Shown here one piece after another: positions 1-64,000 of a stretch of 64,000 bases of DNA. Made by a program: the position numbers and the translations under genes. Numbering within the stretch: the first letter of the stretch is position 1; each line of letters opens with the position of its first letter. The stretch comes from a bacterium (GTDB lineage Bacteria > Patescibacteriota > Microgenomatia > Curtissbacterales > GWA2-41-24), in the NCBI GenBank assembly GCA_021813945.1, contig JAKAJD010000001.1:496412-560411 (forward strand), in the 5' to 3' direction. Under the pieces are notes generated by a model. The model made no database searches and was not told where the DNA came from. It worked only from the letters and a program-made list of their open reading frames with translations.

Positions 1-251
1 GCTAGTGTAAATACCCAGCGTTCAAAACTACCCTCTTTGTATTCCATTCCCATATTTCTATTTATAAGCCAACTATCATTAGTTTCTGTTTTGCCTTGCT
101 CTAGCCTGCTGCGCATTGCATCTTTTTCGCCGGCAAGGCCAACAGCCTGCGGACATACTTGACGCAGTAAGGAAAGTTTAGCATCACAAGCTTCCGCTTC
201 TATTTCTATAAGCCCATCCCAAAGACGACTAATCTTATCTTGTTCAGCCAT
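1..251 (-). CDS. hypothetical protein, partial. ATG at 251 on the minus strand; the ORF runs past the window edge
   Basis: Open minus-strand frame from ATG (complement of 249-251) to position 1; translation MAEQDKISRLWDGLIEIEAEACDAKLSLLRQV... It lies immediately downstream of tsf. No recognisable family. Confidence 0.3.
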   Translation of the reverse strand, partial: MAEQDKISRLWDGLIEIEAEACDAKLSLLRQVCPQAVGLAGEKDAMRSRLEQGKTETNDSWLINRNMGMEYKEGSFERWVFTL

Positions 252-710
252 TTAATTTCCTAGCTCAAACCTGATAAACCTTTTGACTACTATATTCTCC
301 CCAACTTTGGCAATTGTTTCTTTAACCAAATCGGAAACCTTTTTGGAAGAATCGCGAATATAATCCTGCGCTTCAAAATCTTTAACATCCTTCGGGTCCA
401 TTGCTGCAATTTGCATCGCCAGCTCGTGCGCCAGATTCTTAAACTCGTCAGTTCTTGCCACAAAATCCGTTTCGCAGTTAACTTCTACCATCGCCCCGAC
501 TTTTCCACCACCGTGGATATATGTTTCTACCAAGCCTGCGCCGGCAACACGGTCCGATTTACTCGCTGCTTTTTCAATCCCCCAGCTTTTAACAAGCTCT
601 TCCGCCTTTTTAAAATCGCCCTTTGCTTCCTCAAGCGCTTTTCTGGAATCCGCAATCCCGGCACCGGTTTTCTCGCGAAGTTTTTTGATGTCCTCAATCT
701 TAATTTGCAT
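252..710 (-). CDS. tsf: translation elongation factor Ts (short form)
   Basis: N-terminal IKKLREKTGAGIADSRKALEE matches the EF-Ts UBA-like signature. It lies downstream of rpsB in the conserved rpsB-tsf arrangement. Confidence 0.9.
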   Translation of the reverse strand: MQIKIEDIKKLREKTGAGIADSRKALEEAKGDFKKAEELVKSWGIEKAASKSDRVAGAGLVETYIHGGGKVGAMVEVNCETDFVARTDEFKNLAHELAMQIAAMDPKDVKDFEAQDYIRDSSKKVSDLVKETIAKVGENIVVKRFIRFELGN

Positions 711-1566
711 CTTTTTTTGCTTGAATCTTTGGCTGTTCGTCTTTAGTTAAGGTCAGGTCTTTTTCTTGGGATCCGGCCTGGGTTAAGGCCTGACCTTTTT
801 GCACAGCCTGACCTTTTTGCACAACCTCTGCAGCAGACTCTCCAGCAAGTGCCACCTTTTGCTGCGCGCTCTTCTTCTCAAACTTTTCCCGCCCGCTCTT
901 ATATGCATCTGCTATAGCGGCAGTAATAATCGCAATCGATTTTATGGCGTCGTCATTTCCAGGAATCGGGTAGTCGACTAGGTTTAAATCCGCATTCGTG
1001 TCGCAAATTGCAACAACCGGTACACCTTTATTTTTAGCCTCCCGGCAAGCGTTTTCTTCGCGCTTAACGTCGATAATGAAAATTGCATCGGGAAGTTTGG
1101 CAAGTTCTTCAACTCCGCCATAAAAGCGGGTCAACTTAGCAATATCTCGGTCTATCAAAAGCTGTTCTTTTTTAGTCCTGTCCTTAAACTCGCCAGTAGC
1201 TTTTTTCTCCTTTAAATCCTTAAGCTTTTTGAGACTTTTGCTGGTTTGCTCAAAGTTAGTAAGAAGTCCACCGATCCAGCGCTCGGTAATGTGCATTGCG
1301 CCAGCTTTTTGGGCTTCTTCCAAAACAATCGATCGGGCTTGTTTTTTTGAACCCAAAAAAATGATAATTCCGCCTGCTTCTCCAATTTTTTCAACAAAAT
1401 TTACAGCTTCTTCCAATTTTGGCACCGTTTGCCCTAAATCTATAACATGAACTCCGTCGCGGGCTCCAAAAATATACTGGTTCATCTTTGGATTCCAACG
1501 ACGTACTTGATGACCGAAGTGGACTCCGGCTTCCAAAAGATCCTGCATTGACGGTACTTTTGACAT
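700..1566 (-). CDS. rpsB: 30S ribosomal protein S2 with a Q/A/K-rich C-terminal extension partly encoded by repeat elements
   Basis: MQDLLEAGVHFGHQVRRWNPKMNQYIFGARDGVHVIDL is the canonical S2 N-terminus. The C-terminal ~60 aa (QKGQAVQKGQALTQAGSQEKDLTLT) overlaps the palindromic repeat copies at 749-819. Confidence 0.92.
   Translation of the reverse strand: MSKVPSMQDLLEAGVHFGHQVRRWNPKMNQYIFGARDGVHVIDLGQTVPKLEEAVNFVEKIGEAGGIIIFLGSKKQARSIVLEEAQKAGAMHITERWIGGLLTNFEQTSKSLKKLKDLKEKKATGEFKDRTKKEQLLIDRDIAKLTRFYGGVEELAKLPDAIFIIDVKREENACREAKNKGVPVVAICDTNADLNLVDYPIPGNDDAIKSIAIITAAIADAYKSGREKFEKKSAQQKVALAGESAAEVVQKGQAVQKGQALTQAGSQEKDLTLTKDEQPKIQAKKDAN
749..819. repeat. AAGGYCWGRCCTT palindromic repeat cluster (3 units), in-frame inside the rpsB 3' region
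   Basis: aaggtcaggtctt (749-761), aaggcctgacctt (785-797), gcctgacctt (807-816). Translated on the minus strand as ...KGQAVQKGQALT... Confidence 0.8.
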
Positions 1567-1722
1567 ATCTTAAATTTATGGGAACAAGCGTGCGTCGTTA
1601 GTCTTTAGACGTTAGACTCTCAAACTTGTCTCCTTTTTCCTCCGCAGGACATGTAGAGTCAGGAGACTTATCCTGCGTGCGAATTAAGGGAAACTATAGC
1701 ACAAAGAAATGTAAAGAATCAA

Positions 1723-2523
1723 TTAGTGGCGGCCAGCCCGATTTCCGCCACGCGGTGAATGAACAGAACGCGATCTCAATTTGTCACCATCCGGCCAAGT
1801 TACTAGACCTAAATCAATTCTTCTATAAACTCTTCCACCAGCTTTCGTGAAACCCTGGTATCTTATGTCTTGATAAGCTCCAAAGACGCGGTTTAATTGT
1901 CTTTCGCTCGCCTCCAGTGGAAACGGCTCGCGACCTTTTGCTTCTTTGCCGTTCATTGCCCTCTTTCGACCCCGCCACTTTGAGGCACTTCAACATTTCT
2001 TGCAGTCTCAGCGTTGCCTTCATCTGACTGAATACGACCAGACACTTGTTCAGCACTTAACCTTGCAGCGAAAGCTCGTGTTTCGGGATTTGGCAAAAAA
2101 TCCCCCACGATGTATCTTCTCCTCTGAAAATTACTTCTATGTACTCTAAATTTTCCGTCCATTTTTCCAAAATAAAAATCGGCAGGAAAAATTTCTTGCC
2201 AACTTATGTGAATTTTATTAAAAAGGCACAAAGCCTGTCAATAAAAGGTGCTAAAAGCTTATGCGCTCCTTACCTTTCCCGAGCAAAGCGTGCCTCTTGC
2301 CCCTATAATACTCCGAAAGTTCACGCGCATGCTCCGGCGTCATCCCTTCCAATCGATTGATTGCTTCCACTACATCTCTATAATCAACTTGCCTAGCTAA
2401 AAAACCTTTTAAAAATGCCTCCTCATCTTCTCTTGGTTTAAAAACACCTTCATTGTGAACCCCATCGCCACCGTTACTTAACCCTCTCCTAAAATTCAAA
2501 GGCGCTGCCAAATGGAATTTCAT
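1723..2523 (-). pseudogene. possible frameshifted or decayed gene: three consecutive minus-strand ORF fragments
   Basis: ORFs 2251-2523, 1953-2231 and 1723-1956 are contiguous on the minus strand in different frames; the last two overlap by 4 nt. The region is GC-richer than neighbouring AT-rich spacers, and no intact ORF over 100 aa exists in about 1 kb. No family recognised. Confidence 0.3.
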
Positions 2524-2638
2524 TCTTCACCCCCTTTTCGACACACATAATTTTATACCTACTCGTCAATAATTTCTTATTTTATACCCGCCAACTTCTT
2601 AGGCCCGCAGTCGATCAAATCGACGAGGACCGCAAGAA

Positions 2639-4411
2639 TCACTTGATACTTGCAAGCTTCTTATCAATTCTCATTTCACTTTCGCGCCTGGCCAAATCGT
2701 ATTTGTTAAAATCCACAAACTTCAAAACATTAACCAGTGTTGGATGGATTTTGGCTACGGCTTCCACCTTTAAATGTTCAATTCTTCTGTAGTCCGGATG
2801 TCCCTGCGGTCCTGTCCTAAGTTCTGCTTCCCAAGCAAGTTCCCTCAAATTTTCCCACTGGTACCAGCGGATTTTATGCCCCATCATCACAACATACTGG
2901 GCTTGGTCCGGATAACGCTTTTTGATCTTCCTGTAAAACTTATCGATTTTCCCCGCCGCATCAACATACGGCTTTTCTAACTTAGCACTGACCAAATCAG
3001 GCGGCACGTCAAACCCTAATTCCGTAGTAAGCCTTTGGCGCTCTTGTGTCAACATCCTGTGACGGTGAAGATCTCGATAGCAGCCAAAATTGGCAATCAG
3101 GTCGAACTTGTAATATGTGTTTTCGAAAGCCCGGACCAATCTATGCTGACGCACACCCCGCCCGGCAATAGCCTTTTTGACAATTGAAAGCTTTTGGTTT
3201 GGCTTCATTTTCAAAACTGCTTCTTTGATCTGATGATAGGAAAGTGTCGAGTACTTGTATAGAAGGCTTGCAACAATTCTGTCTTCGGCGTCTGCATCCC
3301 ATTCCACAAGTTCGACATCGCCTCCTTCGCTAAGGCCAAACCTTTTTCCAAGTGAATCGAGTGCTAAGGTCTGGCCTTTTTCATTGTTAAGGCCAGGCCT
3401 TAACGCTTGAGTGTCCGAGGTAAGGGCCTGGCCTTTACCTAGGCTTGCTGCCAGATCCTCCAACGCCTTTTCCGTCTTCGCCACATACTTTTGGTAAATC
3501 CTTCCCTTTTCACTTGTTGCCCGCTCCACCATCGAAGGGATTACTTCCATCATTTCCCTTTGCGCTGCTTTTCCAATTTCCCGAATTTCCGAAAGTGGCG
3601 ATGCCAAACACTTGGTAATCACATATTCAAAGGCTTGCCCGACACCAAAAAATCCAACATTGGTCAGCGTACCTGCCGGCAAGTACGCCCGCAAAACATC
3701 GTAGGCTTTGGCATTCATCGTTTCACGATATGCCCGGTCGCTTTGCCCTTCTTCCTGCTTAAACTTTCGCCTTAAATATTTAGAAAGGGGCTCCAAAGAC
3801 TCGGAATAGCGCCGAAAAAGCATATTGGAAAGTCGAAGGTACTCGGCCCCGTAAGAAGATTTCGCCAAATTCGGGTCTACAAAATACTGCCAGCTGCCTA
3901 AAACCTTCGTATCAAAAGCTACATAGCGGGTCGATTTTTCCAGTGGCGCAAAGCCGATCCTGAAATCCTCCAGAGTTTTTGTGGCAATTTGCGAAACACC
4001 TTCCAAAAATAAATGCGCTCCGGCCATCTGCGCTATAGAATCATCGCCATAGGCGGCAAGCCACCTTGCAAAGAAACTTCTAGCCCGTTTACTATTTACA
4101 ACTGCTTCCCAGCCGCCATGTGTGTGCAGGAAATCTACAAAAGCTATAAGTTCCTTCTTCATAACCTCCGCCTCTTTTTGCGATTTAGAATCAACACCCT
4201 CCAAATTGGGTTCCAAAATTGGCTTTATGTACTCATCGAAAAATAGTCGGCGCACTCCTTTTGTGGATCTCGAATATCGGGATGCTAGTGCTCCCAAAAC
4301 TTCACTCGGCAAGTACTTCGCCGCAAAAATGTTTTTGTCTAAATTAGTAAAAAACGGGGAAATATACCAAGCCTCTTCTTTTGTAAATTTTTCAACCGGA
4401 AATTTATTCAT
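2639..4411 (-). CDS. thyX: FAD-dependent thymidylate synthase ThyX-family protein (long, 590 aa) carrying an in-frame repeat insertion
   Basis: ThyX signature RHR...S (FGCYRDLHRHRMLTQERQ) and LGALASRYSRS motif. The length is comparable to long two-domain ThyX proteins. Residues GKGQALTSDTQALRPGLNNEKGQTLA are encoded by the repeat copies at 3331-3435. Confidence 0.7.
   Translation of the reverse strand: MNKFPVEKFTKEEAWYISPFFTNLDKNIFAAKYLPSEVLGALASRYSRSTKGVRRLFFDEYIKPILEPNLEGVDSKSQKEAEVMKKELIAFVDFLHTHGGWEAVVNSKRARSFFARWLAAYGDDSIAQMAGAHLFLEGVSQIATKTLEDFRIGFAPLEKSTRYVAFDTKVLGSWQYFVDPNLAKSSYGAEYLRLSNMLFRRYSESLEPLSKYLRRKFKQEEGQSDRAYRETMNAKAYDVLRAYLPAGTLTNVGFFGVGQAFEYVITKCLASPLSEIREIGKAAQREMMEVIPSMVERATSEKGRIYQKYVAKTEKALEDLAASLGKGQALTSDTQALRPGLNNEKGQTLALDSLGKRFGLSEGGDVELVEWDADAEDRIVASLLYKYSTLSYHQIKEAVLKMKPNQKLSIVKKAIAGRGVRQHRLVRAFENTYYKFDLIANFGCYRDLHRHRMLTQERQRLTTELGFDVPPDLVSAKLEKPYVDAAGKIDKFYRKIKKRYPDQAQYVVMMGHKIRWYQWENLRELAWEAELRTGPQGHPDYRRIEHLKVEAVAKIHPTLVNVLKFVDFNKYDLARRESEMRIDKKLASIK
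3331..3435. repeat. AAGGYCWGRCCTT palindromic repeat cluster (4 units), in-frame inside thyX
   Basis: taaggccaaaccttt (3331-3345), aaggtctggcctt (3366-3378), aaggccaggcctt (3389-3401), aagggcctggcctt (3422-3435). Confidence 0.8.
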
Positions 4412-4931
4412 AAGATTTTTTTAGCCAGTTTAAAACCTCCCTATCCCAAAATTTCCGGACCCATTTACTTTTGGTTTCATAAAGTAAAATTCTTTTTAGT
4501 CTATCGATTCCAAGCCATTTCACTTCGTCTATTTCATCTTCTTCTAACTTAAATTTAGTAGCATTCGAAAATAAAGCAAAAACACCCTGAAATTCCGCAT
4601 GTTTCGGCTTGTTACTTTTAAAAACGTTGTAAAATTTAAAATCCTTTTTATAGACTTTTATCCCTAACTCTTCCGAAACTTCCGAACAGGCGTTATCCAA
4701 ATAGTCTTCACCCGGCGCAAGATGCCCTCCGAAAAACGCTTCCCAAAATCCTGGATTTTGGTCTTTTTTTAAAGATCTCCTTTGGCATAAGATCTCCTTT
4801 TTTGAATTGATTATCCAGACACCGCTTGTCCTATGCCACATCCTTTTGCCGTGAACTATCTTCCTCGGTTTCGGTGCTAAAGGCTGATTATTTTCGTCAA
4901 CGACAAATAGCAACTCATCCTTATTTATCAT
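4404..4931 (-). CDS. Nudix hydrolase
   Basis: Nudix box-like GGHLAPGEDYLDNACSEVSEELGI (Gx5Ex7[R/S]EUxEExGU). Confidence 0.7.
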   Translation of the reverse strand: MINKDELLFVVDENNQPLAPKPRKIVHGKRMWHRTSGVWIINSKKEILCQRRSLKKDQNPGFWEAFFGGHLAPGEDYLDNACSEVSEELGIKVYKKDFKFYNVFKSNKPKHAEFQGVFALFSNATKFKLEEDEIDEVKWLGIDRLKRILLYETKSKWVRKFWDREVLNWLKKSYE

Positions 4932-5505
4932 TTACGTGCTCGATAACTTCCTTTGCAATTTTCTCTTTAGCCTTTGTCCCGTCCAAAACAATAAATTTAA
5001 ATTCTTTTGCCAAATCCAAATAATTTTTTCTGACTTTTTCCAAAAATTTCTCTTTTTCAAAAAGCTCTTTTTTACCTCTCGAAGTTTTAATACGCTTCAT
5101 CGCAGTAGGAACCGGCACATCCACCAAAAAAGTGGTGTCCGGCATAGGAAAATTTGGGCTAAGGCCTCTTAACCATTTGCCATCCAGATTTAACTGCCCG
5201 TATGCATAAGTTGAAAAATAATACCTGTCGGAGATGACAACTTTGTCAGTCTTGAGAGAAGGCAATATCAATTTGTCCAAATGGTCTGCCCTGTCGGCAC
5301 TATACATTAACTGCAATGCCTCCCAGGAGAATTTAACCTCTCCCCTTAACGCCTTTCGAATTAATTTGCCAATCGGCCCATCGGTTGGCTCACAGGTTTC
5401 AACAACCTTTTTGCCTTTTGATTTTAAGTATTTAAAAAGAAGGTTTGTTTGAGTTGTAGACCCGGCCCCGTCTATTCCCTCGAAAACTATGAACTTTCCC
5501 TTCAT
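4921..5505 (-). CDS. tmk: thymidylate (dTMP) kinase
   Basis: P-loop FIVFEGIDGAGSTTQ, LID region and DRY-like motif VISDRYYFST; typical Tmk length. Confidence 0.88.
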   Translation of the reverse strand: MKGKFIVFEGIDGAGSTTQTNLLFKYLKSKGKKVVETCEPTDGPIGKLIRKALRGEVKFSWEALQLMYSADRADHLDKLILPSLKTDKVVISDRYYFSTYAYGQLNLDGKWLRGLSPNFPMPDTTFLVDVPVPTAMKRIKTSRGKKELFEKEKFLEKVRKNYLDLAKEFKFIVLDGTKAKEKIAKEVIEHVNDK

Positions 5506-6743
5506 GCTTTGTGGATTTTAGAAGCAACAGCTTTCCTGGAACCCGAATATCTGTCCGACCTTGAGCCTTCGTATTTCATTTTGACAGGCGCAGACAATTT
5601 TTCAAAAGTAAATGCACAAATCGCCATTCCGCAATATAAAATTGCGGGCTTTGGCCCTAGATTTCCAAGTTCCAATACCGGCGCCCCGTTCCACCCCGGA
5701 TCAAACCGAGCTGCCGTTGAATGCACCAAAATCCCTAACCTCGCCAGCGAAGATTTACCTTCCAATCTTCCCAAAACATCTGCCGGCAACTTCAAAACCT
5801 CCGAAGTAGATGCAATCGCAAAAGCTCCGGGTTCCAAAATAAACGGATCGCCCTCTGACAAATTTATCTCCTCCATTGCATCTTCAGGCAAACCCCGCCT
5901 TGTATCTATAAACCTGTAAGCACCGGCCCTAAAAAGCTTAATGTTTGTTCCAAGATGAAAATCCATAGAAACCTGGTCAATCTTTTCCCTCCAGTCGGAA
6001 GTCAACGGGTCGATCTTGATCGTTCCTTTTTCTATAAGCTCAGCAATCTGCCAATCCGCCAAAATCCCGGCACCCTCAGTAATTTTTAACTTTTTAATTT
6101 TGACTTTTGACTTTTTATCTTGTTTCATTTGCCGGAAGTAATCATAAATTATCTGACTCCAGGTTTCCATATTTTTATAGGAACGGCCCAGCTGCGCCAT
6201 TGAAACGAGCTCTCCGCTTTTATGCTCGTCTTTTACCTGAATTTTGTCACTATCGCCAACCAAATGGATTACCAGACCTACATGCACTAAGCCGACATCG
6301 TTCGAATCGTCATTTATAATCCCCAAAAAGTTAGCTTTGTAGTTTCCCGAAAAATCAATCTCTTCGGCAAATTCACGCTTGGCCCAACCCAAAAGCCCTT
6401 GCCCGTTCATGTCGCGGCGATTTATATGGCCGCCAATTCCGATTGAATACTTATTGGAAAGACGTTTGTCTGTATGGTCACCTTTTCGGCGCATCAAAAA
6501 AATCTTGCCGTTGTGCTCAAAAATTAAATAAGGGATTATTTGCTGCCACCTTGCATCCGATTCAACTTCGCCTCTTGCCATAAACCTGTGCTTGGAATTT
6601 ATGGTGTTTATGTATTTCTGGACGTTATCGCCCCTTAAGCCGTGCCAAATTCCGCCGGCAAAAATATCGGATCTTGAAACGACCATAACCCGTTCTTCGT
6701 GTTTAGATCCAATTGGTGATTTTTTCTGAGATTTCTTAGGCAT
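5502..6743 (-). CDS. dcd: fusion protein: N-terminal Nudix-like domain plus C-terminal dCTP deaminase/dUTPase-fold domain
   Basis: N-terminal half has REFAEEIDF (Nudix RExxEE). C-terminal half has ILADWQIAELIEKGTIKIDP ... GRLEGKSSLARLGILVHSTAARFDPGWNGAPVLEL, the canonical Dcd motifs. Confidence 0.75.
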   Translation of the reverse strand: MPKKSQKKSPIGSKHEERVMVVSRSDIFAGGIWHGLRGDNVQKYINTINSKHRFMARGEVESDARWQQIIPYLIFEHNGKIFLMRRKGDHTDKRLSNKYSIGIGGHINRRDMNGQGLLGWAKREFAEEIDFSGNYKANFLGIINDDSNDVGLVHVGLVIHLVGDSDKIQVKDEHKSGELVSMAQLGRSYKNMETWSQIIYDYFRQMKQDKKSKVKIKKLKITEGAGILADWQIAELIEKGTIKIDPLTSDWREKIDQVSMDFHLGTNIKLFRAGAYRFIDTRRGLPEDAMEEINLSEGDPFILEPGAFAIASTSEVLKLPADVLGRLEGKSSLARLGILVHSTAARFDPGWNGAPVLELGNLGPKPAILYCGMAICAFTFEKLSAPVKMKYEGSRSDRYSGSRKAVASKIHKA

Positions 6744-6791
6744 TGTCTAGTCCGGGACAGGAGATTTAACCAGATACGAGTATATTCGAAG

Positions 6792-6862
6792 AAGGCCTTT
6801 TTGTCACGCCCCGTGTTAAGGGCAGGTCTTAGGCCAGGCTTACCCTTGTAAGGTCTGCCCTT
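6792..6862. repeat. palindromic repeat hairpin spanning the dcd-topA intergenic region and the last codons of topA
   Basis: gaaggcctttt (6792-6801); aagggcaggtctt (6818-6830) and aaggtctgccctt (6850-6862) form an inverted pair. The topA stop codon (6840-6842) lies inside the element, so the topA C-terminus ...EEKGQTLQG is encoded by it. Confidence 0.8.
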
Positions 6863-8849
6863 TTTCCTCTGGTTTAGAAACTTCCAATTTCGGCTTCGTC
6901 CAGCTTGCAAACTTACATTTTGGCCAATTGCTGCATCCCCAAAAAGTTTTTCCCCGTTTTGTCCTGCGGGTTACCACGTCACCGGTTTTACAATCCGGGC
7001 ATTTCATACCCGTTTCCTCATTTAAAGCTTTTGTGTTTTTACAATCCGGAAAACCCGAACATGCCAAAAACTTTCCAAACCTTCCGTATCTAACCACCAT
7101 TGGCTTTCCGCATTTGTCGCAAATCTCGTCCGTAGTTTCCACTTCGACTTTCATTTTGTCTGCCTCCTCGGCAACCTTTTCGACCTTCGCTTCAAACGGC
7201 CCCCAAAATTTCTTCATGGTTGGCGGCATTTCTGCCTTACCCTGAGCGATACTATCCAAATCGTCCTCCATCTCCGCCGTAAACGAATAATCGAAAATGT
7301 CGGAAAAATATTTCATCAGAAAATCGATCGTTGTTTTTCCAATCGGCGTCGGTGCGATTTTCTTGCCTTCCATTTTTTCTATATATAACCTGTCGTATAA
7401 AGTTGAAATTGTCGGTGCATAAGTAGAAGGCCTGCCAATCCCGTTTTTCTCCAAGTCGCGGATTAGTGTTGCCTCGGTATACCTTGCTGGCGGTTCAGTG
7501 AATTTCTGTTGAGGATTGATATTTTTGAAGTCGAGCGCTTCACCTTTTACCAAAGTTGGCAACACCTGTTCTGTGATCGGTGCCTTTTCGTAAACCTTAT
7601 ACCAACCGTCAAATTTTATCTGCTGACCCGTAGCCCTCAAAAGATATTTTTGAGAGGTGGCACTTGCCTCAACCTCAACCGCCGTTTCATTAACAACCGC
7701 TTCGGCCATTTGGCAAACAACCATCCGCTTCCATATCAGGTCGTAAAGTTTTTTCTCGTCCGGGCTTCCATCTATCGACTGACGGGAAACATTGGTCGGC
7801 CTAATTGCTTCATGCGCTTCCTGTGCCAACCTCGATTTGACCTTGTATGCCCGCGGCTTTTCCGGTAAATAATTCCTCCCGTAATTTTCTTCAATAAACT
7901 TTCTTGTCGCAGAAACGGCTTGAGGCGACAAATTCACGGAATCTGTTCTCATATAAGTAATCAGTCCGTTTTCATAAAGGCTTTGGGCAACACTCATTGT
8001 GCGCTTTGGCACAAACCCCAAAACGTTAGCTGCCCGCTGCTGCAAGGTTGAAGTTGTAAATGGAGGATTCGGATATTTTTTAACTTCTTTCGACTCAACC
8101 GAAGAGACAGAATAGTCGGAAACCTTAAGGTCTGAAACTGCTTGATCCGCTTCCTTTTGATTTTTAACTTCGGCTTTCTTCCCGTTGATCTTGGCAAGCG
8201 TAATTACAAACTGGTCTCTGGCCTCTGGTTGCTGGCGACTAACTTCTACTTCAATCACCCAGTATTCTTCACTCTTGAACGCTTCTATTTCCCGCTCCCT
8301 TTCAACAACCAGACGCAAAGCTACCGATTGCACCCTGCCAGCCGAAAGCTTGCTTTTGACCTTTTTCCACAAAAGCGGCGAGAGCTTGTAACCGACTAAT
8401 CGATCCAGAATTCGCCTTGCCTGTTGGGCCTCCACCAGATTTTGGTCCAAATCCCTTGGATGCGAAAATGCATCCAGTACCGCGTCTTTTGTAATTTCAT
8501 GGAAAACGACACGCTGGTATTTTTGCCTTGCCATTTTTGCTTTGGATTTCTGCTCAATAACCTTAAGCAAATTCCATGCAATAGCTTCCCCTTCCCGGTC
8601 AGGGTCGGTGGCAAGGTATAAATTGGTAACACCCTCTGTAGATTTAACCAGCTGGTTGACCATCTTCATTTTGTTTTTGGGAATTACGTACTTCGGCTCG
8701 AAGTTGTGATCCACATCCACGCCAAATTCGCCTTTTGGCAAATCACGAACGTGCCCCATCGAAGCCAATATTTGATAGTCGCTTCCCAAATACTGGGTAA
8801 GCGTCCTTGCTTTGGTTGGCGACTCAACAATAACTAAATTTTTCGACAT
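6840..8849 (-). CDS. topA: DNA topoisomerase I
   Basis: N-terminal Toprim LVIVESPTKARTLTQYLG...GHVRDLP and C-terminal Cys4 zinc ribbons (CDKCGKPMV...CSGFPDC, CPDC...CSNWPKC). Confidence 0.93.
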   Translation of the reverse strand: MSKNLVIVESPTKARTLTQYLGSDYQILASMGHVRDLPKGEFGVDVDHNFEPKYVIPKNKMKMVNQLVKSTEGVTNLYLATDPDREGEAIAWNLLKVIEQKSKAKMARQKYQRVVFHEITKDAVLDAFSHPRDLDQNLVEAQQARRILDRLVGYKLSPLLWKKVKSKLSAGRVQSVALRLVVEREREIEAFKSEEYWVIEVEVSRQQPEARDQFVITLAKINGKKAEVKNQKEADQAVSDLKVSDYSVSSVESKEVKKYPNPPFTTSTLQQRAANVLGFVPKRTMSVAQSLYENGLITYMRTDSVNLSPQAVSATRKFIEENYGRNYLPEKPRAYKVKSRLAQEAHEAIRPTNVSRQSIDGSPDEKKLYDLIWKRMVVCQMAEAVVNETAVEVEASATSQKYLLRATGQQIKFDGWYKVYEKAPITEQVLPTLVKGEALDFKNINPQQKFTEPPARYTEATLIRDLEKNGIGRPSTYAPTISTLYDRLYIEKMEGKKIAPTPIGKTTIDFLMKYFSDIFDYSFTAEMEDDLDSIAQGKAEMPPTMKKFWGPFEAKVEKVAEEADKMKVEVETTDEICDKCGKPMVVRYGRFGKFLACSGFPDCKNTKALNEETGMKCPDCKTGDVVTRRTKRGKTFWGCSNWPKCKFASWTKPKLEVSKPEEKGQTLQG

Positions 8850-8930
8850 AAACAGTGGTTTTTACTTTCCTATCTTTGTACCATCCTTGTCAAGAGCTAA
8901 AGCTTAATTGTAAACTTGTGCTTAAGGTAA

Positions 8931-9251
8931 ATGGCTACAATTGACGACTTCCAAAAACTTGCAATAAAAATCGGAACAATCCGCTCCGCCGAAAAAGTTG
9001 AGGGATCCAGCAAACTTTTAAAGCTTGATATCGACTTAGGTCACGAACGCCGCCAAATTTTGGCCGGCATTGGCGAAAAATACGACCCAAAAGACCTTAA
9101 AGGCAAACAGGTTCCGATTATTGCCAATTTGGAACCGCGAATGCTGATGGGACTTGAATCTCAAGGTATGATTTTGGCAGCCGACAAAAACGGCGAGCCG
9201 ATTTTAATTTCCCCTGCCGAAAAAGTCGCCAATGGCACCCAAGTCAGATAA
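8931..9251 (+). CDS. tRNA-binding domain protein (CsaA/Trbp111-like, EMAP fold)
   Basis: FQKLAIKIGTIRSAEKVEGSSKLLKLDIDLG...RQILAGI resembles the OB-fold tRNA-binding domain of MetRS C-terminus/CsaA. Confidence 0.7.
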   Translation: MATIDDFQKLAIKIGTIRSAEKVEGSSKLLKLDIDLGHERRQILAGIGEKYDPKDLKGKQVPIIANLEPRMLMGLESQGMILAADKNGEPILISPAEKVANGTQVR

Positions 9252-9819
9252 AAACCTTAAGCAAATCCTAAAATTCGTCGAAGAAGCAGAAAAGCTAAAA
9301 TCTTTGATGCGCCATTCGTGGCTTTCAACCGGCCGCCGCGAAAGCGTTGCCGAGCATTCCTGGCGCGCCGCGCTTTTTGCAATTGCCTTATGGGGCGAAA
9401 TAGGAAAAAAAGTCGACGTGGGAAAAGTTGTGATGCTATTAACAGTCCACGACATTGCCGAAATTTACGCAGGAGATCCCTGGGCCTGGAAAGGAAAACC
9501 TAAAGATAAAAAGCAAAAAGAGCAAAAAGCCATCAAAAAACTCGTAAAACTTCTGCCTGCAAAACAGGCAAAACTCATCTCTTCTCTTTGGAAAGAATAC
9601 GAAGACAGAAAAACTGAAGAAGCTAAATTCGCAAAAGCAATCGATAAACTGGAAACCCTAAACCAGCATAATCTTGCAGACCTCAAAACCTGGACAAAAG
9701 AGGAGTATGCCTATAACCTTGTCCACGGCACCGAAGAAGTTAAATTTTCCAAAACGCTTTCTCAGCTAAAAGTCCTAATCGACAAACAAACCCGCGCAAA
9801 AATCGCCAAAAAACTGTAA
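9232..9819 (+). CDS. HD-domain phosphohydrolase (YfbR-like 5'-deoxynucleotidase family)
   Basis: HD motif context ESVAEHSWRAALFA...LLTVHDIAEIYAGD, typical of YfbR/HDDC2. Confidence 0.7.
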   Translation: MAPKSDKNLKQILKFVEEAEKLKSLMRHSWLSTGRRESVAEHSWRAALFAIALWGEIGKKVDVGKVVMLLTVHDIAEIYAGDPWAWKGKPKDKKQKEQKAIKKLVKLLPAKQAKLISSLWKEYEDRKTEEAKFAKAIDKLETLNQHNLADLKTWTKEEYAYNLVHGTEEVKFSKTLSQLKVLIDKQTRAKIAKKL

Positions 9820-9828
9820 AATCAAAAA

Positions 9829-10068
9829 ATGCACTGGCAAGACTGGGTTTTTTCTATCGGAAACTGGATCTTTAGCATTGCCCTCATTCCTGCAATATTA
9901 GACAAAGAAAAACCTCCTGTTTCAACAAGCCTAATGAACACAATTGTCTTATTTGTCATGTCGTTTACTTTCTCAACCCTATCACTTTGGTTAAGTGCTT
10001 TTTCGATAGGAATTAACGGAATATTGTGGTTAATCCTCGCAATTCAAAGGTCCAGACAACAGAAATGA
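9829..10068 (+). CDS. small membrane protein, hypothetical
   Basis: 79 aa with two predicted hydrophobic helices; overlaps the next gene start. Confidence 0.35.
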   Translation: MHWQDWVFSIGNWIFSIALIPAILDKEKPPVSTSLMNTIVLFVMSFTFSTLSLWLSAFSIGINGILWLILAIQRSRQQK

Positions 10069-10745
10069 TCAAGCTCGTTGCATTCGACTGGAACGGCACT
10101 TTAATTGCCGACTCAAAAGCAATCGTAGACAGTTGCAATATAGAACTAAAAGAAGTTTATAAAGCAGGGCCCATAACCCTCAAGACCTATCGAGAAGTCT
10201 TCGATATACCGATAAATCAATTTCTTGCCAACCTTGGTATATCCCCACAGTTAGTAGCGGAAAGATCTAAAGAAGCGGCTGATGTGTTTCATAAGGTTTA
10301 CGAAAAGAAAGTACAACGATGCCGAACCAGAAAAAACGTTAAGAAAATTCTTAAATGGCTCCAAGAAAATAAGATAAAGTCGGTAATTGTCAGCAATCAC
10401 GACCAGAATCGGATAAAAGAGCAAGCTAAACGTTTAAAGATTGACAGCTTCATAAATCAAATTTGCGGAAACGATCATATCTATGCCCCATTCACCATAA
10501 AAGGCAAAGAAAAAAGGCTGATTGATTATCTCAAGAAGAACAAAATTGAATCTGACGAAGTCCTATTAATTGGTGATGCAAAGGAGGATATAGAAATAGG
10601 AAAAGACATGGGCGCAACCACAATCGCTCTATTAAATGGCCAGTGTTCCACCCAACGTCTTAAAGCCGCCCGTCCAGACTATTTAATCAATAATTTAGAA
10701 GAATTCATTGGAATTATTAAGAAGTTAAACGCGCCTCTCTCCTAA
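10065..10745 (+). CDS. HAD-superfamily hydrolase (phosphatase)
   Basis: HAD motif I VAFDWNGTL; motif III/IV LLIGDAKEDIEIGKDMG. Start taken at ATG 10065; the listed ORF begins at GTG 10026. Confidence 0.7.
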   Translation: MIKLVAFDWNGTLIADSKAIVDSCNIELKEVYKAGPITLKTYREVFDIPINQFLANLGISPQLVAERSKEAADVFHKVYEKKVQRCRTRKNVKKILKWLQENKIKSVIVSNHDQNRIKEQAKRLKIDSFINQICGNDHIYAPFTIKGKEKRLIDYLKKNKIESDEVLLIGDAKEDIEIGKDMGATTIALLNGQCSTQRLKAARPDYLINNLEEFIGIIKKLNAPLS

Positions 10746-11039
10746 ACTTACGTGGCTAAATTCTACTGTCCGACCCCAACTTTTACGTACCCTAATATCA
10801 GCTGCATTAATCTGGGATCCAAAGTGACGCTTGGAGCTACCCTGGCCGCCAATTCTCCTTTCCCTGTCACATAGAACATTAGTCGATTCTACAGTAACAA
10901 CTCTGTCCCCTAGCTCGCGCTCCGCTAAAATCTCCTCATACCCAGGTTCCAAAATTGTACTTATCTTTAAAGGGCCTAGCCTCAACGTTCTTCTAACTGG
11001 CACGGAAAAATTATACTTTGCAAATTTGAAAACAGTCAA
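10725..11039 (-). CDS. hypothetical protein (doubtful)
   Basis: 104-aa ORF in the gap between convergent genes. No family recognised; a competing plus-strand ORF at 10831-11076 makes this uncertain. Confidence 0.2.
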   Translation of the reverse strand: MTVFKFAKYNFSVPVRRTLRLGPLKISTILEPGYEEILAERELGDRVVTVESTNVLCDRERRIGGQGSSKRHFGSQINAADIRVRKSWGRTVEFSHVSLGERRV

Positions 11040-11052
11040 TTCCAGAAGAAAA

Positions 11053-12486
11053 CTAAGCCGCGATCTGGTCGCTTGAAGGTTCCTCGTCGGCTTCAGTCAA
11101 AATAACTTCTCCAGTTTTTTTAGACCGCAAAACAAAATAATAACCGCTATTGTCACCGGTTCTGTCAAATTCGTCTCTGGCTCTTTTAAAGGTTGCAATT
11201 ACCTCTTCGTCCGCACCGTACTCACTAGCCGGTTCTTTTTGGTCGGCCATCAGAAAATTATGGGAAGCCTCGTGACGAATTCGCACCCCTGGCCAATCTG
11301 GATCTAGAATATATGTGTCCTGCGCTTCATTTATATAACTTCTTCTGCCAATATCATTAGGGCCTGGAAGAGCCTGGAGGTCAGACAAAGCAACATCACT
11401 ACCCTCTGCTCGATTTACAAAATTATCAACAACAGTCTCGCCTTTTTTGTCAAAATAAATCCTCAAATAATCCCGACTTTTGGGAGGTTCTCCCATGGCA
11501 ACAAATATAACCGCCGGACTTGTCATATTACCTTTATCATCGTAAGTATCCTGATGATACTGGCCTAGAACAGTCTGGTGGTCTTTGCTTTTAAGTTGCG
11601 CAGAACGAATGCTGACATCTAAAAGCTCTTTGGCACTCATAAGATGCTGGGTATGATATATAAATGTTTTTAAATCCAAAATAGAAAGATAGTATTCTTC
11701 GGAACCGTAATCTTTTAACGATTTGCGGTTAAGATCAATCTCAGAGTTGTATCCTTTTACCATCTTTTCCCTCAAACCTTCTACGTCAACATCTTCATAT
11801 GGCGCAGCAAGTTCCCTAACAGAATTAAACTTCGGATCTTTTAGGTAATGTCTGGAAACAACTTCTTCGTCGATCATCACGAAAATAAGCTTACGCTTTC
11901 CATCTTTATAACCCGATAGCAGCTCACCATCTCTAAACGCACCTTCCCGGATATGCAGCTCTGTATAATCCGACTGGATAATTTCGATCCCGCGCTTCTT
12001 AAGCTCGGCATCAGTTAAAGTATCTTTCGGTAAATACGCTTCAACGGGGTGTTTCTCAGAAAAATCGGCAGGTGTCGTAGTGATATTTAAATGCTCAACA
12101 TCCACTCGAAACATCTTAAAGACTTCCTCTTCACCATTTATTCGTGCCAGATCTCTGGCTTTTCTTGCCTCATCCACATTGAAATTTACAATAACTCCAT
12201 CCTGGCCTAGGTAAGCTTCGGGTAAACCTTCTGAATTCAGATAGACCTGCGCTCCGTCTAGATCTATAACTCTTTCTTTGGAGGGTTTAATATCAACAGG
12301 TGTTGGAAGCTCAACAGGCAACGTAGCACTTGGAACAGCTTTATCCCTTCCAAGAGCAATTCCACCACACGCCGAACTGGCCGCAGCTAGTGCACCAAGT
12401 CTTCCGATAGAGCCTAAAAAAGCCCGCCTGGAAACAGTTTTTCCTAAAAAATTAGAACCGACCTGCGGTTCATTTTCTTTTTGCAT
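11053..12486 (-). CDS. secreted/lipoprotein-like protein with a twin-arginine (Tat-like) signal and an HExxH zinc-metalloprotease-like motif
   Basis: N-terminal SRRAFLGSIGRLGALAAASSAC (RR motif plus possible lipobox Cys); RIRHEASHNF contains HEASH (HExxH). Confidence 0.5.
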   Translation of the reverse strand: MQKENEPQVGSNFLGKTVSRRAFLGSIGRLGALAAASSACGGIALGRDKAVPSATLPVELPTPVDIKPSKERVIDLDGAQVYLNSEGLPEAYLGQDGVIVNFNVDEARKARDLARINGEEEVFKMFRVDVEHLNITTTPADFSEKHPVEAYLPKDTLTDAELKKRGIEIIQSDYTELHIREGAFRDGELLSGYKDGKRKLIFVMIDEEVVSRHYLKDPKFNSVRELAAPYEDVDVEGLREKMVKGYNSEIDLNRKSLKDYGSEEYYLSILDLKTFIYHTQHLMSAKELLDVSIRSAQLKSKDHQTVLGQYHQDTYDDKGNMTSPAVIFVAMGEPPKSRDYLRIYFDKKGETVVDNFVNRAEGSDVALSDLQALPGPNDIGRRSYINEAQDTYILDPDWPGVRIRHEASHNFLMADQKEPASEYGADEEVIATFKRARDEFDRTGDNSGYYFVLRSKKTGEVILTEADEEPSSDQIAA

Positions 12487-12590
12487 ATTTACCGGAAAAT
12501 TATACCAAACCCAATCTACAGTGTCAAACTATAGGACATGATAATTCCTTTTGATACTTTTGATACCCTTGATACGTTTGATACATTTTT

Positions 12591-13673
12591 TTACACTCCC
12601 CAAATCCCGCTCCCGTAATTTTTAACAAAACCCGTAAGTTCCATCAAAGATAGTGCTGCAGATACTTTTTCTATCGGCAATTTAACTTCCTTGGCAATTG
12701 CATCAACGTGCTTCGTTCCCCCATCCAAAACCGCCAATATCCTCGCCTGATCCTTGTCTTTTGGCTTTTGGTTCCTGGTCTCTGGTAACTGGTCTCTTTT
12801 CCTGCTAATGTCCAGTACCTCCAAAATGTCATCAGCAACTGTCGCCACATGCACCCCGTCTTTTATCAGATTATTCGTACCCTCAGAAGTCTTGGAAGTC
12901 ACCGGCCCGGGCACTGCAAACACTTCCCTGCCTTGCTCTGCCGCATAACCTGCGGTAATCAAAGACCCACTGTCAACCGCAGCTTCCGTAACCAAAACGC
13001 CAAGTGATAAACCGGAAATGATGCGGTTTCTGGCTGTAAAATTGTTCGGCAAGGCAGGGAACCCAAGCGGAAATTCGGAAATCAACGCCCCATTTTTTAC
13101 AATTTCTTCGGCAAGTTTCCTATTTTCCGGCGGATAAATACTATCAATACCCGATCCTAAAACCGCAATCGTCCGGCCGCCGCTATCAAGTGCCATTCTA
13201 TGGGCAACCGCATCTATTCCCCGCGCAAGACCACTAACTATCGTCAGCCCATTCTTTGCCAGGTCAAACACTAACCTTTCCGTTATCTGCCTGCCGTAGA
13301 TCGTCGCGTTGCGGCTACCAACAACCGCAACCGCTAAATCATCCGCAGGCAGTAAATTCCCGCGGAAATACAAAACCGCCGGGCATGCTTCCAGTTGCCG
13401 CAAATTCGCAGGATACTCCCTGTCTATTTTGGCAACGACTTTAATGCCCATTGCGTAAACCTTCTCCAGATAAATTTTCGGGTCAACTTTGTTGCGGAAA
13501 TCAATTATCGACGCCTTAGTTTTAACATCAATCTTAAGCGTTTGAATTTCACTATCCGCCGCCTCCCAAAATTTTTTTAACGATTTGAATTTTTTATGAA
13601 GATAAGAAAAAGTCTGCGACCCAACTCCCGGAATCGCCGAAGTCGCCACCCAATAAGCCAACTCACGGTTCAT
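12591..13673 (-). CDS. dprA: DNA processing protein DprA (Smf)
   Basis: Rossmann-fold DprA core VAVVGSRNATIYGRQITERLVFDLAKNGLTIVSGLARGIDAVAHRMAL...TIAVLGSGID.IYP.EN. Confidence 0.88.
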   Translation of the reverse strand: MNRELAYWVATSAIPGVGSQTFSYLHKKFKSLKKFWEAADSEIQTLKIDVKTKASIIDFRNKVDPKIYLEKVYAMGIKVVAKIDREYPANLRQLEACPAVLYFRGNLLPADDLAVAVVGSRNATIYGRQITERLVFDLAKNGLTIVSGLARGIDAVAHRMALDSGGRTIAVLGSGIDSIYPPENRKLAEEIVKNGALISEFPLGFPALPNNFTARNRIISGLSLGVLVTEAAVDSGSLITAGYAAEQGREVFAVPGPVTSKTSEGTNNLIKDGVHVATVADDILEVLDISRKRDQLPETRNQKPKDKDQARILAVLDGGTKHVDAIAKEVKLPIEKVSAALSLMELTGFVKNYGSGIWGV

Positions 13674-13711
13674 ATCCTAATGATATAATAAACACAATCT
13701 GCCCATAACAA

Positions 13712-14368
13712 ATGGCAGGCCTCGCAGAATTCTTCTACAACATTATCCCCGGTGCTCTTTTCCAAATTGCGCTGGTAATAACCTTTTTCTATACAAAAAC
13801 ACAAAATATAGACTTTTCAAGGATTGAAAATGGCACAGCTGCCATAATAATCGCTTTATTCGTAATTACGTCACTATTTTTAGGCTTCAGCTTTCAAATG
13901 ATAAATAGCTTAGTACCCTGGTTAAACAAAATAAAAACCATAAAAGAAAACGAGAGAAAAAATAAAGAAAATTATGAAAAAGCCCGTAAAATTGTAAAAA
14001 GTCTCGGTGCTAATATTAAAAGTGACGAAGATGATAATGAATTCGAGTGGCTTTTACAGTTACATCACTTCATGGACGATTACCTCAGATTCAAGAATAC
14101 AAGCGATCTTCACAAATTTTTTCATTTTAGAATATCTCTCTGGGCCAACATAACATCAGCAAGCGCTCTTTACGCTTACATAGTACTCATTTTACTGACA
14201 GCGAATGTAATACTTGGAAAACAAAATATCTACTGCTTCCTTTTCCTGATAAGCGCAATAGTCGCAACAGCTTCATACCATGCAACTAAAAAGAGCCAAG
14301 AAATATTTTGTGATTTTGTTCTAAAAACTTTCCTAATGGCTACAAGCGAAAAACTTAAGCCTCATTAA
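13712..14368 (+). CDS. hypothetical polytopic membrane protein
   Basis: Several hydrophobic segments; no family recognised. Confidence 0.4.
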   Translation: MAGLAEFFYNIIPGALFQIALVITFFYTKTQNIDFSRIENGTAAIIIALFVITSLFLGFSFQMINSLVPWLNKIKTIKENERKNKENYEKARKIVKSLGANIKSDEDDNEFEWLLQLHHFMDDYLRFKNTSDLHKFFHFRISLWANITSASALYAYIVLILLTANVILGKQNIYCFLFLISAIVATASYHATKKSQEIFCDFVLKTFLMATSEKLKPH

Positions 14369-14380
14369 TAGCGTGATTTT

Positions 14381-14881
14381 TTAATTTCCCCGCTTCTCTT
14401 CTTCGCGTTGTTTTTTTAATTCTATTGCGGTTTGCATAATTTCCCCTAACTGCCTTGTTGCTTCAAGCCTAAGCCTTAAGGCAAGCAGTGGTGACTTAAC
14501 CGGGGTAAACCGTGTACTAAATTGCTGATAATCTAGCCGACTCCTATTGAGTCCGGATCTCTGCCTCTGTGTTGTGTAAATCCCCCTTCTTTCGGCTGTA
14601 ACTATCGCAAAAGTTCCGTCATCGTGGGGAATAAGAAGCCCGTGACCTGTCTTCGGCACCTGACCCAAATCCAGCGCTTCAACTGGAGTGGTTTTTGCTT
14701 TTCTGGACCCTAATTGACCCGGATCTACAAAATGCTCTTTTGGAATACAGCCCATTTCCCTTGCTTCGGCTAACATCAGAACAAGCAATTTATCTGCTCT
14801 TGTAACTTGCTCAGCAACGCCCTTCCAAATCTTTGATCTTTCCGATTCAAATTGTCTCAATCTCTGTTCCGCTCGCTCCAT
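14381..14881 (-). CDS. hypothetical protein
   Basis: 166-aa ORF in a GC-richer block; no family recognised. Confidence 0.4.
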   Translation of the reverse strand: MERAEQRLRQFESERSKIWKGVAEQVTRADKLLVLMLAEAREMGCIPKEHFVDPGQLGSRKAKTTPVEALDLGQVPKTGHGLLIPHDDGTFAIVTAERRGIYTTQRQRSGLNRSRLDYQQFSTRFTPVKSPLLALRLRLEATRQLGEIMQTAIELKKQREEEKRGN

Positions 14882-14896
14882 AAAAACGTTTTGAAA

Positions 14897-15214
14897 TTAA
14901 AGTCTCTCTTCAATTCTTTCAGAAACAGAAGTACCGTGGATTGCATCATATGCCCTGGCTGCCTCAAGTGCATCCATAACCGTACCCTGCCTGCTATAAA
15001 CAATAAGACCGAAAACAGCATCAGCCTCACTTTTTACCCTTCCTTCAATATTCATTGCATCACACTCTTGGGAGATTGCAGTCGCAACAGCTTCTGGTGT
15101 TGGGACTGCCACGGCACCTAAAGCGTATAGATGTCCGGCAAAATCTTCTAAACCTTCTCGAAGCGCTCTTTCTGACATGGGAAAAAATATATTCTTATTG
15201 TGGATTTTTGTCAA
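14897..15214 (-). CDS. hypothetical protein, paralogue of the C-terminal part of the next gene
   Basis: DALEAARAYDAIHGTSVSERIEERL aligns with NAMTAARLYDAINDTSILPIVTERV of ORF 15229-15954. Confidence 0.45.
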   Translation of the reverse strand: MTKIHNKNIFFPMSERALREGLEDFAGHLYALGAVAVPTPEAVATAISQECDAMNIEGRVKSEADAVFGLIVYSRQGTVMDALEAARAYDAIHGTSVSERIEERL

Positions 15215-15228
15215 ACAATCTTTGCATT

Positions 15229-15954
15229 TTAAGCTACCTTTTTTCTACTGCTAGCATTACGCTTGCTAATCGTTCGAAGCCTCGAAATTTCCTTAAGAAA
15301 AAAGTCCCGTAATGCAATGCAACGACTTTTTGCATGAACTCTTTCCGTGACTATTGGCAAAATAGAAGTATCATTTATGGCATCGTACAGTCTGGCTGCA
15401 GTCATTGCGTTTACTAACATACCTTTTGGGTTATTTACAATAAGGCTTGCAGCAGCATCTTCCCGCGAATAATTATCATCCAATTTCATAACGCGCAACT
15501 GGTCACTTACCGCAGCCTCTACCGCATCCATTGACTGGTCTTGGATAATTCCCATATCACTAAAGGTCGAAGCAAGGCGGCTCCCCGTTGCTCTCAAGTC
15601 AAAAAGTTTGTCTAGGGCTGAGTCTGCAAAATCGTACATCATGTTCCAGGCAGGACCGCCACCTTTTTTATCTGCGCTTTCACGAACAGCTTTGAGCAAT
15701 TCTCTTCTCTGTTCATCATTATTTCCTCCATCTAAAGGCTCAATACAGTCTACGTAGGGCATCTCTATAGATTTATTTATTATTCTTTCTGCACCGCCGC
15801 GCTTATATTCCAGCAAATCCACAGTTGCTAAAACGGAAACGACCATTTTGACGTAAGCCTCTCTCCTTAGTTCGTATACCGTTTTACCCGTGGAAGGCTT
15901 AGTGGTCTCTGTAGCATCAGTTTGAGCCACAGGGCTTGAATCAAACTCAATCAT
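15229..15954 (-). CDS. hypothetical protein; tandem paralogue of 14897-15214
   Basis: Shared C-terminal domain with the adjacent small ORF; no family recognised. Confidence 0.45.
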   Translation of the reverse strand: MIEFDSSPVAQTDATETTKPSTGKTVYELRREAYVKMVVSVLATVDLLEYKRGGAERIINKSIEMPYVDCIEPLDGGNNDEQRRELLKAVRESADKKGGGPAWNMMYDFADSALDKLFDLRATGSRLASTFSDMGIIQDQSMDAVEAAVSDQLRVMKLDDNYSREDAAASLIVNNPKGMLVNAMTAARLYDAINDTSILPIVTERVHAKSRCIALRDFFLKEISRLRTISKRNASSRKKVA

Positions 15955-15977
15955 AACTGGGATTTATACAATAAAGC

Positions 15978-16538
15978 TCAAACTTTTTCAAACATTTCCG
16001 CTTCGAGCTTCGCCCGGCCGGCAATAAACTTGGCGGCAAGCTTTGCCTGCTCGCGGCGAAATGCTAGAGATGTCATAAGAGCGTTTTTGTTAAGTTCTAA
16101 AACCAGCTTTTCCAGGCTTTGGGCGTCAAATGCCAAAGCCACGCTTTTGTAGTTTTTAACTGCAGCGCGAATTAAAGCCTGCCCGCCGATGTCCATAGAT
16201 TCCGGAAAAGTTTCGGCATTTGGGGCATATAAATCGACAACCACAAGGTCAAACGGTTCCAGGTTTTCGCTTTTTAACTGGGTCGAATGGTCCGCATTTT
16301 CCCTATCTGCCAAAATTCGCACAAAATTTGCCCGGTCTAAACTTTTAACTCGCCCGCTGTAGTCAAAACCGCGCAAAACCGATTCGGCCTTAAAGCCTTT
16401 TTCGCGAACATAATTGGCGGTTCCTTCGGTTCCCCAAAACTTTGTCCTTTGCTTGTCCAAAACTCCCAAAAGACCATCGAGAATACTTTTTTCAAAAACC
16501 GCCGCAAAAACGTTATTTACCTCAATTAAACCTTCCAT
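15978..16538 (-). CDS. stand-alone MGS-like / IMP cyclohydrolase-like domain protein (PurH N-domain homologue, possibly degenerate)
   Basis: Aligns with the PurH N-domain: GRVKSLDRANFVRILADR vs GRVKTLHPKVHGGILGRR; FDLVVVDLYAP vs IDMVVVNLYPF; SMDIGGQALIRAAVKNYKSVALA vs [23 protein letters not shown]. The SVSDK and HPK motifs are altered. Confidence 0.65.
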   Translation of the reverse strand: MEGLIEVNNVFAAVFEKSILDGLLGVLDKQRTKFWGTEGTANYVREKGFKAESVLRGFDYSGRVKSLDRANFVRILADRENADHSTQLKSENLEPFDLVVVDLYAPNAETFPESMDIGGQALIRAAVKNYKSVALAFDAQSLEKLVLELNKNALMTSLAFRREQAKLAAKFIAGRAKLEAEMFEKV

Positions 16539-16658
16539 GAAATTTTTAGTTTTTAATTTTCAATTTTTAAAGAAATCTTAATTTCTTAATTTTAAAACAT
16601 TTTGACATTATTAAATTTATTTCAAATTGAAAATTTCGAATTTCAAATTTCTCTTACT

Positions 16659-17627
16659 TTAGTGCTTAAAGTGCCTCACTCCCGTAAACACCATTGTTAT
16701 ACCATGCTTTTTTGAAGCGGCAATAACTGCTTCGTCATTTATAGACCCGCCCGGCTGGATAATTGCCGAAATTCCGGCTTTAGCTGCTAGTTCCACATTG
16801 TCCGGAAACGGAAAAAACGCATCGCTTGCCATAACTGCCCCTGCAGTTTTGTCCTTGGTAACTGACCAGTTTCTGCCCTCCGGCTTCCTGCCTTGTGCTT
16901 GGTGAAGGGCAAGCATTGTTGAATTAACCCTGTTCGGCTGTCCGGTGCCCATTCCAAGCATATTTTCGCCCCGGGCCAAAACTATTGCGTTGCTTTTGAC
17001 ATGCTTTACAACTTTCCAGGCAAATTCCAAATCTGCTTCAGTCTTTTTGTCTGGTGATTTCCCGCAAACGACTTTCCAAGTTTTTGGTGATTCGTCAATT
17101 TCATCTGCAGTCTGGACCAGATAACCGCCAAAAGCACGCGTAAATTCCAAAAGTTTTGCAGGCTTGTCGGCTTTGACAACACGCATTTTGGCGCTTCGCT
17201 TTTTTAATCTTTCCAAAATCGGTTCCGAAAATTTTGGCGCTACCATTAGTTCAAAAAATTTGCCCTTCATGGCCTCGATCATGTCCAAAGTTGGCTCACA
17301 ATTTAGGGCAACGATTCCTCCAAATGCGCTGACCGGATCCGCAGCAAAAGCAGTATTAAAAGCACGGGTTAAATCCTCGTCCGAGGTAATTCCGCTGGGA
17401 TTTGCGTGTTTAATGATAGCTACAGTCGGGCGAGTAAATTCCAAAACGAGTTTCCAGGCCTGGTTGGCATCACCGATATTGTTATGCGAAAGCTCAATTC
17501 CCCAAAGCTGCTCAAAACCCGGCTTCCCGTCACCTAGGTAAAACGCGCTTCTCTGGTGGGGGTTTTCACCATATCGTAAATCCTTGAGTTTCTTGAGGTT
17601 TATTTTTAGGTCTTTTGATAACTGCAT
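16659..17627 (-). CDS. purH: AICAR transformylase domain protein (PurH C-domain as a separate gene)
   Basis: LRYGENPHQRSAFY, KHANPSGI, SAFGGIVALN, SDAFFPF, IQPGGSINDEAVIAA and GITMVFTGVRHFKH are all canonical AICARFT motifs. Confidence 0.85.
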   Translation of the reverse strand: MQLSKDLKINLKKLKDLRYGENPHQRSAFYLGDGKPGFEQLWGIELSHNNIGDANQAWKLVLEFTRPTVAIIKHANPSGITSDEDLTRAFNTAFAADPVSAFGGIVALNCEPTLDMIEAMKGKFFELMVAPKFSEPILERLKKRSAKMRVVKADKPAKLLEFTRAFGGYLVQTADEIDESPKTWKVVCGKSPDKKTEADLEFAWKVVKHVKSNAIVLARGENMLGMGTGQPNRVNSTMLALHQAQGRKPEGRNWSVTKDKTAGAVMASDAFFPFPDNVELAAKAGISAIIQPGGSINDEAVIAASKKHGITMVFTGVRHFKH

Positions 17628-17673
17628 TAAAGTTTTGAATTTTTACTTTAACTTTTGCGTTTTGATTTTTGAC

Positions 17674-19422
17674 TTAGCTTCTGTTCTTTACCCACCAATC
17701 TAAAATTTCCCTGGCAACCGGCCCTGCAACAACCGATCCCTCACCACCGTTTTCGACAACTACAGTAATCGAAACTGCAGGTTTATCAAATGGGGCATAA
17801 GCTGTGAACCAAGCATGTGGGTCACCCAAAGTCTTTTCCGCAGTTCCTGTTTTGCACCCAACTTTATACGGTGCATTAAAAAAGGGCACACCCGTTCCTC
17901 CGCTTTGGCAGGCCTGCTCCATACCAGATCGTACTACACCAACAAACTTTGAATCAACTAAATTCTCGCCTTTTACATTTCCCTTAAAATTTATTTCACC
18001 GCTTCCGGCACCGGCATCAATCTTAGAAACCACGTAAGGTTTAGTTAATTTTCCGCTGGCAACATAAGAAGTCATTTGGTTTATCTGGATTGGTGTTGTC
18101 AGCAAAAATCCCTGGCCTATCCCAAGATGCATCGTATCACCGGGGTACCAATCCTCACCCAAAGTGGATTTTTTCCAAACGCCGTCCGGGACCAGCCCGA
18201 AAGCCTCACCCGGCAAATCTATCCCGGTGACTTGTCCGAATCCCAACTTTACTAACAACTTGTGAAGATCTTCTATCCCCACCATTTGTGCCGCTTTAAA
18301 GAAAAAAATGTCATTGGACCTGGCGATAGCCCTGTCAATTTTTATAACCCCGTCCGTTTTCCCATACTGGTTGAAATACCAATTGGAAAAAGTTGTCCCC
18401 GAAAACTCAAACTTCCCGACGTCTTCGATTTCGGTGTCCGGTGTAATTTTTCCACTGGAGAGCCCGGCCATTGCCACAGCCAGCTTAAAAACAGACCCGG
18501 GCGGATAAACCCCCTGGATTGCCCTGTCGAAAAACGGCTGGTTCGGGTCGCCCATCGATTTTCCAATATCAAACGGGTTAAATGAAGGGGCCGAAGCCAA
18601 AGCCAAAACTTCCCCTGTTTGGGGGTTTTGGACAATAACCGCGCCTTTTTTAGTCCCGATTTTGTCCGTTTGTTTTTTCAAAGCGTCAAAGGCAATTTTT
18701 TGTAAGTTTGAATCTAAAGTTAAATGAAGGTCCCTGCCCGAAACCGCTTTTGCATCGTCCAAAATAGAAATCTTGTTTCCAGTTGCGTCTACCTCGATTA
18801 ATTTTTCGCCGGGCTTTCCCTGCAAAAAACTATCGTAAGCCTGCTCAACACCTAGGCGCCCAACGGAATTTATTTTCGAGAGATTGGGATTATTTTCAAA
18901 ATCCGAACTGTTTGCAACACTTGTGTAACCTAAAACATGGGCAGTGACATCACCTAACGTATAGACACGTTTGACACCTTGTTTGATTTGCCCCAGATCA
19001 CCTTTAAAGTTTTCGCCGGCAAGCCCTTGTTTTTCCAAATCGGCAACTTGTTGATTAGTAATTACTGTATCGTGCCCGTCCTTTTCCAAAACATAAGAAG
19101 TTTGCGACTGGGCCAAAATCCCGCCGTTTCTGTCAAAAATCCTGCCTCTTGGGGCTTCAGTCTTCAGAAGACTGATTCTGTTTCCTTCCGAAAGTTCCTT
19201 ATTTTCTGCGCCGTGAACCACTGAAAGCGAAAAAAGCCTGCCGACAAAAACCAAAAGCACCACAACTACCAAAATGTAAAAAGGGTAAAAAGAAGAAATA
19301 GGAAAGCTTCCACCGTCAGAAAAGAAACTGGATGAATCGGGATCGCGGAATTTCCAATGGCGTTTACCGGAAGCGCTTATGGAATGTTCCATACCCAGCA
19401 GTCTTGGTTTTGGCTTCTTCAC
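17674..19422 (-). CDS. mrdA: penicillin-binding protein 2 (peptidoglycan D,D-transpeptidase; MrdA/FtsI family)
   Basis: N-terminal TM anchor, then PBP dimerisation and transpeptidase domains: SVFKLAVAMAGL (SxxK), KTGTAE (KTG). Adjacent to mreB. Confidence 0.85.
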   Translation of the reverse strand: MKKPKPRLLGMEHSISASGKRHWKFRDPDSSSFFSDGGSFPISSFYPFYILVVVVLLVFVGRLFSLSVVHGAENKELSEGNRISLLKTEAPRGRIFDRNGGILAQSQTSYVLEKDGHDTVITNQQVADLEKQGLAGENFKGDLGQIKQGVKRVYTLGDVTAHVLGYTSVANSSDFENNPNLSKINSVGRLGVEQAYDSFLQGKPGEKLIEVDATGNKISILDDAKAVSGRDLHLTLDSNLQKIAFDALKKQTDKIGTKKGAVIVQNPQTGEVLALASAPSFNPFDIGKSMGDPNQPFFDRAIQGVYPPGSVFKLAVAMAGLSSGKITPDTEIEDVGKFEFSGTTFSNWYFNQYGKTDGVIKIDRAIARSNDIFFFKAAQMVGIEDLHKLLVKLGFGQVTGIDLPGEAFGLVPDGVWKKSTLGEDWYPGDTMHLGIGQGFLLTTPIQINQMTSYVASGKLTKPYVVSKIDAGAGSGEINFKGNVKGENLVDSKFVGVVRSGMEQACQSGGTGVPFFNAPYKVGCKTGTAEKTLGDPHAWFTAYAPFDKPAVSITVVVENGGEGSVVAGPVAREILDWWVKNRS

Positions 19423-19487
19423 TAGTTGGTTGTGTTTACACTGAGCAATTTATTGCGAACATGTTTACCCTGAGCAATAATTCATTA

Positions 19488-20591
19488 TTATTGCGAACGG
19501 GCTATCTTAACTTTCTCGAGAAGTTCCGGATTTTCCAAAAGTTTCGCACAACCCAGAACTACACAAGAAAGCGGCTCGTTGGCAACGATAACCGGCATTT
19601 TTGTTTCCTGGGAGATAAATTTAGGCAAACCATATAAAAGCGCGCCGCCGCCGCAAAGCACAATTCCCCTTTCCGCAATGTCCGAAGCAAGCTCCGGCGG
19701 GGCATCTTCTATCGTATCGCGGATAGCATCAACAATTGTATTTATGGTTGGAGCCAGGGCTTCCCTTATTTGCGTCGATGTCAGCTTCACCGATTTTGGA
19801 AGTCCCTTTTCTAAATCCCGTCCCCTAACAACCATTTGTTTTTCAACGGGCATCGGATAAGCGCTTCCCAAAAGCATCTTCACTTCCTCCGCAGTTTTTT
19901 CGCCAAGCGCAAGCCCAAAGCGAAACCTAACATAGTTGATTATATCCCGCTCCATAGTATCTCCCGCCATCTTCAAAGATTTTCCTGTGACCACTCCTCC
20001 CAAAGAAATAACCGCCATATCGCTTGTCCCTCCGCCAATATCAACAATCATCGACCCGATAGGCTCCCAAACCGCAAGGCCCGCCCCAACGGCAGCAGCC
20101 ATTGGCTCTTCCACCAAATACGCCTCCCTTGCCCCGGACGCCCTGGCAACATCCAAAAGCGCCCGCTTTTCCACTTCGGTAACTTGCGAAGGCACACCCA
20201 AAATTATTCGCGGCCTTGGAATAGAAAATTTTTTGTTCGGTGTCGAATGAATTTTTTTGACAAAGTAAGAAAGCATTGCCAAAGTGGTGTCGTAGTCCGA
20301 AATCACTCCGTCTTTCATCGGCCGGACGGTCAGGAGGTTTGCAGGAGTTCTGCCGATCATTTTTCTGGCTTCCGCCCCAATGGCAATAACGTTTTTTGTT
20401 TTTTTATGCTGGGCAACTATAGAAGGCTCCCGTACAACAATTCCCTTGCCGGAAACATAAATTAAAGTGTTTGCGGTTCCTAAATCTACACCCAAATCAG
20501 AAGAAAACAATCCAAGAATATTATCGACAACCGGAATCATCACAAGCGGCCTAAAGTATAACCAATCTTCACTCTTTATAAAAGTTGCCAA
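19488..20591 (-). CDS. mreB: rod shape-determining protein MreB
   Basis: Actin-fold motifs DLGTANTLIYV, VIAIGAEARKMIGRTPANLLTVRPMKDGVISDYD, DIGGGTSD. Confidence 0.93.
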   Translation of the reverse strand: MATFIKSEDWLYFRPLVMIPVVDNILGLFSSDLGVDLGTANTLIYVSGKGIVVREPSIVAQHKKTKNVIAIGAEARKMIGRTPANLLTVRPMKDGVISDYDTTLAMLSYFVKKIHSTPNKKFSIPRPRIILGVPSQVTEVEKRALLDVARASGAREAYLVEEPMAAAVGAGLAVWEPIGSMIVDIGGGTSDMAVISLGGVVTGKSLKMAGDTMERDIINYVRFRFGLALGEKTAEEVKMLLGSAYPMPVEKQMVVRGRDLEKGLPKSVKLTSTQIREALAPTINTIVDAIRDTIEDAPPELASDIAERGIVLCGGGALLYGLPKFISQETKMPVIVANEPLSCVVLGCAKLLENPELLEKVKIARSQ

Positions 20592-20619
20592 CCAACTTCC
20601 ATATTGCTAACATCAGTGC

Positions 20620-22602
20620 GTGGCAAGCTCGCTTGAAGACTATTTTAAAAAAGCTATCGATTTTTGCCTTTTGGCGCTTGCCGTTGTAACCCCTTTTATT
20701 TTTACGACCCAAACTACCGAACTTTTTGAAGTCCCCAAAATGTTTTTTGTTTATTTGGTTTCTGTGATACTTCTTTTTTTGATAGTTTCAAAATCCATAC
20801 TCGAGAAAAAATTTACATTCCCCACCGGTGCGGCAACAATAGCTTTTGGATTTTTTCTTCTAACCCAAATCGCCTCAACCATAACCTCAACCGATAAATA
20901 TTTGTCGATCTTTGGATATCCAACTCGTTTAAATGGAGGTTTACTTTCACTAATTTCTTATTTCGTGATTTTCGCCTCAGCAATTACCCAGCTGGATAAA
21001 ATCCGTGCGAACCGCATCCTTTTGGCACTTGTTGTTTCCGCAATTGCCGTTTCTCTTTGGGGAATCCCTGCACATTTCGGGCTTGACCCGTCGTGTTTTG
21101 TTTTAACAGGCAACTTAAATTCAAGCTGTTGGACTGCCGATTTCAATCCAATGTTAAGAATTTTCTCAACCATGGGACAACCCAATTGGCTGGCATCTTA
21201 TCTGGTTTTGGCCTTACCGATTTCCTTAGCACACCTTATAAATTTCAAGTCGAAAAACGCCAAACTTTTCTTTGGGGCTGCATCCGCAATAATCTTTATG
21301 GCACTGGTTTTAACAACCTCAAGAGCCGGAATTCTTGGAGCTACAATCTCCCTACTGATTTTTGTTGCTTTTCTGGGAAGAAAAATTTTAAAAACAAACT
21401 TAAAAATTCTAGCTGCAATTTTGGCTGTATTTATCGTAATTTGGTTAACATTCGGAACTGCCCTAACTTCCAGAATTTCAGAAGCCGTTACCTCCAACAA
21501 ATCTCAAATCAAATCACCCCTATCAAACACACCAACTAAACCAATCCAGTCATCACTCACAACCGGCGGCACCGAATCCAGCCAAATCCGATTTATCGTC
21601 TGGCAAGGCGCCCTAAAAGTTTTTGAAAAATGGCCGATTTTGGGAAGCGGCCCGGAGACATTCGTCAACAGCTATTACCTTTTCCGCCCAACCGCCCACA
21701 ACCAAACCACCGAATGGAAATTTTTCTATAATAAAGCCCACAACGAATTTTTAAACTATCTGTCGACAACCGGAATCGTCGGTCTTTTGGGATTTATGGG
21801 TTTTGTTTCAGCAATTTTTTTGCAGCTTGGAAAAAAGGCACCGGACGAAAAAACAAGCGTAATTTCTAAAGCAACGATTGCTGCAATAGCAGGTTACCTT
21901 GTGTCAATCTTTTTTGGTTTCTCTACAGTTGCCACCCAAACCGTCTTCTTTTTGGCATCTGCCACAACACTCGCCCTAACCGGAGCAGAAAAAACTAAAA
22001 CCATAAACTTTAAGGTTGGGAAAATCCAAGCATGGGGAGCGCTGTCCCTTACCACCGTTATCTCTCTTTATCTCTTGACCTTTGTTATAAGAATTGCCCT
22101 TTCCGACACGCTTCAAAGGCGTGCGGACAGCTTTCAGGAAACATCGCCAGGCCGGTCCCTCATAATTTATGACAACGCACTAACCACCTCTCCAACCCAA
22201 AACCCCTTTTTGGCTGCCAACTTTGCCTATTCTTTGGCTTCATACGCCGTGGATATAAAAGACGAGGCCTCAACCCAAAAACTGGTAAATCGTGCAGATT
22301 CTCTTGCACGTCAGACGCAAAAAACTGCTCCTAACAATTTCCTGGCAACTTTAGATATCGCCAAAACTTACTTAATCCTTGCGCAAAAAGATCCTAAATT
22401 CGAAAATGAGGCAAAAAACTACGCCGAAAAGCTTCCGCAAATGGCACCCACTTATCCACCTTCCTACTTAACTCTTGCTAAAACCCAAATAGCCATTGGC
22501 GAAAGGGCTCAGGCCCAACAATCACTTGAAACAGCCCTTAATTTAAGACCTGATTACAAAGAAGCCAAAGACCTACTTGAACAGATCAGGTCAAACCCTT
22601 AA
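20620..22602 (+). CDS. O-antigen ligase/polymerase-family (Wzy_C) membrane protein with C-terminal TPR repeats
   Basis: About 10 TM helices, Wzy_C-like TTSRAGILGATISLLIFV segment, and a C-terminal TPR-like region. Confidence 0.6.
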   Translation: MASSLEDYFKKAIDFCLLALAVVTPFIFTTQTTELFEVPKMFFVYLVSVILLFLIVSKSILEKKFTFPTGAATIAFGFFLLTQIASTITSTDKYLSIFGYPTRLNGGLLSLISYFVIFASAITQLDKIRANRILLALVVSAIAVSLWGIPAHFGLDPSCFVLTGNLNSSCWTADFNPMLRIFSTMGQPNWLASYLVLALPISLAHLINFKSKNAKLFFGAASAIIFMALVLTTSRAGILGATISLLIFVAFLGRKILKTNLKILAAILAVFIVIWLTFGTALTSRISEAVTSNKSQIKSPLSNTPTKPIQSSLTTGGTESSQIRFIVWQGALKVFEKWPILGSGPETFVNSYYLFRPTAHNQTTEWKFFYNKAHNEFLNYLSTTGIVGLLGFMGFVSAIFLQLGKKAPDEKTSVISKATIAAIAGYLVSIFFGFSTVATQTVFFLASATTLALTGAEKTKTINFKVGKIQAWGALSLTTVISLYLLTFVIRIALSDTLQRRADSFQETSPGRSLIIYDNALTTSPTQNPFLAANFAYSLASYAVDIKDEASTQKLVNRADSLARQTQKTAPNNFLATLDIAKTYLILAQKDPKFENEAKNYAEKLPQMAPTYPPSYLTLAKTQIAIGERAQAQQSLETALNLRPDYKEAKDLLEQIRSNP

Positions 22603-22629
22603 AATGAAAGCGAATCTGCTCCGTCTCTG

Positions 22630-23952
22630 ATGTCGATCCTTTTAAAATCCGACCCACAAATCGCCAAACTGATTGCTGCCGAAGAAAAACGCCAAAAAGA
22701 AGTTTTGGAAATGATTCCTTCCGAAAATTATGCTTCTGCTGTTGTGAGATCGGCTCTTGGCACAGTTTTAACTAACAAATATTCAGAAGGCTACCCCAAA
22801 AAACGTTACTATCAGGGAAATCGGGTAATCGACGAAGTGGAATCACTGGCAATCGAACGTGCCAAAAAACTTTTCGGCGTTCCCTATGTCAATGTCCAGG
22901 CGCTTTCCGGTTCCCCTGCCAATTTGGCTGTTTATGTCGCACTTTTGGAACCTCTAAAAGACAAGGTCATGGGGCTTTCTTTAGCTTTCGGAGGTCATTT
23001 GACCCACGGACAACCACAATCCGTAACCGGCCGATATTACAAATCAGTGCTGTATGAATTGGGAAAAGACGGTCGGCTGGATTATGACGCGATAGAAAAA
23101 CAGGCCATGCGAGAAAAGCCGAAAATAATAGTCTGCGGATTTACGGCTTATCCAAGGATTATCGATTTCAAACGCTTCGGCCAGATTGCCGACAAAGTGG
23201 GCGCCTTTTTACTTGCAGATGTTTCCCATATAGCCGGACTGATTGCAGCTGGCGTCCATCCGTCGCCTGCACCGTATGCCCACATCATAACCACAACAAC
23301 CCATAAAACTTTGCGCGGACCCCGAGGTGCTTTAATCATGGTCACCCAAAAAGGATTGAAAAAAGATCCGGAATTGGGCAAAAAAATCGACAGTGCCATT
23401 ATTCCCGGAATCCAAGGCGGACCCCATGATGACCAAACCGCATCAATCGCCGTCGCCCTAAAAGAAGCCTCGACCCCCGCCTTCAAAAAATACTCCGCTC
23501 AAATCGTCAAAAACTCCAAAACCCTCGCCGCAGAACTTAACAAATTTGGGTTTGATTTAGTCTCTGGCGGATCCGACAACCACTTGATCTTGATTGATCT
23601 CAGAAACAAGGGCGTCAACGGATCGGTTGCAGCTTATGCATTGGAAGTAGCCGGAATTGTTATAAACAAAAACGGCGTCCCTTTTGACACTATGCCGCCT
23701 TTTTACCCTTCCGGAATCCGCCTCGGCACTCCGGCAATAACAACCCGCGGAATGAAAGAATCCGAAATGAAAAAAGTTGCCGCCTGGATGAACCGCGCAA
23801 TCGAAGAAGTCAAAGGCGAAAAACTGCCGGAAGACAAAGAAAAACGCAATGATTTTCTCAAGAATTTCCGCGCCCGCGCCGACCGTAACAAAAACCTCCT
23901 CAAAATCGCCGCCGAAGTCAAAACCTTGACTAGCAAATTCCCAATTCCATAA
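22630..23952 (+). CDS. glyA: serine hydroxymethyltransferase
   Basis: TNKYSEGYPKKRYYQGN, PLP-lysine region TTTTHKTLRGPRG, SGGSDNHLILIDL. Confidence 0.95.
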   Translation: MSILLKSDPQIAKLIAAEEKRQKEVLEMIPSENYASAVVRSALGTVLTNKYSEGYPKKRYYQGNRVIDEVESLAIERAKKLFGVPYVNVQALSGSPANLAVYVALLEPLKDKVMGLSLAFGGHLTHGQPQSVTGRYYKSVLYELGKDGRLDYDAIEKQAMREKPKIIVCGFTAYPRIIDFKRFGQIADKVGAFLLADVSHIAGLIAAGVHPSPAPYAHIITTTTHKTLRGPRGALIMVTQKGLKKDPELGKKIDSAIIPGIQGGPHDDQTASIAVALKEASTPAFKKYSAQIVKNSKTLAAELNKFGFDLVSGGSDNHLILIDLRNKGVNGSVAAYALEVAGIVINKNGVPFDTMPPFYPSGIRLGTPAITTRGMKESEMKKVAAWMNRAIEEVKGEKLPEDKEKRNDFLKNFRARADRNKNLLKIAAEVKTLTSKFPIP

Positions 23953-23961
23953 AATCTAACC

Positions 23962-24312
23962 ATGGCATTAGAAAGAGGAGTTCAACAAATTGGAGAGCCA
24001 GAAAGAAAACTGCTCAGGAATCTTAAAAGAGTAGGTGCTATCGGAACATTAGTCTTTGGTGTAACAACCAATGTGGGGATTGCTATAAGTGTAGTTGGAG
24101 TAAGTCGACATAAAAATCCTAGTTACAATGAATCAGGCCAAATAGTAAGACAAGTAGACAACAATGATAGCAACAGGTTGATATTAAGAGGTCTTACCAT
24201 AGCAGAAATATCTCTAGTACTGGGAGTACCGTTTGTCTCCGGACTTAGTTCAGCGTTAATTACCGAATATCTTTTGGATCCTAAAAAACGTCGTCCTGAA
24301 CAAGCAGCATAA
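23962..24312 (+). CDS. hypothetical small membrane protein
   Basis: 116 aa with two hydrophobic segments; no family recognised. Confidence 0.4.
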   Translation: MALERGVQQIGEPERKLLRNLKRVGAIGTLVFGVTTNVGIAISVVGVSRHKNPSYNESGQIVRQVDNNDSNRLILRGLTIAEISLVLGVPFVSGLSSALITEYLLDPKKRRPEQAA

Positions 24313-24346
24313 GCCTACATGACAAGCCGCTTCCCAATCCCTTAAT

Positions 24347-24380
24347 ACTGGAAACTGGAAACTGGAAACTATAAACTATC
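24347..24380. repeat. tandem heptamer (GGAAACT)x3 immediately upstream of the folD start codon
   Basis: actggaaactggaaactggaaactataaactatc, ending 4 nt before the ATG at 24385. Confidence 0.7.
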
Positions 24381-24384
24381 CCTG

Positions 24385-25380
24385 ATGGCAAAAATCTTAG
24401 ACGGCCGGACTGTGCGCGACAAGATATTAGACAATCTTAAAACGCAGATCGCTAATCTTAAAACGAAACCAAAACTGATTATTATTCAAGTCGGCGACCT
24501 GGATGAAAGCAACACTTATATCGGGCAGAAAATTAAATTCGGCCAGAAAATCGGTGCCATTGCCGAACTTAAAAAATTCCCCGCCGACATTACTCAAAAC
24601 CAGCTGACCTCCCAGCTCCAACAGCTAAATGCTGACCCAACAGTCCACGGCATTATCATCCAGCTGCCAATTTCCCAACATTTGGACAAAGACGAATTGA
24701 TAGAGATGATTGATCCAAAAAAAGACGTTGATGGTCTAACTGCTACAAACGAAGAACTTTTGGAAGAAAACAATCCCGATGCCTTAGTCCCCGCAACCGC
24801 CAAAGGCGTCATCACCATCCTTAACTATTACAAAGTGCCGATTAAAGGCAAAAAAGCAGCAGTTGTCGGCCGATCTAAACTTGTCGGCAAGCCGGTAGCA
24901 ACGCTTCTCAGAAATTTGGGAGCCGAAGTTGAAGTCGGCCACAGCCAAACGCCGAATCTGACAGTTCTTACAAAACCGGCAGACATCATCGTTGTCGCCG
25001 TCGGGAAACCAAACTTAATCACCAAAAACCACGTTTCCCCCGGCCAAACAGTAGTCGATGTAGGTATAAACGTTGTCCAACCGGACAAGGTCAGGCCTTG
25101 GAAAACTGAAAGGCCTGACCTTAAAATCAAAGAAAAAGGCCTGACCTTAGCTAAGCCAGATGACAAGGCCAGGCCTTTTGCCAACGACGGATCTCAGTTA
25201 AGGCCTGGCCTTAACGCAAGCCGAAAACTCGTTGGCGACGTCGCCTTCACCGAAGTCGAACCAATTGTCGCTGCCATTACCCCCGTCCCCGGCGGCATTG
25301 GCCCCATGACCGTCGCCTCCCTCTACGAAAACCTTCTCCTAGCCTACGAATCCCAAAAATTAATTTCTAAAAGGAGCTAA
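24385..25380 (+). CDS. folD: bifunctional methylenetetrahydrofolate dehydrogenase/cyclohydrolase carrying a ~45-aa repeat-encoded insertion
   Basis: LIIIQVGD..S..Y, DVDGL, AVVGRSKLVGKPVATLL, VVDVGIN, ITPVPGGIGPMTVA. Insertion VRPWKTERPDLKIKEKGLTLAKPDDKARPFANDGSQLRPGLNASRKL lies between VDVGINVV and GDVAFTE, where canonical FolD has a short loop. Confidence 0.9.
   Translation: MAKILDGRTVRDKILDNLKTQIANLKTKPKLIIIQVGDLDESNTYIGQKIKFGQKIGAIAELKKFPADITQNQLTSQLQQLNADPTVHGIIIQLPISQHLDKDELIEMIDPKKDVDGLTATNEELLEENNPDALVPATAKGVITILNYYKVPIKGKKAAVVGRSKLVGKPVATLLRNLGAEVEVGHSQTPNLTVLTKPADIIVVAVGKPNLITKNHVSPGQTVVDVGINVVQPDKVRPWKTERPDLKIKEKGLTLAKPDDKARPFANDGSQLRPGLNASRKLVGDVAFTEVEPIVAAITPVPGGIGPMTVASLYENLLLAYESQKLISKRS
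25087..25212. repeat. AAGGYCWGRCCTT palindromic repeat cluster (5 units), in-frame inside folD
   Basis: aaggtcaggcctt (25087-99), aaggcctgacctt (25110-22), aaggcctgacctt (25136-48), aaggccaggcctt (25165-77), aaggcctggcctt (25200-12). Confidence 0.85.
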
Positions 25381-25644
25381 ATCTGCAAGACTCACCGGCG
25401 TTGGTCCGGCAATGGCTGTAAAAGTTGATTGGATTTGATTCTCTTGATTAAAAACCGGTGCTGGCTCTTCAACGTGTTCGTCATCTGAATTCAGATCATC
25501 AACTAGTTGGAATCCATCGGAAACTACCGCCATAGATAACAAAACAATCACTGTTGCAGCAACAAAATCAATGGTAGCAATCCCTCTTTCGCAGTCTTTG
25601 CGCATAGCAAAGATTATAGATGAAATCGGCACATTTCGAAACAT
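25360..25644 (-). CDS. hypothetical small protein with one TM segment (doubtful)
   Basis: 94-aa ORF convergent with folD and overlapping its last 20 nt. Confidence 0.25.
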   Translation of the reverse strand: MFRNVPISSIIFAMRKDCERGIATIDFVAATVIVLLSMAVVSDGFQLVDDLNSDDEHVEEPAPVFNQENQIQSTFTAIAGPTPVSLADLAPFRN

Positions 25645-25706
25645 CCTTTTAATAATGTTTCCTTGGTTGACCCCAATAAAACAAACGATATACGATTAAG
25701 TTACCG

Positions 25707-26678
25707 GTGAAATATAAACGCGCATTTGCTCCCATCTTAATAATAATTGTCCTTTTTTCAATAAGCCTTGCAGCAGGTGGCATTTATTATTTCAAAATAA
25801 AAAAACCCAACCCAAAACCAAGTGCTTCTCAAACCGTAACCCCTACTCCCACCCCAAACACAAATCAAAATAACAATTCCGTTTCGAACATAGAAGAAAA
25901 CGCTTCCAAAACCGAACCAAACTCCAAAACAAGTAGTCCCTCAACTTCACCGAACCAAACTTCTTCCCAACCAAAAACTTTTGAATCAGGCGACTTTCAA
26001 GTCACAGTTTCCTGCAACGGATATGCTCCGAAAGTTGCCTTCGGGTGGAAAGACGCAACGGACGAAACCGGCTACTATCTGGATATAAATGACGAAGCAT
26101 GGACCGGGCCAAGCACACCTTCCGGATGGGTTTTTGCAAAACTTGCGGCAAACACCACAACCTACACCTGGGACACTTCCAGAAATTTAGACGGCGCGGA
26201 CAACCCCGTACCCCAAAATTCCAAAACCTATTGGTGGCGGCTTAGAATATTTAACGACTCAAAAACGCCGTACCAGAATACAGACGTTTATCCGGGCAGT
26301 TCAAATCCGCCAGGCAATCCTTTCCAAACACCAAACTGCCAGCCAAACGCAAGTTCTTACAACCTCACCGCTTTTCCTCAAGCAGACCTGTCATTAAACG
26401 TCGGCCAAAGCTACGGAGTAAATGCAGTCCTAAAGGACAATCTTGGAAATGTGGTTTTGTATCAGCAAGATTTCGCTTACACTTGGTCGCAGGAAAACTC
26501 AAAAGTTAAAATTGTGACCGACAACGCTTGCACATTCGAAGTCCAACCGCCCTGTCCAAACGCCCACTCACTTTTTATCGGACAGTTTAAAGGTTCCGAA
26601 AAAGTAACAGTCACAGTCAAAAAGAAATCAACCGGTGAAACCGTTGGCTCCACAATATTCAACGTCACCGTAAATTAA
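25707..26678 (+). CDS. membrane-anchored secreted protein with a Ser/Thr/Pro-rich linker and Ig-like beta domains
   Basis: N-terminal TM/signal anchor, low-complexity TPTPTPNTNQNNNS...STSPNQTSSQ linker, then beta-rich domains. Confidence 0.45.
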   Translation: MKYKRAFAPILIIIVLFSISLAAGGIYYFKIKKPNPKPSASQTVTPTPTPNTNQNNNSVSNIEENASKTEPNSKTSSPSTSPNQTSSQPKTFESGDFQVTVSCNGYAPKVAFGWKDATDETGYYLDINDEAWTGPSTPSGWVFAKLAANTTTYTWDTSRNLDGADNPVPQNSKTYWWRLRIFNDSKTPYQNTDVYPGSSNPPGNPFQTPNCQPNASSYNLTAFPQADLSLNVGQSYGVNAVLKDNLGNVVLYQQDFAYTWSQENSKVKIVTDNACTFEVQPPCPNAHSLFIGQFKGSEKVTVTVKKKSTGETVGSTIFNVTVN

Positions 26679-26715
26679 GTAAAGTCGTCTAAGTTCTTGA
26701 TATAATCCAAGCGCT

Positions 26716-28470
26716 ATGTACGCGGATGTTGTCGTATTAACCTACCAAGCACCGGATATCGACTCTTTTACATATGAAATTCCCAAAGGCCTAGACGTAA
26801 AAATCGGCCAACTGGTCGAAGTGCCATTCGGCAATAGACGTCCGACGGGAATAGTTGTGTCTAAAGACGAACGACTAAAGACTAACGCCAAAAATATTAG
26901 GCCCATTTCAAAGATTCTGCTCAACCGACCGATTTTGCTTCCCTATCAAATCGAACTCCTTAAATGGATGGCCAACTACTACCTCGCCCCAATGGTCAAC
27001 TGTCTGGAAGTAATGATGCCGAAAATCCCCAAAAAGTCTCTAGGCGAAAAGGCCAGGCCTTTACGCACGGACTCACCTCAGTTAAGGCCTGGCCTGAACC
27101 TTAACCATCAAGCGCAAAAGGTCAAGCCTTGGAAAACTGAAAGGTCTGACCTTAAGTTTAGCCAATCAATAATCCTCATCCCCTCAATCAACCGCATTCC
27201 GGAAACGTTAGCCAAATTCCCAAAAGCCAAAAATCCCGTCGTCTATCACAACGAACTAAAACCGGCGGAAAAACTTAACGCTTGGCAAAAAATTCTCTCC
27301 AGCGATGCTGATTACATTTTTGGGTCCAGATCCGCCGTTTTCGCTCCTTGCCCAAACCTTTCGGAGATCATAATCTACGACGAGCACGACGGCGCCTACA
27401 AAGACGAGCGCTCACCTTATTTTGACACCTTAACTGTTGCCCAAAAAATCGTAGAGCTCACCCGCGCCGAGCTAAAAATAGTCGACCCTTGTCCAAAAAT
27501 CACTACTTATTTTGGTCTTAAAAACCATATCAAAATGCAAAACTTTCCTCAAGAAACCACCGTAGTGGATATGCAAAACGAAAAGCAAAGCGGCCGCAAG
27601 AGCCCGATAAGCTTTGACCTCGAAGAAAAAATCCAAAATACTATTGACGAAAAAGGTAGTATTTTCCTGTTCTTAAACAAAAAGAAGGAGTCCGGTCACA
27701 TGTTTTGCAAATCTTGCAAGAATTCGCAGTTTCTGCAAAAACAACCGGAAACTTGCCCTGAATGTGCCTCTGCAGATATTTTTTGGAACGTTTTAAATAT
27801 CGACTCGCTTTCCGCCGAAGTTAAAAGACTATTTCCAAAAACGAAGGTTAATGCTATTTCTGGCGTTAGTCGTTCGTCGTTAAACGTTAGTCAAATTACA
27901 ATCGGGACGGCTTACTCCCTCTATGCCCAGCTTTTGAAAAAATACGATCTTGTAGCCCACATCCAAACCGATTCGGTCGCAAATCTTCCCGACTTTAACT
28001 CGCAAGAAAAACTTTACGCGCAAATTACGTCTTTGAAAAAACTTCTCACACCGGGCGGCAAACTATTCTTGCAAACCTACAATGTTGAAAATCGAACTAT
28101 AGAAGCTGCTGCAACCGGGAACTACCAGGCTTTTTTCGAAAGCGAAATATACCAAAAGAAACCTCTTAACTATCCCCCTTTTGGAATGCTTTTTAAGCTA
28201 ACCGCAAAGGGCAAAAACAAAGAAAAAATTCAAAAAGAGGCTCAGAAATTTTACGCGCAGCTGAAATCAAAACTCGATGAAAACATCACAACCCTCGGGC
28301 CTTATGAATCAGTCTTTATGCAAAAAACGCCAAGCTATCATATAATCTGCAAATACAAGCTTAAAAATTTCAGCTTATCGGAAAGAGAAAAGGCTGCCAA
28401 ACACGTAAGACCCCTAATCACCTTGCCCAAAAACTGGCAAGTTACAGTAGAACCTGATTCAATTAACTAA
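26716..28470 (+). CDS. priA: primosomal protein N' (PriA) homologue lacking an obvious Walker A; the repeat insertion sits at that position
   Basis: N-terminal 3'-DNA-binding domain VVVLTYQAPDIDSFTYEIP...VEVPFGNRRPTGIVV. Helicase motifs Ia/Ib/II present (IILIPSINRIPETLA, FGSRSAVFAP, IIYDEHDGAYKDE), then a Cys cluster CKSC...CPEC. No GxGKT; the corresponding position holds the repeat-derived peptide. Confidence 0.7.
   Translation: MYADVVVLTYQAPDIDSFTYEIPKGLDVKIGQLVEVPFGNRRPTGIVVSKDERLKTNAKNIRPISKILLNRPILLPYQIELLKWMANYYLAPMVNCLEVMMPKIPKKSLGEKARPLRTDSPQLRPGLNLNHQAQKVKPWKTERSDLKFSQSIILIPSINRIPETLAKFPKAKNPVVYHNELKPAEKLNAWQKILSSDADYIFGSRSAVFAPCPNLSEIIIYDEHDGAYKDERSPYFDTLTVAQKIVELTRAELKIVDPCPKITTYFGLKNHIKMQNFPQETTVVDMQNEKQSGRKSPISFDLEEKIQNTIDEKGSIFLFLNKKKESGHMFCKSCKNSQFLQKQPETCPECASADIFWNVLNIDSLSAEVKRLFPKTKVNAISGVSRSSLNVSQITIGTAYSLYAQLLKKYDLVAHIQTDSVANLPDFNSQEKLYAQITSLKKLLTPGGKLFLQTYNVENRTIEAAATGNYQAFFESEIYQKKPLNYPPFGMLFKLTAKGKNKEKIQKEAQKFYAQLKSKLDENITTLGPYESVFMQKTPSYHIICKYKLKNFSLSEREKAAKHVRPLITLPKNWQVTVEPDSIN
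27049..27153. repeat. AAGGYCWGRCCTT palindromic repeat cluster (4 units), in-frame inside priA
   Basis: aaggccaggcctt (27049-61), aaggcctggcct (27084-95), aaggtcaagcctt (27118-30), aaggtctgacctt (27141-53). Shares the loop ggaaaactgaaa with the folD copy. Confidence 0.85.
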
Positions 28471-29003
28471 TGGTAAAACCGATTTTGACAATTCCAAAAG
28501 ATGACCAGGCGCTTCGCCAGAAGTCCCAAGAAATAACTGCGTTCGATAAATCTGTCGAAAATCTAATAACCGATCTTATAGACACCATCGAAGCCCAAAC
28601 CGACCCAATCGGCCTTGGCCTTTCCGCCCCGCAAATTGGGGTTTTTAAAAGGGCTTTTGTTGCCAGAATTAGAAATAAGCTGAAAAGTTTTATAAACCCA
28701 AAAATTACAAAATTTTCCAAAAATGAAACCAGTTTTTTGGAAGGCTGCTTCTCCGTCCCGGAACTTTACGGACATGTCATTCGCCCTTCAGAAATTGATA
28801 TCGAATCTCAAGACATGCACGGTAAAAAGGCCGCCGTTCACTACAACGGTGTAGCAGCTAGAATCATCCAGCATGAAGTTGACCACCTAGATGGCGTTTT
28901 GTTTATCGATCATGTCCACACCCAAAACGGCAAAGTTTTTAAGGTAGAAAAAGACAAACGCGGCAAAGAACAATTCGTCGAAGTGCCTCTTCCTCAAAGT
29001 TAA
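28470..29003 (+). CDS. def: peptide deformylase
   Basis: EGCFSVP (EGCLS) and HEVDHLDG (HExxH) motifs. Confidence 0.92.
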   Translation: MVKPILTIPKDDQALRQKSQEITAFDKSVENLITDLIDTIEAQTDPIGLGLSAPQIGVFKRAFVARIRNKLKSFINPKITKFSKNETSFLEGCFSVPELYGHVIRPSEIDIESQDMHGKKAAVHYNGVAARIIQHEVDHLDGVLFIDHVHTQNGKVFKVEKDKRGKEQFVEVPLPQS

Positions 29004-29027
29004 ATTCCAAAAGAGTAAAATATAGCT

Positions 29028-29879
29028 ATGGAAAAAAGACTAAAAATCATCTTTTTTGGCAGCAGTAAATATTCTGTTATTGATGCTATCGCGCTTCACA
29101 AATCCTTTGGTCTTGAAACAATCGTTACAAGTCCAGACAAAGCAAAAGGCCGCCATAAAGAATTGGTTCCGGCACCGCCAAAAAAATTCGCAACAGAAAA
29201 CAATATCCCTGTAATAACAGCAGACGAAATAGAAGAAAGCCTTATTACAAAAGTTAAAAACCTAAATCCGGACTTTATTGTTGTTGCCGATTATGGACAC
29301 ATTCTTCCAAATACTTTGTTGAATATCCCAAAATACGAACCTTTAAACATCCATCACTCGCTTCTTCCAAATTACCGAGGACCCACTCCGGCACCTTCTG
29401 CGATTCTTGCCGGCGAAAAAGAAACCGGCCTTACGATTATAAAAATGACAGAGGATGTTGATGCCGGGCCAATTTACGCTCAGGAAATTTACAAATTAAA
29501 ACCAAATGAAACGACAGAAACGTTGTTGACAGAACTAAATACAATCGGTGGTAGACTTGCAGTAAAAGTTATAGAAGAAATTGCATCAGGAAAAAACCAG
29601 CCCAATCCGCAGAATAAACCGACTACAGATTACACACCGAAACTAACTAAACAGTCTGGCAAAATCGATATCGAAAATCCACCAGATCCAAAAACTTTAG
29701 ACCGCATGACTAGGGCATATTATCCTTGGCCTGCTGTCTGGACAAAAGTCGAAGGCAAGATAATCAAATTTCTTCCCGATCGCAAAATCCAGCCCGAAGG
29801 AAAACGGCCAATGAGCCTAAAAGAATTCCAAAACGGTTATCCAAAACTTTCTCAAGTAATTTCGACTTTATTTAACTAA
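29028..29879 (+). CDS. fmt: methionyl-tRNA formyltransferase
   Basis: IIFFGSS N-terminus, NIHHSLLPNYRGPTP (HxSLLPxxRG) and the def-fmt operon context. Confidence 0.9.
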   Translation: MEKRLKIIFFGSSKYSVIDAIALHKSFGLETIVTSPDKAKGRHKELVPAPPKKFATENNIPVITADEIEESLITKVKNLNPDFIVVADYGHILPNTLLNIPKYEPLNIHHSLLPNYRGPTPAPSAILAGEKETGLTIIKMTEDVDAGPIYAQEIYKLKPNETTETLLTELNTIGGRLAVKVIEEIASGKNQPNPQNKPTTDYTPKLTKQSGKIDIENPPDPKTLDRMTRAYYPWPAVWTKVEGKIIKFLPDRKIQPEGKRPMSLKEFQNGYPKLSQVISTLFN

Positions 29880-29900
29880 AGTACTTGCAAGAGATAAAAT

Positions 29901-30239
29901 CTACGTAGATAAGATTGCGAGAATTTGTTCTTTTTGCTCTTCAGTTGCATATTTTGATATATCATCCACTAACTGACCAATAACCTCATTATCAACTTTG
30001 TCCAAAATGGCACGTATAGAATCGTTCTGCTGTAAATTTTCATAAACCTCCTGAAATTCTTTATCGCCTGAATTTAATGAGTCGGAAAGTTTTTTTGCGC
30101 CTTGTGTATCTACTTTCTCAATTTCTCCCAGAAGTTTTGAAAAATAATAATTGTAGAAGGTGACCTTAAATTCCTGTCTTTGATCGACAGGATAATTTGC
30201 TGTTTCCAAAATTTTGGAAAGAAGATCATCAAAATTCAT
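29901..30239 (-). CDS. hypothetical acidic protein
   Basis: 112 aa; 4-nt start/stop overlap (ATGA) with the upstream small ORF suggests co-translation. Confidence 0.4.
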   Translation of the reverse strand: MNFDDLLSKILETANYPVDQRQEFKVTFYNYYFSKLLGEIEKVDTQGAKKLSDSLNSGDKEFQEVYENLQQNDSIRAILDKVDNEVIGQLVDDISKYATEEQKEQILAILST

Positions 30240-30568
30240 TTACCTCGTGGCTTATCACCAATACTTTGGCTCCCGGATTGTTCCACACCTTTACCAAGTA
30301 AACGTCTTTGGATCATATCCCTGAATTTAATTGACATAAGCGCTGGCCATCTGAAACCGTAATTCCATGTCACAACTTGGCTGATGTCAAGCGCTGCAGC
30401 AAGAGGTCTTATAACGGTTGGGAATTTATCATGATTGAAAGCTTCAAGTTTTTCGCCTTTTACAATAAAATCCCACCTTCGCCGCCTAGTAGTAAGTGCT
30501 TTCCCAAGATTATCATCCCGATTCGTTTCTCCTGTTTCTCCAGGTGCAATTCTGTCTTGGTCTTCCAT
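30236..30568 (-). CDS. hypothetical protein
   Basis: 110 aa, downstream of rpmB on the same strand; no family recognised. Confidence 0.4.
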   Translation of the reverse strand: MEDQDRIAPGETGETNRDDNLGKALTTRRRRWDFIVKGEKLEAFNHDKFPTVIRPLAAALDISQVVTWNYGFRWPALMSIKFRDMIQRRLLGKGVEQSGSQSIGDKPRGK

Positions 30569-30612
30569 AAAGGCATTATAAAGGAATCAAAAAAGATACG
30601 TCAAAAAATAAT

Positions 30613-30882
30613 TTAAGCGTTGGCAACTTGAGGAATTTCTGGAACAACTTTTTCTTCTTTTTTAGAAACTTTCTTTTCCATTTCCGTCTTAACTCTTCTT
30701 AAACATTTTGTACAAAGCCGCATTGTTTTGCGAACGCCTTTGTAAGTCACTTTCACCGAGTGAAGGTTAACCTGCCAAACTTTTCGTTTTTTGGTCGCCC
30801 TCATAGCCCAGCCTCCACCGTATTGGTGGGCACCGGACTTTTGGATTACAGATTTTTTTCCGCAAACTTCACAAGCTCTCAT
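30613..30882 (-). CDS. rpmB: 50S ribosomal protein L28
   Basis: MRACEVCGKK...SGAHQYGG...LCTKC: the L28 zinc-ribbon pattern with SxAxxxT..R-like core. Confidence 0.8.
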   Translation of the reverse strand: MRACEVCGKKSVIQKSGAHQYGGGWAMRATKKRKVWQVNLHSVKVTYKGVRKTMRLCTKCLRRVKTEMEKKVSKKEEKVVPEIPQVANA

Positions 30883-30945
30883 TTAGACTCCAACACAAAT
30901 CGTGTTAAACTATAGCATGCGTGGCCAATTTGGTCAATAATTCCA

Positions 30946-31617
30946 ATGTTTATTCAGCAATTCTTAAATAATCTTCAATCCAATCCTTCCGCGGCCATTT
31001 TAAACATGTTCGTGTATGTCGCCGCGCTAGTTGTAGCTATCTCGATCCACGAGGCAGCACATGCTTTTGTTGCTTACAGACTTGGTGACCCCACAGCAAA
31101 AATTGCCGGCAGATTAACACTTAATCCCTTCGCGCACTTAGATCCTTTGGGAACTCTAGCCATGTTATTAGTCGGAATCGGCTGGGGCAAACCCACACCA
31201 TTTGACCCATTCAACCTGCGAAACGTTAAAAGGGATTCTGCGTTAATTTCTGTAGCCGGCGCAGTCTCCAATTTTATCCTAGCAATAGTCATTTCCTTGC
31301 CTTACACCATTTCATACTATTTTTTAGGACGTATTCCTCAAAGTCTCGCAATTGTCTACGATTACGCATATATCGTGATTTTATTAAATTTATTACTTGG
31401 CGTTTTCAATTTAATTCCGGTTCATCCGTTGGATGGTTTTAAGGTACTGGCTGGCCTTCTTCCTCGTGACTGGTATTACGATTTTATACAAACAGAACGC
31501 TACGGAATTTTTATTCTTATACTTTTGCTTTTTACAGGCATGGTCTCAAGAATACTTTTTCCCATTGTATCGGTCCTTTTCAACCTTCTAGTCCCAGGTT
31601 TCAATGCCCCATTTTAG
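30946..31617 (+). CDS. M50-family (site-2 protease-like) membrane metallopeptidase
   Basis: HExxH in a TM helix (SIHEAAHAFVAYRLGD) and LNPFAHLDPLGT motif; polytopic. Confidence 0.8.
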   Translation: MFIQQFLNNLQSNPSAAILNMFVYVAALVVAISIHEAAHAFVAYRLGDPTAKIAGRLTLNPFAHLDPLGTLAMLLVGIGWGKPTPFDPFNLRNVKRDSALISVAGAVSNFILAIVISLPYTISYYFLGRIPQSLAIVYDYAYIVILLNLLLGVFNLIPVHPLDGFKVLAGLLPRDWYYDFIQTERYGIFILILLLFTGMVSRILFPIVSVLFNLLVPGFNAPF

Positions 31618-31852
31618 CCTCAAAAACTGCTTTTTTTAGGTTGACTTTTGTGTTATTATTAAATTGTTCACAGGAAGCAAGCCCTACTTAGGTAGCACTT
31701 TAAAAAAGTTTTAGCCTTTTTCTTCGCCTTCAAGTATTATCTCGGGGATCTAATATTCGCAAATACCGAGGTATGGCGATGAAGATACCCACCTGGGAGA
31801 ACCCGAAGAAAAACTAAACCATGCGCCAAAAGTAGGGTCGCAATTATCTTTA

Positions 31853-31878
31853 AACCAAGCAATCGCTTGGTTTTTTTT
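31853..31878 (+). terminator. rho-independent terminator-like hairpin
   Basis: aaccaagc-aatc-gcttggtt followed by TTTTTTTT. Confidence 0.5.
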
Positions 31879-31894
31879 ATCTGAAAATGGAAAA

Positions 31895-32005
31895 AAGGCC
31901 AGGCCTTTTCGCAGTAGTTCGTCTTGGTTAAGGCCTGGCCTTAACGAACGTTGACTAAAGGGCAGGCCTCAACCAAAGCCCTTTCCACGAAAAAGACCTG
32001 CCTTT
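31895..32005. repeat. intergenic cluster of palindromic repeat units (4 units)
   Basis: aaggccaggcctt (31895-907), aaggcctggcctt (31930-42), aagggcaggcct (31958-69), agacctgcctt (31994-32004). Confidence 0.8.
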
Positions 32006-32039
32006 GACTAGAGCCAGATTTTTAATTTTTTTTGGAAAT

Positions 32040-32597
32040 TTATTTTGTCCCGACTATTACTGCAATATCCGCAGAATCAGTTGATTCCAGGGGCGTTGCG
32101 CCTGCAACAGCGGAATACTTGTCTGAAAGATCAGAAATTAACTGATCCTTGTACTTAAGAAAGTCAGCCTTAAAATCAACCTCTGTGTTGGTGTAATCGT
32201 AATTTGAGGCATTACCAACAGAAACAACTGTGTAACCCTTACCCTGGAGGAAATCCTTAACAGCGGATGCTTTTCCGGCAACACCGCTTCCATTCAAAAC
32301 TTTTATCTTTGGAACGCTCCTGTCTAATGTTTGCGGGGAAGAGCTTGCCTCTTCAGCAGGTGCAACAGTTGCCTCAGGAGTTGGAGTTGCTTTCGCGACA
32401 AATGGACTGTATTTTGCAAAAGGACCAATGCCTCTAAAAAGCGCAAATGCCAAAGCTCCGATAATTATAAGGATGATAAGAATCCATAACCACTTGGCGC
32501 TTTTGCCCTGTGACTCCTGGTAAATTGGGCCGGTTGCCTGCGGTGTGTTTTGATCGTCCATAATATAAACCGACCAAATTGTATCAAATCGTGTCAA
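32040..32597 (-). CDS. LytR_C (LytR/CpsA/Psr C-terminal domain) membrane-anchored protein
   Basis: TM anchor, then KIKVLNGSGVAGKASAVKDFLQGKGYTVVSVGNA, typical of the LytR_C domain. The true start may be the internal MDDQ at about 32561. Confidence 0.6.
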   Translation of the reverse strand: MTRFDTIWSVYIMDDQNTPQATGPIYQESQGKSAKWLWILIILIIIGALAFALFRGIGPFAKYSPFVAKATPTPEATVAPAEEASSSPQTLDRSVPKIKVLNGSGVAGKASAVKDFLQGKGYTVVSVGNASNYDYTNTEVDFKADFLKYKDQLISDLSDKYSAVAGATPLESTDSADIAVIVGTK

Positions 32598-32685
32598 CCC
32601 CGTAAAGATAACAACTATCTTATGGGGTCAAGTAGGTAAATAACCTTGTTAAAATTCATGCTATATTATTCCTAAACCGAATCAA

Positions 32686-34602
32686 ATGCCTCGAAAAATT
32701 AACCTTACGATTCTGGCTCTTTTTGTGCTTCTTGGAATCTACTTTGCCAGAGTCAGAACCGTTGGCGACACAGCGGATACATACTGGCACTTAGCAGTTG
32801 GCCGGCAAGTTTGGCAGCAAAAAGAAATCCCAAAAACTGATGATTTTATCTATGGCAAAGCCGACACACACTACACCTCAACAGAATGGCTTTCCGGCTT
32901 AATCTTTTTTTTATTTGATGATTTTTTTGGATTTAAAAGTTTAGTTATCCTAAGGATCGCCTGTGCCCTTAGTACAATCTTTTTTCTTTACAAAACAGTC
33001 GAAGTTTTTACAAAAGACGAAAAAATCCAGTTCGCCGTTCTGGCAGCAACCGGCTACCCTCTTGCCGTTCGCCTTTTCGACCGGCCTGAGAACTTCAGCT
33101 ATTTATTTGTTGCTCTTATTAACTACGTTTGTTTTAAATATTTCTTCAAAGGAATTTTTAGCAAGTCCTTTTATGCACTTCCCGCAATTTTTCTTACCTG
33201 GCCCAGCATTCATGCATTTGTGGTTTACGGTTACGCCTTATTATCTTTTTGGATAACAATTTTTGTTTTTGAGCACTTCCGCAAAGTGAAATCCCGGCCA
33301 AACTTTATGTCGGTCATTTCGATTTGGTTAGTATCAACAATAGCAATCTTAATCCAAGCAAAAAGATTTTTCTTCTTCTTGGAGTTGAAAAAGCTAACAA
33401 GCTTTAGCGTCAACGAATGGGGTTCCCTAACAGATAGAATTTTTCTTTCAAGGGGCTATCAATTTTTTCAGCAAATGCCGGTTGAAGTTTATTTTTACGT
33501 GTTTTTATCCATAGTTGGACTCATTCTTGCAATTCACTGGATAGCTAAAAAGAGAGAAAATAATCTATCGCTTTATTTGATTTTTGCCACCTATTTTGCC
33601 ATCAGTCTGACACCAATCAGATATTATCGACTAATCCCACTCGTCCTTTTAACAGTTGCCCCGCTAATAATATTCTTCCTAAAAGACTTTAAAAACCAAG
33701 TATTTGACATCACTGTTAAACTTGTCGCCGGATTTTTGATAATTTTGACACTTGGTTCAATTTTCGTCGGCTACACAATTGGCTCGAAGTCGTACTTCAA
33801 AGCATCATTTGACGAAAGTGGCAAAACAATCGGCGTTAAATCGCGCCTTTGGGGTCAAGTTTTCCCCCAACAAACTTCAACTGTTATCGAAGGTTATCTC
33901 ACAACAAAACATCTTTACACGTTCGACTGGTGGAGCAACTTTTTCATTTGGCGAAATCCGACCGTTCAAACATACAGTGATGTCATGTATCAATATCGAA
34001 CTCCACAGGATTTCCAAGATGATCAAATAATCGGTTCCGGTCAAGAAGGCTGGGATAGGTTAGTTGAAAAATACAATATCGACACGGTTGTAAACAGCCA
34101 GTTTGCAGCGCCAAAAGGAAACAACACACCTGTATATAAACTATCCAACTGGAAGCTAGTTTATGTCGACAACATTTCTGCACTCTGGGCAAGAAACGAT
34201 GTTATAAAAACCTTGCCTGTTGATCTTTCAGCTTTAAGTTTGGAAATCCAGGAACCTTTGAAATTCAAACCGGAAAACAAAAATAGGGCGATTGACCAGC
34301 TTCAAAATCTGCTAAAATTTTATCCAAAAAACGATTTCGCCAGAGGACAGCTCATCCAAAACTACATAGACGAGTCAAAAATAACCGAGGCAAAAAGCCT
34401 GGCGGAGGAATCAAGAAAACTTATGCCTAATGATCCGACTTTCCCACTGTATCTTTCTGCAGTTTACGCATCATCCGGAAACTGCCAGCAAGCTTCCCAA
34501 TTTTCCAAAGAATCCTTGCAAAAAAGCTATAACGATTTCAATTTCCAAGCACTCGAAGCAATCATCCTGTCAAGTTGTCAAAGTCAAAATCAGTCACTTT
34601 GA
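32686..34602 (+). CDS. large polytopic membrane protein with C-terminal TPR-like region (putative GT-C-type glycosyltransferase)
   Basis: More than 10 predicted TM helices in the N-terminal ~400 aa; soluble C-terminal domain with TPR-like helices. Confidence 0.4.
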   Translation: MPRKINLTILALFVLLGIYFARVRTVGDTADTYWHLAVGRQVWQQKEIPKTDDFIYGKADTHYTSTEWLSGLIFFLFDDFFGFKSLVILRIACALSTIFFLYKTVEVFTKDEKIQFAVLAATGYPLAVRLFDRPENFSYLFVALINYVCFKYFFKGIFSKSFYALPAIFLTWPSIHAFVVYGYALLSFWITIFVFEHFRKVKSRPNFMSVISIWLVSTIAILIQAKRFFFFLELKKLTSFSVNEWGSLTDRIFLSRGYQFFQQMPVEVYFYVFLSIVGLILAIHWIAKKRENNLSLYLIFATYFAISLTPIRYYRLIPLVLLTVAPLIIFFLKDFKNQVFDITVKLVAGFLIILTLGSIFVGYTIGSKSYFKASFDESGKTIGVKSRLWGQVFPQQTSTVIEGYLTTKHLYTFDWWSNFFIWRNPTVQTYSDVMYQYRTPQDFQDDQIIGSGQEGWDRLVEKYNIDTVVNSQFAAPKGNNTPVYKLSNWKLVYVDNISALWARNDVIKTLPVDLSALSLEIQEPLKFKPENKNRAIDQLQNLLKFYPKNDFARGQLIQNYIDESKITEAKSLAEESRKLMPNDPTFPLYLSAVYASSGNCQQASQFSKESLQKSYNDFNFQALEAIILSSCQSQNQSL

Positions 34603-34653
34603 TAACAAATTGCCCAAAAAATTTATATAAGGTAAAATCATATTCGCTTACAT

Positions 34654-34726
34654 GCCGAGATAGCTCAGTGGTAGAGCAACCGTTTTGTAAACGGTAGGTC
34701 CGGGGTTCGACCCCCCGTCTCGGCTC
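34654..34726 (+). tRNA. tRNA-Thr (anticodon UGU)
   Basis: Cloverleaf: acceptor gccgaga/tctcggc, D-arm gctc-agtggtag-agc, anticodon stem accgt/acggt with loop ttTGTaa, T-arm ggggttcgacccc. Confidence 0.85.
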
Positions 34727-34751
34727 AAAAGCTCGTTCTCTATTCCGATGC

Positions 34752-34836
34752 GCTGGGATGGCAGAGTGGACAATTGCAACGGTCTGTAAAACCGTCGTCC
34801 GAAAGGACTCCGAAGGTTCGAATCCTTCTCCCAGCA
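34752..34836 (+). tRNA. tRNA-Tyr (anticodon GUA), long variable arm
   Basis: Acceptor gctggga/tcccagc, anticodon stem acggt/accgt with loop ctGTAaa, long variable arm, T-arm gaagg-ttcgaat-ccttc. Confidence 0.85.
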
Positions 34837-34840
34837 CACA

Positions 34841-34912
34841 GCCGGCGTGGCTCAGTGGCAGAGCGTTTCCTTGGTAAGGAAAAGGTCATGGGTCCGATTC
34901 CCATCGCCGGCT
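34841..34912 (+). tRNA. tRNA-Thr (anticodon GGU)
   Basis: Acceptor gccggcg/cgccggc, anticodon stem tttcc/ggaaa with loop ttGGTaa, T-arm atggg-tccgatt-cccat. Together these match the Thr-Tyr-(Gly)-Thr cluster order seen upstream of tufB in many bacteria. Confidence 0.85.
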
Positions 34913-35008
34913 CAACTTCGGAGTCGTTGTTTATTCACAACTTATCTCCTAATGCCAAACCGATAAACCCCTATTATTTTTAGTTTGTTATAATAGCCTT
35001 AAAGGCTA

Positions 35009-36388
35009 ATGGATCCACAAGCTCCCCCTCCTCAATACCCTCCAGTTTCACCGCCAACACAAGTTCCAAATCCAGCCTCGCCTGCTATAAACATAGTCCA
35101 GGAACCGCCTCAAAAATCCCCAAAAAAGCTTTTTTTAATTATCCTGGCTGGCCTAGTCATCACACTAGTAACAGCATCTACCAGCGTTTACTTTTTCTAT
35201 TACCTACCACGCAAAAACACAACCGAAAACATCAGCTCTGTCTCGAAGTCGGTTTCCGATTTTAAAACATCTGTTTCTCAAATTAATTCATTGCTTCAGG
35301 ACATATCAAACCTTTCTCTTGGCAAAAAAGGCTCAGATTCAACATCGCTTCAAGTTTCGGGGCTAGCAATCCACCCTCAAATCGCCAGTTTAGAGCAAAA
35401 CACCAAAGTTCTCGGGGCAAAAACGTCACCCCAACTTGGACCAATCGAAACAGACGTCTCCAGTCTCAAAAAGATGATTATCTCCGAAAACCCATTTAAA
35501 AAACATCAAAACTCCAAGGTAGCAGGGGCAACAACTACTTCCGAAAGCGAAAGTGTAATAAATTCACGCAAAATCAAAGACGATTCCAGCAAAGCTCTTG
35601 ATACGGTAGACAGCGGCACTAAAAACCTGAAGGAGGTAACCGCAAAAACTGCAAACTTGAAAGGTGTTCCAAATAAAAGTAAAGCGATTTTAGAAAACAT
35701 TACTTATAAAGAGAGCGCAAACAGCTATTTAGAAGAAGCAGGAAAAATCTCAAATTACTACAACACCTTAAGCAGTACTACAATTGCACTAGACAGTAAA
35801 ATTAGATCGTACCAAGCTCTGATCGCAGAAGCCTCTGCGGAAATTGGGGCTGCCTTAACTACAAAGAATCTCTATGATGCAAAAGACGCTGTCGGCGCAG
35901 CACAAATATCACTTAACAAGGCAAATCAGTTAGCGCAAGATATAAAATCCCTTGGGTCAACGCTTGAGTCTACAGGTCAAACCAGTATGCCAAACGCTGC
36001 CCAAAAGTACCAACAGCACAACCTTAAAGTTGTCTCCTCAGTCACTGACTATTTCACAAGCGAGACAGAAATCCTGAAAAAATTCTCGACAACGCTGGAC
36101 GGTAGTATCACTACTGCCCAGCAAAGGCCGCTCAGCACAGACGAAGTTAACACCCTTTCTCAAGCATGGAACACTGCAATTTCCCAAGAAAATTTAGCTG
36201 ACGCAAACTTTACTACAGAACTGACAGCCCTATTAGGTGAAGAGATTAACCTCGCAGCCTCTTTCTGGCAAGATAATGGTATTTTAAGATTAAGCACAAG
36301 TGTTAATGGTGACATCGATACTTATCAAAAAGCGCTAAACGACCTAAAAACTGCCAATAAAATTCCATTCCAGAAAACCACCAACTAA
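35009..36388 (+). CDS. hypothetical membrane-anchored protein with Pro-rich N-terminus
   Basis: PPQYPPVSPPTQVPNPASP, then one TM, then a long polar extracellular region. Confidence 0.45.
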   Translation: MDPQAPPPQYPPVSPPTQVPNPASPAINIVQEPPQKSPKKLFLIILAGLVITLVTASTSVYFFYYLPRKNTTENISSVSKSVSDFKTSVSQINSLLQDISNLSLGKKGSDSTSLQVSGLAIHPQIASLEQNTKVLGAKTSPQLGPIETDVSSLKKMIISENPFKKHQNSKVAGATTTSESESVINSRKIKDDSSKALDTVDSGTKNLKEVTAKTANLKGVPNKSKAILENITYKESANSYLEEAGKISNYYNTLSSTTIALDSKIRSYQALIAEASAEIGAALTTKNLYDAKDAVGAAQISLNKANQLAQDIKSLGSTLESTGQTSMPNAAQKYQQHNLKVVSSVTDYFTSETEILKKFSTTLDGSITTAQQRPLSTDEVNTLSQAWNTAISQENLADANFTTELTALLGEEINLAASFWQDNGILRLSTSVNGDIDTYQKALNDLKTANKIPFQKTTN

Positions 36389-36430
36389 AGTAATTAACAT
36401 CCAAAGGGCTTTCCTGCTAAAATTATACTA

Positions 36431-36805
36431 ATGCCCAAACGACCAGGATTCACCTTAATCGAAGTCCTGCTTTCTTCATTTTTCTTTATCGCTCTTATCA
36501 CCATCCTCCTTTCTTCCTCCGGAACACTTCTAAATACCAGAAAAACTAATCTGGAAACTGTAGCTGCCAAAATCGCCAGCAAACAAATAGAAGACTTAAG
36601 AAATATGGCTTACACCTCAGTCGCCTCAGGACCGATTACAGATACCGATCTCTCAAAGTTACCCCAAGGGGCAGCAAACAAAACTGTCACAAACTACCAA
36701 TCCAGTGCAGACATAAAAGACGTATTAATAACAGTCACCTGGACAGAAAACAGTGCAGCAAAACAACTTAAAATGGAAACACTAATTTATAAAAACGGCC
36801 TTTAA
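36431..36805 (+). CDS. type IV pilin / pseudopilin (prepilin N-terminal methylation motif)
   Basis: KRPGFTLIEVLLSSFF: class III signal G|FTLIE followed by a hydrophobic helix. Confidence 0.75.
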   Translation: MPKRPGFTLIEVLLSSFFFIALITILLSSSGTLLNTRKTNLETVAAKIASKQIEDLRNMAYTSVASGPITDTDLSKLPQGAANKTVTNYQSSADIKDVLITVTWTENSAAKQLKMETLIYKNGL

Positions 36806-36807
36806 TC

Positions 36808-37461
36808 ATGGCAATTAAAAAGCATAGAAAAAGACTCGCGGATCTTCTAAGGGGTATGTCGGTTGTCGAAATAACAGCGGCAATTGGCATTATTGGAATT
36901 ATATCCATAATGGTGGTTTCCATTTATTTTGCCCACTTCCGGCTTTTTTCCAACCAAAGTAAAACCATAGATGTTGCCAATGAAACAAGAATCGCCTTAG
37001 ACGCCATTACAAACCAAATCCGGGAATCTTCCGCAGTTGTTTCGAGCTGCCCGGTAGGTTCGCCATACAATGGATGCGGCGGTGCAACCACCTCCTCAAC
37101 TGCCACCTCCTGTAATAACACAACTAGCTACTCAGCAAAAGTCGTTTTGCAGTTGTGGCCGCTTGACTCCAATGGCAACCCAACCGATCCTGGTAGCTCA
37201 AATTACGATTACGTTGTCATAAAAAAAGACGACTTGGAAAATACCAAACTCAAAATGATAACCTACCCCTCAAGTATAAGTTCAAGAAAACCCTCGTCAT
37301 TAATACTTTCCGACGAGATATCCTGCCTCAGCTTTACTTTTGATAACGCTGACCCAACTCAAGCATCCGAAGTCACCGCAGGGATTACTAACACCACAAC
37401 CCAATTTGGCAAAACTTACATACAGGCACAAGAAACAAAAGCAGTGATTAGAAATAAATGA
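36808..37461 (+). CDS. minor pilin-like protein
   Basis: LLRGMSVVEITAAIGIIGIISIMVV: prepilin-like N-terminus (G|MSVVE). Confidence 0.5.
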   Translation: MAIKKHRKRLADLLRGMSVVEITAAIGIIGIISIMVVSIYFAHFRLFSNQSKTIDVANETRIALDAITNQIRESSAVVSSCPVGSPYNGCGGATTSSTATSCNNTTSYSAKVVLQLWPLDSNGNPTDPGSSNYDYVVIKKDDLENTKLKMITYPSSISSRKPSSLILSDEISCLSFTFDNADPTQASEVTAGITNTTTQFGKTYIQAQETKAVIRNK

Positions 37462-38678
37462 AAAAAAGCATACTAGTAACAAACTTAAGAGGCCAGGTTT
37501 TGATAATAGCCATCATTTTTATGGCAGTAGTTTTGATACTTTCCGCTTCCATGCTTTCCAAAGTCGGCAGTTACCTTCGCTTCGGTGCAATTTCCGTCCA
37601 AGGCGAACAGGCAATCGAGCTTGCAGAAGCAGGAGTTGATAACGCAGTTTGGCAATTAAACTTGAATGCTGGAGCGTGCCCCCCAGCGACATGCAGCAAC
37701 GAAATCGCAATTGGCACAGCCGGAACATTCAAGGTAGCAATCCAAGATAAGTCATCAAATTTAAAAACCATAACCTCAACTGGGTATATTCCAAATTCCA
37801 CAAACCCAAAACAGAAAAGAACAATAAAAGTAGATATTGGAATAAACAATGAGATAGTCGAATTCAACTACGCCGTTCAGGTGGGTGACGGTGGTGTTGA
37901 TCTTGGGCAAGGTGCTCAAATAACAGGCGCTGGAGGAACACCCGGAAATGTCTATTCTAATGGAAACATAACAGGAAACCAAAGTTCAGTAATAACAGGC
38001 GATGCTTGGGCAGTTGGAACAATTTCAAATCCTCCAACCGTACAAGGTACGCGACACCCCGGGTCGCCACAAACAGACATGCCACAATTTAATTATCAGC
38101 AGTGGATAGATGAAGCAACAAACGGCGGCACTATTAATTGCACTCTAACACCTTCTCAGTGTAACCTCTCGGGATTCGCAACTATAGGCAGAAGAATGTA
38201 TATTAACGGTGACTTAAATTTTGCTCAAGGCACAATTGTCACTATGACAGGACCAGTTTATATCCGGGACGGGAACTTAGACATGGGTCAAGACACCCGC
38301 CTTGATCTGGATAGCAGCTTCGGATCCACATCAGTAGCGCTTGTGCTGAATGGAACAGTCAACGTAGGGCAAAACTCATCAATAAACCCTACAAGTGCAA
38401 GTCCTAAGGGTTACATCCTGGTTGCAACACCATCAAACGCAAACCCTGCAATTAGAATCAGCCAATCTGGGGCGAATGCCATCTTCTATGCGCTAAACGG
38501 CGAAGTTAGACTCATTCAATCATCACACGCCACTGCTGTTATTGCCAAAAGATTAACTCTTGGCCAATCAGTAATTTTGACTTATGACGAAGGTTTAGCA
38601 TCAACAAATATTTCAGGCGGCCCGGGTGGCTCCTGGCAAATTAAAAAGGGCACATATAAACAAACTGTTTCACCGTGA
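37458..38678 (+). CDS. PilX-like / minor pilin assembly protein (N-terminal TM anchor)
   Basis: N-terminal hydrophobic helix LIIAIIFMAVVLILSASMLS typical of PilX-like proteins; sits in the pilin cluster. Confidence 0.4.
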   Translation: MKKSILVTNLRGQVLIIAIIFMAVVLILSASMLSKVGSYLRFGAISVQGEQAIELAEAGVDNAVWQLNLNAGACPPATCSNEIAIGTAGTFKVAIQDKSSNLKTITSTGYIPNSTNPKQKRTIKVDIGINNEIVEFNYAVQVGDGGVDLGQGAQITGAGGTPGNVYSNGNITGNQSSVITGDAWAVGTISNPPTVQGTRHPGSPQTDMPQFNYQQWIDEATNGGTINCTLTPSQCNLSGFATIGRRMYINGDLNFAQGTIVTMTGPVYIRDGNLDMGQDTRLDLDSSFGSTSVALVLNGTVNVGQNSSINPTSASPKGYILVATPSNANPAIRISQSGANAIFYALNGEVRLIQSSHATAVIAKRLTLGQSVILTYDEGLASTNISGGPGGSWQIKKGTYKQTVSP

Positions 38679-40864
38679 AATCAAGAGTTTCAATAAAAAT
38701 CTTCACAGTATCAGTAATCACCACCATTCTGCTTCTTCTTAAAATTAGCCCAGTCTTCGCATTAAACTACAATTTAGTGCCAAACTCGTCGTTTGAAGAA
38801 GGTGAAACCTTTCCTACCGGGTGGAATATCGTAACAAGTGACTTTTGCAACATTCCCGCATCAAATTATCAGTCTTCTGTCGAATGGAGCTCCTCTAGAT
38901 CAAGTACTGGTTCTAAATCCGTAGGCATTACAAACGTTTACCTCCCAAACCAGGGAGACTACACCTCCGTAAAAATAGCATCAGAATTCATCCTGATAAA
39001 CCCTATACAAATCTACAACTTAAGTGCCTTAATCCAGGGAACGACTGGGAACAAAGGCATAAAACCAGAAATCGACGTATGCTTCTACGATAAAGACGGA
39101 AACAAAACCGGAATAAATAGTGTCACGTCTCAGTATCCGCCTGACGATAAAACATGGTATGGAATTTCGTTTGGAGGATTAAAACTGAGCTACTTTCCAC
39201 CAAACACAACAAAAATAAAAGTTGGGCTATCAGCAAACTGCAGTTACCAATTTCTACCGCCAGGGGCAGCACAAGATTGTTCTGGTTCCATCTGGTTAGA
39301 CGACATTAGTCTTCTTCCCCTGGGCAATATTACTATGCATAAATTTGAAGATTTAAACAAAAACGGATTGCAGGACATAAACGAACCAAATCTTCAATAT
39401 TGGGAAATGTCCGTCTATAAAGAAGCAAACTGTGACAGCTCAAAAGAAATCGGCGGGGCATCAACCGACGCAAGCGGTAATGCAATATTTAAGAACACTC
39501 CATTCGGGGACTACTCCGTTAAGGAAACATTCTACTACGAAGACTTTAATCCTCCACCACATCTCGTAGATGCCACAAAAGAAGGTTGGTATACTACAAC
39601 TCCACTTTGCCAAAACGTCACCCTAGATTCTACTTCCGGTGCAACAGTCAACATTGGCAACTTCCATGGTCCCTCTTTTCCCTATCTCAGCCAACTTGAC
39701 CCGGCTTGGAAAGACCTAACGTACGATCATGCATCCACCTCAAACCCGTTTTTTTGCGGAACGACAATTGGCGGTTGTGGCTGTGCCATAACTTCGGCTG
39801 CAATGCTCCTAAATTACTATGGTGTTTCGAGAACTCCAAGCGGCAATCCTACTAATCCCCAAACCTTAAACGATTGGCTAAATCAAAATCAGGGTTATGC
39901 TTTTGGAGCCTTAAAGTGGAATTCAGTCGCTGCATATTCTGTTAGGGTAAACGAAAACTTCGGCACTCAAAAAATCCGCTTCGTAGGTGTTGGAAGCGGC
40001 AATGATTTTGATACCCTCAATACCGATCTTGCAAACTCTAAGCCCGAAATTTTAGAAGAGCCGGGTCATTTTATCGTCGCAAACGCCAAGCAAGACCCAA
40101 CATATCAAATCGCAGATCCAGCGTACGAAAACAAAAAGACACTTGCCACCTATTCCAATAATTTCTTAAGCTCAAGAAGATATGAAAAAACAAATACAGA
40201 CCTAAGCTCCATCTATATTTCAAGCCCGACTCCAAACGACTTATTCATTACGGATTCCCTCGGAAGATCGACTGGCAAAAATCCCGAAACAGGCGAAATT
40301 CTAACTCAAATACCTAATTCTTATTATTTTGTTGAACCGTCCTTTACCAATCAAACAGATCCTAATTCTCAGGTTCCAAACACCGGTGTAACCACACTTG
40401 TTATCATCAATCCAGAGGAGGGTAGCTTTACTTTGGATTCCAAATCCGGACCGATTGATGTTTCAGCTTATGACACTCTAGGCAATATCCAAGTCAAAAA
40501 TTTCGAAACTGTGGCGCCAGACACATTCGAACTTAACTACTCACCGAATACTGGATCGACTTTTAAAGTTTTTCAAAAAGTTTCTATCGACTTAAAACCT
40601 CAAAACATAAATAAAGGAAATGGAGTTTTTCCAATAGTCATAAAATCGGACGACAACTTTAATGTCCAAGATATAGATTTTCAGTCAATACAACTTTCGC
40701 CTTCTGGTATTTCGCCGATTAAGTTTCCGCTTCTGGTCTCAAACGGAAAAGATAATAAAAAAGACCTTCAAATTTTCTTTCTCGCCTCACAAATTTCCAG
40801 AAACAATAATCTTTGCTTAACCGGCACCACAATAAGCGGAATCCAATTTAAGGGTTGTACTTAA
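38675..40864 (+). CDS. large secreted protein with Cna-B/SdrD-like domain and C39-like (papain-fold) cysteine peptidase domain
   Basis: Signal peptide; MHKFEDLNKNGLQDINEP (SD-repeat B/Cna B-like); FFCGTTIGGCGCAITSAAMLLNYYG resembles the peptidase C39/C39_2 active-site Cys motif. Confidence 0.5.
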   Translation: MKSRVSIKIFTVSVITTILLLLKISPVFALNYNLVPNSSFEEGETFPTGWNIVTSDFCNIPASNYQSSVEWSSSRSSTGSKSVGITNVYLPNQGDYTSVKIASEFILINPIQIYNLSALIQGTTGNKGIKPEIDVCFYDKDGNKTGINSVTSQYPPDDKTWYGISFGGLKLSYFPPNTTKIKVGLSANCSYQFLPPGAAQDCSGSIWLDDISLLPLGNITMHKFEDLNKNGLQDINEPNLQYWEMSVYKEANCDSSKEIGGASTDASGNAIFKNTPFGDYSVKETFYYEDFNPPPHLVDATKEGWYTTTPLCQNVTLDSTSGATVNIGNFHGPSFPYLSQLDPAWKDLTYDHASTSNPFFCGTTIGGCGCAITSAAMLLNYYGVSRTPSGNPTNPQTLNDWLNQNQGYAFGALKWNSVAAYSVRVNENFGTQKIRFVGVGSGNDFDTLNTDLANSKPEILEEPGHFIVANAKQDPTYQIADPAYENKKTLATYSNNFLSSRRYEKTNTDLSSIYISSPTPNDLFITDSLGRSTGKNPETGEILTQIPNSYYFVEPSFTNQTDPNSQVPNTGVTTLVIINPEEGSFTLDSKSGPIDVSAYDTLGNIQVKNFETVAPDTFELNYSPNTGSTFKVFQKVSIDLKPQNINKGNGVFPIVIKSDDNFNVQDIDFQSIQLSPSGISPIKFPLLVSNGKDNKKDLQIFFLASQISRNNNLCLTGTTISGIQFKGCT

Positions 40865-40904
40865 CCCTTGCCAAATTTGCGCCTGATCCGCTAAACTTAC
40901 CTCT

Positions 40905-41093
40905 ATGGCAAAGTCAAAAAGAGTCTTGTTCCAGCTGCAATGCACTGTTTGTAAATCGAAAAATTACACAAACAGCAAAAATCCGGACAATATCGCGCTA
41001 AAGCGCAAAAGCCAGGACACCAAAATTAACCTCAAAAAGTTCTGTAAGCGTTGCAGAAAAGTTACCGAGCATAAAGAGGTCAAGATAGCTTAA
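40905..41093 (+). CDS. rpmG: 50S ribosomal protein L33
   Basis: Zinc-ribbon CTVCKS...CKRC and KVTEHKEVK; typical L33 length. Confidence 0.88.
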   Translation: MAKSKRVLFQLQCTVCKSKNYTNSKNPDNIALKRKSQDTKINLKKFCKRCRKVTEHKEVKIA

Positions 41094-41138
41094 GGTCAGG
41101 TCTTAGGCTAAAAACTAATCCAACAAAGGCCTGACCTT
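41092..41138. repeat. ~47-bp composite palindromic element (terminator-like) starting at the rpmG stop codon
   Basis: aaggtcaggtcttaggctaaaaactaatccaacaaaggcctgacctt. Near-identical copies at 61676-61721 (same orientation) and 62751-62786 (inverted). Confidence 0.85.
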
Positions 41139-41187
41139 TTCGCGAACTCCCTTGCCTCAAAGACCCAAAACCCTTAATCTATAAATA

Positions 41188-43701
41188 GTGGCAAAACATA
41201 AGCTCCTCAAAACCTGGTCACTGGTTACTGGAAACTGGAAACGTAGAGTCGGTTTCACTCTTATTGAAGTCATGGTCGTTATTGCCATAATCGGGACGCT
41301 GGCCAGCATAAGCACTTTCGCGCTTGGCAAAGCAAGAACTAAAGGGAGCGATTCTAAAAGAAAGGCGGATCTAAAAGCCATCCAAACTGCTGCAGTTGCT
41401 TATTATCAGGACTTCAACCAGTTCCCTCCAGGCACAACACCAGGCAACGTATTTTCTTCGGACACCGGCGCTAACTGGATTCCCGGAATATCAGACTACA
41501 TCAAAAAACTCCCCAAAGACCCGCTCCAATCCGGTATCTTATATTACCTGGCCAATCTTATTAAAAATCCTGTTCAAAATGGCGAAAAATTCTTAGCCGG
41601 ATTATTTTCCAAACCAGCTCAAACAACAAAAACCATACCCCAAGTTGCAGCAGCAACAACAGTAACTTTAAGGCCTAACGGCGTTGGCTCGAGTACTCAG
41701 TGGACTCCGTTAACCGCACCAAATTATTCCCAGGTAAAAGAAGCCACCGCGGACAATGATGCAACTTACGTAAAATCTAATGTTATCAATCAAATGGATC
41801 TCTATAAAATCGACCCAAACTCAATCAGCGGTACTATTACAGGTATTACGGTCAAAGTTGTAACTCGCGCCAACGCAGGCCAAGACCCGATGAGCTATAT
41901 TTACATCCGCACAGGCAGCACCAACTATGCAAGCAGCCCGGGCTTCCAAACCGGCATAGGCGGAACTTACGTGACTTCCAGCTATACCTGGGCAACAAAC
42001 CCTAAAACCGGTGTGGCATGGACGCCTGCAGATATTACCGCTCTTGAGATCGGCATACTAAATAGTTGGACTGAATACCGCTTCTTGACCCAAGAATATG
42101 TGGAGGTAACATACACTCCGACAGGCACGTCTGTAAACATCAATGCAAACACAACAGACAACACCATCAGGTTTTATGCTAGTGGATACTATCCACCCGA
42201 CCCCAGCGGGGGCTGCGATATTGCCCCTCCTGCTGGATCAACCTATTCTCTAACTGGTCAATACTATACCGGCGGCGGTTATTACAAATACAGAAGCTAT
42301 CTCGCCTTTGACACTTCTTCAATCCCAGCTGGCTCAACAATAAACTCGGTAACCTTGACACAAACGGTGTACGTTAAAAGTTTGGGAACTAATTTTAACC
42401 TCCTTGCCTTAAATTATAACTGGGGGCCTACAGTCGACTGCACAAAATGGGGAGGTACACCACCCACAGCCCCACAAGTTGGCAGCATTGCCACAACAAG
42501 CCTTCCTGCCGTAGGATCTTCCTTCACAATGTCCCTGGCAAACTCTGTTGTTAACGCTGGAGGATCAACCTACATGATGCTTCTAAGTGACAGGGACGCA
42601 GCCAACACAATCCCAACAGGGCTGGAAGCCTTTGGCGCATACAGCGCAGAATCGGCCACCCCGCCTCAAATAAGTATCAATTATACGCCGCCAGCCACGC
42701 CGATAGTCACAACAACTGCCGCAACAGGTCTCAGCGGATCTGGCGCAACCTTAAATGGAACTGCAAACCCAAATGGTTCTGCAACAACAGGATGGTTCCG
42801 CTACAGCACCACAAGCCCTGGAACCTGCAATGACACATTCGGCACAAGAGCACCCTCTACTGGAGGCAACGCTCTCGGATCAGGCACAACCGCGGCACCC
42901 TATTCCCAAACAATTGGCAGCCTTACAGCATCAACAACTTATTACTTCTGTGCTCTTGCTTCAAATGCAAGCGGCACAGGTTATGGCACAGTGCTTTCCT
43001 TTACAACTTCTGCCTCAGCACCAGTCGGGACAATTTCCGCAGGGGCCCCAACAATTCCAAGCGGCAGCAGCACATCAATCACCTGGAGTACAACACCTAG
43101 CGGCACGGGGTGCGCCGTTTCCCCGGGTGGAGGAAGCGGGCCCAGCGGCACCTTATCCACCGGGCCACTAACGTCTACAACAACATACACCTTACATTGC
43201 ACCGACGCGGGCTTCATAGATAAAACTGCAACAGTGACAGTCAGCGGCGCTTCTTCTTCTGCCAACATCAAAGCCAATGGATCCGACGGTCCATATTCAG
43301 CAAATGTTGGCGATTCGATAAACATAACCTGGACCTCATCAAATACCACCAGCTGCACAGTAACAGGGGGGCCTGGCGGCTCAGGCACATCCGGTTCATT
43401 TTCGTGGACTGTACCAGGCACTCCGACTCCTCCAACTAGCTACTCCTTCTCACTTTCCTGCACAGGTGGTACTGCCAGCGACAGTGTCACCGTTAATGTA
43501 ACCTCTTTGGGAGTTGCAACCTGTCAAAACAAGAAGAATATTTATTGCTATATAGTCAATACAGACAGAAGTTCGTTTGTTATTTGGGCCCAACTCGACA
43601 ACACATCTGATCCGCAAATTTCTACCAATCCTGGTGCACTTTGCACACTTTCCCCACCGGACCCCAACTTCAACTACTGCGTCGAGTCCTCGTCGCTTTA
43701 G
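41188..43701 (+). CDS. giant type IV pilin-like protein (837 aa): prepilin N-terminus plus large Ser/Thr/Gly-rich beta-repeat C-terminal region
   Basis: RRVGFTLIEVMVVIAIIGTLASI: canonical G|FTLIE prepilin cleavage/methylation motif and pilin alpha-helix. The C-terminal 780 aa is rich in T/S/G with repeated modules (GSGATLNGTANPNGSATTGWFRYSTT...). The two plus/minus ORFs listed inside it are alternate-frame artefacts. Confidence 0.7.
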   Translation: MAKHKLLKTWSLVTGNWKRRVGFTLIEVMVVIAIIGTLASISTFALGKARTKGSDSKRKADLKAIQTAAVAYYQDFNQFPPGTTPGNVFSSDTGANWIPGISDYIKKLPKDPLQSGILYYLANLIKNPVQNGEKFLAGLFSKPAQTTKTIPQVAAATTVTLRPNGVGSSTQWTPLTAPNYSQVKEATADNDATYVKSNVINQMDLYKIDPNSISGTITGITVKVVTRANAGQDPMSYIYIRTGSTNYASSPGFQTGIGGTYVTSSYTWATNPKTGVAWTPADITALEIGILNSWTEYRFLTQEYVEVTYTPTGTSVNINANTTDNTIRFYASGYYPPDPSGGCDIAPPAGSTYSLTGQYYTGGGYYKYRSYLAFDTSSIPAGSTINSVTLTQTVYVKSLGTNFNLLALNYNWGPTVDCTKWGGTPPTAPQVGSIATTSLPAVGSSFTMSLANSVVNAGGSTYMMLLSDRDAANTIPTGLEAFGAYSAESATPPQISINYTPPATPIVTTTAATGLSGSGATLNGTANPNGSATTGWFRYSTTSPGTCNDTFGTRAPSTGGNALGSGTTAAPYSQTIGSLTASTTYYFCALASNASGTGYGTVLSFTTSASAPVGTISAGAPTIPSGSSTSITWSTTPSGTGCAVSPGGGSGPSGTLSTGPLTSTTTYTLHCTDAGFIDKTATVTVSGASSSANIKANGSDGPYSANVGDSINITWTSSNTTSCTVTGGPGGSGTSGSFSWTVPGTPTPPTSYSFSLSCTGGTASDSVTVNVTSLGVATCQNKKNIYCYIVNTDRSSFVIWAQLDNTSDPQISTNPGALCTLSPPDPNFNYCVESSSL

Positions 43702-43705
43702 CAAA

Positions 43706-43772
43706 AAGGTCAGGCCTTAGGCAAAAAGGTCAGGCCTTAAAGTACGCCAGTTCCAAGAAAAAGGCCTGACCT
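43706..43772. repeat. palindromic repeat cluster (3 units) downstream of the giant pilin gene
   Basis: aaggtcaggcctt x2 (43706-18, 43726-38) and the inverted aaggcctgacct (43761-72). Confidence 0.8.
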
Positions 43773-43838
43773 CAAACTATGCCATCTTTTCGCTCTTTAC
43801 CGAGTTTTATCCGATTTTATATAATATTGACTGAATTT

Positions 43839-43909
43839 ACGGGCGTCGTTCAGTGGTAGGACCGCAGTCTCCAAAACTGCCGACGAGGGTTCGATTCCTT
43901 CCGCCCGTG
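43839..43909 (+). tRNA. tRNA-Trp (anticodon CCA)
   Basis: Acceptor acgggcg/cgcccgt, D-arm gttc-agtggtag-gac, anticodon stem gcagt/actgc with loop ctCCAaa, T-arm gaggg-ttcgatt-ccttc. Confidence 0.8.
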
Positions 43910-44118
43910 CAGGTTCGTATATAGCGAAGCTATACTAGACCGAAGGTCTATATCCTCTAGGCCCTGCAGGAAAGTTCGCATATATGAGGGGTGACTCATA
44001 TACTAATTGAAAATTATTTCCTTCCACCCGTGCAGAGTTCCTCCCCACCCATAATCCCATAGTTTGCATTAACCGCTTGCTCATTGTTATAATACGTGAC
44101 TAATTTCAGCTAAGGTAT

Positions 44119-45153
44119 ATGAAAGAAGCCACCGAAAGAAGTCCATTAGATAGACTAACAACCAGGAGAGCTTTTTTTTCTGTCGCAGGTGGCGCCCTAG
44201 CTGCCGCGACTCTTTATGATATGGCAAAACTTAAAAGAGATTGGGAAGGCATTGAAACCAAAGATGCCCAATATATCCCCCTTTACGAAAATCACATTGA
44301 CAGAATAACTGCTGATTCCCTTCCCCCGGATATAGATATCTTTTTCAAAGAAACAGGTGTCGAACCCGACAGTCAAAATTCCCAATATGAGGTTTTTAAA
44401 AACGATAAGCCTCCAGGCAAGAACCCTACTTTATCTATTCCAAAAGATGTAATTAGCAAGTTGGCTAAAAATAAGGTTAAGGTAATGCTTGGAGACGCAA
44501 AGATGCCCTTGCCAACTGCGCTGGCCTCGGTATCAACCTTACCGGCCGAAGTGGCAGTCGGGGCGGGAATTGGCGCATCCCTTATTATCACAGGAACGAA
44601 AGAAAGGACAACCCGCCGAAAATTCCTTAGAGCCGGTTTAGGCTACGGTGCCTTGTGGGGACTATCAAACATAGTGCCATTTGCCACAGGTTCTTTTTCC
44701 TCAGATAGCCAATCTAGGCGCAGAATAAGCTCAAGATTTACCCATATATTTCAACAAGCGCATCCTGAAAACCTTGTGGAATTTCCAAGAAGCTTGCTCT
44801 GGGCTATAAAAATGCATGACGCAGCAAAGCGCCTTAGAGCTGAAAAGGGCAGAAAATTAAAAATTGCATATGACGTAGGGCAATTTCACGGTAACGTCGA
44901 AGACTTTTTGAAATCCGGACAGGATTTCATTAGAAAAATTTTGCTCAGTTACCCTGCACCTATCCTGAAACAGATTATCGATGCAAACGGGGGTGTCGAT
45001 TCATTTGCAAGTTATAATTTAATATCGCTTCCGCAAGATCTTGACCCCAATTCCGGCACTTATGATCAAGATCTTCAGTCGATGGAAATACAAGAGATGA
45101 CTGAAACGACTCTAGCTCATCAGCTTAAAGTCAGGTTAAAATCTGTTGTTTAA
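44119..45153 (+). CDS. hypothetical protein with an N-terminal twin-arginine-like signal and a second internal RR-hydrophobic segment
   Basis: TTRRAFFSVAGGALAAATL at the N-terminus; TTRRKFLRAGLGYGALWG at about residue 165. Confidence 0.45.
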   Translation: MKEATERSPLDRLTTRRAFFSVAGGALAAATLYDMAKLKRDWEGIETKDAQYIPLYENHIDRITADSLPPDIDIFFKETGVEPDSQNSQYEVFKNDKPPGKNPTLSIPKDVISKLAKNKVKVMLGDAKMPLPTALASVSTLPAEVAVGAGIGASLIITGTKERTTRRKFLRAGLGYGALWGLSNIVPFATGSFSSDSQSRRRISSRFTHIFQQAHPENLVEFPRSLLWAIKMHDAAKRLRAEKGRKLKIAYDVGQFHGNVEDFLKSGQDFIRKILLSYPAPILKQIIDANGGVDSFASYNLISLPQDLDPNSGTYDQDLQSMEIQEMTETTLAHQLKVRLKSVV

Positions 45154-45231
45154 AAATTAAGGTTTATCCGCTGAAGAACTCACTACTGTTGTATTTTGGC
45201 CTATCTAAATCAAAAGTAATCACAAAATGAA

Positions 45232-46308
45232 TTAGTGATGAGCCTTTAAACCTAAAGCTTGTACACGTTCAGCGTAATCTAAGTAAGAACCAACAACATC
45301 GGCATCAAATTCTAATGCTTTGTCAAAATTTGTTCCCTGCAATTCGTCGGCAAATTCGCCCAAAACGTCCTGGGGAAAAACATTGTTTTTAATTAAATGC
45401 CAGCGTATTGTCCGTAAATTCTCGTCTGCTTGGTAGTTTGCAATTTGCCTTGCCTCATCAGTTGCGCTTTCCGGCGTGACCACTATATCGTACAACCTCA
45501 ATCCATAGTGGTTTTCCAAATATCTCCTTGCAAAACCCATGTAATTGGCAAGACCCATATGTTGAACTTGCAAAGCTGCTGATATTGACCCCGTATCCAA
45601 GATGTCCTTCGAAAATTTCTCTCCTTCTTTTTTAATCATCAAATCAGGATCTTTCCTTTCATCTATTTGGTCATTTACTGTCATCCCGTTATCCTCTGCA
45701 ACTGACCTAATATACTGGAAAAGCCCAACAGCATCGGCGTCTGAAGTTGCATTAGGATCCCCTTTAGACTCCCAAAGTAGCATTCCCATTAAAACCTGGA
45801 ATTTTGCCTCGTCGTGGCCGGAAGCTTCCCAAAGCTTGTCTGCATATTCTTTGTTAACATGGCGCACAATGTCGTCATTGAGGCTTGCGTTTACACGATC
45901 CCTTGCATCGACAAGTTTTATAAAAGCATCTTCTCTGGCCTTTTCATTTTGGCTCGGAAAGACCGTATCGAAAACGGAAACAGGCTTTGCCTCAACTGGC
46001 TCTACTAACACCCCTTGAGCCGCCTTTTTGGTGCTCGCAAAAAAATCCTGGCCCGCGCTTGCAACGCCACCTGCAACTTCCTTAACTAAGTCTGGGTGTT
46101 TTGATGCTTGTCCGGCACCCAATCCAATAGCCAAAGTCCCAACAGTAGCACCAATGCCAAGTGCCAAACTATTGGATTTTTTATCGTTCTTCTTTGCTAA
46201 CCCACTTTGTGAACTCGGCCTATTTGACTTGCCTGATCTTCTCTTATAACGAGCTAAATTTTCTCTGGAATGTTCTGCTAGTCTAGTCTCACCCGCCATA
46301 TATACCAA
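45232..46308 (-). CDS. membrane-anchored lytic transglycosylase (SLT domain) protein
   Basis: ESKGDPNATSDADAVGLFQYIRSVAEDNG matches the SLT catalytic motif ES...P.A.S.AGA.GLMQ; N-terminal TM. Confidence 0.6.
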   Translation of the reverse strand: MVYMAGETRLAEHSRENLARYKRRSGKSNRPSSQSGLAKKNDKKSNSLALGIGATVGTLAIGLGAGQASKHPDLVKEVAGGVASAGQDFFASTKKAAQGVLVEPVEAKPVSVFDTVFPSQNEKAREDAFIKLVDARDRVNASLNDDIVRHVNKEYADKLWEASGHDEAKFQVLMGMLLWESKGDPNATSDADAVGLFQYIRSVAEDNGMTVNDQIDERKDPDLMIKKEGEKFSKDILDTGSISAALQVQHMGLANYMGFARRYLENHYGLRLYDIVVTPESATDEARQIANYQADENLRTIRWHLIKNNVFPQDVLGEFADELQGTNFDKALEFDADVVGSYLDYAERVQALGLKAHH

Positions 46309-46324
46309 ACTTTATTTAAAAAAG

Positions 46325-46669
46325 TTACTTGCCAAGTTGATTATCGGCTGCAGGCGCAGGAGGAGCAACTTCGGGTGCGGAAGGCTGGCTTGCAGGTTGC
46401 TGGGAACTGGCGTTCTCTGATGGAAACCTATTGGCTATACCCTTATATAAATCCAGCCCAGCTTTATCCGCTTTCCTTACCGCCTTAGCACTATCGTCAA
46501 TTGCCTGATGTGGATGGCGATAATATTCAACCCCTTGCTTGCCAACCGCGGCTACTCCTGCAACAAGAAGGCCTGTTCTGACTAGCTTCGTTGCAGAACC
46601 AACGACGCCCCTTACTTTTCCTAATTTGGAACTAGTTTGACCAATTGCAGCTTCTGAATCGACTGCCAT
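46325..46669 (-). CDS. hypothetical small protein with one TM and an Ala/Pro-rich tail
   Basis: 114-aa ORF; no family recognised. Confidence 0.35.
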   Translation of the reverse strand: MAVDSEAAIGQTSSKLGKVRGVVGSATKLVRTGLLVAGVAAVGKQGVEYYRHPHQAIDDSAKAVRKADKAGLDLYKGIANRFPSENASSQQPASQPSAPEVAPPAPAADNQLGK

Positions 46670-46739
46670 AGTATTATTTTAACTCTCCCTATTATTTATT
46701 GCCAGTCTCGACTGTAAATATGTATAATCGGCAAACAAA

Positions 46740-47822
46740 ATGGGACACAATATTAATATAGTAAATACTCTAAAAGGCAAAAATTTAGATGCGGCGATTA
46801 TTACAAATCCGATAAATATTTTTTATCTATCGGGTTTTCGTGGCGTTTCTCCGACAGAGCGCGAGGCAATCATGATCGTTTTTAAATCCAAACCATCACT
46901 TCTTATAACCGCCAAACTTTATCAGGCAGAAGCCCAAAAGCTTAAATCGAAAAATCTTAAGATCCAAATAACAGCCGAAAGGGCCGAAGTTCAAAAAACC
47001 ATCGAATCGGCGCTTTCAAATCTTAAAGGAATTGCTTTTGAGGGGGAAAATCTCACTTTTTCGGAATATAAAAAATATCAGAAACTTCTTAAAAGAAAAC
47101 TTGTCCCTGTAAGGGATTTAGTTGAAAATCTCCGACAAATTAAAAATGAAGATGAAATTGCAAATATCAAAAAAGCTCAGGCCTTGACTCAATCGGTCTT
47201 TGATGAAGTGTTAAAAACCATAAAAGTCGGCCAACCCGAAGCAGAAATTAAAGATAACCTGGAAAAAATCGCCAAGATCAAGTCACGAGAACCGCTTGCT
47301 TTTGATCCAATCATTGCTTCCGGACCAAATTCATCTTTGCCTCATTACGTAACTGGAAACCGCAAAATCAAAAAGGGTGATGCATTACTTTTTGATTTTG
47401 GCCTAAAGTACAAAAATTACTGCGCCGATTTTTCCCGAACTATTTTTGTCGGCCGCGCTACTGAAGAACAAAAAAACATTTACACTCTTGTTGCTCTAGC
47501 CCAAAAGGAAGCGCTTAAAAAGCTAAAGACAAATATCAAAGCCAAAGATGTTTACCTGGAAGCTTTTAACCTTTTCAAAAAGAATTCGCTGGAGGACAAA
47601 TTTATCCACAGCCTAGGTCACGGCATCGGCTTAGAAGTTCACGAAAAACCTTCTCTATATGTAAAAAGCAAGGATATCCTCGTTCCCGGCATGGTTTTCT
47701 CCGTTGAGCCGGGCCTTTACATGAGCTGGGGCGGAGTCAGAATTGAAGATTTAGCAACCATAAAAAACAACCAGGCAGAAATTTTTGGGAAAAACGCGAA
47801 GTTTATTGAGCTAAACCATTAG
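46740..47822 (+). CDS. pepP: M24-family Xaa-Pro aminopeptidase/dipeptidase
   Basis: Creatinase N-domain plus pita-bread fold with metal ligands: DFG...D, HSLGHGIGLEVHE, FSVEPGLY. Confidence 0.8.
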   Translation: MGHNINIVNTLKGKNLDAAIITNPINIFYLSGFRGVSPTEREAIMIVFKSKPSLLITAKLYQAEAQKLKSKNLKIQITAERAEVQKTIESALSNLKGIAFEGENLTFSEYKKYQKLLKRKLVPVRDLVENLRQIKNEDEIANIKKAQALTQSVFDEVLKTIKVGQPEAEIKDNLEKIAKIKSREPLAFDPIIASGPNSSLPHYVTGNRKIKKGDALLFDFGLKYKNYCADFSRTIFVGRATEEQKNIYTLVALAQKEALKKLKTNIKAKDVYLEAFNLFKKNSLEDKFIHSLGHGIGLEVHEKPSLYVKSKDILVPGMVFSVEPGLYMSWGGVRIEDLATIKNNQAEIFGKNAKFIELNH

Positions 47823-48521
47823 CTCTTTTAGCTTCTTAGCTTCCCTTTCAAAATCCTTGTCACTATCTTTCCTCGGCCTTGGCATAGAAACTTCCATAAT
47901 GCCCCGAATAGACCCATCCACAACTACACCAATCCGATCAGCCAAAAGCACCGCTTCCTCCAAAATATGAGAAACCATAATAATTGTAATTTTTGTTTGC
48001 TTCCAAATTGCTAAAAGATCCTTGTGAAGTTCGTCGGTAGTAATCGAATCTAGTGCAGAAAAAGGTTCGTCCAAAAGTAACGCCTGGGGTTCAACTGCAA
48101 GCGCTCTTGCAATCCCCACCCTCTGGCGTTGTCCGCCCGAAAGCTCTCTTGGATACTTCTCGCTGAAATGCTGCAAGTTGACCATTTCTAAATATTTATT
48201 GCAAAGGTCATGGATTTTCTGTGCCCCATCCCCGCGCATCTTAAGGCCAAAGGCAACATTTTCCTCAACTGTAAGCCAGGGCATCAAGGCCCCGGATTGA
48301 AAATCCATACTGATCCCCATTGGTCTTTGAACTTGACCAGAAGTTGGTTTTTCCAAACCGACAATAAGCTTAAGGACAGTCGACTTGCCACAACCGGAAG
48401 GTCCCACCAAGCAAAAGAATTCCTGGTTTTTAACTTCAAGCGTAAAATCCCGAACAGCCCACTTTTCAGGCGTTGTAGGATAAGATTTATAAACTTTATT
48501 AAGGCGTATTCCGTCAGTCAA
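47811..48521 (-). CDS. ABC transporter ATP-binding protein (NitT/TauT-like)
   Basis: Walker A GPSGCGKST, signature LSGGQRQRVGIARAL, Walker B LLLDEPFSALD. Confidence 0.88.
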   Translation of the reverse strand: MTDGIRLNKVYKSYPTTPEKWAVRDFTLEVKNQEFFCLVGPSGCGKSTVLKLIVGLEKPTSGQVQRPMGISMDFQSGALMPWLTVEENVAFGLKMRGDGAQKIHDLCNKYLEMVNLQHFSEKYPRELSGGQRQRVGIARALAVEPQALLLDEPFSALDSITTDELHKDLLAIWKQTKITIIMVSHILEEAVLLADRIGVVVDGSIRGIMEVSMPRPRKDSDKDFEREAKKLKELMV

Positions 48522-49332
48522 ATTTGTACCTCTCCGCCAAATGCAATAATTTTTGCCAAATGAAAAAATTCATAAGGCCAATAAGAATTACCATCGCGAC
48601 CAAGGCTGAAATGAACGGCAAATTCTTTCCCTGATAGCTGGCGTTAACCAAAAGGCTGCCCAGACCGTACAAATCTTGGGATTGAGTCCCGCCGGGAATG
48701 TAGTTATGCAAAACCTCGGCAACAATCAAAATATTCCAACCTTGCCCCCACGCCAAAAGCGAACCCATGATAAGGTACGGGAAAACTGCAGGCAACGTCA
48801 CAGTCGTTAATTTTCTTATACCTTTTGAACCAAAAACGAAGGCTGCCGCTTCGATATCCTGGGGAATTGTTTTAAGGCCCCCTACCATACTAAAAACTAT
48901 GTTCCAAAGCATTGCCATAAAAAGAACAAAAATTGCCGCTCCTTCAAAAAAATTGACTTTAACAAAAAGAAGGACTATTACCGGAAAAAAGGCCAAAACA
49001 GGAACCGATTGGACGATATCAAAAGTTGGCAATAAAATTTTTTCAAGCCTTGGGCTTTTTGTGATAAAAAGAGCCAAAGGAATTGCCAAAATTAAAGCAA
49101 AAATATATGCCGCAGCCAATCGAAAAAATGTTGCAAAACAAGCTAAAGTAAGTCCCGTTAGAGAAAGGTCTTCTAGTTTAAGAAGTGCCCTTGAAGGCTC
49201 AATAAAATAAAAGGCTAAAAGCAAAAGAATAATTATAAAAACAGCCCAAATTCCGATCAAAAGAAAATGCTTTCTCAGTGAAGTCTCATAGCTATAACGG
49301 AAACTATGGTGGTAATGCCTAACGGTTGACAT
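48514..49332 (-). CDS. ABC transporter permease (binding-protein-dependent transport, TM component)
   Basis: Six TM segments and the EAA-like loop region; overlaps the ATPase gene, as in an operon. Confidence 0.75.
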   Translation of the reverse strand: MSTVRHYHHSFRYSYETSLRKHFLLIGIWAVFIIILLLLAFYFIEPSRALLKLEDLSLTGLTLACFATFFRLAAAYIFALILAIPLALFITKSPRLEKILLPTFDIVQSVPVLAFFPVIVLLFVKVNFFEGAAIFVLFMAMLWNIVFSMVGGLKTIPQDIEAAAFVFGSKGIRKLTTVTLPAVFPYLIMGSLLAWGQGWNILIVAEVLHNYIPGGTQSQDLYGLGSLLVNASYQGKNLPFISALVAMVILIGLMNFFIWQKLLHLAERYKFD

Positions 49333-49404
49333 CTAAAAACATTATTCCACACGTTTCTTAAAAAAATCCATTAGATTTCGCGCCATATAGTGTAAAATTG
49401 TCCT

Positions 49405-49809
49405 ATGGGCAAAAAGTACAAATTCATTTATGCCGCCATAATAATCATTTTGCTTCTCGCCTTAGGTTTTGTCGTTTTCAAAAAAGAAGTACAAGCACCT
49501 ACACGTCAAAATAATCCAGCCCCAAGCTACGCCCCAAAGGAAGCCTCCTCGTCCCCAAATATCAAAGCTCAAGACGAAATTCTTAAAAATGCCCTCAATC
49601 TCTATTTGGAAAAGAAACGGGAAAATGTTGATATGTCAAACGGGCCATGCCTTGGAAAAATTGCTGATGATTGGGTTTTGGATATCGCCCATAATCCAAG
49701 GCAATTAGTCGACAACAAACCCGAAAACCAATGCAGTGAGATCAAAAATGCTACAGCTCATCATTTTGTAGAACTTGATCCGGATGGCAAATTAATCAGG
49801 ATCTACTAA
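49405..49809 (+). CDS. hypothetical secreted/membrane-anchored small protein
   Basis: N-terminal hydrophobic anchor; no family recognised. Confidence 0.4.
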   Translation: MGKKYKFIYAAIIIILLLALGFVVFKKEVQAPTRQNNPAPSYAPKEASSSPNIKAQDEILKNALNLYLEKKRENVDMSNGPCLGKIADDWVLDIAHNPRQLVDNKPENQCSEIKNATAHHFVELDPDGKLIRIY

Positions 49810-49846
49810 AGTTGTTTTTTTCAAAAGAAACTGCCATTATTAGGAT

Positions 49847-50422
49847 ATGAAGCTAAAATCGAGGCCCGGTTTCTTCATACCTTTCCCGGTCATTGCAATA
49901 ATTCTCATACTAGTTGGCGGATTCTTCCTAATTAAGCTAATCTCCAACTATATTCCTACAATAAACGCTCAAATTTCCAATAAATACCTGCTTCCAGGGG
50001 AAACGACTTCAACCTCCATTAACGACACCGGCAAGTGGCTAACACATACTAACGACAAATACAACTACACTATAAAATACCCCCAAATTTTAAGTGGCAA
50101 GTATAACTACGACACAAAAGATAGCCTTATTCTTTCCAGGGAAAGGTTCATATCCAACAAAATTGATATCACTGTAACAGTTTATAGCAAATTTGACACA
50201 GCTGACTTGAAAGATCAAACCAGGGTAGGCAATAACGGTTTTCTGTACTATCGAAATGACTTAGACGCCAAAAGCGTAGTTGTCGAGCACAATAATCTCT
50301 TTTACGCCATAGAATTTACTCAGGTAAATTACTTTACCGAAACACCCTATTTTTCCAGCTCAAACCAATTTAGGGAAATCTTCGACCTGATCCTCAAGAA
50401 CTTCCAATTCAACGACCAATAG
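49847..50422 (+). CDS. hypothetical membrane-anchored protein
   Basis: N-terminal TM, beta-rich remainder; no family recognised. Confidence 0.4.
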   Translation: MKLKSRPGFFIPFPVIAIILILVGGFFLIKLISNYIPTINAQISNKYLLPGETTSTSINDTGKWLTHTNDKYNYTIKYPQILSGKYNYDTKDSLILSRERFISNKIDITVTVYSKFDTADLKDQTRVGNNGFLYYRNDLDAKSVVVEHNNLFYAIEFTQVNYFTETPYFSSSNQFREIFDLILKNFQFNDQ

Positions 50423-50548
50423 ATCTTCGATCAGAAAGCTTGGAATCTGCTCTCGCAATTTACGCGATCATCCGTAACGATTAAAGCACTAGAGACCTTC
50501 ACGCTAGAAAGCGCAAGCTAAACATTTCACAAAATGCTAGGAATAAAT

Positions 50549-50812
50549 CTAGTTCTCTCGCGGAGCTTGGGGCCTTGCTTCCGAAACAAAGATCTTCCTG
50601 CCATCTACTTCTGTACCGTTCAAATCGGCAATTGCTTTTTTAGCTTCATCGTCTGATGCCATTTCCACAAATCCGAATCCTCGAGATCTACCTGTCATTT
50701 TGTCCATCACGATGTTGCTATCAACAACTTTACCGACTTTTTCAAAAACAGCCCTAAGGCTGTCTCCAGTCATAGAATAAGGCAAGTTACCTACAAATAA
50801 TTTCGCTGCCAT
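50549..50812 (-). CDS. RRM-type RNA-binding protein
   Basis: RNP-2 KLFVGNL and RNP-1 RGFGFVEM motifs. Confidence 0.85.
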   Translation of the reverse strand: MAAKLFVGNLPYSMTGDSLRAVFEKVGKVVDSNIVMDKMTGRSRGFGFVEMASDDEAKKAIADLNGTEVDGRKIFVSEARPQAPREN

Positions 50813-51013
50813 TTAAAAAACTGTTTGTGCATTAAAGATGCACAAACGTAAGACTCAATTCACCTCCTTTACAAATAAATTCATTTCACTAATTTTCGGG
50901 AAAAGACATTAATAATATTATTTAAGAAGACCTTGCGGCAAAAACCTAACTTTCTCTAAGCAAATTGTAAATTAACTGTTAAGCGCTTGTCAATTGCAAA
51001 CACGTCTAAAGCT

Positions 51014-51062
51014 AAGGCCGGTCCTTAGCTCAAGCTAATTCTCGGAAAAAAGGTCTGGCCTT
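51014..51062. repeat. palindromic repeat pair
   Basis: aaggccggtcctt (51014-26) and aaggtctggcctt (51050-62). Confidence 0.7.
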
Positions 51063-51143
51063 TATACCGCCTAGCTAATCTCTAATGTCCGATTAACTAC
51101 TGTTTTTGCCTCTTGCAAAAACAGGGCCTTTTTTGTAAATTCT

Positions 51144-51506
51144 ATGCGAGGTTACGTGCAAAATGTAAAAAAATCTAAACTGATACTAAGTTCCCGTCCT
51201 AACCTACTTACAATAAGGCCAAGCACTTCGTATACAAAAATCCTCAAAAAAATTTACAAGAATAAAGAGCTCGACTTCATTCACCTCGAAAAGGCCAATG
51301 CCACTCAAATGGCCGCTGTTATAACAGCAAGACTTATGGGCAAAAAATTTTATTGGATGCAGGAATTTACTAACCCGCCGCAAGCAAGTATCGTGACCCG
51401 TTTCTTGCTAACCCAAGCCGACAAAATCTTCGTTCACGACAGGGAAGATGCCGTGAAGCTAAAAAAATACGGGGTCAAGCCCGGCCGAGTGCACTACGTT
51501 AAATAA
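51144..51506 (+). CDS. hypothetical protein
   Basis: 120-aa ORF, basic; no family recognised. Confidence 0.35.
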   Translation: MRGYVQNVKKSKLILSSRPNLLTIRPSTSYTKILKKIYKNKELDFIHLEKANATQMAAVITARLMGKKFYWMQEFTNPPQASIVTRFLLTQADKIFVHDREDAVKLKKYGVKPGRVHYVK

Positions 51507-51536
51507 AAAGTTCTTCAATTTGAAGAGCTTCCATAA

Positions 51537-51569
51537 CTTTTGACTTTTGAGCTTTGACTTTTGACTTTA
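51537..51569. repeat. (TTTTGAC)n heptamer tandem repeat between convergent genes
   Basis: ttgacttttgagctttgacttttgactttatt. A near-identical tract is at 63004-63036. Confidence 0.7.
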
Positions 51570-51956
51570 TTCCAACACCACCCAGGGCCTTAAATCCCGC
51601 TTAGGAATTTCCGGTGCAATAATAAATTTGGTAACCGATTTTATAAACATCAAAGTAATGTAATTTACCTTTTCTCTCGAGAGCCAAAACGATTTAGGTA
51701 GATCAAGCTGGCTTTCATATTTCTTCTTGACCTCCTCAAGCTCTTCATGTCTTGGGTGGTCAAAGTAAAAAACCCTATCAACTATAAACTGTCCTACAAT
51801 CTCCTCACCTGAAACTTTTATATATACAATGTCCCCTGCTGAAACAGAAAGAAACGGTACAATTCTAATTTTTGAAAAACGGCCCTCAATCTTTTTCTTT
51901 CCGGAAAAAATTGCCTCCGCTGCTTCACTATCAAACACCGCCAAATGCTTTGTCAT
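51567..51956 (-). CDS. hypothetical protein (possible ASCH/PUA-like fold)
   Basis: 129 aa; weak resemblance only. Confidence 0.3.
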   Translation of the reverse strand: MTKHLAVFDSEAAEAIFSGKKKIEGRFSKIRIVPFLSVSAGDIVYIKVSGEEIVGQFIVDRVFYFDHPRHEELEEVKKKYESQLDLPKSFWLSREKVNYITLMFIKSVTKFIIAPEIPKRDLRPWVVLE

Positions 51957-51999
51957 GTTCGGATTATATCTGATAGTGGTAAATTTAAAAACCAGCCGG

Positions 52000-52884
52000 C
52001 TATAAATCTAACCCCTTGAGGTAATCACGCAGCTCAGAATTGACATCCTCGTGCATTAATCCATGGTCAATTACGGTCTTTAGATACCCAATTTTAGACC
52101 CGCAGTCATAGTATTTGCCGTTTTTAATCTCAATTGCATGGACTTTTTTGCCATCCTTCATCATATTGTTGACTCCATCCACATAATAAAGTTCCTTACC
52201 TTTATCAATAGTGTCTGGAATTGCACGCTCTAGCGCATCAAAAATATCCGGCGTAAATAAAAATCCGGAAACCACAGCTAAATCCGAAGGCGCCTTACCG
52301 GGCCCTGGCTTCTCGATAAATTGACTAACATCAATTACGCCTTCATCAATCTTCTTTCCACCAACATAACCGTATTTTTTAGTATCTTCAGGATTTGTTG
52401 TCCTGATTCCGGAAAGAATTGACGTACCGTATTTTTCGTAAGCGTCTATCATCTGGCGAGTTCGAGACGGTTTTGCCGCCACAAAGTCGTCTCCCCAAAG
52501 CATTACAACCGGCTCGTCGCCGACAATTTCCCGCGCAACCAAAAGCGCGTGGCCATTCCCAAGCGCTTCTTTTTGCCTCACATATACAAAGTTGGCAAGC
52601 TCCGAAATCCTTTGTACTTCCTCAAGCATCTCCATCTTACCATCCTTTTCCAAGCGCGCTTCAAGTTCAAAATGTTTGTCGAAGTGGTCCTCAATCGCTC
52701 GTTTGTGCCAGCCGGTAACCAAAATAACCTGTTCAATCCCTGCTTCAATCGCCTCTTCAACCACATATTGGATAATCGGTTTATCGACAACAGGCAACAT
52801 TTCCTTGGGCATTGCCTTTGTTGCCGGCAAAAACCTTGTCCCAAAACCCGCCGCAGGAATAACTGCTTTTCTAACTTTCTTCAT
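52000..52884 (-). CDS. galU: UTP--glucose-1-phosphate uridylyltransferase
   Basis: KAVIPAAGFGTRFLPATKAMPKEMLPVVDKPIIQYVVEEA is the canonical GalU N-terminus. Confidence 0.9.
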   Translation of the reverse strand: MKKVRKAVIPAAGFGTRFLPATKAMPKEMLPVVDKPIIQYVVEEAIEAGIEQVILVTGWHKRAIEDHFDKHFELEARLEKDGKMEMLEEVQRISELANFVYVRQKEALGNGHALLVAREIVGDEPVVMLWGDDFVAAKPSRTRQMIDAYEKYGTSILSGIRTTNPEDTKKYGYVGGKKIDEGVIDVSQFIEKPGPGKAPSDLAVVSGFLFTPDIFDALERAIPDTIDKGKELYYVDGVNNMMKDGKKVHAIEIKNGKYYDCGSKIGYLKTVIDHGLMHEDVNSELRDYLKGLDL

Positions 52885-53020
52885 ATTAGGTAAGTGTAAT
52901 TATCTCTCTATCAGTTAACCAAAATCAACAACATTTATTTCCAATTCTTAATTCTTGCTTCTTGATTAAAAATTCTGTTATCATACTCGCTAACCTTGAC
53001 AATTGAAGGGAGATTTCTTA

Positions 53021-53215
53021 GTGGCATTTAATCCGTTAACATACGTCAAAGAATCGAAAGCTGAACTCGAAAAAGTTATCTGGCCTACCCGCCAGGAAAC
53101 TTTACGATTAACTGTAATAGTTCTTTTAGTTGCAGTTGTGGTTGGCGCTTATGTTGCTGGCCTTGACACAATTTTTACTAAAATAACCGAAAGCCTTCTT
53201 AAGGTACACAAGTAA
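53021..53215 (+). CDS. secE: preprotein translocase subunit SecE
   Basis: [40 protein letters not shown]. Start placed at GTG 53021, with GGGAG 10 nt upstream. Stop overlaps the nusG ATG by 1 nt. Confidence 0.8.
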
Positions 53216-54126
53216 TGGACGACCAGGACGACAAGAAAATACAAGAAGATATAGCTGAAGAGGTTCCACAGGTTGTGGAAGAAAACAGCGCGGAAGAAAC
53301 AATGCCAACGGAGGATCAGTCGGAACCGTTGGAGGATCAAGCAACTTTTGCCCAGCCAGAAGACCAAGAGCCTTCTGAAAATCAGCCTTCTGGGGAAGAT
53401 CAGCCACAGTCAGAAGAAGAATCGCAAGAACTAGCATCTGAGCCAGAATCACCAAACGACCGAAACGCCGAAGAACAAAAAACCGCAGAAGAGCCAGTTG
53501 CAGACGAAGCTTCCGAATCAGTGGATCAAGCTGAAGAAAACCCGGAGGAATCTGAAATCCCAACCCCTGAAGAAAAACCGGCGCCCCAAAAACCCAAAAC
53601 CCCTGGTGCCAATTGGTACGTAGTCCACACCTACTCGGGTCATGAGTCAAAAGTCGCCGCTACCCTAAAACAAAGGGTGGACTCGCAAAAACTTTCGGAC
53701 AAAATCTTAGACATACTTGTCCCTACACAAGAAAAGATCGAAATAAAAGAAGGTAAGAAAAACACAGTAAAAGAGAAAATCTTCCCCGGCTATCTTCTAG
53801 TTCATATGATTTTGGATGATGCCACCTGGCTTGCCGTCAGAACAACACCTGGAATAACTGGTTTTATTGGAACTTCCAACAAACCAACCCCTCTTCCAGA
53901 AGACGAGGTTGAAACCATCAAACGCTTCATGAGCATGGAAGCGCCGAAATTTAAAGCCGCATTTTCAGTTGGTGAGGCAGTCAAAATTACCGACGGCCCA
54001 TTTTCGGAATTTTTGGGGTCGATTTCTGAAATCGACGAAGAAAAAGGCAAACTCAAAGTTTTGGTTTCGATTTTTGGACGAGAAACACCAGTCGAATTGG
54101 ATTTCCTCCAAGTTGCTAAGCTTTAA
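53215..54126 (+). CDS. nusG: transcription termination/antitermination factor NusG with a ~130-aa acidic N-terminal extension
   Basis: NGN domain [14 protein letters not shown]...[10 protein letters not shown] and C-terminal KOW ([22 protein letters not shown]). Residues 1-130 are D/E/Q/P-rich low complexity. Confidence 0.9.
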
Positions 54127-54157
54127 TACCAGTCAGCTATCATGGAATTCGTTGCAT

Positions 54158-54203
54158 AAGGGCAGGCCTTTGTGCTGCATAATCAGGGTTAAGGCCTGCC
54201 CTT
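54158..54203. repeat. inverted palindromic repeat pair (terminator-like) 30 nt after the nusG stop
   Basis: aagggcaggcctt (54158-70) ... aaggcctgccctt (54191-203). Confidence 0.8.
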
Positions 54204-54269
54204 AACTGAGAAGGAGGCCTCAAGAACAAGGCGGTTTTTTAACTTTTTCGAATCGTCTAAAATACATAT

Positions 54270-55184
54270 ATGCCCTTACCTCTTTATCGAAAAATTCGAG
54301 TCCCATTAATTCTAATTTCGATCTTCGTGATCCTACTCTACATCTCCACAAAAAACACCAAAAGTTACATCAACCCTTATTTTTTTGGGGCAAAAAACAA
54401 TTTCAGTGCCCTATTTTCAGATAAACCCAACAAGCAAATTCAATCTTATCTCGAAAATCAAATTTCAAATTTTCCCGGAAGTTACGGCGTCTTTATAAAA
54501 GACCTTAAACATCAAACAATTTACTCTGTAAACGAAAACCAAACATTCCAAACTGCCAGCATCTACAAGCTTGCTGTACTCTACAAAACCTATGATGCCA
54601 TTTCCAAAGGAGAAATTAAAAAAGACGATGTTTTATCTGAAGACGAATACACCTTAGATCAAGTCCTGGCACCGGATGACGAAAACACTGCAAACGGAAT
54701 CGTAACTTACAAAGTTTCAGAAGCTCTAAATTCAATGATTACAGTTTCCGACAACTATGCCGCATTGCTTTTAGCACATAAATTAGGCTGGGATAATATA
54801 GACAGCTTCCTTCACCAGCAAAATATCTCCGGTTTTGATCTTTCCGCTCCCCAACAACCAGTTGCCAGTCCGAGGGCCGTTTCTCAAATACTGGAAAAAA
54901 TTCATAACGGTACTGCCGTTGACGCCCAAAGCTCTCAAGAAATGAGAGATTTACTTTTAGATCAGACCATAAACGACAAAATTCCCAAATATTTGCCTCC
55001 AAGAACCAAGATTGCCCACAAAACCGGCGAGCTGGACAATATCCGAAACGATGCAGCCATAATTTATGGCAGAAACAGCACATACATTTTTGTTATCCTT
55101 TCCGAAGCGCCTGTACCCGAAGAGGCAACAGAAAACATCGCAAATCTTTCTAAGAATATGTACGAAAAGCTCGAGGCAAACTAG
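54270..55184 (+). CDS. class A beta-lactamase-like serine hydrolase (secreted)
   Basis: N-terminal anchor; S-x-x-K (TASIYKLA), SDN-like (SDNYA) and KTG (HKTGELDN) motifs. Confidence 0.7.
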   Translation: MPLPLYRKIRVPLILISIFVILLYISTKNTKSYINPYFFGAKNNFSALFSDKPNKQIQSYLENQISNFPGSYGVFIKDLKHQTIYSVNENQTFQTASIYKLAVLYKTYDAISKGEIKKDDVLSEDEYTLDQVLAPDDENTANGIVTYKVSEALNSMITVSDNYAALLLAHKLGWDNIDSFLHQQNISGFDLSAPQQPVASPRAVSQILEKIHNGTAVDAQSSQEMRDLLLDQTINDKIPKYLPPRTKIAHKTGELDNIRNDAAIIYGRNSTYIFVILSEAPVPEEATENIANLSKNMYEKLEAN

Positions 55185-55282
55185 AACTTGTTATTGCTTG
55201 AAATAATCCCGCGATTTAGCGTATACTTCATATCTGTCGACACGTTAGTAGTTAAACTTAAAACGTTAGTCGTCTTTTTAAA

Positions 55283-55708
55283 ATGGCCAAAAAGATAAAA
55301 GCAATTGTTAAACTAAATGTCAAAGGCGGTCAGGCAACCGCTGCTCCACCTGTGGGTCCTGCTCTTTCCCAGCACGGCTTGCCGATTATGGATTTTGTCA
55401 AAAGTTTCAACGACAAAACCAAAGATCAGCAAGGTACCGTTCTGCCGGTTGTTGTCACAATTTATGAAGATCGCACATTTTCCTTTTTAGTTAAAAAACC
55501 GCCTGTTGCCATTCTTATCAAAAAAACCTTAAACCTGGAAAAAGCTGCTAAAACTCCCGGCAAACAAACTGTTGCCAAGCTTGGGAAAGCTCAAGCCAGA
55601 AAAATAGCGGAAGAAAAAATGGAAGATTTAAATACCAAAGATATCGAAGCCGCAATTAGAATAGTTGAAGGCACAGCCCGCAGCATGGGTGTGGAGGTAA
55701 CCGAGTAA
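55283..55708 (+). CDS. rplK: 50S ribosomal protein L11
   Basis: KIKAIVKLNVKGGQATAAPPVGPALSQHGLPIMDFVKSFN is canonical L11. Confidence 0.95.
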   Translation: MAKKIKAIVKLNVKGGQATAAPPVGPALSQHGLPIMDFVKSFNDKTKDQQGTVLPVVVTIYEDRTFSFLVKKPPVAILIKKTLNLEKAAKTPGKQTVAKLGKAQARKIAEEKMEDLNTKDIEAAIRIVEGTARSMGVEVTE

Positions 55709-55735
55709 AGGAGTCCCCATTTATGGGGTTAAGTC

Positions 55736-56668
55736 ATGGGAACAACTCGCATTAAAGTCATCGATCTTTCGTCAAGCCAGCAGGAAATTAAAACTTCCCG
55801 AAAGCATGCAGAAAAACTGGCAGGTGTTCCAAAGCTTGAAAAAGAAGAAAAAGAAAAGAGGCAAGAAAAACAAGCCGAGGAAGCGGTACCTCAAGATCAA
55901 ACAGCCGAAACAGAAACAACTCAGCCGGATAAAAATTTAGCATCAGAGTCAGAAACTAAAGCCGAAGAAGCTAAAAAAGCAGCACCGGCGTCATTAAAGA
56001 AAAAGGCTCCCGGACGACATCGCGGTTCAAATTATGAAAAAGCCAAGAAATTAGTTGAGGACAAGCTCTACAGCGCCCAAGACGCGCTGGAACTTTTGCC
56101 AAAAACCTCGTTTACTAAATTCGACCCGGCCGTAGAAATGCACCTTGGCGTTTCGGAAAAAAATATTAAAGGTTCTGTTAATTTTCCCCATTTGGAAGTC
56201 AAAACAAAAGATAAAAAATACCTCGTGTTTTCAGAGAAAAAACCCCAGGCAAACGCAAAAAACGTCACATTCGCTAACGAAAAAACAATAGACGATCTTG
56301 AAAGCGGCAAGATCAAACCGGGCCGCGATTTCGACACTGTCATAGCCAGCCCTAAATTTATGCCTGCTCTTGCTAAAGTCGCCAAAATTCTAGGTCCTCG
56401 GGGCATGATGCCAAACCCCAAAAACGGTACCGTGACAGAAAATTTTGAAAAAGTCCTAGAGGACACTAAAACCGCCAGTACTTTGTTTAAGACAGACCCA
56501 TCATCTCCGGTTGTCCATATAAAAATCGGCAAACTTTCACAAAAACAAGACGAACTTACTAAAAATATGAAAGCCCTGGTTCTTGCAATTGGCACTTCAA
56601 AAATCAAAAAGGCAACTATAACTACCACTATGGGGCCAGCCATAAAGCTTGATCCCGCTTCCCTTTAA
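55736..56668 (+). CDS. rplA: 50S ribosomal protein L1 with a ~90-aa K/E-rich N-terminal extension
   Basis: L1 core from YEKAKKLVEDKLYSAQDALELL through ILGPRGMMPNPKNGTVT. No in-frame ATG/GTG/TTG sits near the canonical L1 N-terminus, so the extension appears genuine or a non-canonical start is used. Confidence 0.85.
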   Translation: MGTTRIKVIDLSSSQQEIKTSRKHAEKLAGVPKLEKEEKEKRQEKQAEEAVPQDQTAETETTQPDKNLASESETKAEEAKKAAPASLKKKAPGRHRGSNYEKAKKLVEDKLYSAQDALELLPKTSFTKFDPAVEMHLGVSEKNIKGSVNFPHLEVKTKDKKYLVFSEKKPQANAKNVTFANEKTIDDLESGKIKPGRDFDTVIASPKFMPALAKVAKILGPRGMMPNPKNGTVTENFEKVLEDTKTASTLFKTDPSSPVVHIKIGKLSQKQDELTKNMKALVLAIGTSKIKKATITTTMGPAIKLDPASL

Positions 56669-56836
56669 ATTTCGGCAAAATCAACTCCTTGACAGGAACG
56701 TTTGCATCTGATAATTTTCCCCTGCTATTTCCCAAAACTGCCTTTTTATTCAAACTATCATGCCGGCAAAAACCCTAATTAATATTCAAAGTTGGATCAA
56801 GCTTCGCTTGACGTTAAAAAGGAGGTGATAAAAAGA

Positions 56837-56929
56837 ATGATCGATGAAACAAGAATTATTGACGACGAAGACGACGACGAAGAAGAAAAAGACGAGGAAG
56901 AATCAGCAGATGAGGACGACGCAATGTAG
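56837..56929 (+). CDS. 30-aa hyper-acidic peptide (MIDETRIIDDEDDDEEEKDEEESADEDDAM) with strong SD and its own terminator
   Basis: Perfect Shine-Dalgarno aaggaggtga 7 nt upstream of the ATG, in a genome where most genes lack an SD. Terminator hairpin immediately downstream. Confidence 0.4.
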   Translation: MIDETRIIDDEDDDEEEKDEEESADEDDAM

Positions 56930-56943
56930 TCTGGAAGTTTCAT

Positions 56944-56980
56944 AAAAGCCTCACGAATGTTTGTTTTGTGAGGCTTTTTC
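56944..56980 (+). terminator. rho-independent terminator
   Basis: aaaagcctcac-gaatgtttgttttg-gtgaggcttttt: 10-bp stem plus T-run. Confidence 0.65.
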
Positions 56981-56997
56981 GTTGTAAAAACCTGGTT

Positions 56998-57080
56998 AAG
57001 GGCAGGCCTTAACCTATGGCTTTTGCTGCAAAAAGGCCTGCCCTTTATCGTGTAAATGAGGTAGAAAAAGACCTGACCTT
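56998..57080. repeat. palindromic repeat cluster (3 units)
   Basis: aagggcaggcctt (56998-57010), aaggcctgccctt (57033-45), agacctgacctt (57068-80). Confidence 0.8.
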
Positions 57081-57103
57081 GAGTATGAAGTAGGTGATCT
57101 GTA

Positions 57104-57133
57104 TTGACAAACTTCACCAAAATCTAGTTTAAT
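57104..57133 (+). promoter_or_regulatory. sigma70-like promoter candidate for the rplJ-rplL leader
   Basis: TTGACA (57104-09), 18-nt spacer, TTTAAT (57128-33). Followed by a ~180-nt untranslated leader, consistent with the L10 autoregulatory leader position. Confidence 0.4.
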
Positions 57134-57313
57134 ACCCTCAATCCAAAGACCGCAGCTCTTCACTTCGTTCAGAGTAAACTGGACAAAGTGAAGTTAAATT
57201 TCGGAAGGCTATCAGGTTTACCCTGAGGAGGTACGACGAAGGGCTGCGCAGGAGAAAGTAAGTTTTTTCTTCTCTTTGGCCGCAAGTCGGCCATTTTCTT
57301 TGGACACAGTTTA

Positions 57314-57868
57314 ATGAAAAAAGTAGCTAAATCAGCACGCGAGAAAAAAGAAGAAAAAATCCAAAGTTTGGCCGAAAAATTTAAAAAGGCTAAAACTTTG
57401 ACTTTTGCAGACTATCGCGGCCTTTCGGCAAACCAAATAGCAACCCTCAGGTCAAAAATAAAAGCTTCTGGCGGCGAAATGCTCGTTGAAAAAAATACGC
57501 TCATTTCGTTGGCTCTCAAAGACTCGGGTCATAAATTAGGAAAAACAGAAGATCCCGAAGGCACACTTCTTACCGGCCCAACCGCTACAATTCTTTCCTA
57601 TGAAGACGAGATTGCTCCAATAAAAGAAACGGCCCAAAGTAACAAAGAAATAGGCCTCCCCAGTTTCAAATTTGGCTTTTTTGGCCTTGATTTTTTAAAC
57701 TCCCAAGGCCTAGAAAGTCTTTCCAAAATTCCCGGCCGTGATGCACTTCACGCCAAATTGGTGGGATCACTTTCCTCGCCAATTTATGGAGTTGTTGGTG
57801 TTCTGAGCGCCAATCTCAGAAACCTGGTTTACGCACTCGATCAAATTCAAAAAAAGAAAGGAGCGTGA
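57314..57868 (+). CDS. rplJ: 50S ribosomal protein L10
   Basis: KEEKIQSLAEKFKKAKTLTFADYRGLSANQIATLRSKI is the canonical L10 N-terminus. Confidence 0.92.
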   Translation: MKKVAKSAREKKEEKIQSLAEKFKKAKTLTFADYRGLSANQIATLRSKIKASGGEMLVEKNTLISLALKDSGHKLGKTEDPEGTLLTGPTATILSYEDEIAPIKETAQSNKEIGLPSFKFGFFGLDFLNSQGLESLSKIPGRDALHAKLVGSLSSPIYGVVGVLSANLRNLVYALDQIQKKKGA

Positions 57869-57876
57869 TAAATTAA

Positions 57877-58470
57877 ATGGCAGACGACGATCAAAAACAA
57901 GACGAAGCAAAGCAAGCAGAAGAATCAGCAGACGCTGCCGAGGAAGCTGCCGACAAAGCAGAAGAATCAGCAGACGCTGCCGAGCAAGCAGCTCAAGAGG
58001 CAAAAGACGCCGAAAAAGAAGTAAAAGAAGAAATTAAAGAGGTAAAAGAAGAGAAAAAGGAAGAAGCCAAAGCCGATGTAAAAGTCAGCAAAAAGTTAGA
58101 GGGCTTAATTTCCGATATCGAAAAACTTTCTGTTTTGGAGCTTTCTGAATTGGTTAAAGCACTCGAGGCAAAATTCGGAGTTTCGGCCGCACCTCAGGTA
58201 GTTGCAGGAAGCGCTGCTCCAGCCGCAGCTGGTGGCGACGAAGGTGCTTCAGAACAAACCACTTTCAATGTCATAATCTCAGACAGCGGAGCCAATAAAA
58301 TTTCCGTCATTAAAGTGGTTCGCGAACTAGTTCCAACTCTTGGACTTAAAGAAGCAAAAGATTTGGTAGATGCAGCCCCCAAACAAGTTTTGGAAGGGGT
58401 AAACAAAGAAACGGCAAATGAGGCAAAGACAAAGCTAGAAGCAGCAGGCGCGAAAGTAGAGCTCAAATAG
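57877..58470 (+). CDS. rplL: 50S ribosomal protein L7/L12 with a ~65-aa acidic/Lys-rich N-terminal extension
   Basis: L12 [26 protein letters not shown] and [34 protein letters not shown]...AGAKVELK. Preceded by [30 protein letters not shown] repeats. Confidence 0.9.
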
Positions 58471-58476
58471 CTAGAA

Positions 58477-58524
58477 AAGGTCAGGCCTTAGCCTAAGTCA
58501 AGACTAAGAAAAAGGCCTGACCTT
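58477..58524. repeat. inverted palindromic repeat pair (terminator-like) 7 nt after the rplL stop
   Basis: aaggtcaggcctt-agcctaagtcaagactaagaaa-aaggcctgacctt. Confidence 0.85.
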
Positions 58525-58569
58525 GAGCTATTGATATGCAACCATTGCCAAAACCCCCTTTTTGCCCAC

Positions 58570-58598
58570 TTGACCGGCAATTTTTCCCATGATACATT
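58570..58598 (+). promoter_or_regulatory. sigma70-like promoter candidate upstream of the excisionase-like gene
   Basis: TTGACC, 17-nt spacer, TACATT. Confidence 0.25.
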
Positions 58599-58680
58599 GG
58601 AGTCCGAAAGTGATTTCTTCGTTCTCTAGAATGACACACTTAGATCACACTAATTTATTAATCAAAATTCAAACATCAAC

Positions 58681-58893
58681 ATGGCATTAGGAGACGACTG
58701 GCCGGATTTATTAACAGTTAAAGAAGTGGCCAAAATCCTAAGGGTTGCCCCACTCACAGTCAAACGCTGGGGCAAACGAGGAAAACTTCCGGCAATCCGC
58801 ATCAACTCTCGCGGCGACCGTAGGTACAAAAAAGAGGCAGTACTTTGGCTTCTTGGCGCGATCAAATCCGGCGACCAAGGTCTAAATCAATAA
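58681..58893 (+). CDS. excisionase-family (MerR-like HTH) DNA-binding protein
   Basis: LLTVKEVAKILRVAPLTVKRWGKRGKLPAIRINSRGDRRYKKEAVLWL matches the Xis/AlpA-type helix-turn-helix family. Confidence 0.65.
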   Translation: MALGDDWPDLLTVKEVAKILRVAPLTVKRWGKRGKLPAIRINSRGDRRYKKEAVLWLLGAIKSGDQGLNQ

Positions 58894-58932
58894 ACCCTTT
58901 TCCTTGCTTTAAAATTTCCTTCTATATATAAT

Positions 58933-59790
58933 TTGTCATCCTTTATGGAAAGACTTGAACCAAGGCCGGTTACCGAAACTGCCCGAGGAATTTTAGAAGA
59001 TCCGCCGCAGGCTATTTTGTGTTTTGACAACTATCGGGGCAATTCTCCAGATGCGAGAGCTATCGCCAGCCTTATCATGATGCAAAGGGCAATAACAGCC
59101 TTGATCGTAAGCCATTCTAAAAAACTTTATCCAAAAGAAAACCGCCCGAAAATCGCCTGCTTCGCCGGCGAACATAAAAAGGGTTTGGTGTCAGGGTCAG
59201 CTTTGATGAAAAGAACTCTAATGGCACTTGGCGCCGAAGAAAGCGAAATAGAAACTCGGTCAACTACGGTATCAACCACCACAGACATCACCCAATTCCA
59301 TTCCTACATCAAAGAAAACAATATAACCGGCCCTGTAGCAATTGTCACAAGCGATGATCACATCGAAAGAACAGAGCAAGAAATAGTTAACCATTTCCAA
59401 AAACATAAACATGGCCCAATTCCAAAGATTTACGTTCTGTCGCTGCATTCAGAAGAAATCGCAAGCCTTCCATTGCCAACTGAAGTTAGAAAATCTCTTT
59501 TCTATCTAGGTAACTTTAGTGCCTTAGTTAAAGCGGAACGTGAAGGTTCCCTAAGTGGAGGTAGAACCGAAAAAATTGCAACCAGAATTTCCAAAATAAA
59601 ACACCAACACAGAAGAGAAACGGTTCAAGCCGTTGCTGAATTTGTAAATCATCTGCACACTCCAGAAGCTCTAAGAAGGATAAGAAGGGTAAATCGTCAA
59701 TTCCGACGAGGTCATAAAAACCTTTATGTTAAACGGAAAGATAGAAATCCCAAAATTAGAGCATTTCCCGATATGCCAGCTCATGGATAA
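58933..59790 (+). CDS. hypothetical protein, possibly DUF218/YdcF-like
   Basis: VAIVTSDDHIERTEQE resembles the DUF218 VTSxxHxxRA motif; weak. Confidence 0.35.
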   Translation: MSSFMERLEPRPVTETARGILEDPPQAILCFDNYRGNSPDARAIASLIMMQRAITALIVSHSKKLYPKENRPKIACFAGEHKKGLVSGSALMKRTLMALGAEESEIETRSTTVSTTTDITQFHSYIKENNITGPVAIVTSDDHIERTEQEIVNHFQKHKHGPIPKIYVLSLHSEEIASLPLPTEVRKSLFYLGNFSALVKAEREGSLSGGRTEKIATRISKIKHQHRRETVQAVAEFVNHLHTPEALRRIRRVNRQFRRGHKNLYVKRKDRNPKIRAFPDMPAHG

Positions 59791-59865
59791 ATTTTATCCC
59801 CAAAATCGTTTTATTTTAAAAAATTTTATGCTCAACTGTCATATGTCTCCAAAAATTGCTATACT

Positions 59866-60621
59866 TTGAGCATGCTACAAACAGCAATAGACGCAGCCAA
59901 AGCTGGCGGCAAACACGCACTCTCCTACTTTAACAACCTTCCGGAAGTCAAAAAGAAGGCAGATGAAAGTCCGGTTACCATGGCCGATATCGAAACCGAA
60001 CAGCTTATCCGCAGGCTAATTTCCAAAAAATACCCGGATCACGGCTTTATTGGCGAAGAATTTGGATCCACCAATCCAAAAGCCAAATTCCAATGGGTTA
60101 TAGACCCGATAGACGGCACCCGATCTTATATCAGAAACATTCCCCAGTGGTGTATTCTGATATCTGTCCTGGAAGACAATAAACCGATAGTTGGGGTATG
60201 TTATTTCCCCAATCAGGACGAATTATTCAGCGCCGAAAAAGGAAAAGGTACATTTTTCAACGGAAAAAAGACTACGGTTTCTAAAGTCGAAAACTTAAAT
60301 GAAGCATACATTTCTTACTACAATCTTAAACATTTTGAAAGACTCGGCAAAACAAAAAATTTGGTGGATATTTGCCAAAAATCCAACACCTCTATGAATT
60401 TAGCTTCATTTGCAATGAGTTTTTTTCTAAAAGGAAAAATTGAAGCCTACATTTGCGCCCATGGACAACTCTGGGATTTCGCAGCATTTTCCCTTTTAAC
60501 AGAAGAAGCAGGCGGAACATTTTCCGACTTTTCCGGCAAAAAGTCTTTAACCTCCGGCGACATAATCTTGGCAAACAAACCCATCCACGATCAAGTACTA
60601 AATATCCTCAATACTAAATAA
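59866..60621 (+). CDS. inositol monophosphatase family protein (SuhB/IMPase-like)
   Basis: Metal-binding motifs FIGEE, WVIDPIDGTRSYIRNIP, and the WD.AA... C-terminal motif. Confidence 0.85.
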   Translation: MSMLQTAIDAAKAGGKHALSYFNNLPEVKKKADESPVTMADIETEQLIRRLISKKYPDHGFIGEEFGSTNPKAKFQWVIDPIDGTRSYIRNIPQWCILISVLEDNKPIVGVCYFPNQDELFSAEKGKGTFFNGKKTTVSKVENLNEAYISYYNLKHFERLGKTKNLVDICQKSNTSMNLASFAMSFFLKGKIEAYICAHGQLWDFAAFSLLTEEAGGTFSDFSGKKSLTSGDIILANKPIHDQVLNILNTK

Positions 60622-60672
60622 GCGCTAACCCATAAAAATCGCCTAATCCCATAACTCCTCATTTTTACGCTC

Positions 60673-60825
60673 AAGGCCAGGCCTTCAGGCTGAAAATGGC
60701 CGATTTCAGGCTGAAGCCTTAAAAGCTAAAACTAGCAAGTTAGGTCAAATTTGAGGCTAAATATCCGCTTTCGAGGTCAAGAGCAGGCCTTTACCTTGGC
60801 GTTTTCAGGAAAAAGGCCTGCCCTT
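60673..60825. repeat. intergenic palindromic repeat cluster plus a short direct repeat
   Basis: aaggccaggcctt (60673-85); direct repeat ttcaggctgaa x2; aagagcaggcctt (60779-91); aaggcctgccctt (60813-25). Confidence 0.8.
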
Positions 60826-60875
60826 ATTCCACCTTTCGCCTTAATCCTCCACATTTTTTGTGCTAAAATACCTAA

Positions 60876-61667
60876 ATGGAACCCGCATCCAAAGCTAATC
60901 TCAAAAACAAGCATCTTATCGTTTTTGATCTCGATGGCACCCTCGCCCCCACTAAATCGACAATCGATTTAGAAATGAGCGACCTTCTCGAAAAACTCCT
61001 CAAAGCCAAAAAGGTAGCCGTTATTGGTGGCGGCAAATTCGAACTCTTTCAGGAACAACTCTTAAACGGCCTTAAAGCCCCAACCAATCTTCTTAAAAAT
61101 ATGTTTTTATTCCCTACCACAGCCACGACTTTCTATAAATTTGAAGATGGATGGAAAAAGGTCTACTCGCACGACTTAACTCAACAAGAAGTTAAAAGAA
61201 TCATCGCTGCGTTCGAAGAAATCATCGCAAAAATCGGCTACAAGCCCGAAAAAACGTATGGCATTATCATCGAAGACCGCGGTACCCAAGTAACCTGGTC
61301 TGCTCTCGGCCAAGACGTCGTTAAGATTCTTGGCGACAAAGGTGTCGAGCTCAAAAACAAATGGAAAGAGGAAAACACTCCGCTCAAGTTGGAAATTGCC
61401 AAATATGTCCAAGAAAAACTGCCCGATCTTGAAGTTCATGCTGCCGGTTACACTTCAATAGACGTAACCAAAAAAGGCATCGACAAAGCATACGGCCTTA
61501 AACAAATGGAAGACCACCTTAAGACTAAAATTAAGGATATGCTCTTTGTTGGCGATGCCATTTTCCCCGGCGGCAACGACTATGCCGTCACCAAAACCCC
61601 GATTGACTACATTCAGGTTAAAGGCCCCGAAGAAACGAAGCAAATCATCCGCCAAATCCTTGAGTAA
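60876..61667 (+). CDS. HAD-IIB family hydrolase (sugar phosphatase/phosphomannomutase-type HAD)
   Basis: Motif I FDLDGTL, cap domain, motif IV FVGDAIFPGGNDY. Confidence 0.7.
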   Translation: MEPASKANLKNKHLIVFDLDGTLAPTKSTIDLEMSDLLEKLLKAKKVAVIGGGKFELFQEQLLNGLKAPTNLLKNMFLFPTTATTFYKFEDGWKKVYSHDLTQQEVKRIIAAFEEIIAKIGYKPEKTYGIIIEDRGTQVTWSALGQDVVKILGDKGVELKNKWKEENTPLKLEIAKYVQEKLPDLEVHAAGYTSIDVTKKGIDKAYGLKQMEDHLKTKIKDMLFVGDAIFPGGNDYAVTKTPIDYIQVKGPEETKQIIRQILE

Positions 61668-61675
61668 GTTTAGTT

Positions 61676-61775
61676 AAGGTCAGGTCTTAGGCTAAGAATA
61701 TCCCAACAAAGGCCTGACCTTTTAGCTCACACTCTTACGAAGGTCTGGCCTTGGAAAACTAAAAGGCCAGACCTT
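61676..61775. repeat. composite palindromic element array flanking the galT 3' side
   Basis: Copy of the 47-bp element (61676-61721), then aaggtctggccttggaaaactaaaaggccagacctt (61740-75) and TTGAGATAAC. Confidence 0.85.
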
Positions 61776-61808
61776 GAGATAACAATTGGTTATCTGAAAA
61801 CGCAACTT

Positions 61809-62717
61809 TTACCCGTTTAAAATCTTCTCTTCCAAAGTCTCACCAATATCTTCTTCCTTCAAGGCTTCCGCAGCATCAACAGGATCAATAGTATTTACAG
61901 AAAGCCCCGTCCCCAACTCAAATCCGGCCCTGTGCACCAACCTTGGAATTATCCGTATATACCAATCTTTTCCATGGTGGACGTAGTAGTTGTAAGCAGG
62001 CCCGTCTTTAAACGCAACCATGGGCATTCCGGGATGGTAATGCCCCGCTCCCGAAAGATGCTTTATCAGCCGCCTTAAGGCGTTTTGAAGCACGTATGCC
62101 AAATCATCTGCCTCTTCGTCTGTTATTTGGCCAAAAAACTCCCCACGCCGTTTAGGAGCTATCCATAATTCAAAGGGCCATTGCGAGAAATTCGGGCAGA
62201 ACACTACGAAGTTTTTGTTATCCACAACCGTATTGACAACAGCCTCAAGCGGTAGTGTGTCTAAATTGATTTGCTTAGGCACAACCACCAGCTGCGAATG
62301 GGGATGTCTAATAGAAGCCCCTGCAACCTCCCCAACGTTGTTAAAGATAATCGTATGGCCAATATCTTTATTGGCATTAAATCGCTCCCTATAAACCCGC
62401 AAAATAAGCCTTACCTGCTCAAGCGGTAGTTTATCAATATCGAGCTTATCGTCTGGTGAATGGACAATCACTTCATGGAAATCGGTGATCGGAAACTTAT
62501 TTTTTATAACCCTTACCTTCCAGCCTCGCTCATAAGCTTTCCCCTCACCAACTCGATAGATTTCCTCGCCTGGTATGCGCTCAAAACCCGGACAAAAAAC
62601 GCATATCTTATTGACGTTTGCCGACTTTGTCTTGTCTGTATCTACCGGCCTTTTTGTGCGACCCTCGGCAAAGATAACCCAACGGTTGGTAGTTATATCT
62701 GGAACGTACTTCGCCAT
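61809..62717 (-). CDS. galT: galactose-1-phosphate uridylyltransferase (HIT-family, GalT type)
   Basis: CVFCPG (Zn site), FENKG-like NNVGEVAGASIRHPHSQLVVVP (HxHxQ active site), duplicated HIT-like halves. Confidence 0.85.
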   Translation of the reverse strand: MAKYVPDITTNRWVIFAEGRTKRPVDTDKTKSANVNKICVFCPGFERIPGEEIYRVGEGKAYERGWKVRVIKNKFPITDFHEVIVHSPDDKLDIDKLPLEQVRLILRVYRERFNANKDIGHTIIFNNVGEVAGASIRHPHSQLVVVPKQINLDTLPLEAVVNTVVDNKNFVVFCPNFSQWPFELWIAPKRRGEFFGQITDEEADDLAYVLQNALRRLIKHLSGAGHYHPGMPMVAFKDGPAYNYYVHHGKDWYIRIIPRLVHRAGFELGTGLSVNTIDPVDAAEALKEEDIGETLEEKILNG

Positions 62718-62750
62718 AAACTCAGTTTAGCATTTTTACGAAGGTCTGGC

Positions 62751-62865
62751 CTTTGTTGGGATATTCTCAGCCTAAGACCTGACCTTGAGATAGCGGTCGG
62801 TAACTTATCCCACGCAAAGCGCAGGCCTTTTTTCTGACAAAAGACTGAGGTCAAGGCCTGTCCTG
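62751..62865. repeat. composite palindromic element array flanking the galT 5' side (inverted relative to 61676-61775)
   Basis: ttacgaaggtctggcctttgttgggatattctcagcctaagacctgaccttgagatagc is the reverse complement of the 47-bp element; further units at 62819-35 and 62848-65. Confidence 0.85.
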
Positions 62866-63003
62866 TAACTGGCGGCTGGCCCCGATAACTGGCAACTGAC
62901 TAATTTACTACAAGACACATTAACACTCTCCCCCAAAAACACCGATTTTTAATCGTTTGAGTAACAAATGTACTATAGATTATTTTTGTAAATTTGAAGC
63001 TAA

Positions 63004-63036
63004 TTTTTGACTTTTGACTTTTGACTTTTGACTTTC
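63004..63036. repeat. (TTTTGAC)x4 heptamer tandem repeat
   Basis: tttttgacttttgacttttgacttttgacttt. Confidence 0.75.
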
Positions 63037-63147
63037 GCGAAGCTTCCTATCGGCTTAAATTTTTTATCCAATAGTTTTTACTAAGATGTAAATTCGAAAT
63101 TTTCAAAAATTTTTCAGATTTTTTTTGAAAAAATTTTTAGAAATTTT

Positions 63148-63909
63148 TCAGAAGATTTTAGAAATTTTCACTTTTGCAAATTTTGCCAAAAACATCAAAA
63201 AAAACACCGGAATAACCCTATGTCTCCATGCCCTGCCAGGTTCGTGGATCAAACGCCACAACCACTCAAAACCGGCACCCTGAACGGGTTTTGGGGCCCT
63301 TTTTTTCACACCAGCCAGTAAATCTAGCGCTCCACCGACCCCTATAAAAACTCCGACGTTGAGCTTGTTGCGCATGGCATTGATCCAGAACTCCTGCCTA
63401 CCCATACCTAGCGCAACGAAAAGTATGTCCACCCTCTCTGTGGCGGGAAATGGTAATTTTAGCCTCAAATCTTGACCTATAGTCTCCTCTCCAGGCCCTG
63501 CAAACCCTACTTTTAACCCGGGATAAGCCTTAATTTGGCGCTTACTAGCCTCCTGTGCTACACCCGAAAAACCTCCCAAAAAGCCTATTACAATAGCCTT
63601 TCCGGCACTTTTTTGACACAATTTTTCGATTAAATCTACGCCTGTTATTCTATCTTGTGCCGAACCACCCGAAATTAGCTTCGAAAATACCACCCACTGG
63701 CCGTCCGGTAAAGCCAAGTCGGCATCTTCTAAAATGCGCGCAAACTCTTTATTTCGTCTGGCCATCATTACGAATTCCGCATTGACCGTAACTACATATT
63801 TTCCTCTATTTTCACGCTTGGCCAGGTTTAAAATCTCCGAGACCGCTTCATCGGCAGATATATCGTCCACTTTTACACCAAAAACGTCGATTTTTCGTGA
63901 TTTATCCAT
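63148..63909 (-). CDS. WecB/TagA/CpsF-family glycosyltransferase (N-acetylmannosaminyltransferase-like)
   Basis: VVTVNAEFVMMARRNKEFARILEDADLALPDGQWVV and GFLGG...G..G are typical of the WecG/TagA family. The 3' end runs into an AT-rich repetitive tract. Confidence 0.8.
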   Translation of the reverse strand: MDKSRKIDVFGVKVDDISADEAVSEILNLAKRENRGKYVVTVNAEFVMMARRNKEFARILEDADLALPDGQWVVFSKLISGGSAQDRITGVDLIEKLCQKSAGKAIVIGFLGGFSGVAQEASKRQIKAYPGLKVGFAGPGEETIGQDLRLKLPFPATERVDILFVALGMGRQEFWINAMRNKLNVGVFIGVGGALDLLAGVKKRAPKPVQGAGFEWLWRLIHEPGRAWRHRVIPVFFLMFLAKFAKVKISKIF

Positions 63910-64000
63910 AGTCTTTTAACCTTTTAAGCCTTTTTAGGGGCTTTTATCGCCCCGCAATTTTCCGACCATTTTCCGAGAAACTTCAGAAAGGCCAGTAAAC

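Follow-up and report, generated by a model that had tools for sequence, protein, structure and literature searches.

The priA gene in the analyzed window (a DNA stretch of 64,000 nucleotides) probably encodes a pseudohelicase, a form of PriA shared by the whole lineage and acting as an ATP-independent fork-binding scaffold, in which palindromic repeats resembling Rickettsia palindromic elements (RPEs) were inserted as passengers into a tolerant tether, independently of the loss of the P-loop. Nearly all bacteria possess PriA, the gatekeeper of replication restart. Published accounts describe its helicase motifs as conserved throughout the bacteria, with Deinococcus-Thermus as the exception (PMC4504706, PMC5778457), and our literature search found no paper reporting such a loss in PriA of CPR bacteria. 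The features of the gene and its surroundings are listed below, all on the forward (+) strand.

26716..28470, +: priA, predicted pseudohelicase ORF of 584 aa, Candidatus Curtissbacteria type (ORF list, Pfam, NCBIfam, PDB PriA matches, AF2, Foldseek)
26761..27021, +: 3'-DNA-binding domain (3'BD), residues 16-102 (PF17764, PriA_3primeBD, E 2.5e-24)
27046..27103, +: repeat hairpin unit 1 (families D1 and D7, 13-mer census, fold)
27049..27150, +: hypervariable, predicted-disordered linker, residues 112-145 (pLDDT below 50; profile nodes 116-238 unmatched)
27109..27155, +: repeat hairpin unit 2 (family D8)
27160..27213, +: motif Ia region SQSIILIPSINRIPETLAKF, first strand of the truncated RecA lobe 1 (aligns to canonical kqaivLVPEisLtpqt)
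27379..27429, +: motif II DEHD, residues 222-225, and the equivalent of the aromatic-rich loop, GAYKDERSPYFDT (alignments, conservation)
27706..27765, +: reduced cysteine-rich region (CRR), one CxxC-x12-CxxC (C331, C334, C347, C350; profile nodes 437-455 unmatched)
27856..27894, +: second variable loop, residues 381-393, GVSRSSLNVSQ (pLDDT dip, low conservation)
28021..28044, +: degenerate motif VI position, QITSLKKL in place of QxxGRxGR (PDB and profile alignments)
28177..28365, +: PriA C-terminal domain, residues 488-550 (PF18074, PriA_C, 27.6 bits against a cut-off of 26.9; also canonical profile)
28470..29879, +: def (28470-29003) and fmt (29028-29879), downstream of priA (ORF list)
25078..25215, +: sister copies of both hairpin units in folD (24385-25380), residues 235-276 of FolD (repeat families, 13-mer census)

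Locus and genomic context

The genome belongs to Candidatus Curtissbacteria, and the gene is its resident priA, lying in the usual priA-def-fmt context; the same Pfam families adjoin priA in the loci of relatives (L001 and L029). The identical 584-aa protein was found on 10 contigs (NCBI, Logan, and ENA assemblies), which excludes an assembly artefact, and some database copies carry the name "hypothetical protein." A tblastn search of the 64-kb window with this PriA and three canonical PriAs as queries matched only this gene, and no second priA was found there. Among the matches to a canonical CPR PriA, none was labeled as Curtissbacteria, which is a weak indication since the names are sparse. 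A weak long-range inverted repeat was also noted inside priA (26870-26896 vs 27855-27881, 24/27, E 0.002).

Domains and motifs

The preliminary description, made from the sequence alone, had recognized a PriA homologue with the 3'-DNA-binding domain, motifs Ia, Ib, and II (DEHD), and a CxxC...CxxC cluster, and Pfam searches and profile alignments confirmed this assignment. The 3'BD aligns to residues 27-130 of Klebsiella pneumoniae PriA and is highly conserved across the family. Motif Ib is present, and the motif Ia region contains a strand at residues 150-154 of the AF2 model. DEHD aligns to the canonical DEEH and, together with the aromatic-rich-loop equivalent, forms the most conserved stretch of the family; in Escherichia coli PriA, the aromatic-rich loop (ARL) after motif II contacts DNA (PMC5175346). 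Exactly two CxxC motifs were found, and their cysteines are invariant in the family; canonical PriA has four, which bind two zinc ions.

The comparison with TIGR00595 (priA) proposed in the preliminary description yielded 198.9 bits, under the cut-off of 230.35; the best stretch placed residues 149-336 on profile positions 26-224 and skipped the profile start. The cut-off of NF004066 was not reached either (268.3 vs 813 bits). In the alignment to a profile of 59 canonical PriAs (716 nodes, with Walker A at node 217), residues 1-112 corresponded to nodes 4-115, residues 149-335 to nodes 239-436, and residues 328-583 to nodes 456-715. The 123 canonical positions left unmatched at nodes 116-238 comprise the winged helix (WH), strand 1, the P-loop GvTGSGKT, and helix 1, and are replaced by 36 residues in the window PriA. 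Nodes 437-455, containing the second pair of CxxC motifs, were likewise unmatched. Motif VI, QvaGRaGR, was aligned to ITSLKKLL, and motif III, GsATPs, to VDPCPK. Each of motifs I, III, V, and VI is either missing or degenerate, and neither profile nor structure-database alignment placed a P-loop anywhere in the protein. Both the missing Walker A and the missing motif VI had been noted earlier, and these observations stand. The winged helix is not universal in PriA, being also missing in PriAs of ~650 aa with canonical motifs (P0135, P0142). Judging by its sequence, the window PriA cannot be a conventional ATP-driven helicase, and the degenerate motif set is consistent with the earlier suggestion of a non-helicase PriA scaffold.

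Predicted structure

The AF2 model of the window PriA had a pLDDT of 88.3 and a pTM of 0.88. In this model, the overall PriA fold is kept, with two RecA-like lobes and the C-terminal domain. The top nine Foldseek matches were all PriA (E down to 5e-35, TM 0.65-0.77), the best being 8fak_H with TM 0.77; E. coli delta-WH PriA (6dcr_A) gave TM 0.73. The only long low-confidence segment is residues 112-145, with pLDDT below 50, which is the repeat-encoded peptide, and no strand or helix was modeled from residue 111 to 149.

Homologues in Curtissbacteria and other Patescibacteria

Among the 120 closest homologues, the Walker A pattern GxxGxGK[ST] and the motif VI pattern QxxGRxGR were not found in any protein, exactly two CxxC motifs were present in all, and DEH[DENS] occurred in 97. 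A displaced P-loop was also considered and rejected: besides the absence of the strict pattern, the loose pattern [AG]x4GK[ST] gave four chance matches, of which two (P0017 ANSSSGKT, P0046 ATGLLGKS) fell in the hypervariable linker and two near residue 290; close relatives conserve none of the four. The search for related loci in GTDB genomes used a narrower alignment that reaches Curtissbacteria-type genes only; P-loops were found in 0 of its 22 full-length Curtissbacteria loci, and the repeat of the window was present in the linkers of only two. The preliminary description had left a choice between an ATPase already degenerate, at a site that tolerated the insertion, and a P-loop overwritten by the insertion. 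The first is supported by all 120 homologues and all 22 loci, while the second does not hold since relatives share the architecture without a P-loop and without any repeat. For the same reason, no meaning can be attached to the coincidence of the repeat with the P-loop position.

Invariant or near-invariant blocks were found at residues 5-11, 34-37, 92-95, 203-209, 221-241, and 319-323, and the Curtissbacteria-type priA ORF is under purifying selection. DEHD (Walker B), nearly invariant in these proteins lacking Walker A, may be structural or part of the helix of the DNA-binding loop. A second group of Patescibacteria, including Nealsonbacteria and defined taxonomically by a few source names (Nealsonbacteria, "Patescibacteria group"), has lost motifs I, II, and VI by substitution and keeps the P-loop segment and four CxxC motifs. 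Other Patescibacteria PriAs retain the canonical motifs.

Palindromic repeats in the linker and elsewhere

The site of the linker is the position of the winged helix, strand 1, P-loop, and helix 1 in canonical PriA, and conservation in the whole family is lowest at residues 115-145. Linker length varies across species from 16 to 95 residues; in homologues such as P0008, about 15 unrelated residues join the 3'BD to motif Ia. In the window, nucleotides 27046-27155 represent two hairpin units with AAGGNCWGNCCTT arms, translated in frame. The assignment of 27046-27103 and 27109-27155 to repeat families D1, D7, and D8 agrees with the earlier notion that the peptide before motif Ia is repeat-encoded. 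The arms of unit 1 are located at 27049-27061 (AAGGCCAGGCCTT) and 27084-27096 (AAGGCCTGGCCTG), and its encoded peptide is KARPLRTDSPQLRPGL; those of unit 2 are at 27118-27130 (AAGGTCAAGCCTT) and 27141-27153 (AAGGTCTGACCTT), and the peptide is KVKPWKTERSDL. Unit 2 shares 89% identity with 25078-25124 in folD. The linker segment folds into two hairpins with z = -3.68.

The 13-mer AAGGNCNGNCCTT, with up to one mismatch, occurs 46 times in the window vs 1.45 times in shuffles, and repeat families D1 and D4-D8 as well as inverted pairs are present. Most copies are intergenic, but in-frame copies without stops were found in priA, folD, a ThyX-like gene, the tail of rpsB, and the end of topA. The copies in folD are in frame and split the PF02882 match; the surface loop of FolD at this site ranges from 2 to about 60 residues across species. 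Arm pairs of different copies show compensatory differences (AAGGGCAGGCCTT/AAGGCCTGCCCTT, AAGGTCAGGCCTT/AAGGCCTGACCTT, AAGGTCTGGCCTT/AAGGCCAGACCTT), and the priA copies are slightly degenerate compared to the intergenic ones. A known RNA family or an intrinsic terminator was ruled out, since Rfam gave no relevant match at the hairpins, neither terminator-like site overlaps the repeat, and the hairpins have no terminator-like tail. No transposase was found beside the repeat clusters within the window, the nine flanking ORFs being ordinary metabolic or envelope genes.

In other species, the linker DNA belongs to different repeat or hairpin families, and linker sequences recur elsewhere in the loci. 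Folding with z <= -2.5 was observed for 13 of 23 linkers, but for only 2 of 92 control segments taken from the genes that contain them; the 10 linkers without such a fold include L008, L017, L020, and L021. The DNA of the second variable loop (GTTAGTCGTTCGTC type) also matches repeat sequence in priA linkers of other species (the L018 and L011 linkers match 27862-27894).

The closest orthologue, with 68% identical PriA, has unit 1 at the same site and lacks unit 2 (54-nt alignment gap). This relative also has no P-loop, and unit 2 is younger than the split between the two. Unit 1 of the orthologue is 85.7% identical over 49 nt to the folD copy of the window and about 80% identical to the priA copy; it may have been inherited or re-inserted or converted.

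Proposed origin and function, and alternative explanations

In the scenario that we consider probable, an ancestor would have deleted the winged-helix domain, strand 1, the P-loop and helix 1 of RecA lobe 1, and one zinc-binding CxxC pair, and motifs III, V, and VI would have been lost by substitution. The family would have retained the domain that binds 3' ends, the remainder of the two RecA-like lobes with DEHD and the loop in contact with DNA, a single zinc finger, and the C-terminal domain. Such a protein could recognize abandoned forks and, without using ATP, provide a platform on which the replicative helicase is reloaded; we infer a role in binding fork/ssDNA and DnaB because the 3'BD, the loop after motif II, and the C-terminal domain are conserved. 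After the deletion, the 3'BD and the core would have been joined by a short disordered tether under no constraint, where dispersed palindromic hairpin repeats later landed in frame. One hairpin unit would occupy a site also filled in the closest known relative, and the second would be present only in this lineage. The repeats would be passengers adding about 35 disordered residues and playing no part in the loss of the P-loop.

Destruction or overwriting of the P-loop by the insertion itself is extremely improbable. Although the repeat peptide occupies the GxGKT site of canonical PriAs lacking WH, about 20-30 residues ahead of motif Ia, none of the 120 homologues or 22 loci has the P-loop segment, most of them being without this repeat and some having linkers of ~15 residues. 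In addition, motifs III, V, and VI and half of the CRR have disappeared far from the insertion, and unit 2 arrived after the relative lacking the P-loop had diverged. That the gene is decaying into a pseudogene, or results from an error of assembly or annotation, can be practically dismissed as well: more than 100 genomes carry an intact ORF of comparable length, in which the cysteines are invariant and several blocks strongly conserved, AF2 models the protein with confidence, the identical protein is present on 10 independent contigs, and def/fmt synteny is conserved. Scores under the NCBIfam priA cut-offs and the "hypothetical protein" names of some copies are the features that would fit decay.

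It is unlikely that the protein left replication restart and became a neofunctionalized DNA-binding paralogue, with the genome served by a canonical PriA or a PriC-like or DnaA-dependent route. The CRR of E. coli PriA mediates partner contacts, and the absence of half of the CRR along with the ATPase and the WH domain could point in this direction, as could the scope of the search for a second priA, which covered 64 kb of a genome of about 976 kb. Against it are the priA-def-fmt arrangement conserved with the closest relative, the absence of any other PriA-like sequence in the 64-kb window, the small size of the genome (about 1 Mb), and, as weak evidence in view of the sparse names, the lack of Curtissbacteria-labeled proteins among the matches to canonical CPR PriA. 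Selection on the linker hairpin itself, as a structure of priA mRNA or DNA with sequences unrelated across species, is quite doubtful; it could make translation pause between domains, regulate in cis, or be a hot spot of recombination. The excess of folded linkers over control segments (13/23 vs 2/92) and the compensatory differences in arm pairs speak for it, but 10 of 23 linkers have no such fold, these sequences also occur dispersed over other parts of the genomes, and the FolD loop behaves alike, which indicates that the phenomenon is not specific to priA. The empty Rfam search, the lack of a terminator-like tail, and the slight degeneracy of the priA copies relative to the intergenic ones also speak against it.

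A broader scheme, considered rather unlikely, combines recurrent loss of PriA helicase activity in Patescibacteria, by substitution in the Nealsonbacteria type and by deletion of WH, P-loop, and one zinc finger in Curtissbacteria, with a leftover tether that became a preferred landing pad and whose hairpin DNA or mRNA is maintained. If this were true, ultra-small bacteria would restart replication with a purely structural, natural "minimal PriA," and the tether hairpin could, for example, make translation pause between two domains or have been the substrate of the recombination that caused the deletion.

A whole CPR lineage thus retains PriA with the ATP site, winged helix, and one zinc finger physically removed, and in a second CPR group the PriA motifs are gone by substitution. 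These PriAs form a natural deletion series, marking the 3'BD, the loop contacting DNA after motif II, a single zinc finger, and the C-terminal domain as the parts that evolution does not spare, and could guide experiments on how restart proceeds independently of the helicase and how small the replisome of a reduced genome can be. Caution is also needed in annotation, since Curtissbacteria-type priA genes score under family cut-offs and some are named "hypothetical."

Comparison with known systems

Canonical PriA of E. coli and K. pneumoniae (PDB 4NL4, 8FAK, 6DGD; delta-WH 6DCR) shares with the window PriA the overall fold (TM 0.73-0.77), the 3'BD, two RecA-like lobes, motifs Ia and Ib, DExH, the loop after motif II, the zinc-binding insertion, and the S10-like C-terminal domain, as well as the adjoining def/fmt. 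Unlike canonical PriA, the window protein lacks the winged helix, strand 1, Walker A, helix 1, and the motif VI arginines, has degenerate motifs III and V and one zinc finger instead of two, and falls below the NCBIfam cut-offs.

The PriA pseudohelicase of Deinococcus radiodurans retains binding to DNA and DnaB (Lopper et al. 2015, PMC4504706). Like the window PriA, it is a natural, lineage-wide form without the residues for ATP hydrolysis, and the fork-binding and helicase-loading roles are presumed to be kept. However, in Deinococcus-Thermus the P-loop segment is kept and substituted (the GKT lysine is changed to arginine) and Walker B is poor, whereas in the window PriA, which belongs to a different phylum, the segment is deleted, DEHD is kept, and WH and half of the CRR are lost. 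The Nealsonbacteria-type PriA of Patescibacteria is a closer analogue of the Deinococcus state than the Curtissbacteria type. The E. coli priA300 mutant (K230R) has no ATPase or helicase activity, yet supports restart (PMC5778457). Primosome assembly and most restart without ATPase in priA300 and the K230A/D variants provide a functional rationale for a pseudohelicase. At the same time, priA300 is a laboratory point mutant with an intact fold, while the window PriA is a natural truncation, and priA300 fails in the PriA-PriC route and in Mu transposition. By analogy, the window PriA would work like E. coli PriA K230R and Deinococcus PriA.

The in-frame hairpin repeats may be seen as the CPR counterpart of RPEs, which are MITE-like repeats inserted in frame in housekeeping genes at fold-compatible sites (PMC10969869). 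In both cases, a dispersed palindromic repeat is found in intergenic regions and in frame in unrelated essential genes and is translated as an extra peptide; the sites in the window, PriA residues 112-145 (AF2) and the variable loop of FolD, are likewise fold-compatible. The units described here differ in being single hairpins of about 45-58 nt with 13-nt arms, often in tandem, compared to about 100-150 bp for RPEs. They also come from a different phylum (CPR); the likeness is one of behavior and not of membership, and a sequence relationship is not expected. As short imperfect palindromes, located mostly just downstream of genes, clustered in pairs of alternating orientation and with compensatory stem changes, the units also resemble REP/BIME elements. 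REPs are extragenic by definition, whereas several copies of the window repeat are coding, and no RAYT-type transposase was found within the window.

The priA gene and its neighborhood

The priA homologue, the ORFs following it, and the two repeat hairpin units that it contains are listed below. The neighbors were assigned by the Pfam families of the same neighbors in relatives, and the two hairpin units belong to the direct-repeat families D1, D7, and D8.

Features of the priA region
26716..28470, + strand: priA homologue, 584 aa
27046-27103: repeat hairpin unit 1 in priA
27109-27155: repeat hairpin unit 2 in priA
28470-29003: peptide deformylase, directly 3' of priA
29028-29879: methionyl-tRNA formyltransferase, 3' of the peptide deformylase ORF

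By Pfam, residues 16-102 form the PriA 3'-DNA-binding domain (3'BD; E 2.5e-24) and residues 488-550 the PriA C-terminal domain. All NCBIfam priA models matched the protein, all well under cut-off; the TIGR00595 score was 198.9 against a cut-off of 230.35, and its best stretch began only at profile position 26. No second priA was found in the 64-kb window. An identical protein was encoded on 10 contigs (NCBI, Logan, and ENA assemblies), including a contig of 975,962 bp, and the homologues with names belonged to Candidatus Curtissbacteria (Patescibacteria/CPR). The gene upstream of priA (25707-26678, +) codes for 323 aa without a Pfam match, including an N-terminal membrane anchor and a long low-complexity region rich in Pro, Thr, Ser, and Asn; this gene is missing here in the closest relative, locus L001.

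Loss of helicase motifs

In a phmmer search against PDB chains, residues 13-116 and 149-334 corresponded to residues 27-130 and 261-454 of K. pneumoniae PriA; therefore, about 130 residues of the latter are replaced by 32. A canonical profile HMM (59 sequences, all with GxxGxGKT and QxxGRxGR; 716 nodes, Walker A at node 217) matched the protein in three blocks.

Matches of the window PriA to the canonical PriA profile
Residues 1-112: nodes 4-115
Residues 149-335: nodes 239-436
Residues 328-583: nodes 456-715

Two parts of the profile were left unmatched: nodes 116-238, which comprise the winged helix, 'LTeeQ', strand 1, GvTGSGKTevY, and helix 1, and nodes 437-455, the second CxxC pair. VDPCPK, GTAYSLYA, and ITSLKKLL were aligned with the canonical motifs III (GsATPs), V (GTQmiakg), and VI (QvaGRaGR), respectively. 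The protein retains motifs Ia/Ib and, at residues 222-225, DEHD. The preliminary description of a PriA without Walker A and motif VI is thus correct, but incomplete, since it omits the loss of the winged helix and of half the cysteine-rich region.

This architecture is shared by relatives. When the 120 closest homologues (43-70% identity) were aligned with MAFFT, the region from 3'BD to motif Ia was hypervariable, with a length of 16 to 95 residues (median 27), and a P-loop occurred in none of them; GxxGxGK[ST] and QxxGRxGR were found in 0/120, exactly two CxxC in 120/120, and DEH[DENS] in 97/120. In homologue P0008, 3'BD and the core are joined by about 15 unrelated residues. Scanning each GTDB species, represented by one genome, yielded 26 loci; nearly all were labelled as Curtissbacteria, and 22 had a full-length window-type relative. 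The P-loop was absent in all 22, and a window-type repeat occurred in the linker (between 3'BD and motif Ia) only in L003 and L009. The MAGs of L004-L006, L009-L011, L015, and L020 are titled 'uncultured Gammaproteobacteria bacterium', although their priA, folD, and repeats are clearly Curtissbacteria-like, and the record of L019 names Saccharimonadales; probably, these bins carry the wrong label.

When 1.84 billion cluster representatives were searched exhaustively with HMMER, roughly 80 of the best 150 matches lacked both Walker A and motif VI, and three states could be distinguished among the matches.

PriA states among the matches
State A (Curtissbacteria type): P-loop segment and half of the cysteine-rich region deleted, DEHD mostly retained
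State B ('Patescibacteria group', Candidatus Nealsonbacteria): segment and four CxxC retained, motifs I, II, and VI substituted away
State C (some Patescibacteria, e.g., P0413): canonical motifs, no winged helix, about 650-680 aa

Full-text searches of open-access papers and preprints yielded no description of a PriA pseudohelicase from CPR/Patescibacteria.

Relation of the repeat to P-loop loss

The repeat-encoded peptide stands where GxGKT is expected, and it had been proposed that the insertion either overwrote the P-loop or was tolerated by an already degenerate ATPase. The repeat is not responsible for the missing P-loop: related PriAs have the same P-loop-less architecture (all 120 homologues and 22 full-length loci), mostly without this repeat, which occurs in the linker of only two of the 22 loci. 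The pseudohelicase reading stands; a causal or otherwise meaningful connection with the repeat is not upheld. In the DNA of the 68%-identical orthologue, hairpin 1 lies at the same place and 54 nt including hairpin 2 are absent. Since relatives lack the P-loop mostly without this repeat and the orthologue has hairpin 1 only, deletion of the winged helix and P-loop preceded the gain of hairpin 1 and then of hairpin 2. The orthologue's hairpin 1 is equally close to the folD and priA copies of the window, and may have been inherited or re-inserted/converted.

Maintenance and possible role of PriA

The priA gene is clearly maintained, because the ORFs are intact, the cysteines are invariant, and some blocks are strongly conserved (residues 5-11, 34-37, and 92-95 in 3'BD, 203-209, 221-241, and 319-323). 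The best-conserved block, YDEHDGAYKDERSPYFDT, comprises motif II and the equivalent of the aromatic-rich loop, which contacts DNA in E. coli PriA (PMC5175346). The AlphaFold2 model (117-sequence alignment; mean pLDDT 88.3, pTM 0.88) superposed on 8fak_H with a TM-score of 0.77 and on 6dcr_A, the E. coli winged-helix deletion protein, with 0.73; the top nine matches in the structure search were all PriA. Thus, the motifs are absent and the fold and DNA-binding elements are preserved. A precedent for a helicase-independent role is the natural pseudohelicase PriA of D. radiodurans, which retains binding to DNA and DnaB (PMC4504706). Considering motif absence, the kept fold and such helicase-independent PriAs, we infer that the window PriA is an ATP-independent scaffold for fork recognition and helicase loading.

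Hairpin repeats and tolerant loops

Each repeat unit is a hairpin with 13-nt arms fitting AAGGNCWGNCCTT; 46 such arms were found in 64 kb versus 1.45 in shuffles. Within arm pairs, the differences from copy to copy are compensatory (GGGCAGGCC/GGCCTGCCC, GGTCAGGCC/GGCCTGACC, GGTCTGGCC/GGCCAGACC), and two hairpins make up the fold of the priA segment (-46.7 kcal/mol, z = -3.68). No Rfam family fits the priA hairpins, no terminator-like tail accompanies them, and no transposase adjoins the repeat clusters examined. The majority of copies are located just beyond gene ends, but besides priA in-frame translated copies occur in folD, a ThyX-like gene, the C-terminal tail of rpsB, and the end of topA. 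The peptides KARP...LRPGL and KV[RK]PWKTER[PS]DL are common to PriA and FolD, where repeat residues 235-276 split the NAD(P)-binding domain match.

Other genes with in-frame copies
24385-25380, +: folD; repeat 25087-25212, about 42 in-frame residues, KVRPWKTERPDL...KARPFANDGSQLRPGL
2639-4411, -: protein of 590 aa whose C-terminal domain is ThyX (Thy1); repeat 3332-3435, two units (residues 326-360) just ahead of this domain, N-terminal 325 residues without Pfam match
700-1566, -: rpsB; repeat 749-797, C-terminal tail of ribosomal protein S2, KGQALTQAGSQEKDLTL...
6840-8849, -: topA; repeat 6818-6862, final codons with the stop region of topoisomerase I (KGQTLQG*)

The linker lies in the most variable part of PriA. 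Conservation was lowest at residues 115-145 (117 family members); residues 112-145 formed the sole long low-confidence segment of the model, which had no secondary structure from helix 106-110 to strand 150-154. In other species, the linker DNA consists of other palindromic or tandem repeats (e.g., GTTCATGG, GCGTTCAGC, GTTAGTCGTTCG, CCAGTTT, long GC-rich stems), and 13/23 linkers folded with z <= -2.5 versus 2/92 same-length control segments of the same genes, a frequency that may reflect tolerance alone or also some selection on structure. Such linker sequences recurred at other places in the loci or the window, one recurrence site being a second variable PriA loop at residues about 381-393 (27856-27894). 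This loop, GVSRSSLNVSQ, is encoded by a GTTAGTCGTTCGTC-type sequence, which with its peptide fills the linker in several P00xx homologues and in L018 and L011. In 3'BD, at 26870-26896, the loop DNA has a weak inverted match (24/27, E 0.002). The repeat-hosting FolD loop has 2 to about 60 residues, depending on the Curtissbacteria genome, and also contains repeat-type peptides. Since the FolD loop, the second PriA loop, and the linkers of other species host repeats, this hosting characterizes these genomes and tolerant loops in general, and is specific neither to PriA nor to the place where the P-loop once was. Rickettsia palindromic elements behave in a comparable way, inserting into housekeeping genes in frame (PMC10969869).

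An inverted pair of the priA hairpin family (61676-61721 and 62741-62786; 46 nt, 96% complementary, spacing 1019 nt) flanks a GalT/HIT-like gene (61809-62717, -), a layout that looks like a composite element without a transposase. Tandem heptamers (ACTGGAA)n lie just upstream of folD (24329-24369) and, at 41202-41242, within the initial codons of an 837-aa type-IV-pilin-like gene (start 41188); their reverse complement makes up the PriA linker in L012, another Curtissbacteria genome.

Follow-up and report, generated by a model that had tools for sequence, protein, structure and literature searches.

The locus at 36431-43701 raises the question of how a prepilin of 837 amino acids could be accommodated in a type IV pilus, and what it and the proteins encoded beside it might do there. 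Within the window (the complete 64-kb stretch of DNA analysed here), four consecutive, tightly coupled plus-strand ORFs (B, C, D and E) are followed by rpmG and by the intact prepilin gene G (41188-43701, plus strand; RRVG↓FTLIE, with the arrow marking the cleavage site). We consider it fairly probable that the genes of this region, which belong to a Microgenomates-type lineage of ultrasmall CPR bacteria, form an accessory cluster for the tip or priming of a type IV pilus, and that they probably serve the gripping of a host or substrate surface.

Gene organization, conservation and transcription signals

B (36431-36805) encodes a 124-aa prepilin-type protein (MPKRPG↓FTLIE), C (36808-37461) a 217-aa prepilin-type protein (LLRG↓MSVVE), D (37458-38678) a 406-aa PilX/GspK-like protein (NLRG↓QVLIIAIIF), and E (38675-40864) a 729-aa secreted non-pilin protein with a Sec signal peptide, all on the plus strand. 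B and C are separated by a 2-nt gap, and the starts of D and E overlap the stops of C and D, respectively, by 4 nt. Between E and G lies rpmG (40905-41093, plus strand), encoding a 62-aa, Cys4-type ribosomal protein L33 (PF00471 Ribosomal_L33, 2.1e-12; TIGR01023, 1.8e-13). Glu is present at position +5 in B, C and G and absent from D. A six-frame motif scan of the 64 kb identified class III motifs only in B, C and G, plus one false match inside dprA, and no ordinary small pilin gene in the window. PilB, PilC, PilD, PilM and PilT are encoded neither in the 64-kb window nor within 10 kb on either side, and processing and assembly are therefore assumed from general knowledge of CPR genomes. The preliminary description had recognized a type IV pilin locus in which three small pilin-like genes with consecutive prepilin-type N-termini (G↓FTLIE at 36431, G↓MSVVE at 36808 and a PilX-like anchor at 37458) accompany a giant pilin and an embedded rpmG; all of these ORFs are present at the coordinates and in the plus-strand orientation given here, and the embedding of rpmG is kept in at least five genomes.

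The left flank contains a cluster of tRNA-Thr(UGU), tRNA-Tyr and tRNA-Thr(GGU) genes (34654..34913, plus strand), and tRNA-Trp(CCA) (43839..43910, plus strand) is located directly downstream of G in the right flank. Together with rpmG and secE-nusG, these tRNA genes mark a housekeeping block in which the pilin genes are interleaved. The order B-C-D-E-rpmG-G is common to the window/L001, L003, L004/L007, L006 and L087/L088 (at least five genomes), with rpmG at the same place in L003, L004/L007, L006 and L087/L088. L009, L012 and L089 likewise contain B-C-D-E, and E is paired with a split pilin (see below) in L008. E and a split pilin occur together in six of the seven genomes in which both flanks are readable, the exception being L089, where rpmG is not at that place either.

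A promoter-like site (TTAACA, 18 nt, TG-TAAAAT; 36394..36423, plus strand) is located 8 nt upstream of B and is the top-scoring site, at 10/12 with an extended -10 TG. It represents a possible start of a B-C-D-E(-rpmG) transcription unit, an assignment that is suggestive only, because the regional total of such sites is not above that of shuffled sequences. The rpmG stop codon contains the start of a terminator-like hairpin (41092..41140, plus strand) with a 13-bp stem, a 21-nt loop and a U run, whose minimum free energy of -22 kcal/mol corresponds to z = -2.5 relative to shuffled sequences; the hairpin was overlooked by a simple terminator scan because its loop exceeds 8 nt. With this hairpin 3' of rpmG, G may be transcribed apart from the upstream unit.

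Small pilin-like proteins B, C and D

The profile matches of B all fall under the respective cut-offs (N_methyl, 0.0073; TIGR01707 GspI, 3.6e-4; ComGE, 1.5e-3) and suggest a GspI/PilV-like small minor pilin. B-like ORFs are found at the same position in L003, L004/L007, L006 and L012, and orthologues are 52-85% identical in a four-sequence alignment. C itself matches neither N_methyl nor any other model; two of its six orthologues (41-72% identical) match N_methyl (9.9e-5), three match the 'prepilin peptidase-dependent protein' model NF007848 (0.0027), and the one in L012 reads KKG↓FTLVE. C contains four Cys and occupies the GspJ/PilW position. D matches PF23981 DUF7305 above cut-off (7.7e-8), with weak matches to GspK (0.03) and the tapirin N-terminus (0.012), and consists of an N-terminal anchor, an AEAG motif and a Gly/Asn-rich DUF7305 region, which is probably beta-helical. 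Its six orthologues are 47-72% identical, and no sequence relative was found in the PDB. The putative assignment of B, C and D as GspI, GspJ and GspK is based only on sub-threshold profile matches, size, order and N-terminal features.

G is a pilin split by an insertion

The 22-aa leader peptide of G (MAKHKLLKTWSLVTGNWKRRVG; 41188..41253, plus strand) begins at a GTG, the sole start codon upstream of the cleavage site; leaders of G orthologues comprise 28-31 aa. PDB pilins align their mature residue 1 to F23, and the 837-aa call is also found in ENA (P0220). G matches N_methyl (6.9e-7; 29.0 bits, cut-off 21.2) and TIGR02532 (25.9 bits, cut-off 16.3), as well as GspG at 1.7e-10, which is under that model's cut-off. 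The first pilin half (41254..41535, plus strand; residues 23-116) contains the alpha1 helix with Glu5 and the alpha-beta loop to LPKDPLQSG, with the helix extending over residues 25-76 in an AF2 model. It is followed by an insertion (41536..43524, plus strand; residues 117-779) and by the second half of the pilin head (residues 780-837, NKKNIYCYIVNTDRSSFVIWAQLDNTSDPQ...FNYCVESSSL), which together with the stop codon occupies 43525..43701 (plus strand).

A profile of 13 ordinary pilins aligns with both halves, its positions 7-110 matching G residues 18-116 (113.8 bits, 7.6e-36) and its positions 111-163 matching residues 780-833 (17.4 bits, 3.1e-6), and this split homology persists after removal of the closest short pilin. 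A spliced query of the N- and C-terminal parts retrieves pilins of 136-239 aa that cover 75-90% of the query, including the 239-aa pilin P0014, which is contiguous across the N/C junction. All 16 long relatives tested match the ordinary-pilin profile C-terminally and, with the one exception of P0133, which is truncated at that end, N-terminally as well; the C-terminal module was found in about 20 other long prepilins. As read from these profile alignments, G is a GspG/PilA-type pilin of ordinary kind, roughly 175 aa long, that is split by an insert of five mutually dissimilar beta-sandwich modules totalling about 660 aa. Global confidence in the AF2 model is low (pTM 0.37), and it is from sequence homology that we infer a packing of the C-terminal strands onto the N-terminal half. 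The same ORF is present in assemblies from different samples, so that G is not a frameshift artefact, as is also argued by orthologues of 745-1192 aa on other contigs that bear both the N- and the C-terminal part.

The insertion starts with a conserved linker (residues 117-156) ending in PQVAA, which in G and its relatives forms the insert boundary as PQVAA or PQVAG whatever domain comes next. It is followed by a beta-sandwich (residues 157-320), a DNRLRE/CBM96-like domain (residues 354-497; NF033679, 6.3e-8, 32.8 bits with a cut-off of 34), an Fn3-like domain (residues 498-610; AF2 pLDDT about 85-95 over 500-610), which dominates the 35,226 matches, and two Ig-like domains (residues 611-690 and 691-779), with one Cys pair per inserted module. 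CBM96 is known as an alginate-binding module (PMC9971899). The inserted modules differ between G orthologues, where CARDB, DUF1349/LamG and Gly-rich modules are found, and one genome contains two split-pilin genes in tandem. The preliminary description had pictured a giant pilin continued by a tail of about 780 aa of repeated modules. That picture holds for an intact prepilin with its N-terminal motif but not for the tail, as the C-terminus is the second half of the pilin head, and the modules show no sequence similarity to each other.

The secreted protein E

E contains a Sec signal peptide (about residues 1-29), a CBM4/16/22-like jelly roll (about residues 30-225; Foldseek CBM22/CBM16/CBM4, TMt 0.55-0.71), a Cna-B/SdrD-B-like domain (about residues 226-331; Foldseek matches to SdrD and BcpA, and a profile match to SdrD_B at 6.3e-5, under cut-off), a Peptidase_C39_2 cysteine-peptidase domain (about residues 335-497) and three C-terminal beta-sandwich domains (residues 499-729), with an AF2 model pLDDT of 80.8. 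The combination of Cna-B-like and C39-like domains in a large secreted protein, as given in the preliminary description, is supported. The match to Peptidase_C39_2 (PF13529) is above cut-off (5.8e-6; 27.4 bits, cut-off 24); against the classical C39 model PF03412, E stays below cut-off (0.044). The triad residues C370, H465 and D481, as well as C368, are invariant in 19 sequences (E and 18 homologues), and the Cys and His-Asp align to the PCAT C39 domain 6mpz, with weak significance (E=1.2). E is apparently an active Cys-His-Asp peptidase. Pilin neighbours are found only beside full-length E orthologues and not beside other C39_2 proteins. The position of E, translationally coupled behind a PilX-like gene, matches that of PilY1.

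Proposed role of the cluster

Core minor pilins together with PilY1 prime and tip the pilus, with PilX lacking Glu5 (bioRxiv 10.64898/2026.02.12.705559), and modular pilins act as tip adhesins (PMC8179133). In Saccharibacteria, host binding is mediated by minor pilins that carry accessory lectin-like domains (PMC11623550). The sequence analysis itself shows the reading frames with their prepilin motifs, the two-part pilin homology of G, the domains present in the proteins and the conservation of gene order and of the catalytic triad in E. B, C and D would correspond to the core minor pilins GspI/PilV, GspJ/PilW and GspK/PilX, with D lacking Glu5 like a capping subunit and carrying a probably beta-helical extra domain; after putative processing by PilD, they would be the first subunits to assemble on the platform in the membrane and would thereby end at the pilus tip. 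E, which lacks the PilY1 beta-propeller, a point against its placement at the tip, is exported by Sec and takes the place held by PilY1 in fimU-pilVWXY1E operons. It might ride on the tip complex, possibly in contact with D, or be released there, so that anything met by the pilus would be exposed to a carbohydrate-binding jelly roll and an apparently active peptidase, with glycans or cell walls as candidate ligands. In G, the five-module chain is an expansion of a loop on the surface that follows the alpha-beta loop and precedes the first beta strand. G should still be able to dock in the filament via alpha1 and head because both head halves are kept, and the insert would project outward as a ligand-binding arm; module swapping between orthologues is as expected of a receptor-binding protein.

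G might instead be the major subunit, in which case the filament would consist mostly of the 837-aa pilin and form a thick 'bottle-brush' fibre coated with binding modules along its whole length. The head halves of G are nearest to major-type pilins (GspG, as above; Myxococcus PilA, 1.6e-9; geopilin and GspG structures), its insertion-site loop region is surface-exposed in T4a filaments, lateral projection of the insert therefore being sterically conceivable anywhere along the fibre, and the window is without an ordinary small pilin gene. Its Gly/Ala/Ser/Thr content (47%) is the highest in the cluster, and such a content is a trait of abundant pilins (PMC11623550). Against a major subunit, characterized CPR major pilins are small (PMC11623550), G is located at the end of a minor-pilin cluster, in the PilE/FimU position, and modules shuffled between close relatives and tandem paralogues in one genome form the pattern of an adhesin rather than of a structural subunit. 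The protein family of G also includes closely related ordinary pilins of 136-239 aa, which makes it probable that another part of the genome encodes a small major pilin, and a subunit of 837 aa would be costly for a genome of <1 Mb (the longest contigs with these genes are 0.64-0.98 Mb). The thick fibre of the preliminary description is thus possible, yet we regard it as unlikely, and less likely than a low-abundance ligand-binding subunit, given the PilE/FimU position, module shuffling and tandem copies. A role in DNA uptake, through a competence (Com-type) pilus or pseudopilus with B, C and D as ComGD/GE/GF-like minor pilins and D as a ComZ-like tip DNA receptor, seems decidedly improbable. 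B weakly matches ComGE, ComGD (8.9e-3) and ComGF (0.049), dprA is encoded 23 kb upstream in the window, and CPR bacteria rely on scavenged nucleotides; all Com matches, however, are far under their cut-offs and no better than the match to GspI, comEA, comEC and comGA/GB were not found nearby, and the accessory modules are carbohydrate-binding-type folds and a peptidase rather than DNA-binding domains. In favour of this reading, D is comparable in size and layout to Thermus ComZ, a DNA-binding PilX/GspK-like pilin with a beta-solenoid inserted in its fold (PMC6561018).

The two remaining readings concern E. As the top weak matches of B, D and G are the pseudopilins GspI, GspK and GspG, and a Sec-exported multidomain enzyme is encoded within the operon, a T2SS-like pseudopilus might push E through the cell envelope as secreted cargo that is not tip-bound. 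CPR bacteria are generally thought to be without an outer membrane, which would leave a T2SS no evident barrier to span; secretin, GspE and GspF were not found nearby, and a 660-aa external arm of a pseudopilin is hard to square with a periplasmic piston, which makes this reading very unlikely. The preliminary description had suggested that E processes or anchors the pilins, and E might, for example, nick G at the PQVA[AG] linker at the insert start or mature other surface proteins. It retains a C39-type Cys/His/Asp triad, the small-small end of the linker loosely recalls double-glycine-type cleavage sites, and E and split pilins keep company in the six genomes mentioned. Prepilin leaders are removed at the cytoplasmic face of the membrane, and E, extracytoplasmic by its Sec signal peptide, therefore cannot remove them. 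PF03412 is not matched, and Peptidase_C39_2 domains are catalogued among the lytic parts of phage endolysins (10.1101/2021.02.23.432618), which suggests the cell wall as substrate in preference to leader peptides. We found no evidence for processing or anchoring and attach very little probability to it.

Comparison with known systems

Compared with the fimU-pilVWXY1E operon of Pseudomonas and Myxococcus T4aP and the GspH-I-J-K set of T2SS, the cluster shares tight translational coupling and the order of a small, a mid-size and a large Glu5-less pilin, a large secreted non-pilin and a major-like pilin. In contrast to these systems, no cluster member reaches a family cut-off, a FimU/GspH-like gene was not recognized in the cluster, rpmG is embedded in it, and E contains CBM, Cna-B and C39_2 domains instead of the PilY1 beta-propeller. 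E resembles Peptidase_C39_2 (PF13529) proteins, including phage endolysin domains, in its above-cut-off Pfam match, conserved triad and secretion, but adds the CBM-like jelly roll, the Cna-B-like domain and three C-terminal beta-sandwiches, and the link to pilin genes is confined to its full-length subfamily.

The T4P loci of Saccharibacteria (TM7x), a lineage different from the present Microgenomates-type one, also encode CPR pili. According to PMC11623550, several of their minor pilins resemble T2SS pseudopilins, as here, and the largest, PilX1 and PilX2, carry lectin-like accessory domains implicated in host binding; unlike in G, these domains (jelly roll, beta-propeller) are C-terminal, and neither a C39-like partner nor a split-head pilin is described in the sections consulted.

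Domains inserted in the pilin fold are known from GspK (alpha-domain), Thermus ComZ and cyanobacterial PilX (beta-solenoid) and Thermus PilA2 (small subdomain) (PMC6561018; bioRxiv 10.64898/2026.02.12.705559), and D of the present cluster may itself be of the ComZ/PilX-solenoid type. G follows the same principle of domain insertion with both fold ends kept. In the known cases a single domain is inserted, between late beta strands of a GspK/PilX-type tip pilin, whereas G is GspG/PilA-type, with the insertion after the alpha-beta loop and before the beta-sheet, and its insert consists of five independent beta-sandwich modules exchanged between orthologues. Like G, the modular pilins PilB and PilC of Streptococcus sanguinis combine a class III signal peptide and a pilin module with binding domains that are not pilus-specific (lectin, Fn3, CBM-type) (PMC8179133), and the InterPro survey of Raynaud et al. 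2021 includes CPR modular pilins of up to 860 aa (PMC8179133). In modular pilins, the extra module is attached via a short linker C-terminal to a complete pilin, whereas in G the chain of five modules interrupts the pilin module, and the head is completed only by roughly 58 residues at the C-terminal end, a split-head architecture that adds to the already known modular pilins.

Gene content and prepilin signals

The six open reading frames named in the preliminary description were confirmed on the + strand of the window. They comprise three small pilin-like genes, B (36431-36805, 124 aa), C (36808-37461, 217 aa) and D (37458-38678, 406 aa), the secreted-protein gene E (38675-40864, 729 aa), rpmG (40905-41093), whose product gives a clear match to the ribosomal protein L33 profile, and the giant prepilin gene G (41188-43701, 837 aa), which begins with GTG. 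B, C and G encode class III signals with glutamate at position +5 (MPKRPG/FTLIE, G6; LLRG/MSVVE, G16; and RRVG/FTLIE, G22, respectively), and D carries a PilX/GspK-like anchor without Glu5 (NLRG/QVLIIAIIF). In a six-frame scan of the whole 64 kb, prepilin motifs were found in B, C and G alone, apart from one spurious match inside dprA. G matches N_methyl (PF07963; 6.9e-7, 29.0 bits, cut-off 21.2) and TIGR02532 (25.9 bits, cut-off 16.3) above threshold and GspG (1.7e-10) and Myxococcus PilA (1.6e-9) below the respective model cut-offs, and mature residue 1 of solved pilins in the PDB aligns to F23 of G.

One public call for G on a 640-kb NCBI contig (P0001, 809 aa) begins at Met29 (MVVIAIIG...). 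With this start (41188-41272 region), the leader is lost together with six residues of the mature N-terminus, Glu5 among them, and the entry has no precomputed Pfam match; the 837-aa call exists in ENA (P0220). Orthologue calls (P0002 and L004/L005, 807-808 aa) are shortened in the same way. The Met29 start conceals the prepilin signal of G, and members of this family are likely under-annotated.

A giant pilin with an interrupted head

Orthologues of G are conserved over the first ~165 and last ~65 residues and differ in their middles, as in P0002 (807 aa), P0003 (745 aa, with CARDB), P0004 (1036 aa, with a DUF1349/LamG-like module), P0005 (951 aa) and P0006 (495 aa, with a Gly-rich domain). 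At its C-terminus, G has a block (…IYCYIVNTDRSSFVIWAQLDNTSDPQ…FNYCVESSSL) that resembles the terminal beta-sheet of a GspG-type pilin. A spliced query, in which G 1-116 was joined to 774-837 and searched against a large protein database, retrieved 29 proteins, nearly all of them ordinary pilins of 128-291 aa, the best spanning 75-90% of the query. In the alignment with the 239-aa pilin P0014 (…LPKDPRQSAAYLYIVNASRTYFILWAQLDRSNDPQ…FNYCLEPPQ), the match runs uninterrupted over the G junction. Furthermore, a custom profile built from 13 ordinary pilins matches G in two pieces, with profile positions 7-110 at residues 18-116 (113.8 bits, 7.6e-36) and positions 111-163 at residues 780-833 (17.4 bits, 3.1e-6), and this two-piece match persists after removal of the closest short pilin from the profile. 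Among the long relatives, the C-terminal part matches the same profile in 16 of 16 and the N-terminal part in all except P0133, which is without an N-terminus. The spliced search, the two-piece match and the 16 long relatives thus identify G as an ordinary pilin whose predicted head is broken by ~660 residues placed after the LPKDPLQSG loop and ahead of the first beta strand. The best 150 representatives of an exhaustive search include ~20 proteins (439-1192 aa) with a prepilin N-terminus and a C-terminal half-head, so the split architecture is a family trait and not a one-off.

G had been described as a textbook pilin N-terminus followed by ~780 aa of repeated modules; the N-terminus stands, but the modules are not repeats and the C-terminus is the second half of the head. 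A possible frameshift in the long ORF had also been raised. Both frameshift and fusion artefact were rejected, as the same ORF is present in assemblies from different samples and the orthologues are intact.

The AlphaFold2 (AF2) model of G (pLDDT 70.9, pTM 0.37) contains the alpha1 helix (residues 25-76), a poorly defined linker (117-156), five beta-rich modules and terminal strands at 786-790, 797-802 and 829-833. From the sequence, we infer that the two head halves pack onto each other. A Pfam scan of the N- and C-terminal parts spliced in silico returned T2SSG alone (0.069, profile positions 7-71), and Foldseek of the whole model against the PDB gave generic beta-sandwich chains (complement C3, receptor ectodomains) at TM ~0.12, which are uninformative on the head.

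Modules carried by the giant pilin

In most split pilins, the insert opens with the linker GILxxLA…LAG[IL]F…PQVA[AG] (G 117-156, window 41536-41655), whichever module comes next; it could represent head completion, a docking site or a processing site. In G, it is followed by a beta-sandwich (residues 157-320) common to other proteins, including one with a phage Dit C-terminal domain, and by a DNRLRE/CBM96-like domain (354-497), which matches NF033679 at 6.3e-8 (32.8 bits, cut-off 34; profile positions 19-163 of 164) and Pfam CBM96 at 0.1 only. CBM96 is an alginate-binding module (PMC9971899). The third module is Fn3-like (498-610, window 42679-43017; …ATLNGTANPNG…GWFRY…TTYYFCALASN…GTVLSFTT) and very common, with 35,226 matches in the full-length-G search and up to 41 matched stretches per protein, as in the 4389-aa P0073. 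Since this module swamped the representative search with full-length G, the matches were filtered by the pilin motifs at both termini. The insert ends with two Ig-like modules (611-690 and 691-779). The modules share no sequence repeats and contain one Cys pair each, and 47% of G consists of Gly, Ala, Ser and Thr. The G+C content of window positions 42001-44000, coinciding with these Gly/Ala/Ser/Thr-rich modules, is 0.50 compared with ~0.42 elsewhere, yielding long spurious overlapping ORFs that are not genes (42755-43171, +; 42981-43421, -).

A secreted C39_2 peptidase-like protein

E matches Peptidase_C39_2 (PF13529) with 27.4 bits, above the cut-off of 24, and this domain is present in all of its >25 full-length homologues (39-58% identity). 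Alignment of E with 18 homologues (19 sequences) shows residues C368, C370, H465 and D481 to be invariant, and the GCAITSAAM and GHFIVA…DP motifs align, weakly (E=1.2), with the catalytic Cys and His/Asp of the PCAT C39 domain 6mpz. The conserved triad suggests that E is catalytically active. In contrast to the classical C39 double-glycine peptidases (PF03412, PCAT), E is a Sec-exported stand-alone protein and no ABC exporter is encoded in the cluster; its score against PF03412 (14.1 bits) falls short of the cut-off of 22. Because Peptidase_C39_2 is listed among the lytic domains of endolysins (10.1101/2021.02.23.432618; 10.64898/2026.04.25.720813), cell-wall peptide would be a reasonable guess for the putative substrate. 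Proteins with C39_2 domains are common in Microgenomates-type genomes, and pilin genes adjoin the full-length E subfamily only.

The AF2 model of E (pLDDT 80.8) consists of a signal helix, an alpha/beta peptidase domain and C-terminal beta-sandwiches. Foldseek matched a jelly roll at residues ~30-225 to CBM22, CBM16 and CBM4 (target TM 0.55-0.71), and a Cna-B-like domain to SdrD (4jdz, 1.8e-7) at the top, followed by UafA and BcpA, with low whole-chain TM scores. By sequence, SdrD_B (6.3e-5, 23.6 bits, cut-off 29.7) and SpaA (19.5 bits, cut-off 23.1) remain below threshold. E has no LPXTG motif and no membrane anchor. Searches of Pfam and NCBIfam found no PilY1 propeller (IPR008707 / Neisseria_PilC), and the AF2 model has beta-sandwiches instead; the likeness of E to PilY1/PilC tip adhesins is therefore one of position only.

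Candidate minor pilins

B, C and D are tightly coupled and increase in size from 124 to 217 and 406 aa, an arrangement kept in eight loci. B gives weak GspI, ComGE and N_methyl matches, with 21 bits against GspI (cut-off 44) and 16.3 bits, also under cut-off, against N_methyl. C matches neither GspJ nor PilW and has no N_methyl match of its own in profile searches; two of six orthologues match N_methyl at 9.9e-5, and one carries a canonical KKG/FTLVE motif. D reaches 13.8 bits against the GspK model (cut-off 130) and matches DUF7305 at 7.7e-8, a domain on which nothing was found in the open-access literature. Profile searches of the PDB match only the alpha1 helix in B, C and D, and sequence and profile searches with these and E together add one weak C39 match and nothing more. 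As in the GspI/J/K (PilV/W/X) core set, the last subunit, D, is without Glu5 and has an extra domain (DUF7305), but B, C and D, unlike that set, reach no family-model cut-off. D also has a Gly/Asn-rich repeat pattern and a weak match to a hexapeptide-repeat protein (E=0.89), which together with DUF7305 hint at an inserted beta-solenoid as in ComZ and cyanobacterial PilX.

Gene order, conservation and surroundings

From B to E, the genes are separated by one 2-nt gap and two 4-nt overlaps, and a promoter-like site lies 8 nt 5' of B. A 13-bp hairpin with a U run overlaps the rpmG stop codon (z = -2.5) and may end the upstream transcription unit. The order B-C-D-E-rpmG-G is found in the window/L001, L003, L004/L007 (GCA_021813125.1), L006 and L087/L088, with an extra second split pilin of 519 aa in L088. 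L009 and L012 (Curtissbacteria MAG) contain B-C-D-E as far as the contig end, L089 contains B-C-D-D'-E without rpmG or G, and in L008 E is paired with a 513-aa split pilin. In L006 (2027-4242), the E orthologue is present as ORFs of 257 and 439 aa, reflecting a frameshift/pseudogene or an assembly error.

The flanking order priA-def-fmt-rpmB-M50-LytR_C ... SLT-M24-RRM-NTP_transferase-secE-nusG is kept across genomes; these conserved housekeeping flanks indicate that the cluster is chromosomal and vertically inherited, and a mobile-element origin was rejected on the same grounds. Gene A (35009-36388, 459 aa) was rejected as a member since it is missing from every orthologous locus; it is unrelated to the membrane protein beside the L089 cluster.

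The block tRNA-(tuf)-rpmG-tRNA-Trp-secE-nusG is ancestral in bacterial gene order. In the window, rpmG lies between tRNA-Thr/Tyr/Thr (34654-34913) and tRNA-Trp (43839-43910), with secE-nusG and rplK-rplA-rplJ-rplL 9 kb beyond (~53000-58470), forming a stretched version of this housekeeping block; no tuf is present in the window. The arrangement is best seen as pilin genes interleaved into the housekeeping block, rather than rpmG recruited by pilin genes. A further ~9 kb (a 344-aa unknown protein, SLT, M24 peptidase, ABC transporter, RRM protein and NTP transferase) is also interleaved into it. Ribosomal proteins L1 (55736-56668, 310 aa, domain 123-301) and L7/L12 (57877-58470, 197 aa, domain from residue 74) have N-terminal extensions of ~120 and ~70 residues, respectively, and long unassigned N-terminal regions also precede the domains of ThyX (2639-4411, -; 590 aa, Thy1 domain at 368-558 only) and dCTP deaminase (5502-6743, -; 413 aa, domain from residue 225).

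PilB, PilC, PilD, PilM and PilT are encoded neither in the window nor within 10 kb on either side. The competence-associated DNA-processing protein A gene dprA (12591-13673, -) lies 23 kb upstream of the cluster. Two loci, 20620-22602 (+) and 32686-34602 (+), encode large multi-pass membrane proteins with C-terminal TPR repeats, the former with a Wzy_C (O-antigen ligase-like) domain, a family that includes pilin O-oligosaccharyltransferases; such TPR proteins might glycosylate the Ser/Thr-rich pilins. The 638-aa protein of this pair is encoded directly upstream of the cluster in the window and L004, not in L087. An SLT lytic-transglycosylase domain occurs in a secreted or anchored protein encoded two genes downstream of G (45232-46308, -). 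This protein, which also neighbours the cluster in L004 and L089, may make an opening in the cell wall for the pilus.

Proposed function

The cluster parallels fimU-pilVWXY1E and GspI-J-K in its order of small, mid-size and large Glu5-less pilin, secreted non-pilin protein and major-like pilin. In known systems, core minor pilins prime assembly and reach the tip, with a subunit lacking Glu5 as the filament cap and an adhesin that is not a pilin on top (PMC8179133; bioRxiv 10.64898/2026.02.12.705559). Because of this parallel, B, C and D would probably form a tip or priming complex at which E is presented or released, and G, as a ligand-binding pilin, would extend its arm from the loop region. 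E is nominated as a candidate functional stand-in for PilY1. In known filaments, the loop region that bears the arm of G lies exposed on the surface. The putative ligands would be surface glycans on a host or substrate, as suggested by the CBM-type folds of both E and G and by module exchange among orthologues; the lectin-like minor pilins described for Saccharibacteria agree with this (PMC11623550).

The same genes can be read in other ways. G could be the major subunit of a decorated fibre, which we consider unlikely. Rather less probable is an extended form of the tip model, in which the pilus acts as an enzymatic grappling hook, with E on the B-C-D tip and G as an exchangeable glycan-recognition arm. 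If this were true, the retractile type IV pilus of an ultrasmall episymbiont would recognise a host surface polysaccharide, and host cell-wall peptides or surface proteins would be cut locally at the contact site. In addition, E may nick G at the conserved PQVA[AG] linker, which would yield a two-chain pilin. Service to a competence pilus, with the ComGE match of B no stronger than its GspI match, seems doubtful. T2SS-like secretion of E, a protein with its own Sec signal beside GspI/J/K-like genes, is judged improbable, and a role of E as a pilin-processing enzyme slightly more so.

Compared with these readings, the tip model is favoured. Among candidate means by which CPR/Patescibacteria find and hold their hosts, type IV pili rank first, and to our knowledge the adhesive parts of CPR pili are known from one cultivated Saccharibacterium only. 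For another lineage, one without cultivated members, the cluster offers a specific and conserved candidate for the end of the pilus that recognises the host or substrate.

Comparison with known pilins

In the open-access literature, we found no GspG/PilA-type pilin split before its beta-sheet by a ~660-aa multi-module exchangeable insertion, and no conserved operon with a CBM/Cna-B/C39_2 peptidase in the PilY1 position, the slot of the secreted non-pilin protein. GspK, ComZ, cyanobacterial PilX and Thermus PilA2 are known examples of pilin folds with an inserted domain (PMC6561018), and modular pilins are a known and widespread type, with cases noted in CPR as well (PMC8179133). Architecture surveys that count an N-terminal pilin plus C-terminal extra domains would misread split-head pilins; the cargo of G lies within its split head, where the position may allow display along the fibre. 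Like the modular pilins (Raynaud et al. 2021, PMC8179133), G combines an N-terminal pilin module with non-pilus modules, here DNRLRE/CBM96-like, Fn3-like and Ig-like; in modular pilins, however, the extra module is attached C-terminally to a complete pilin via a short linker, whereas those of G sit between the two halves of the head.
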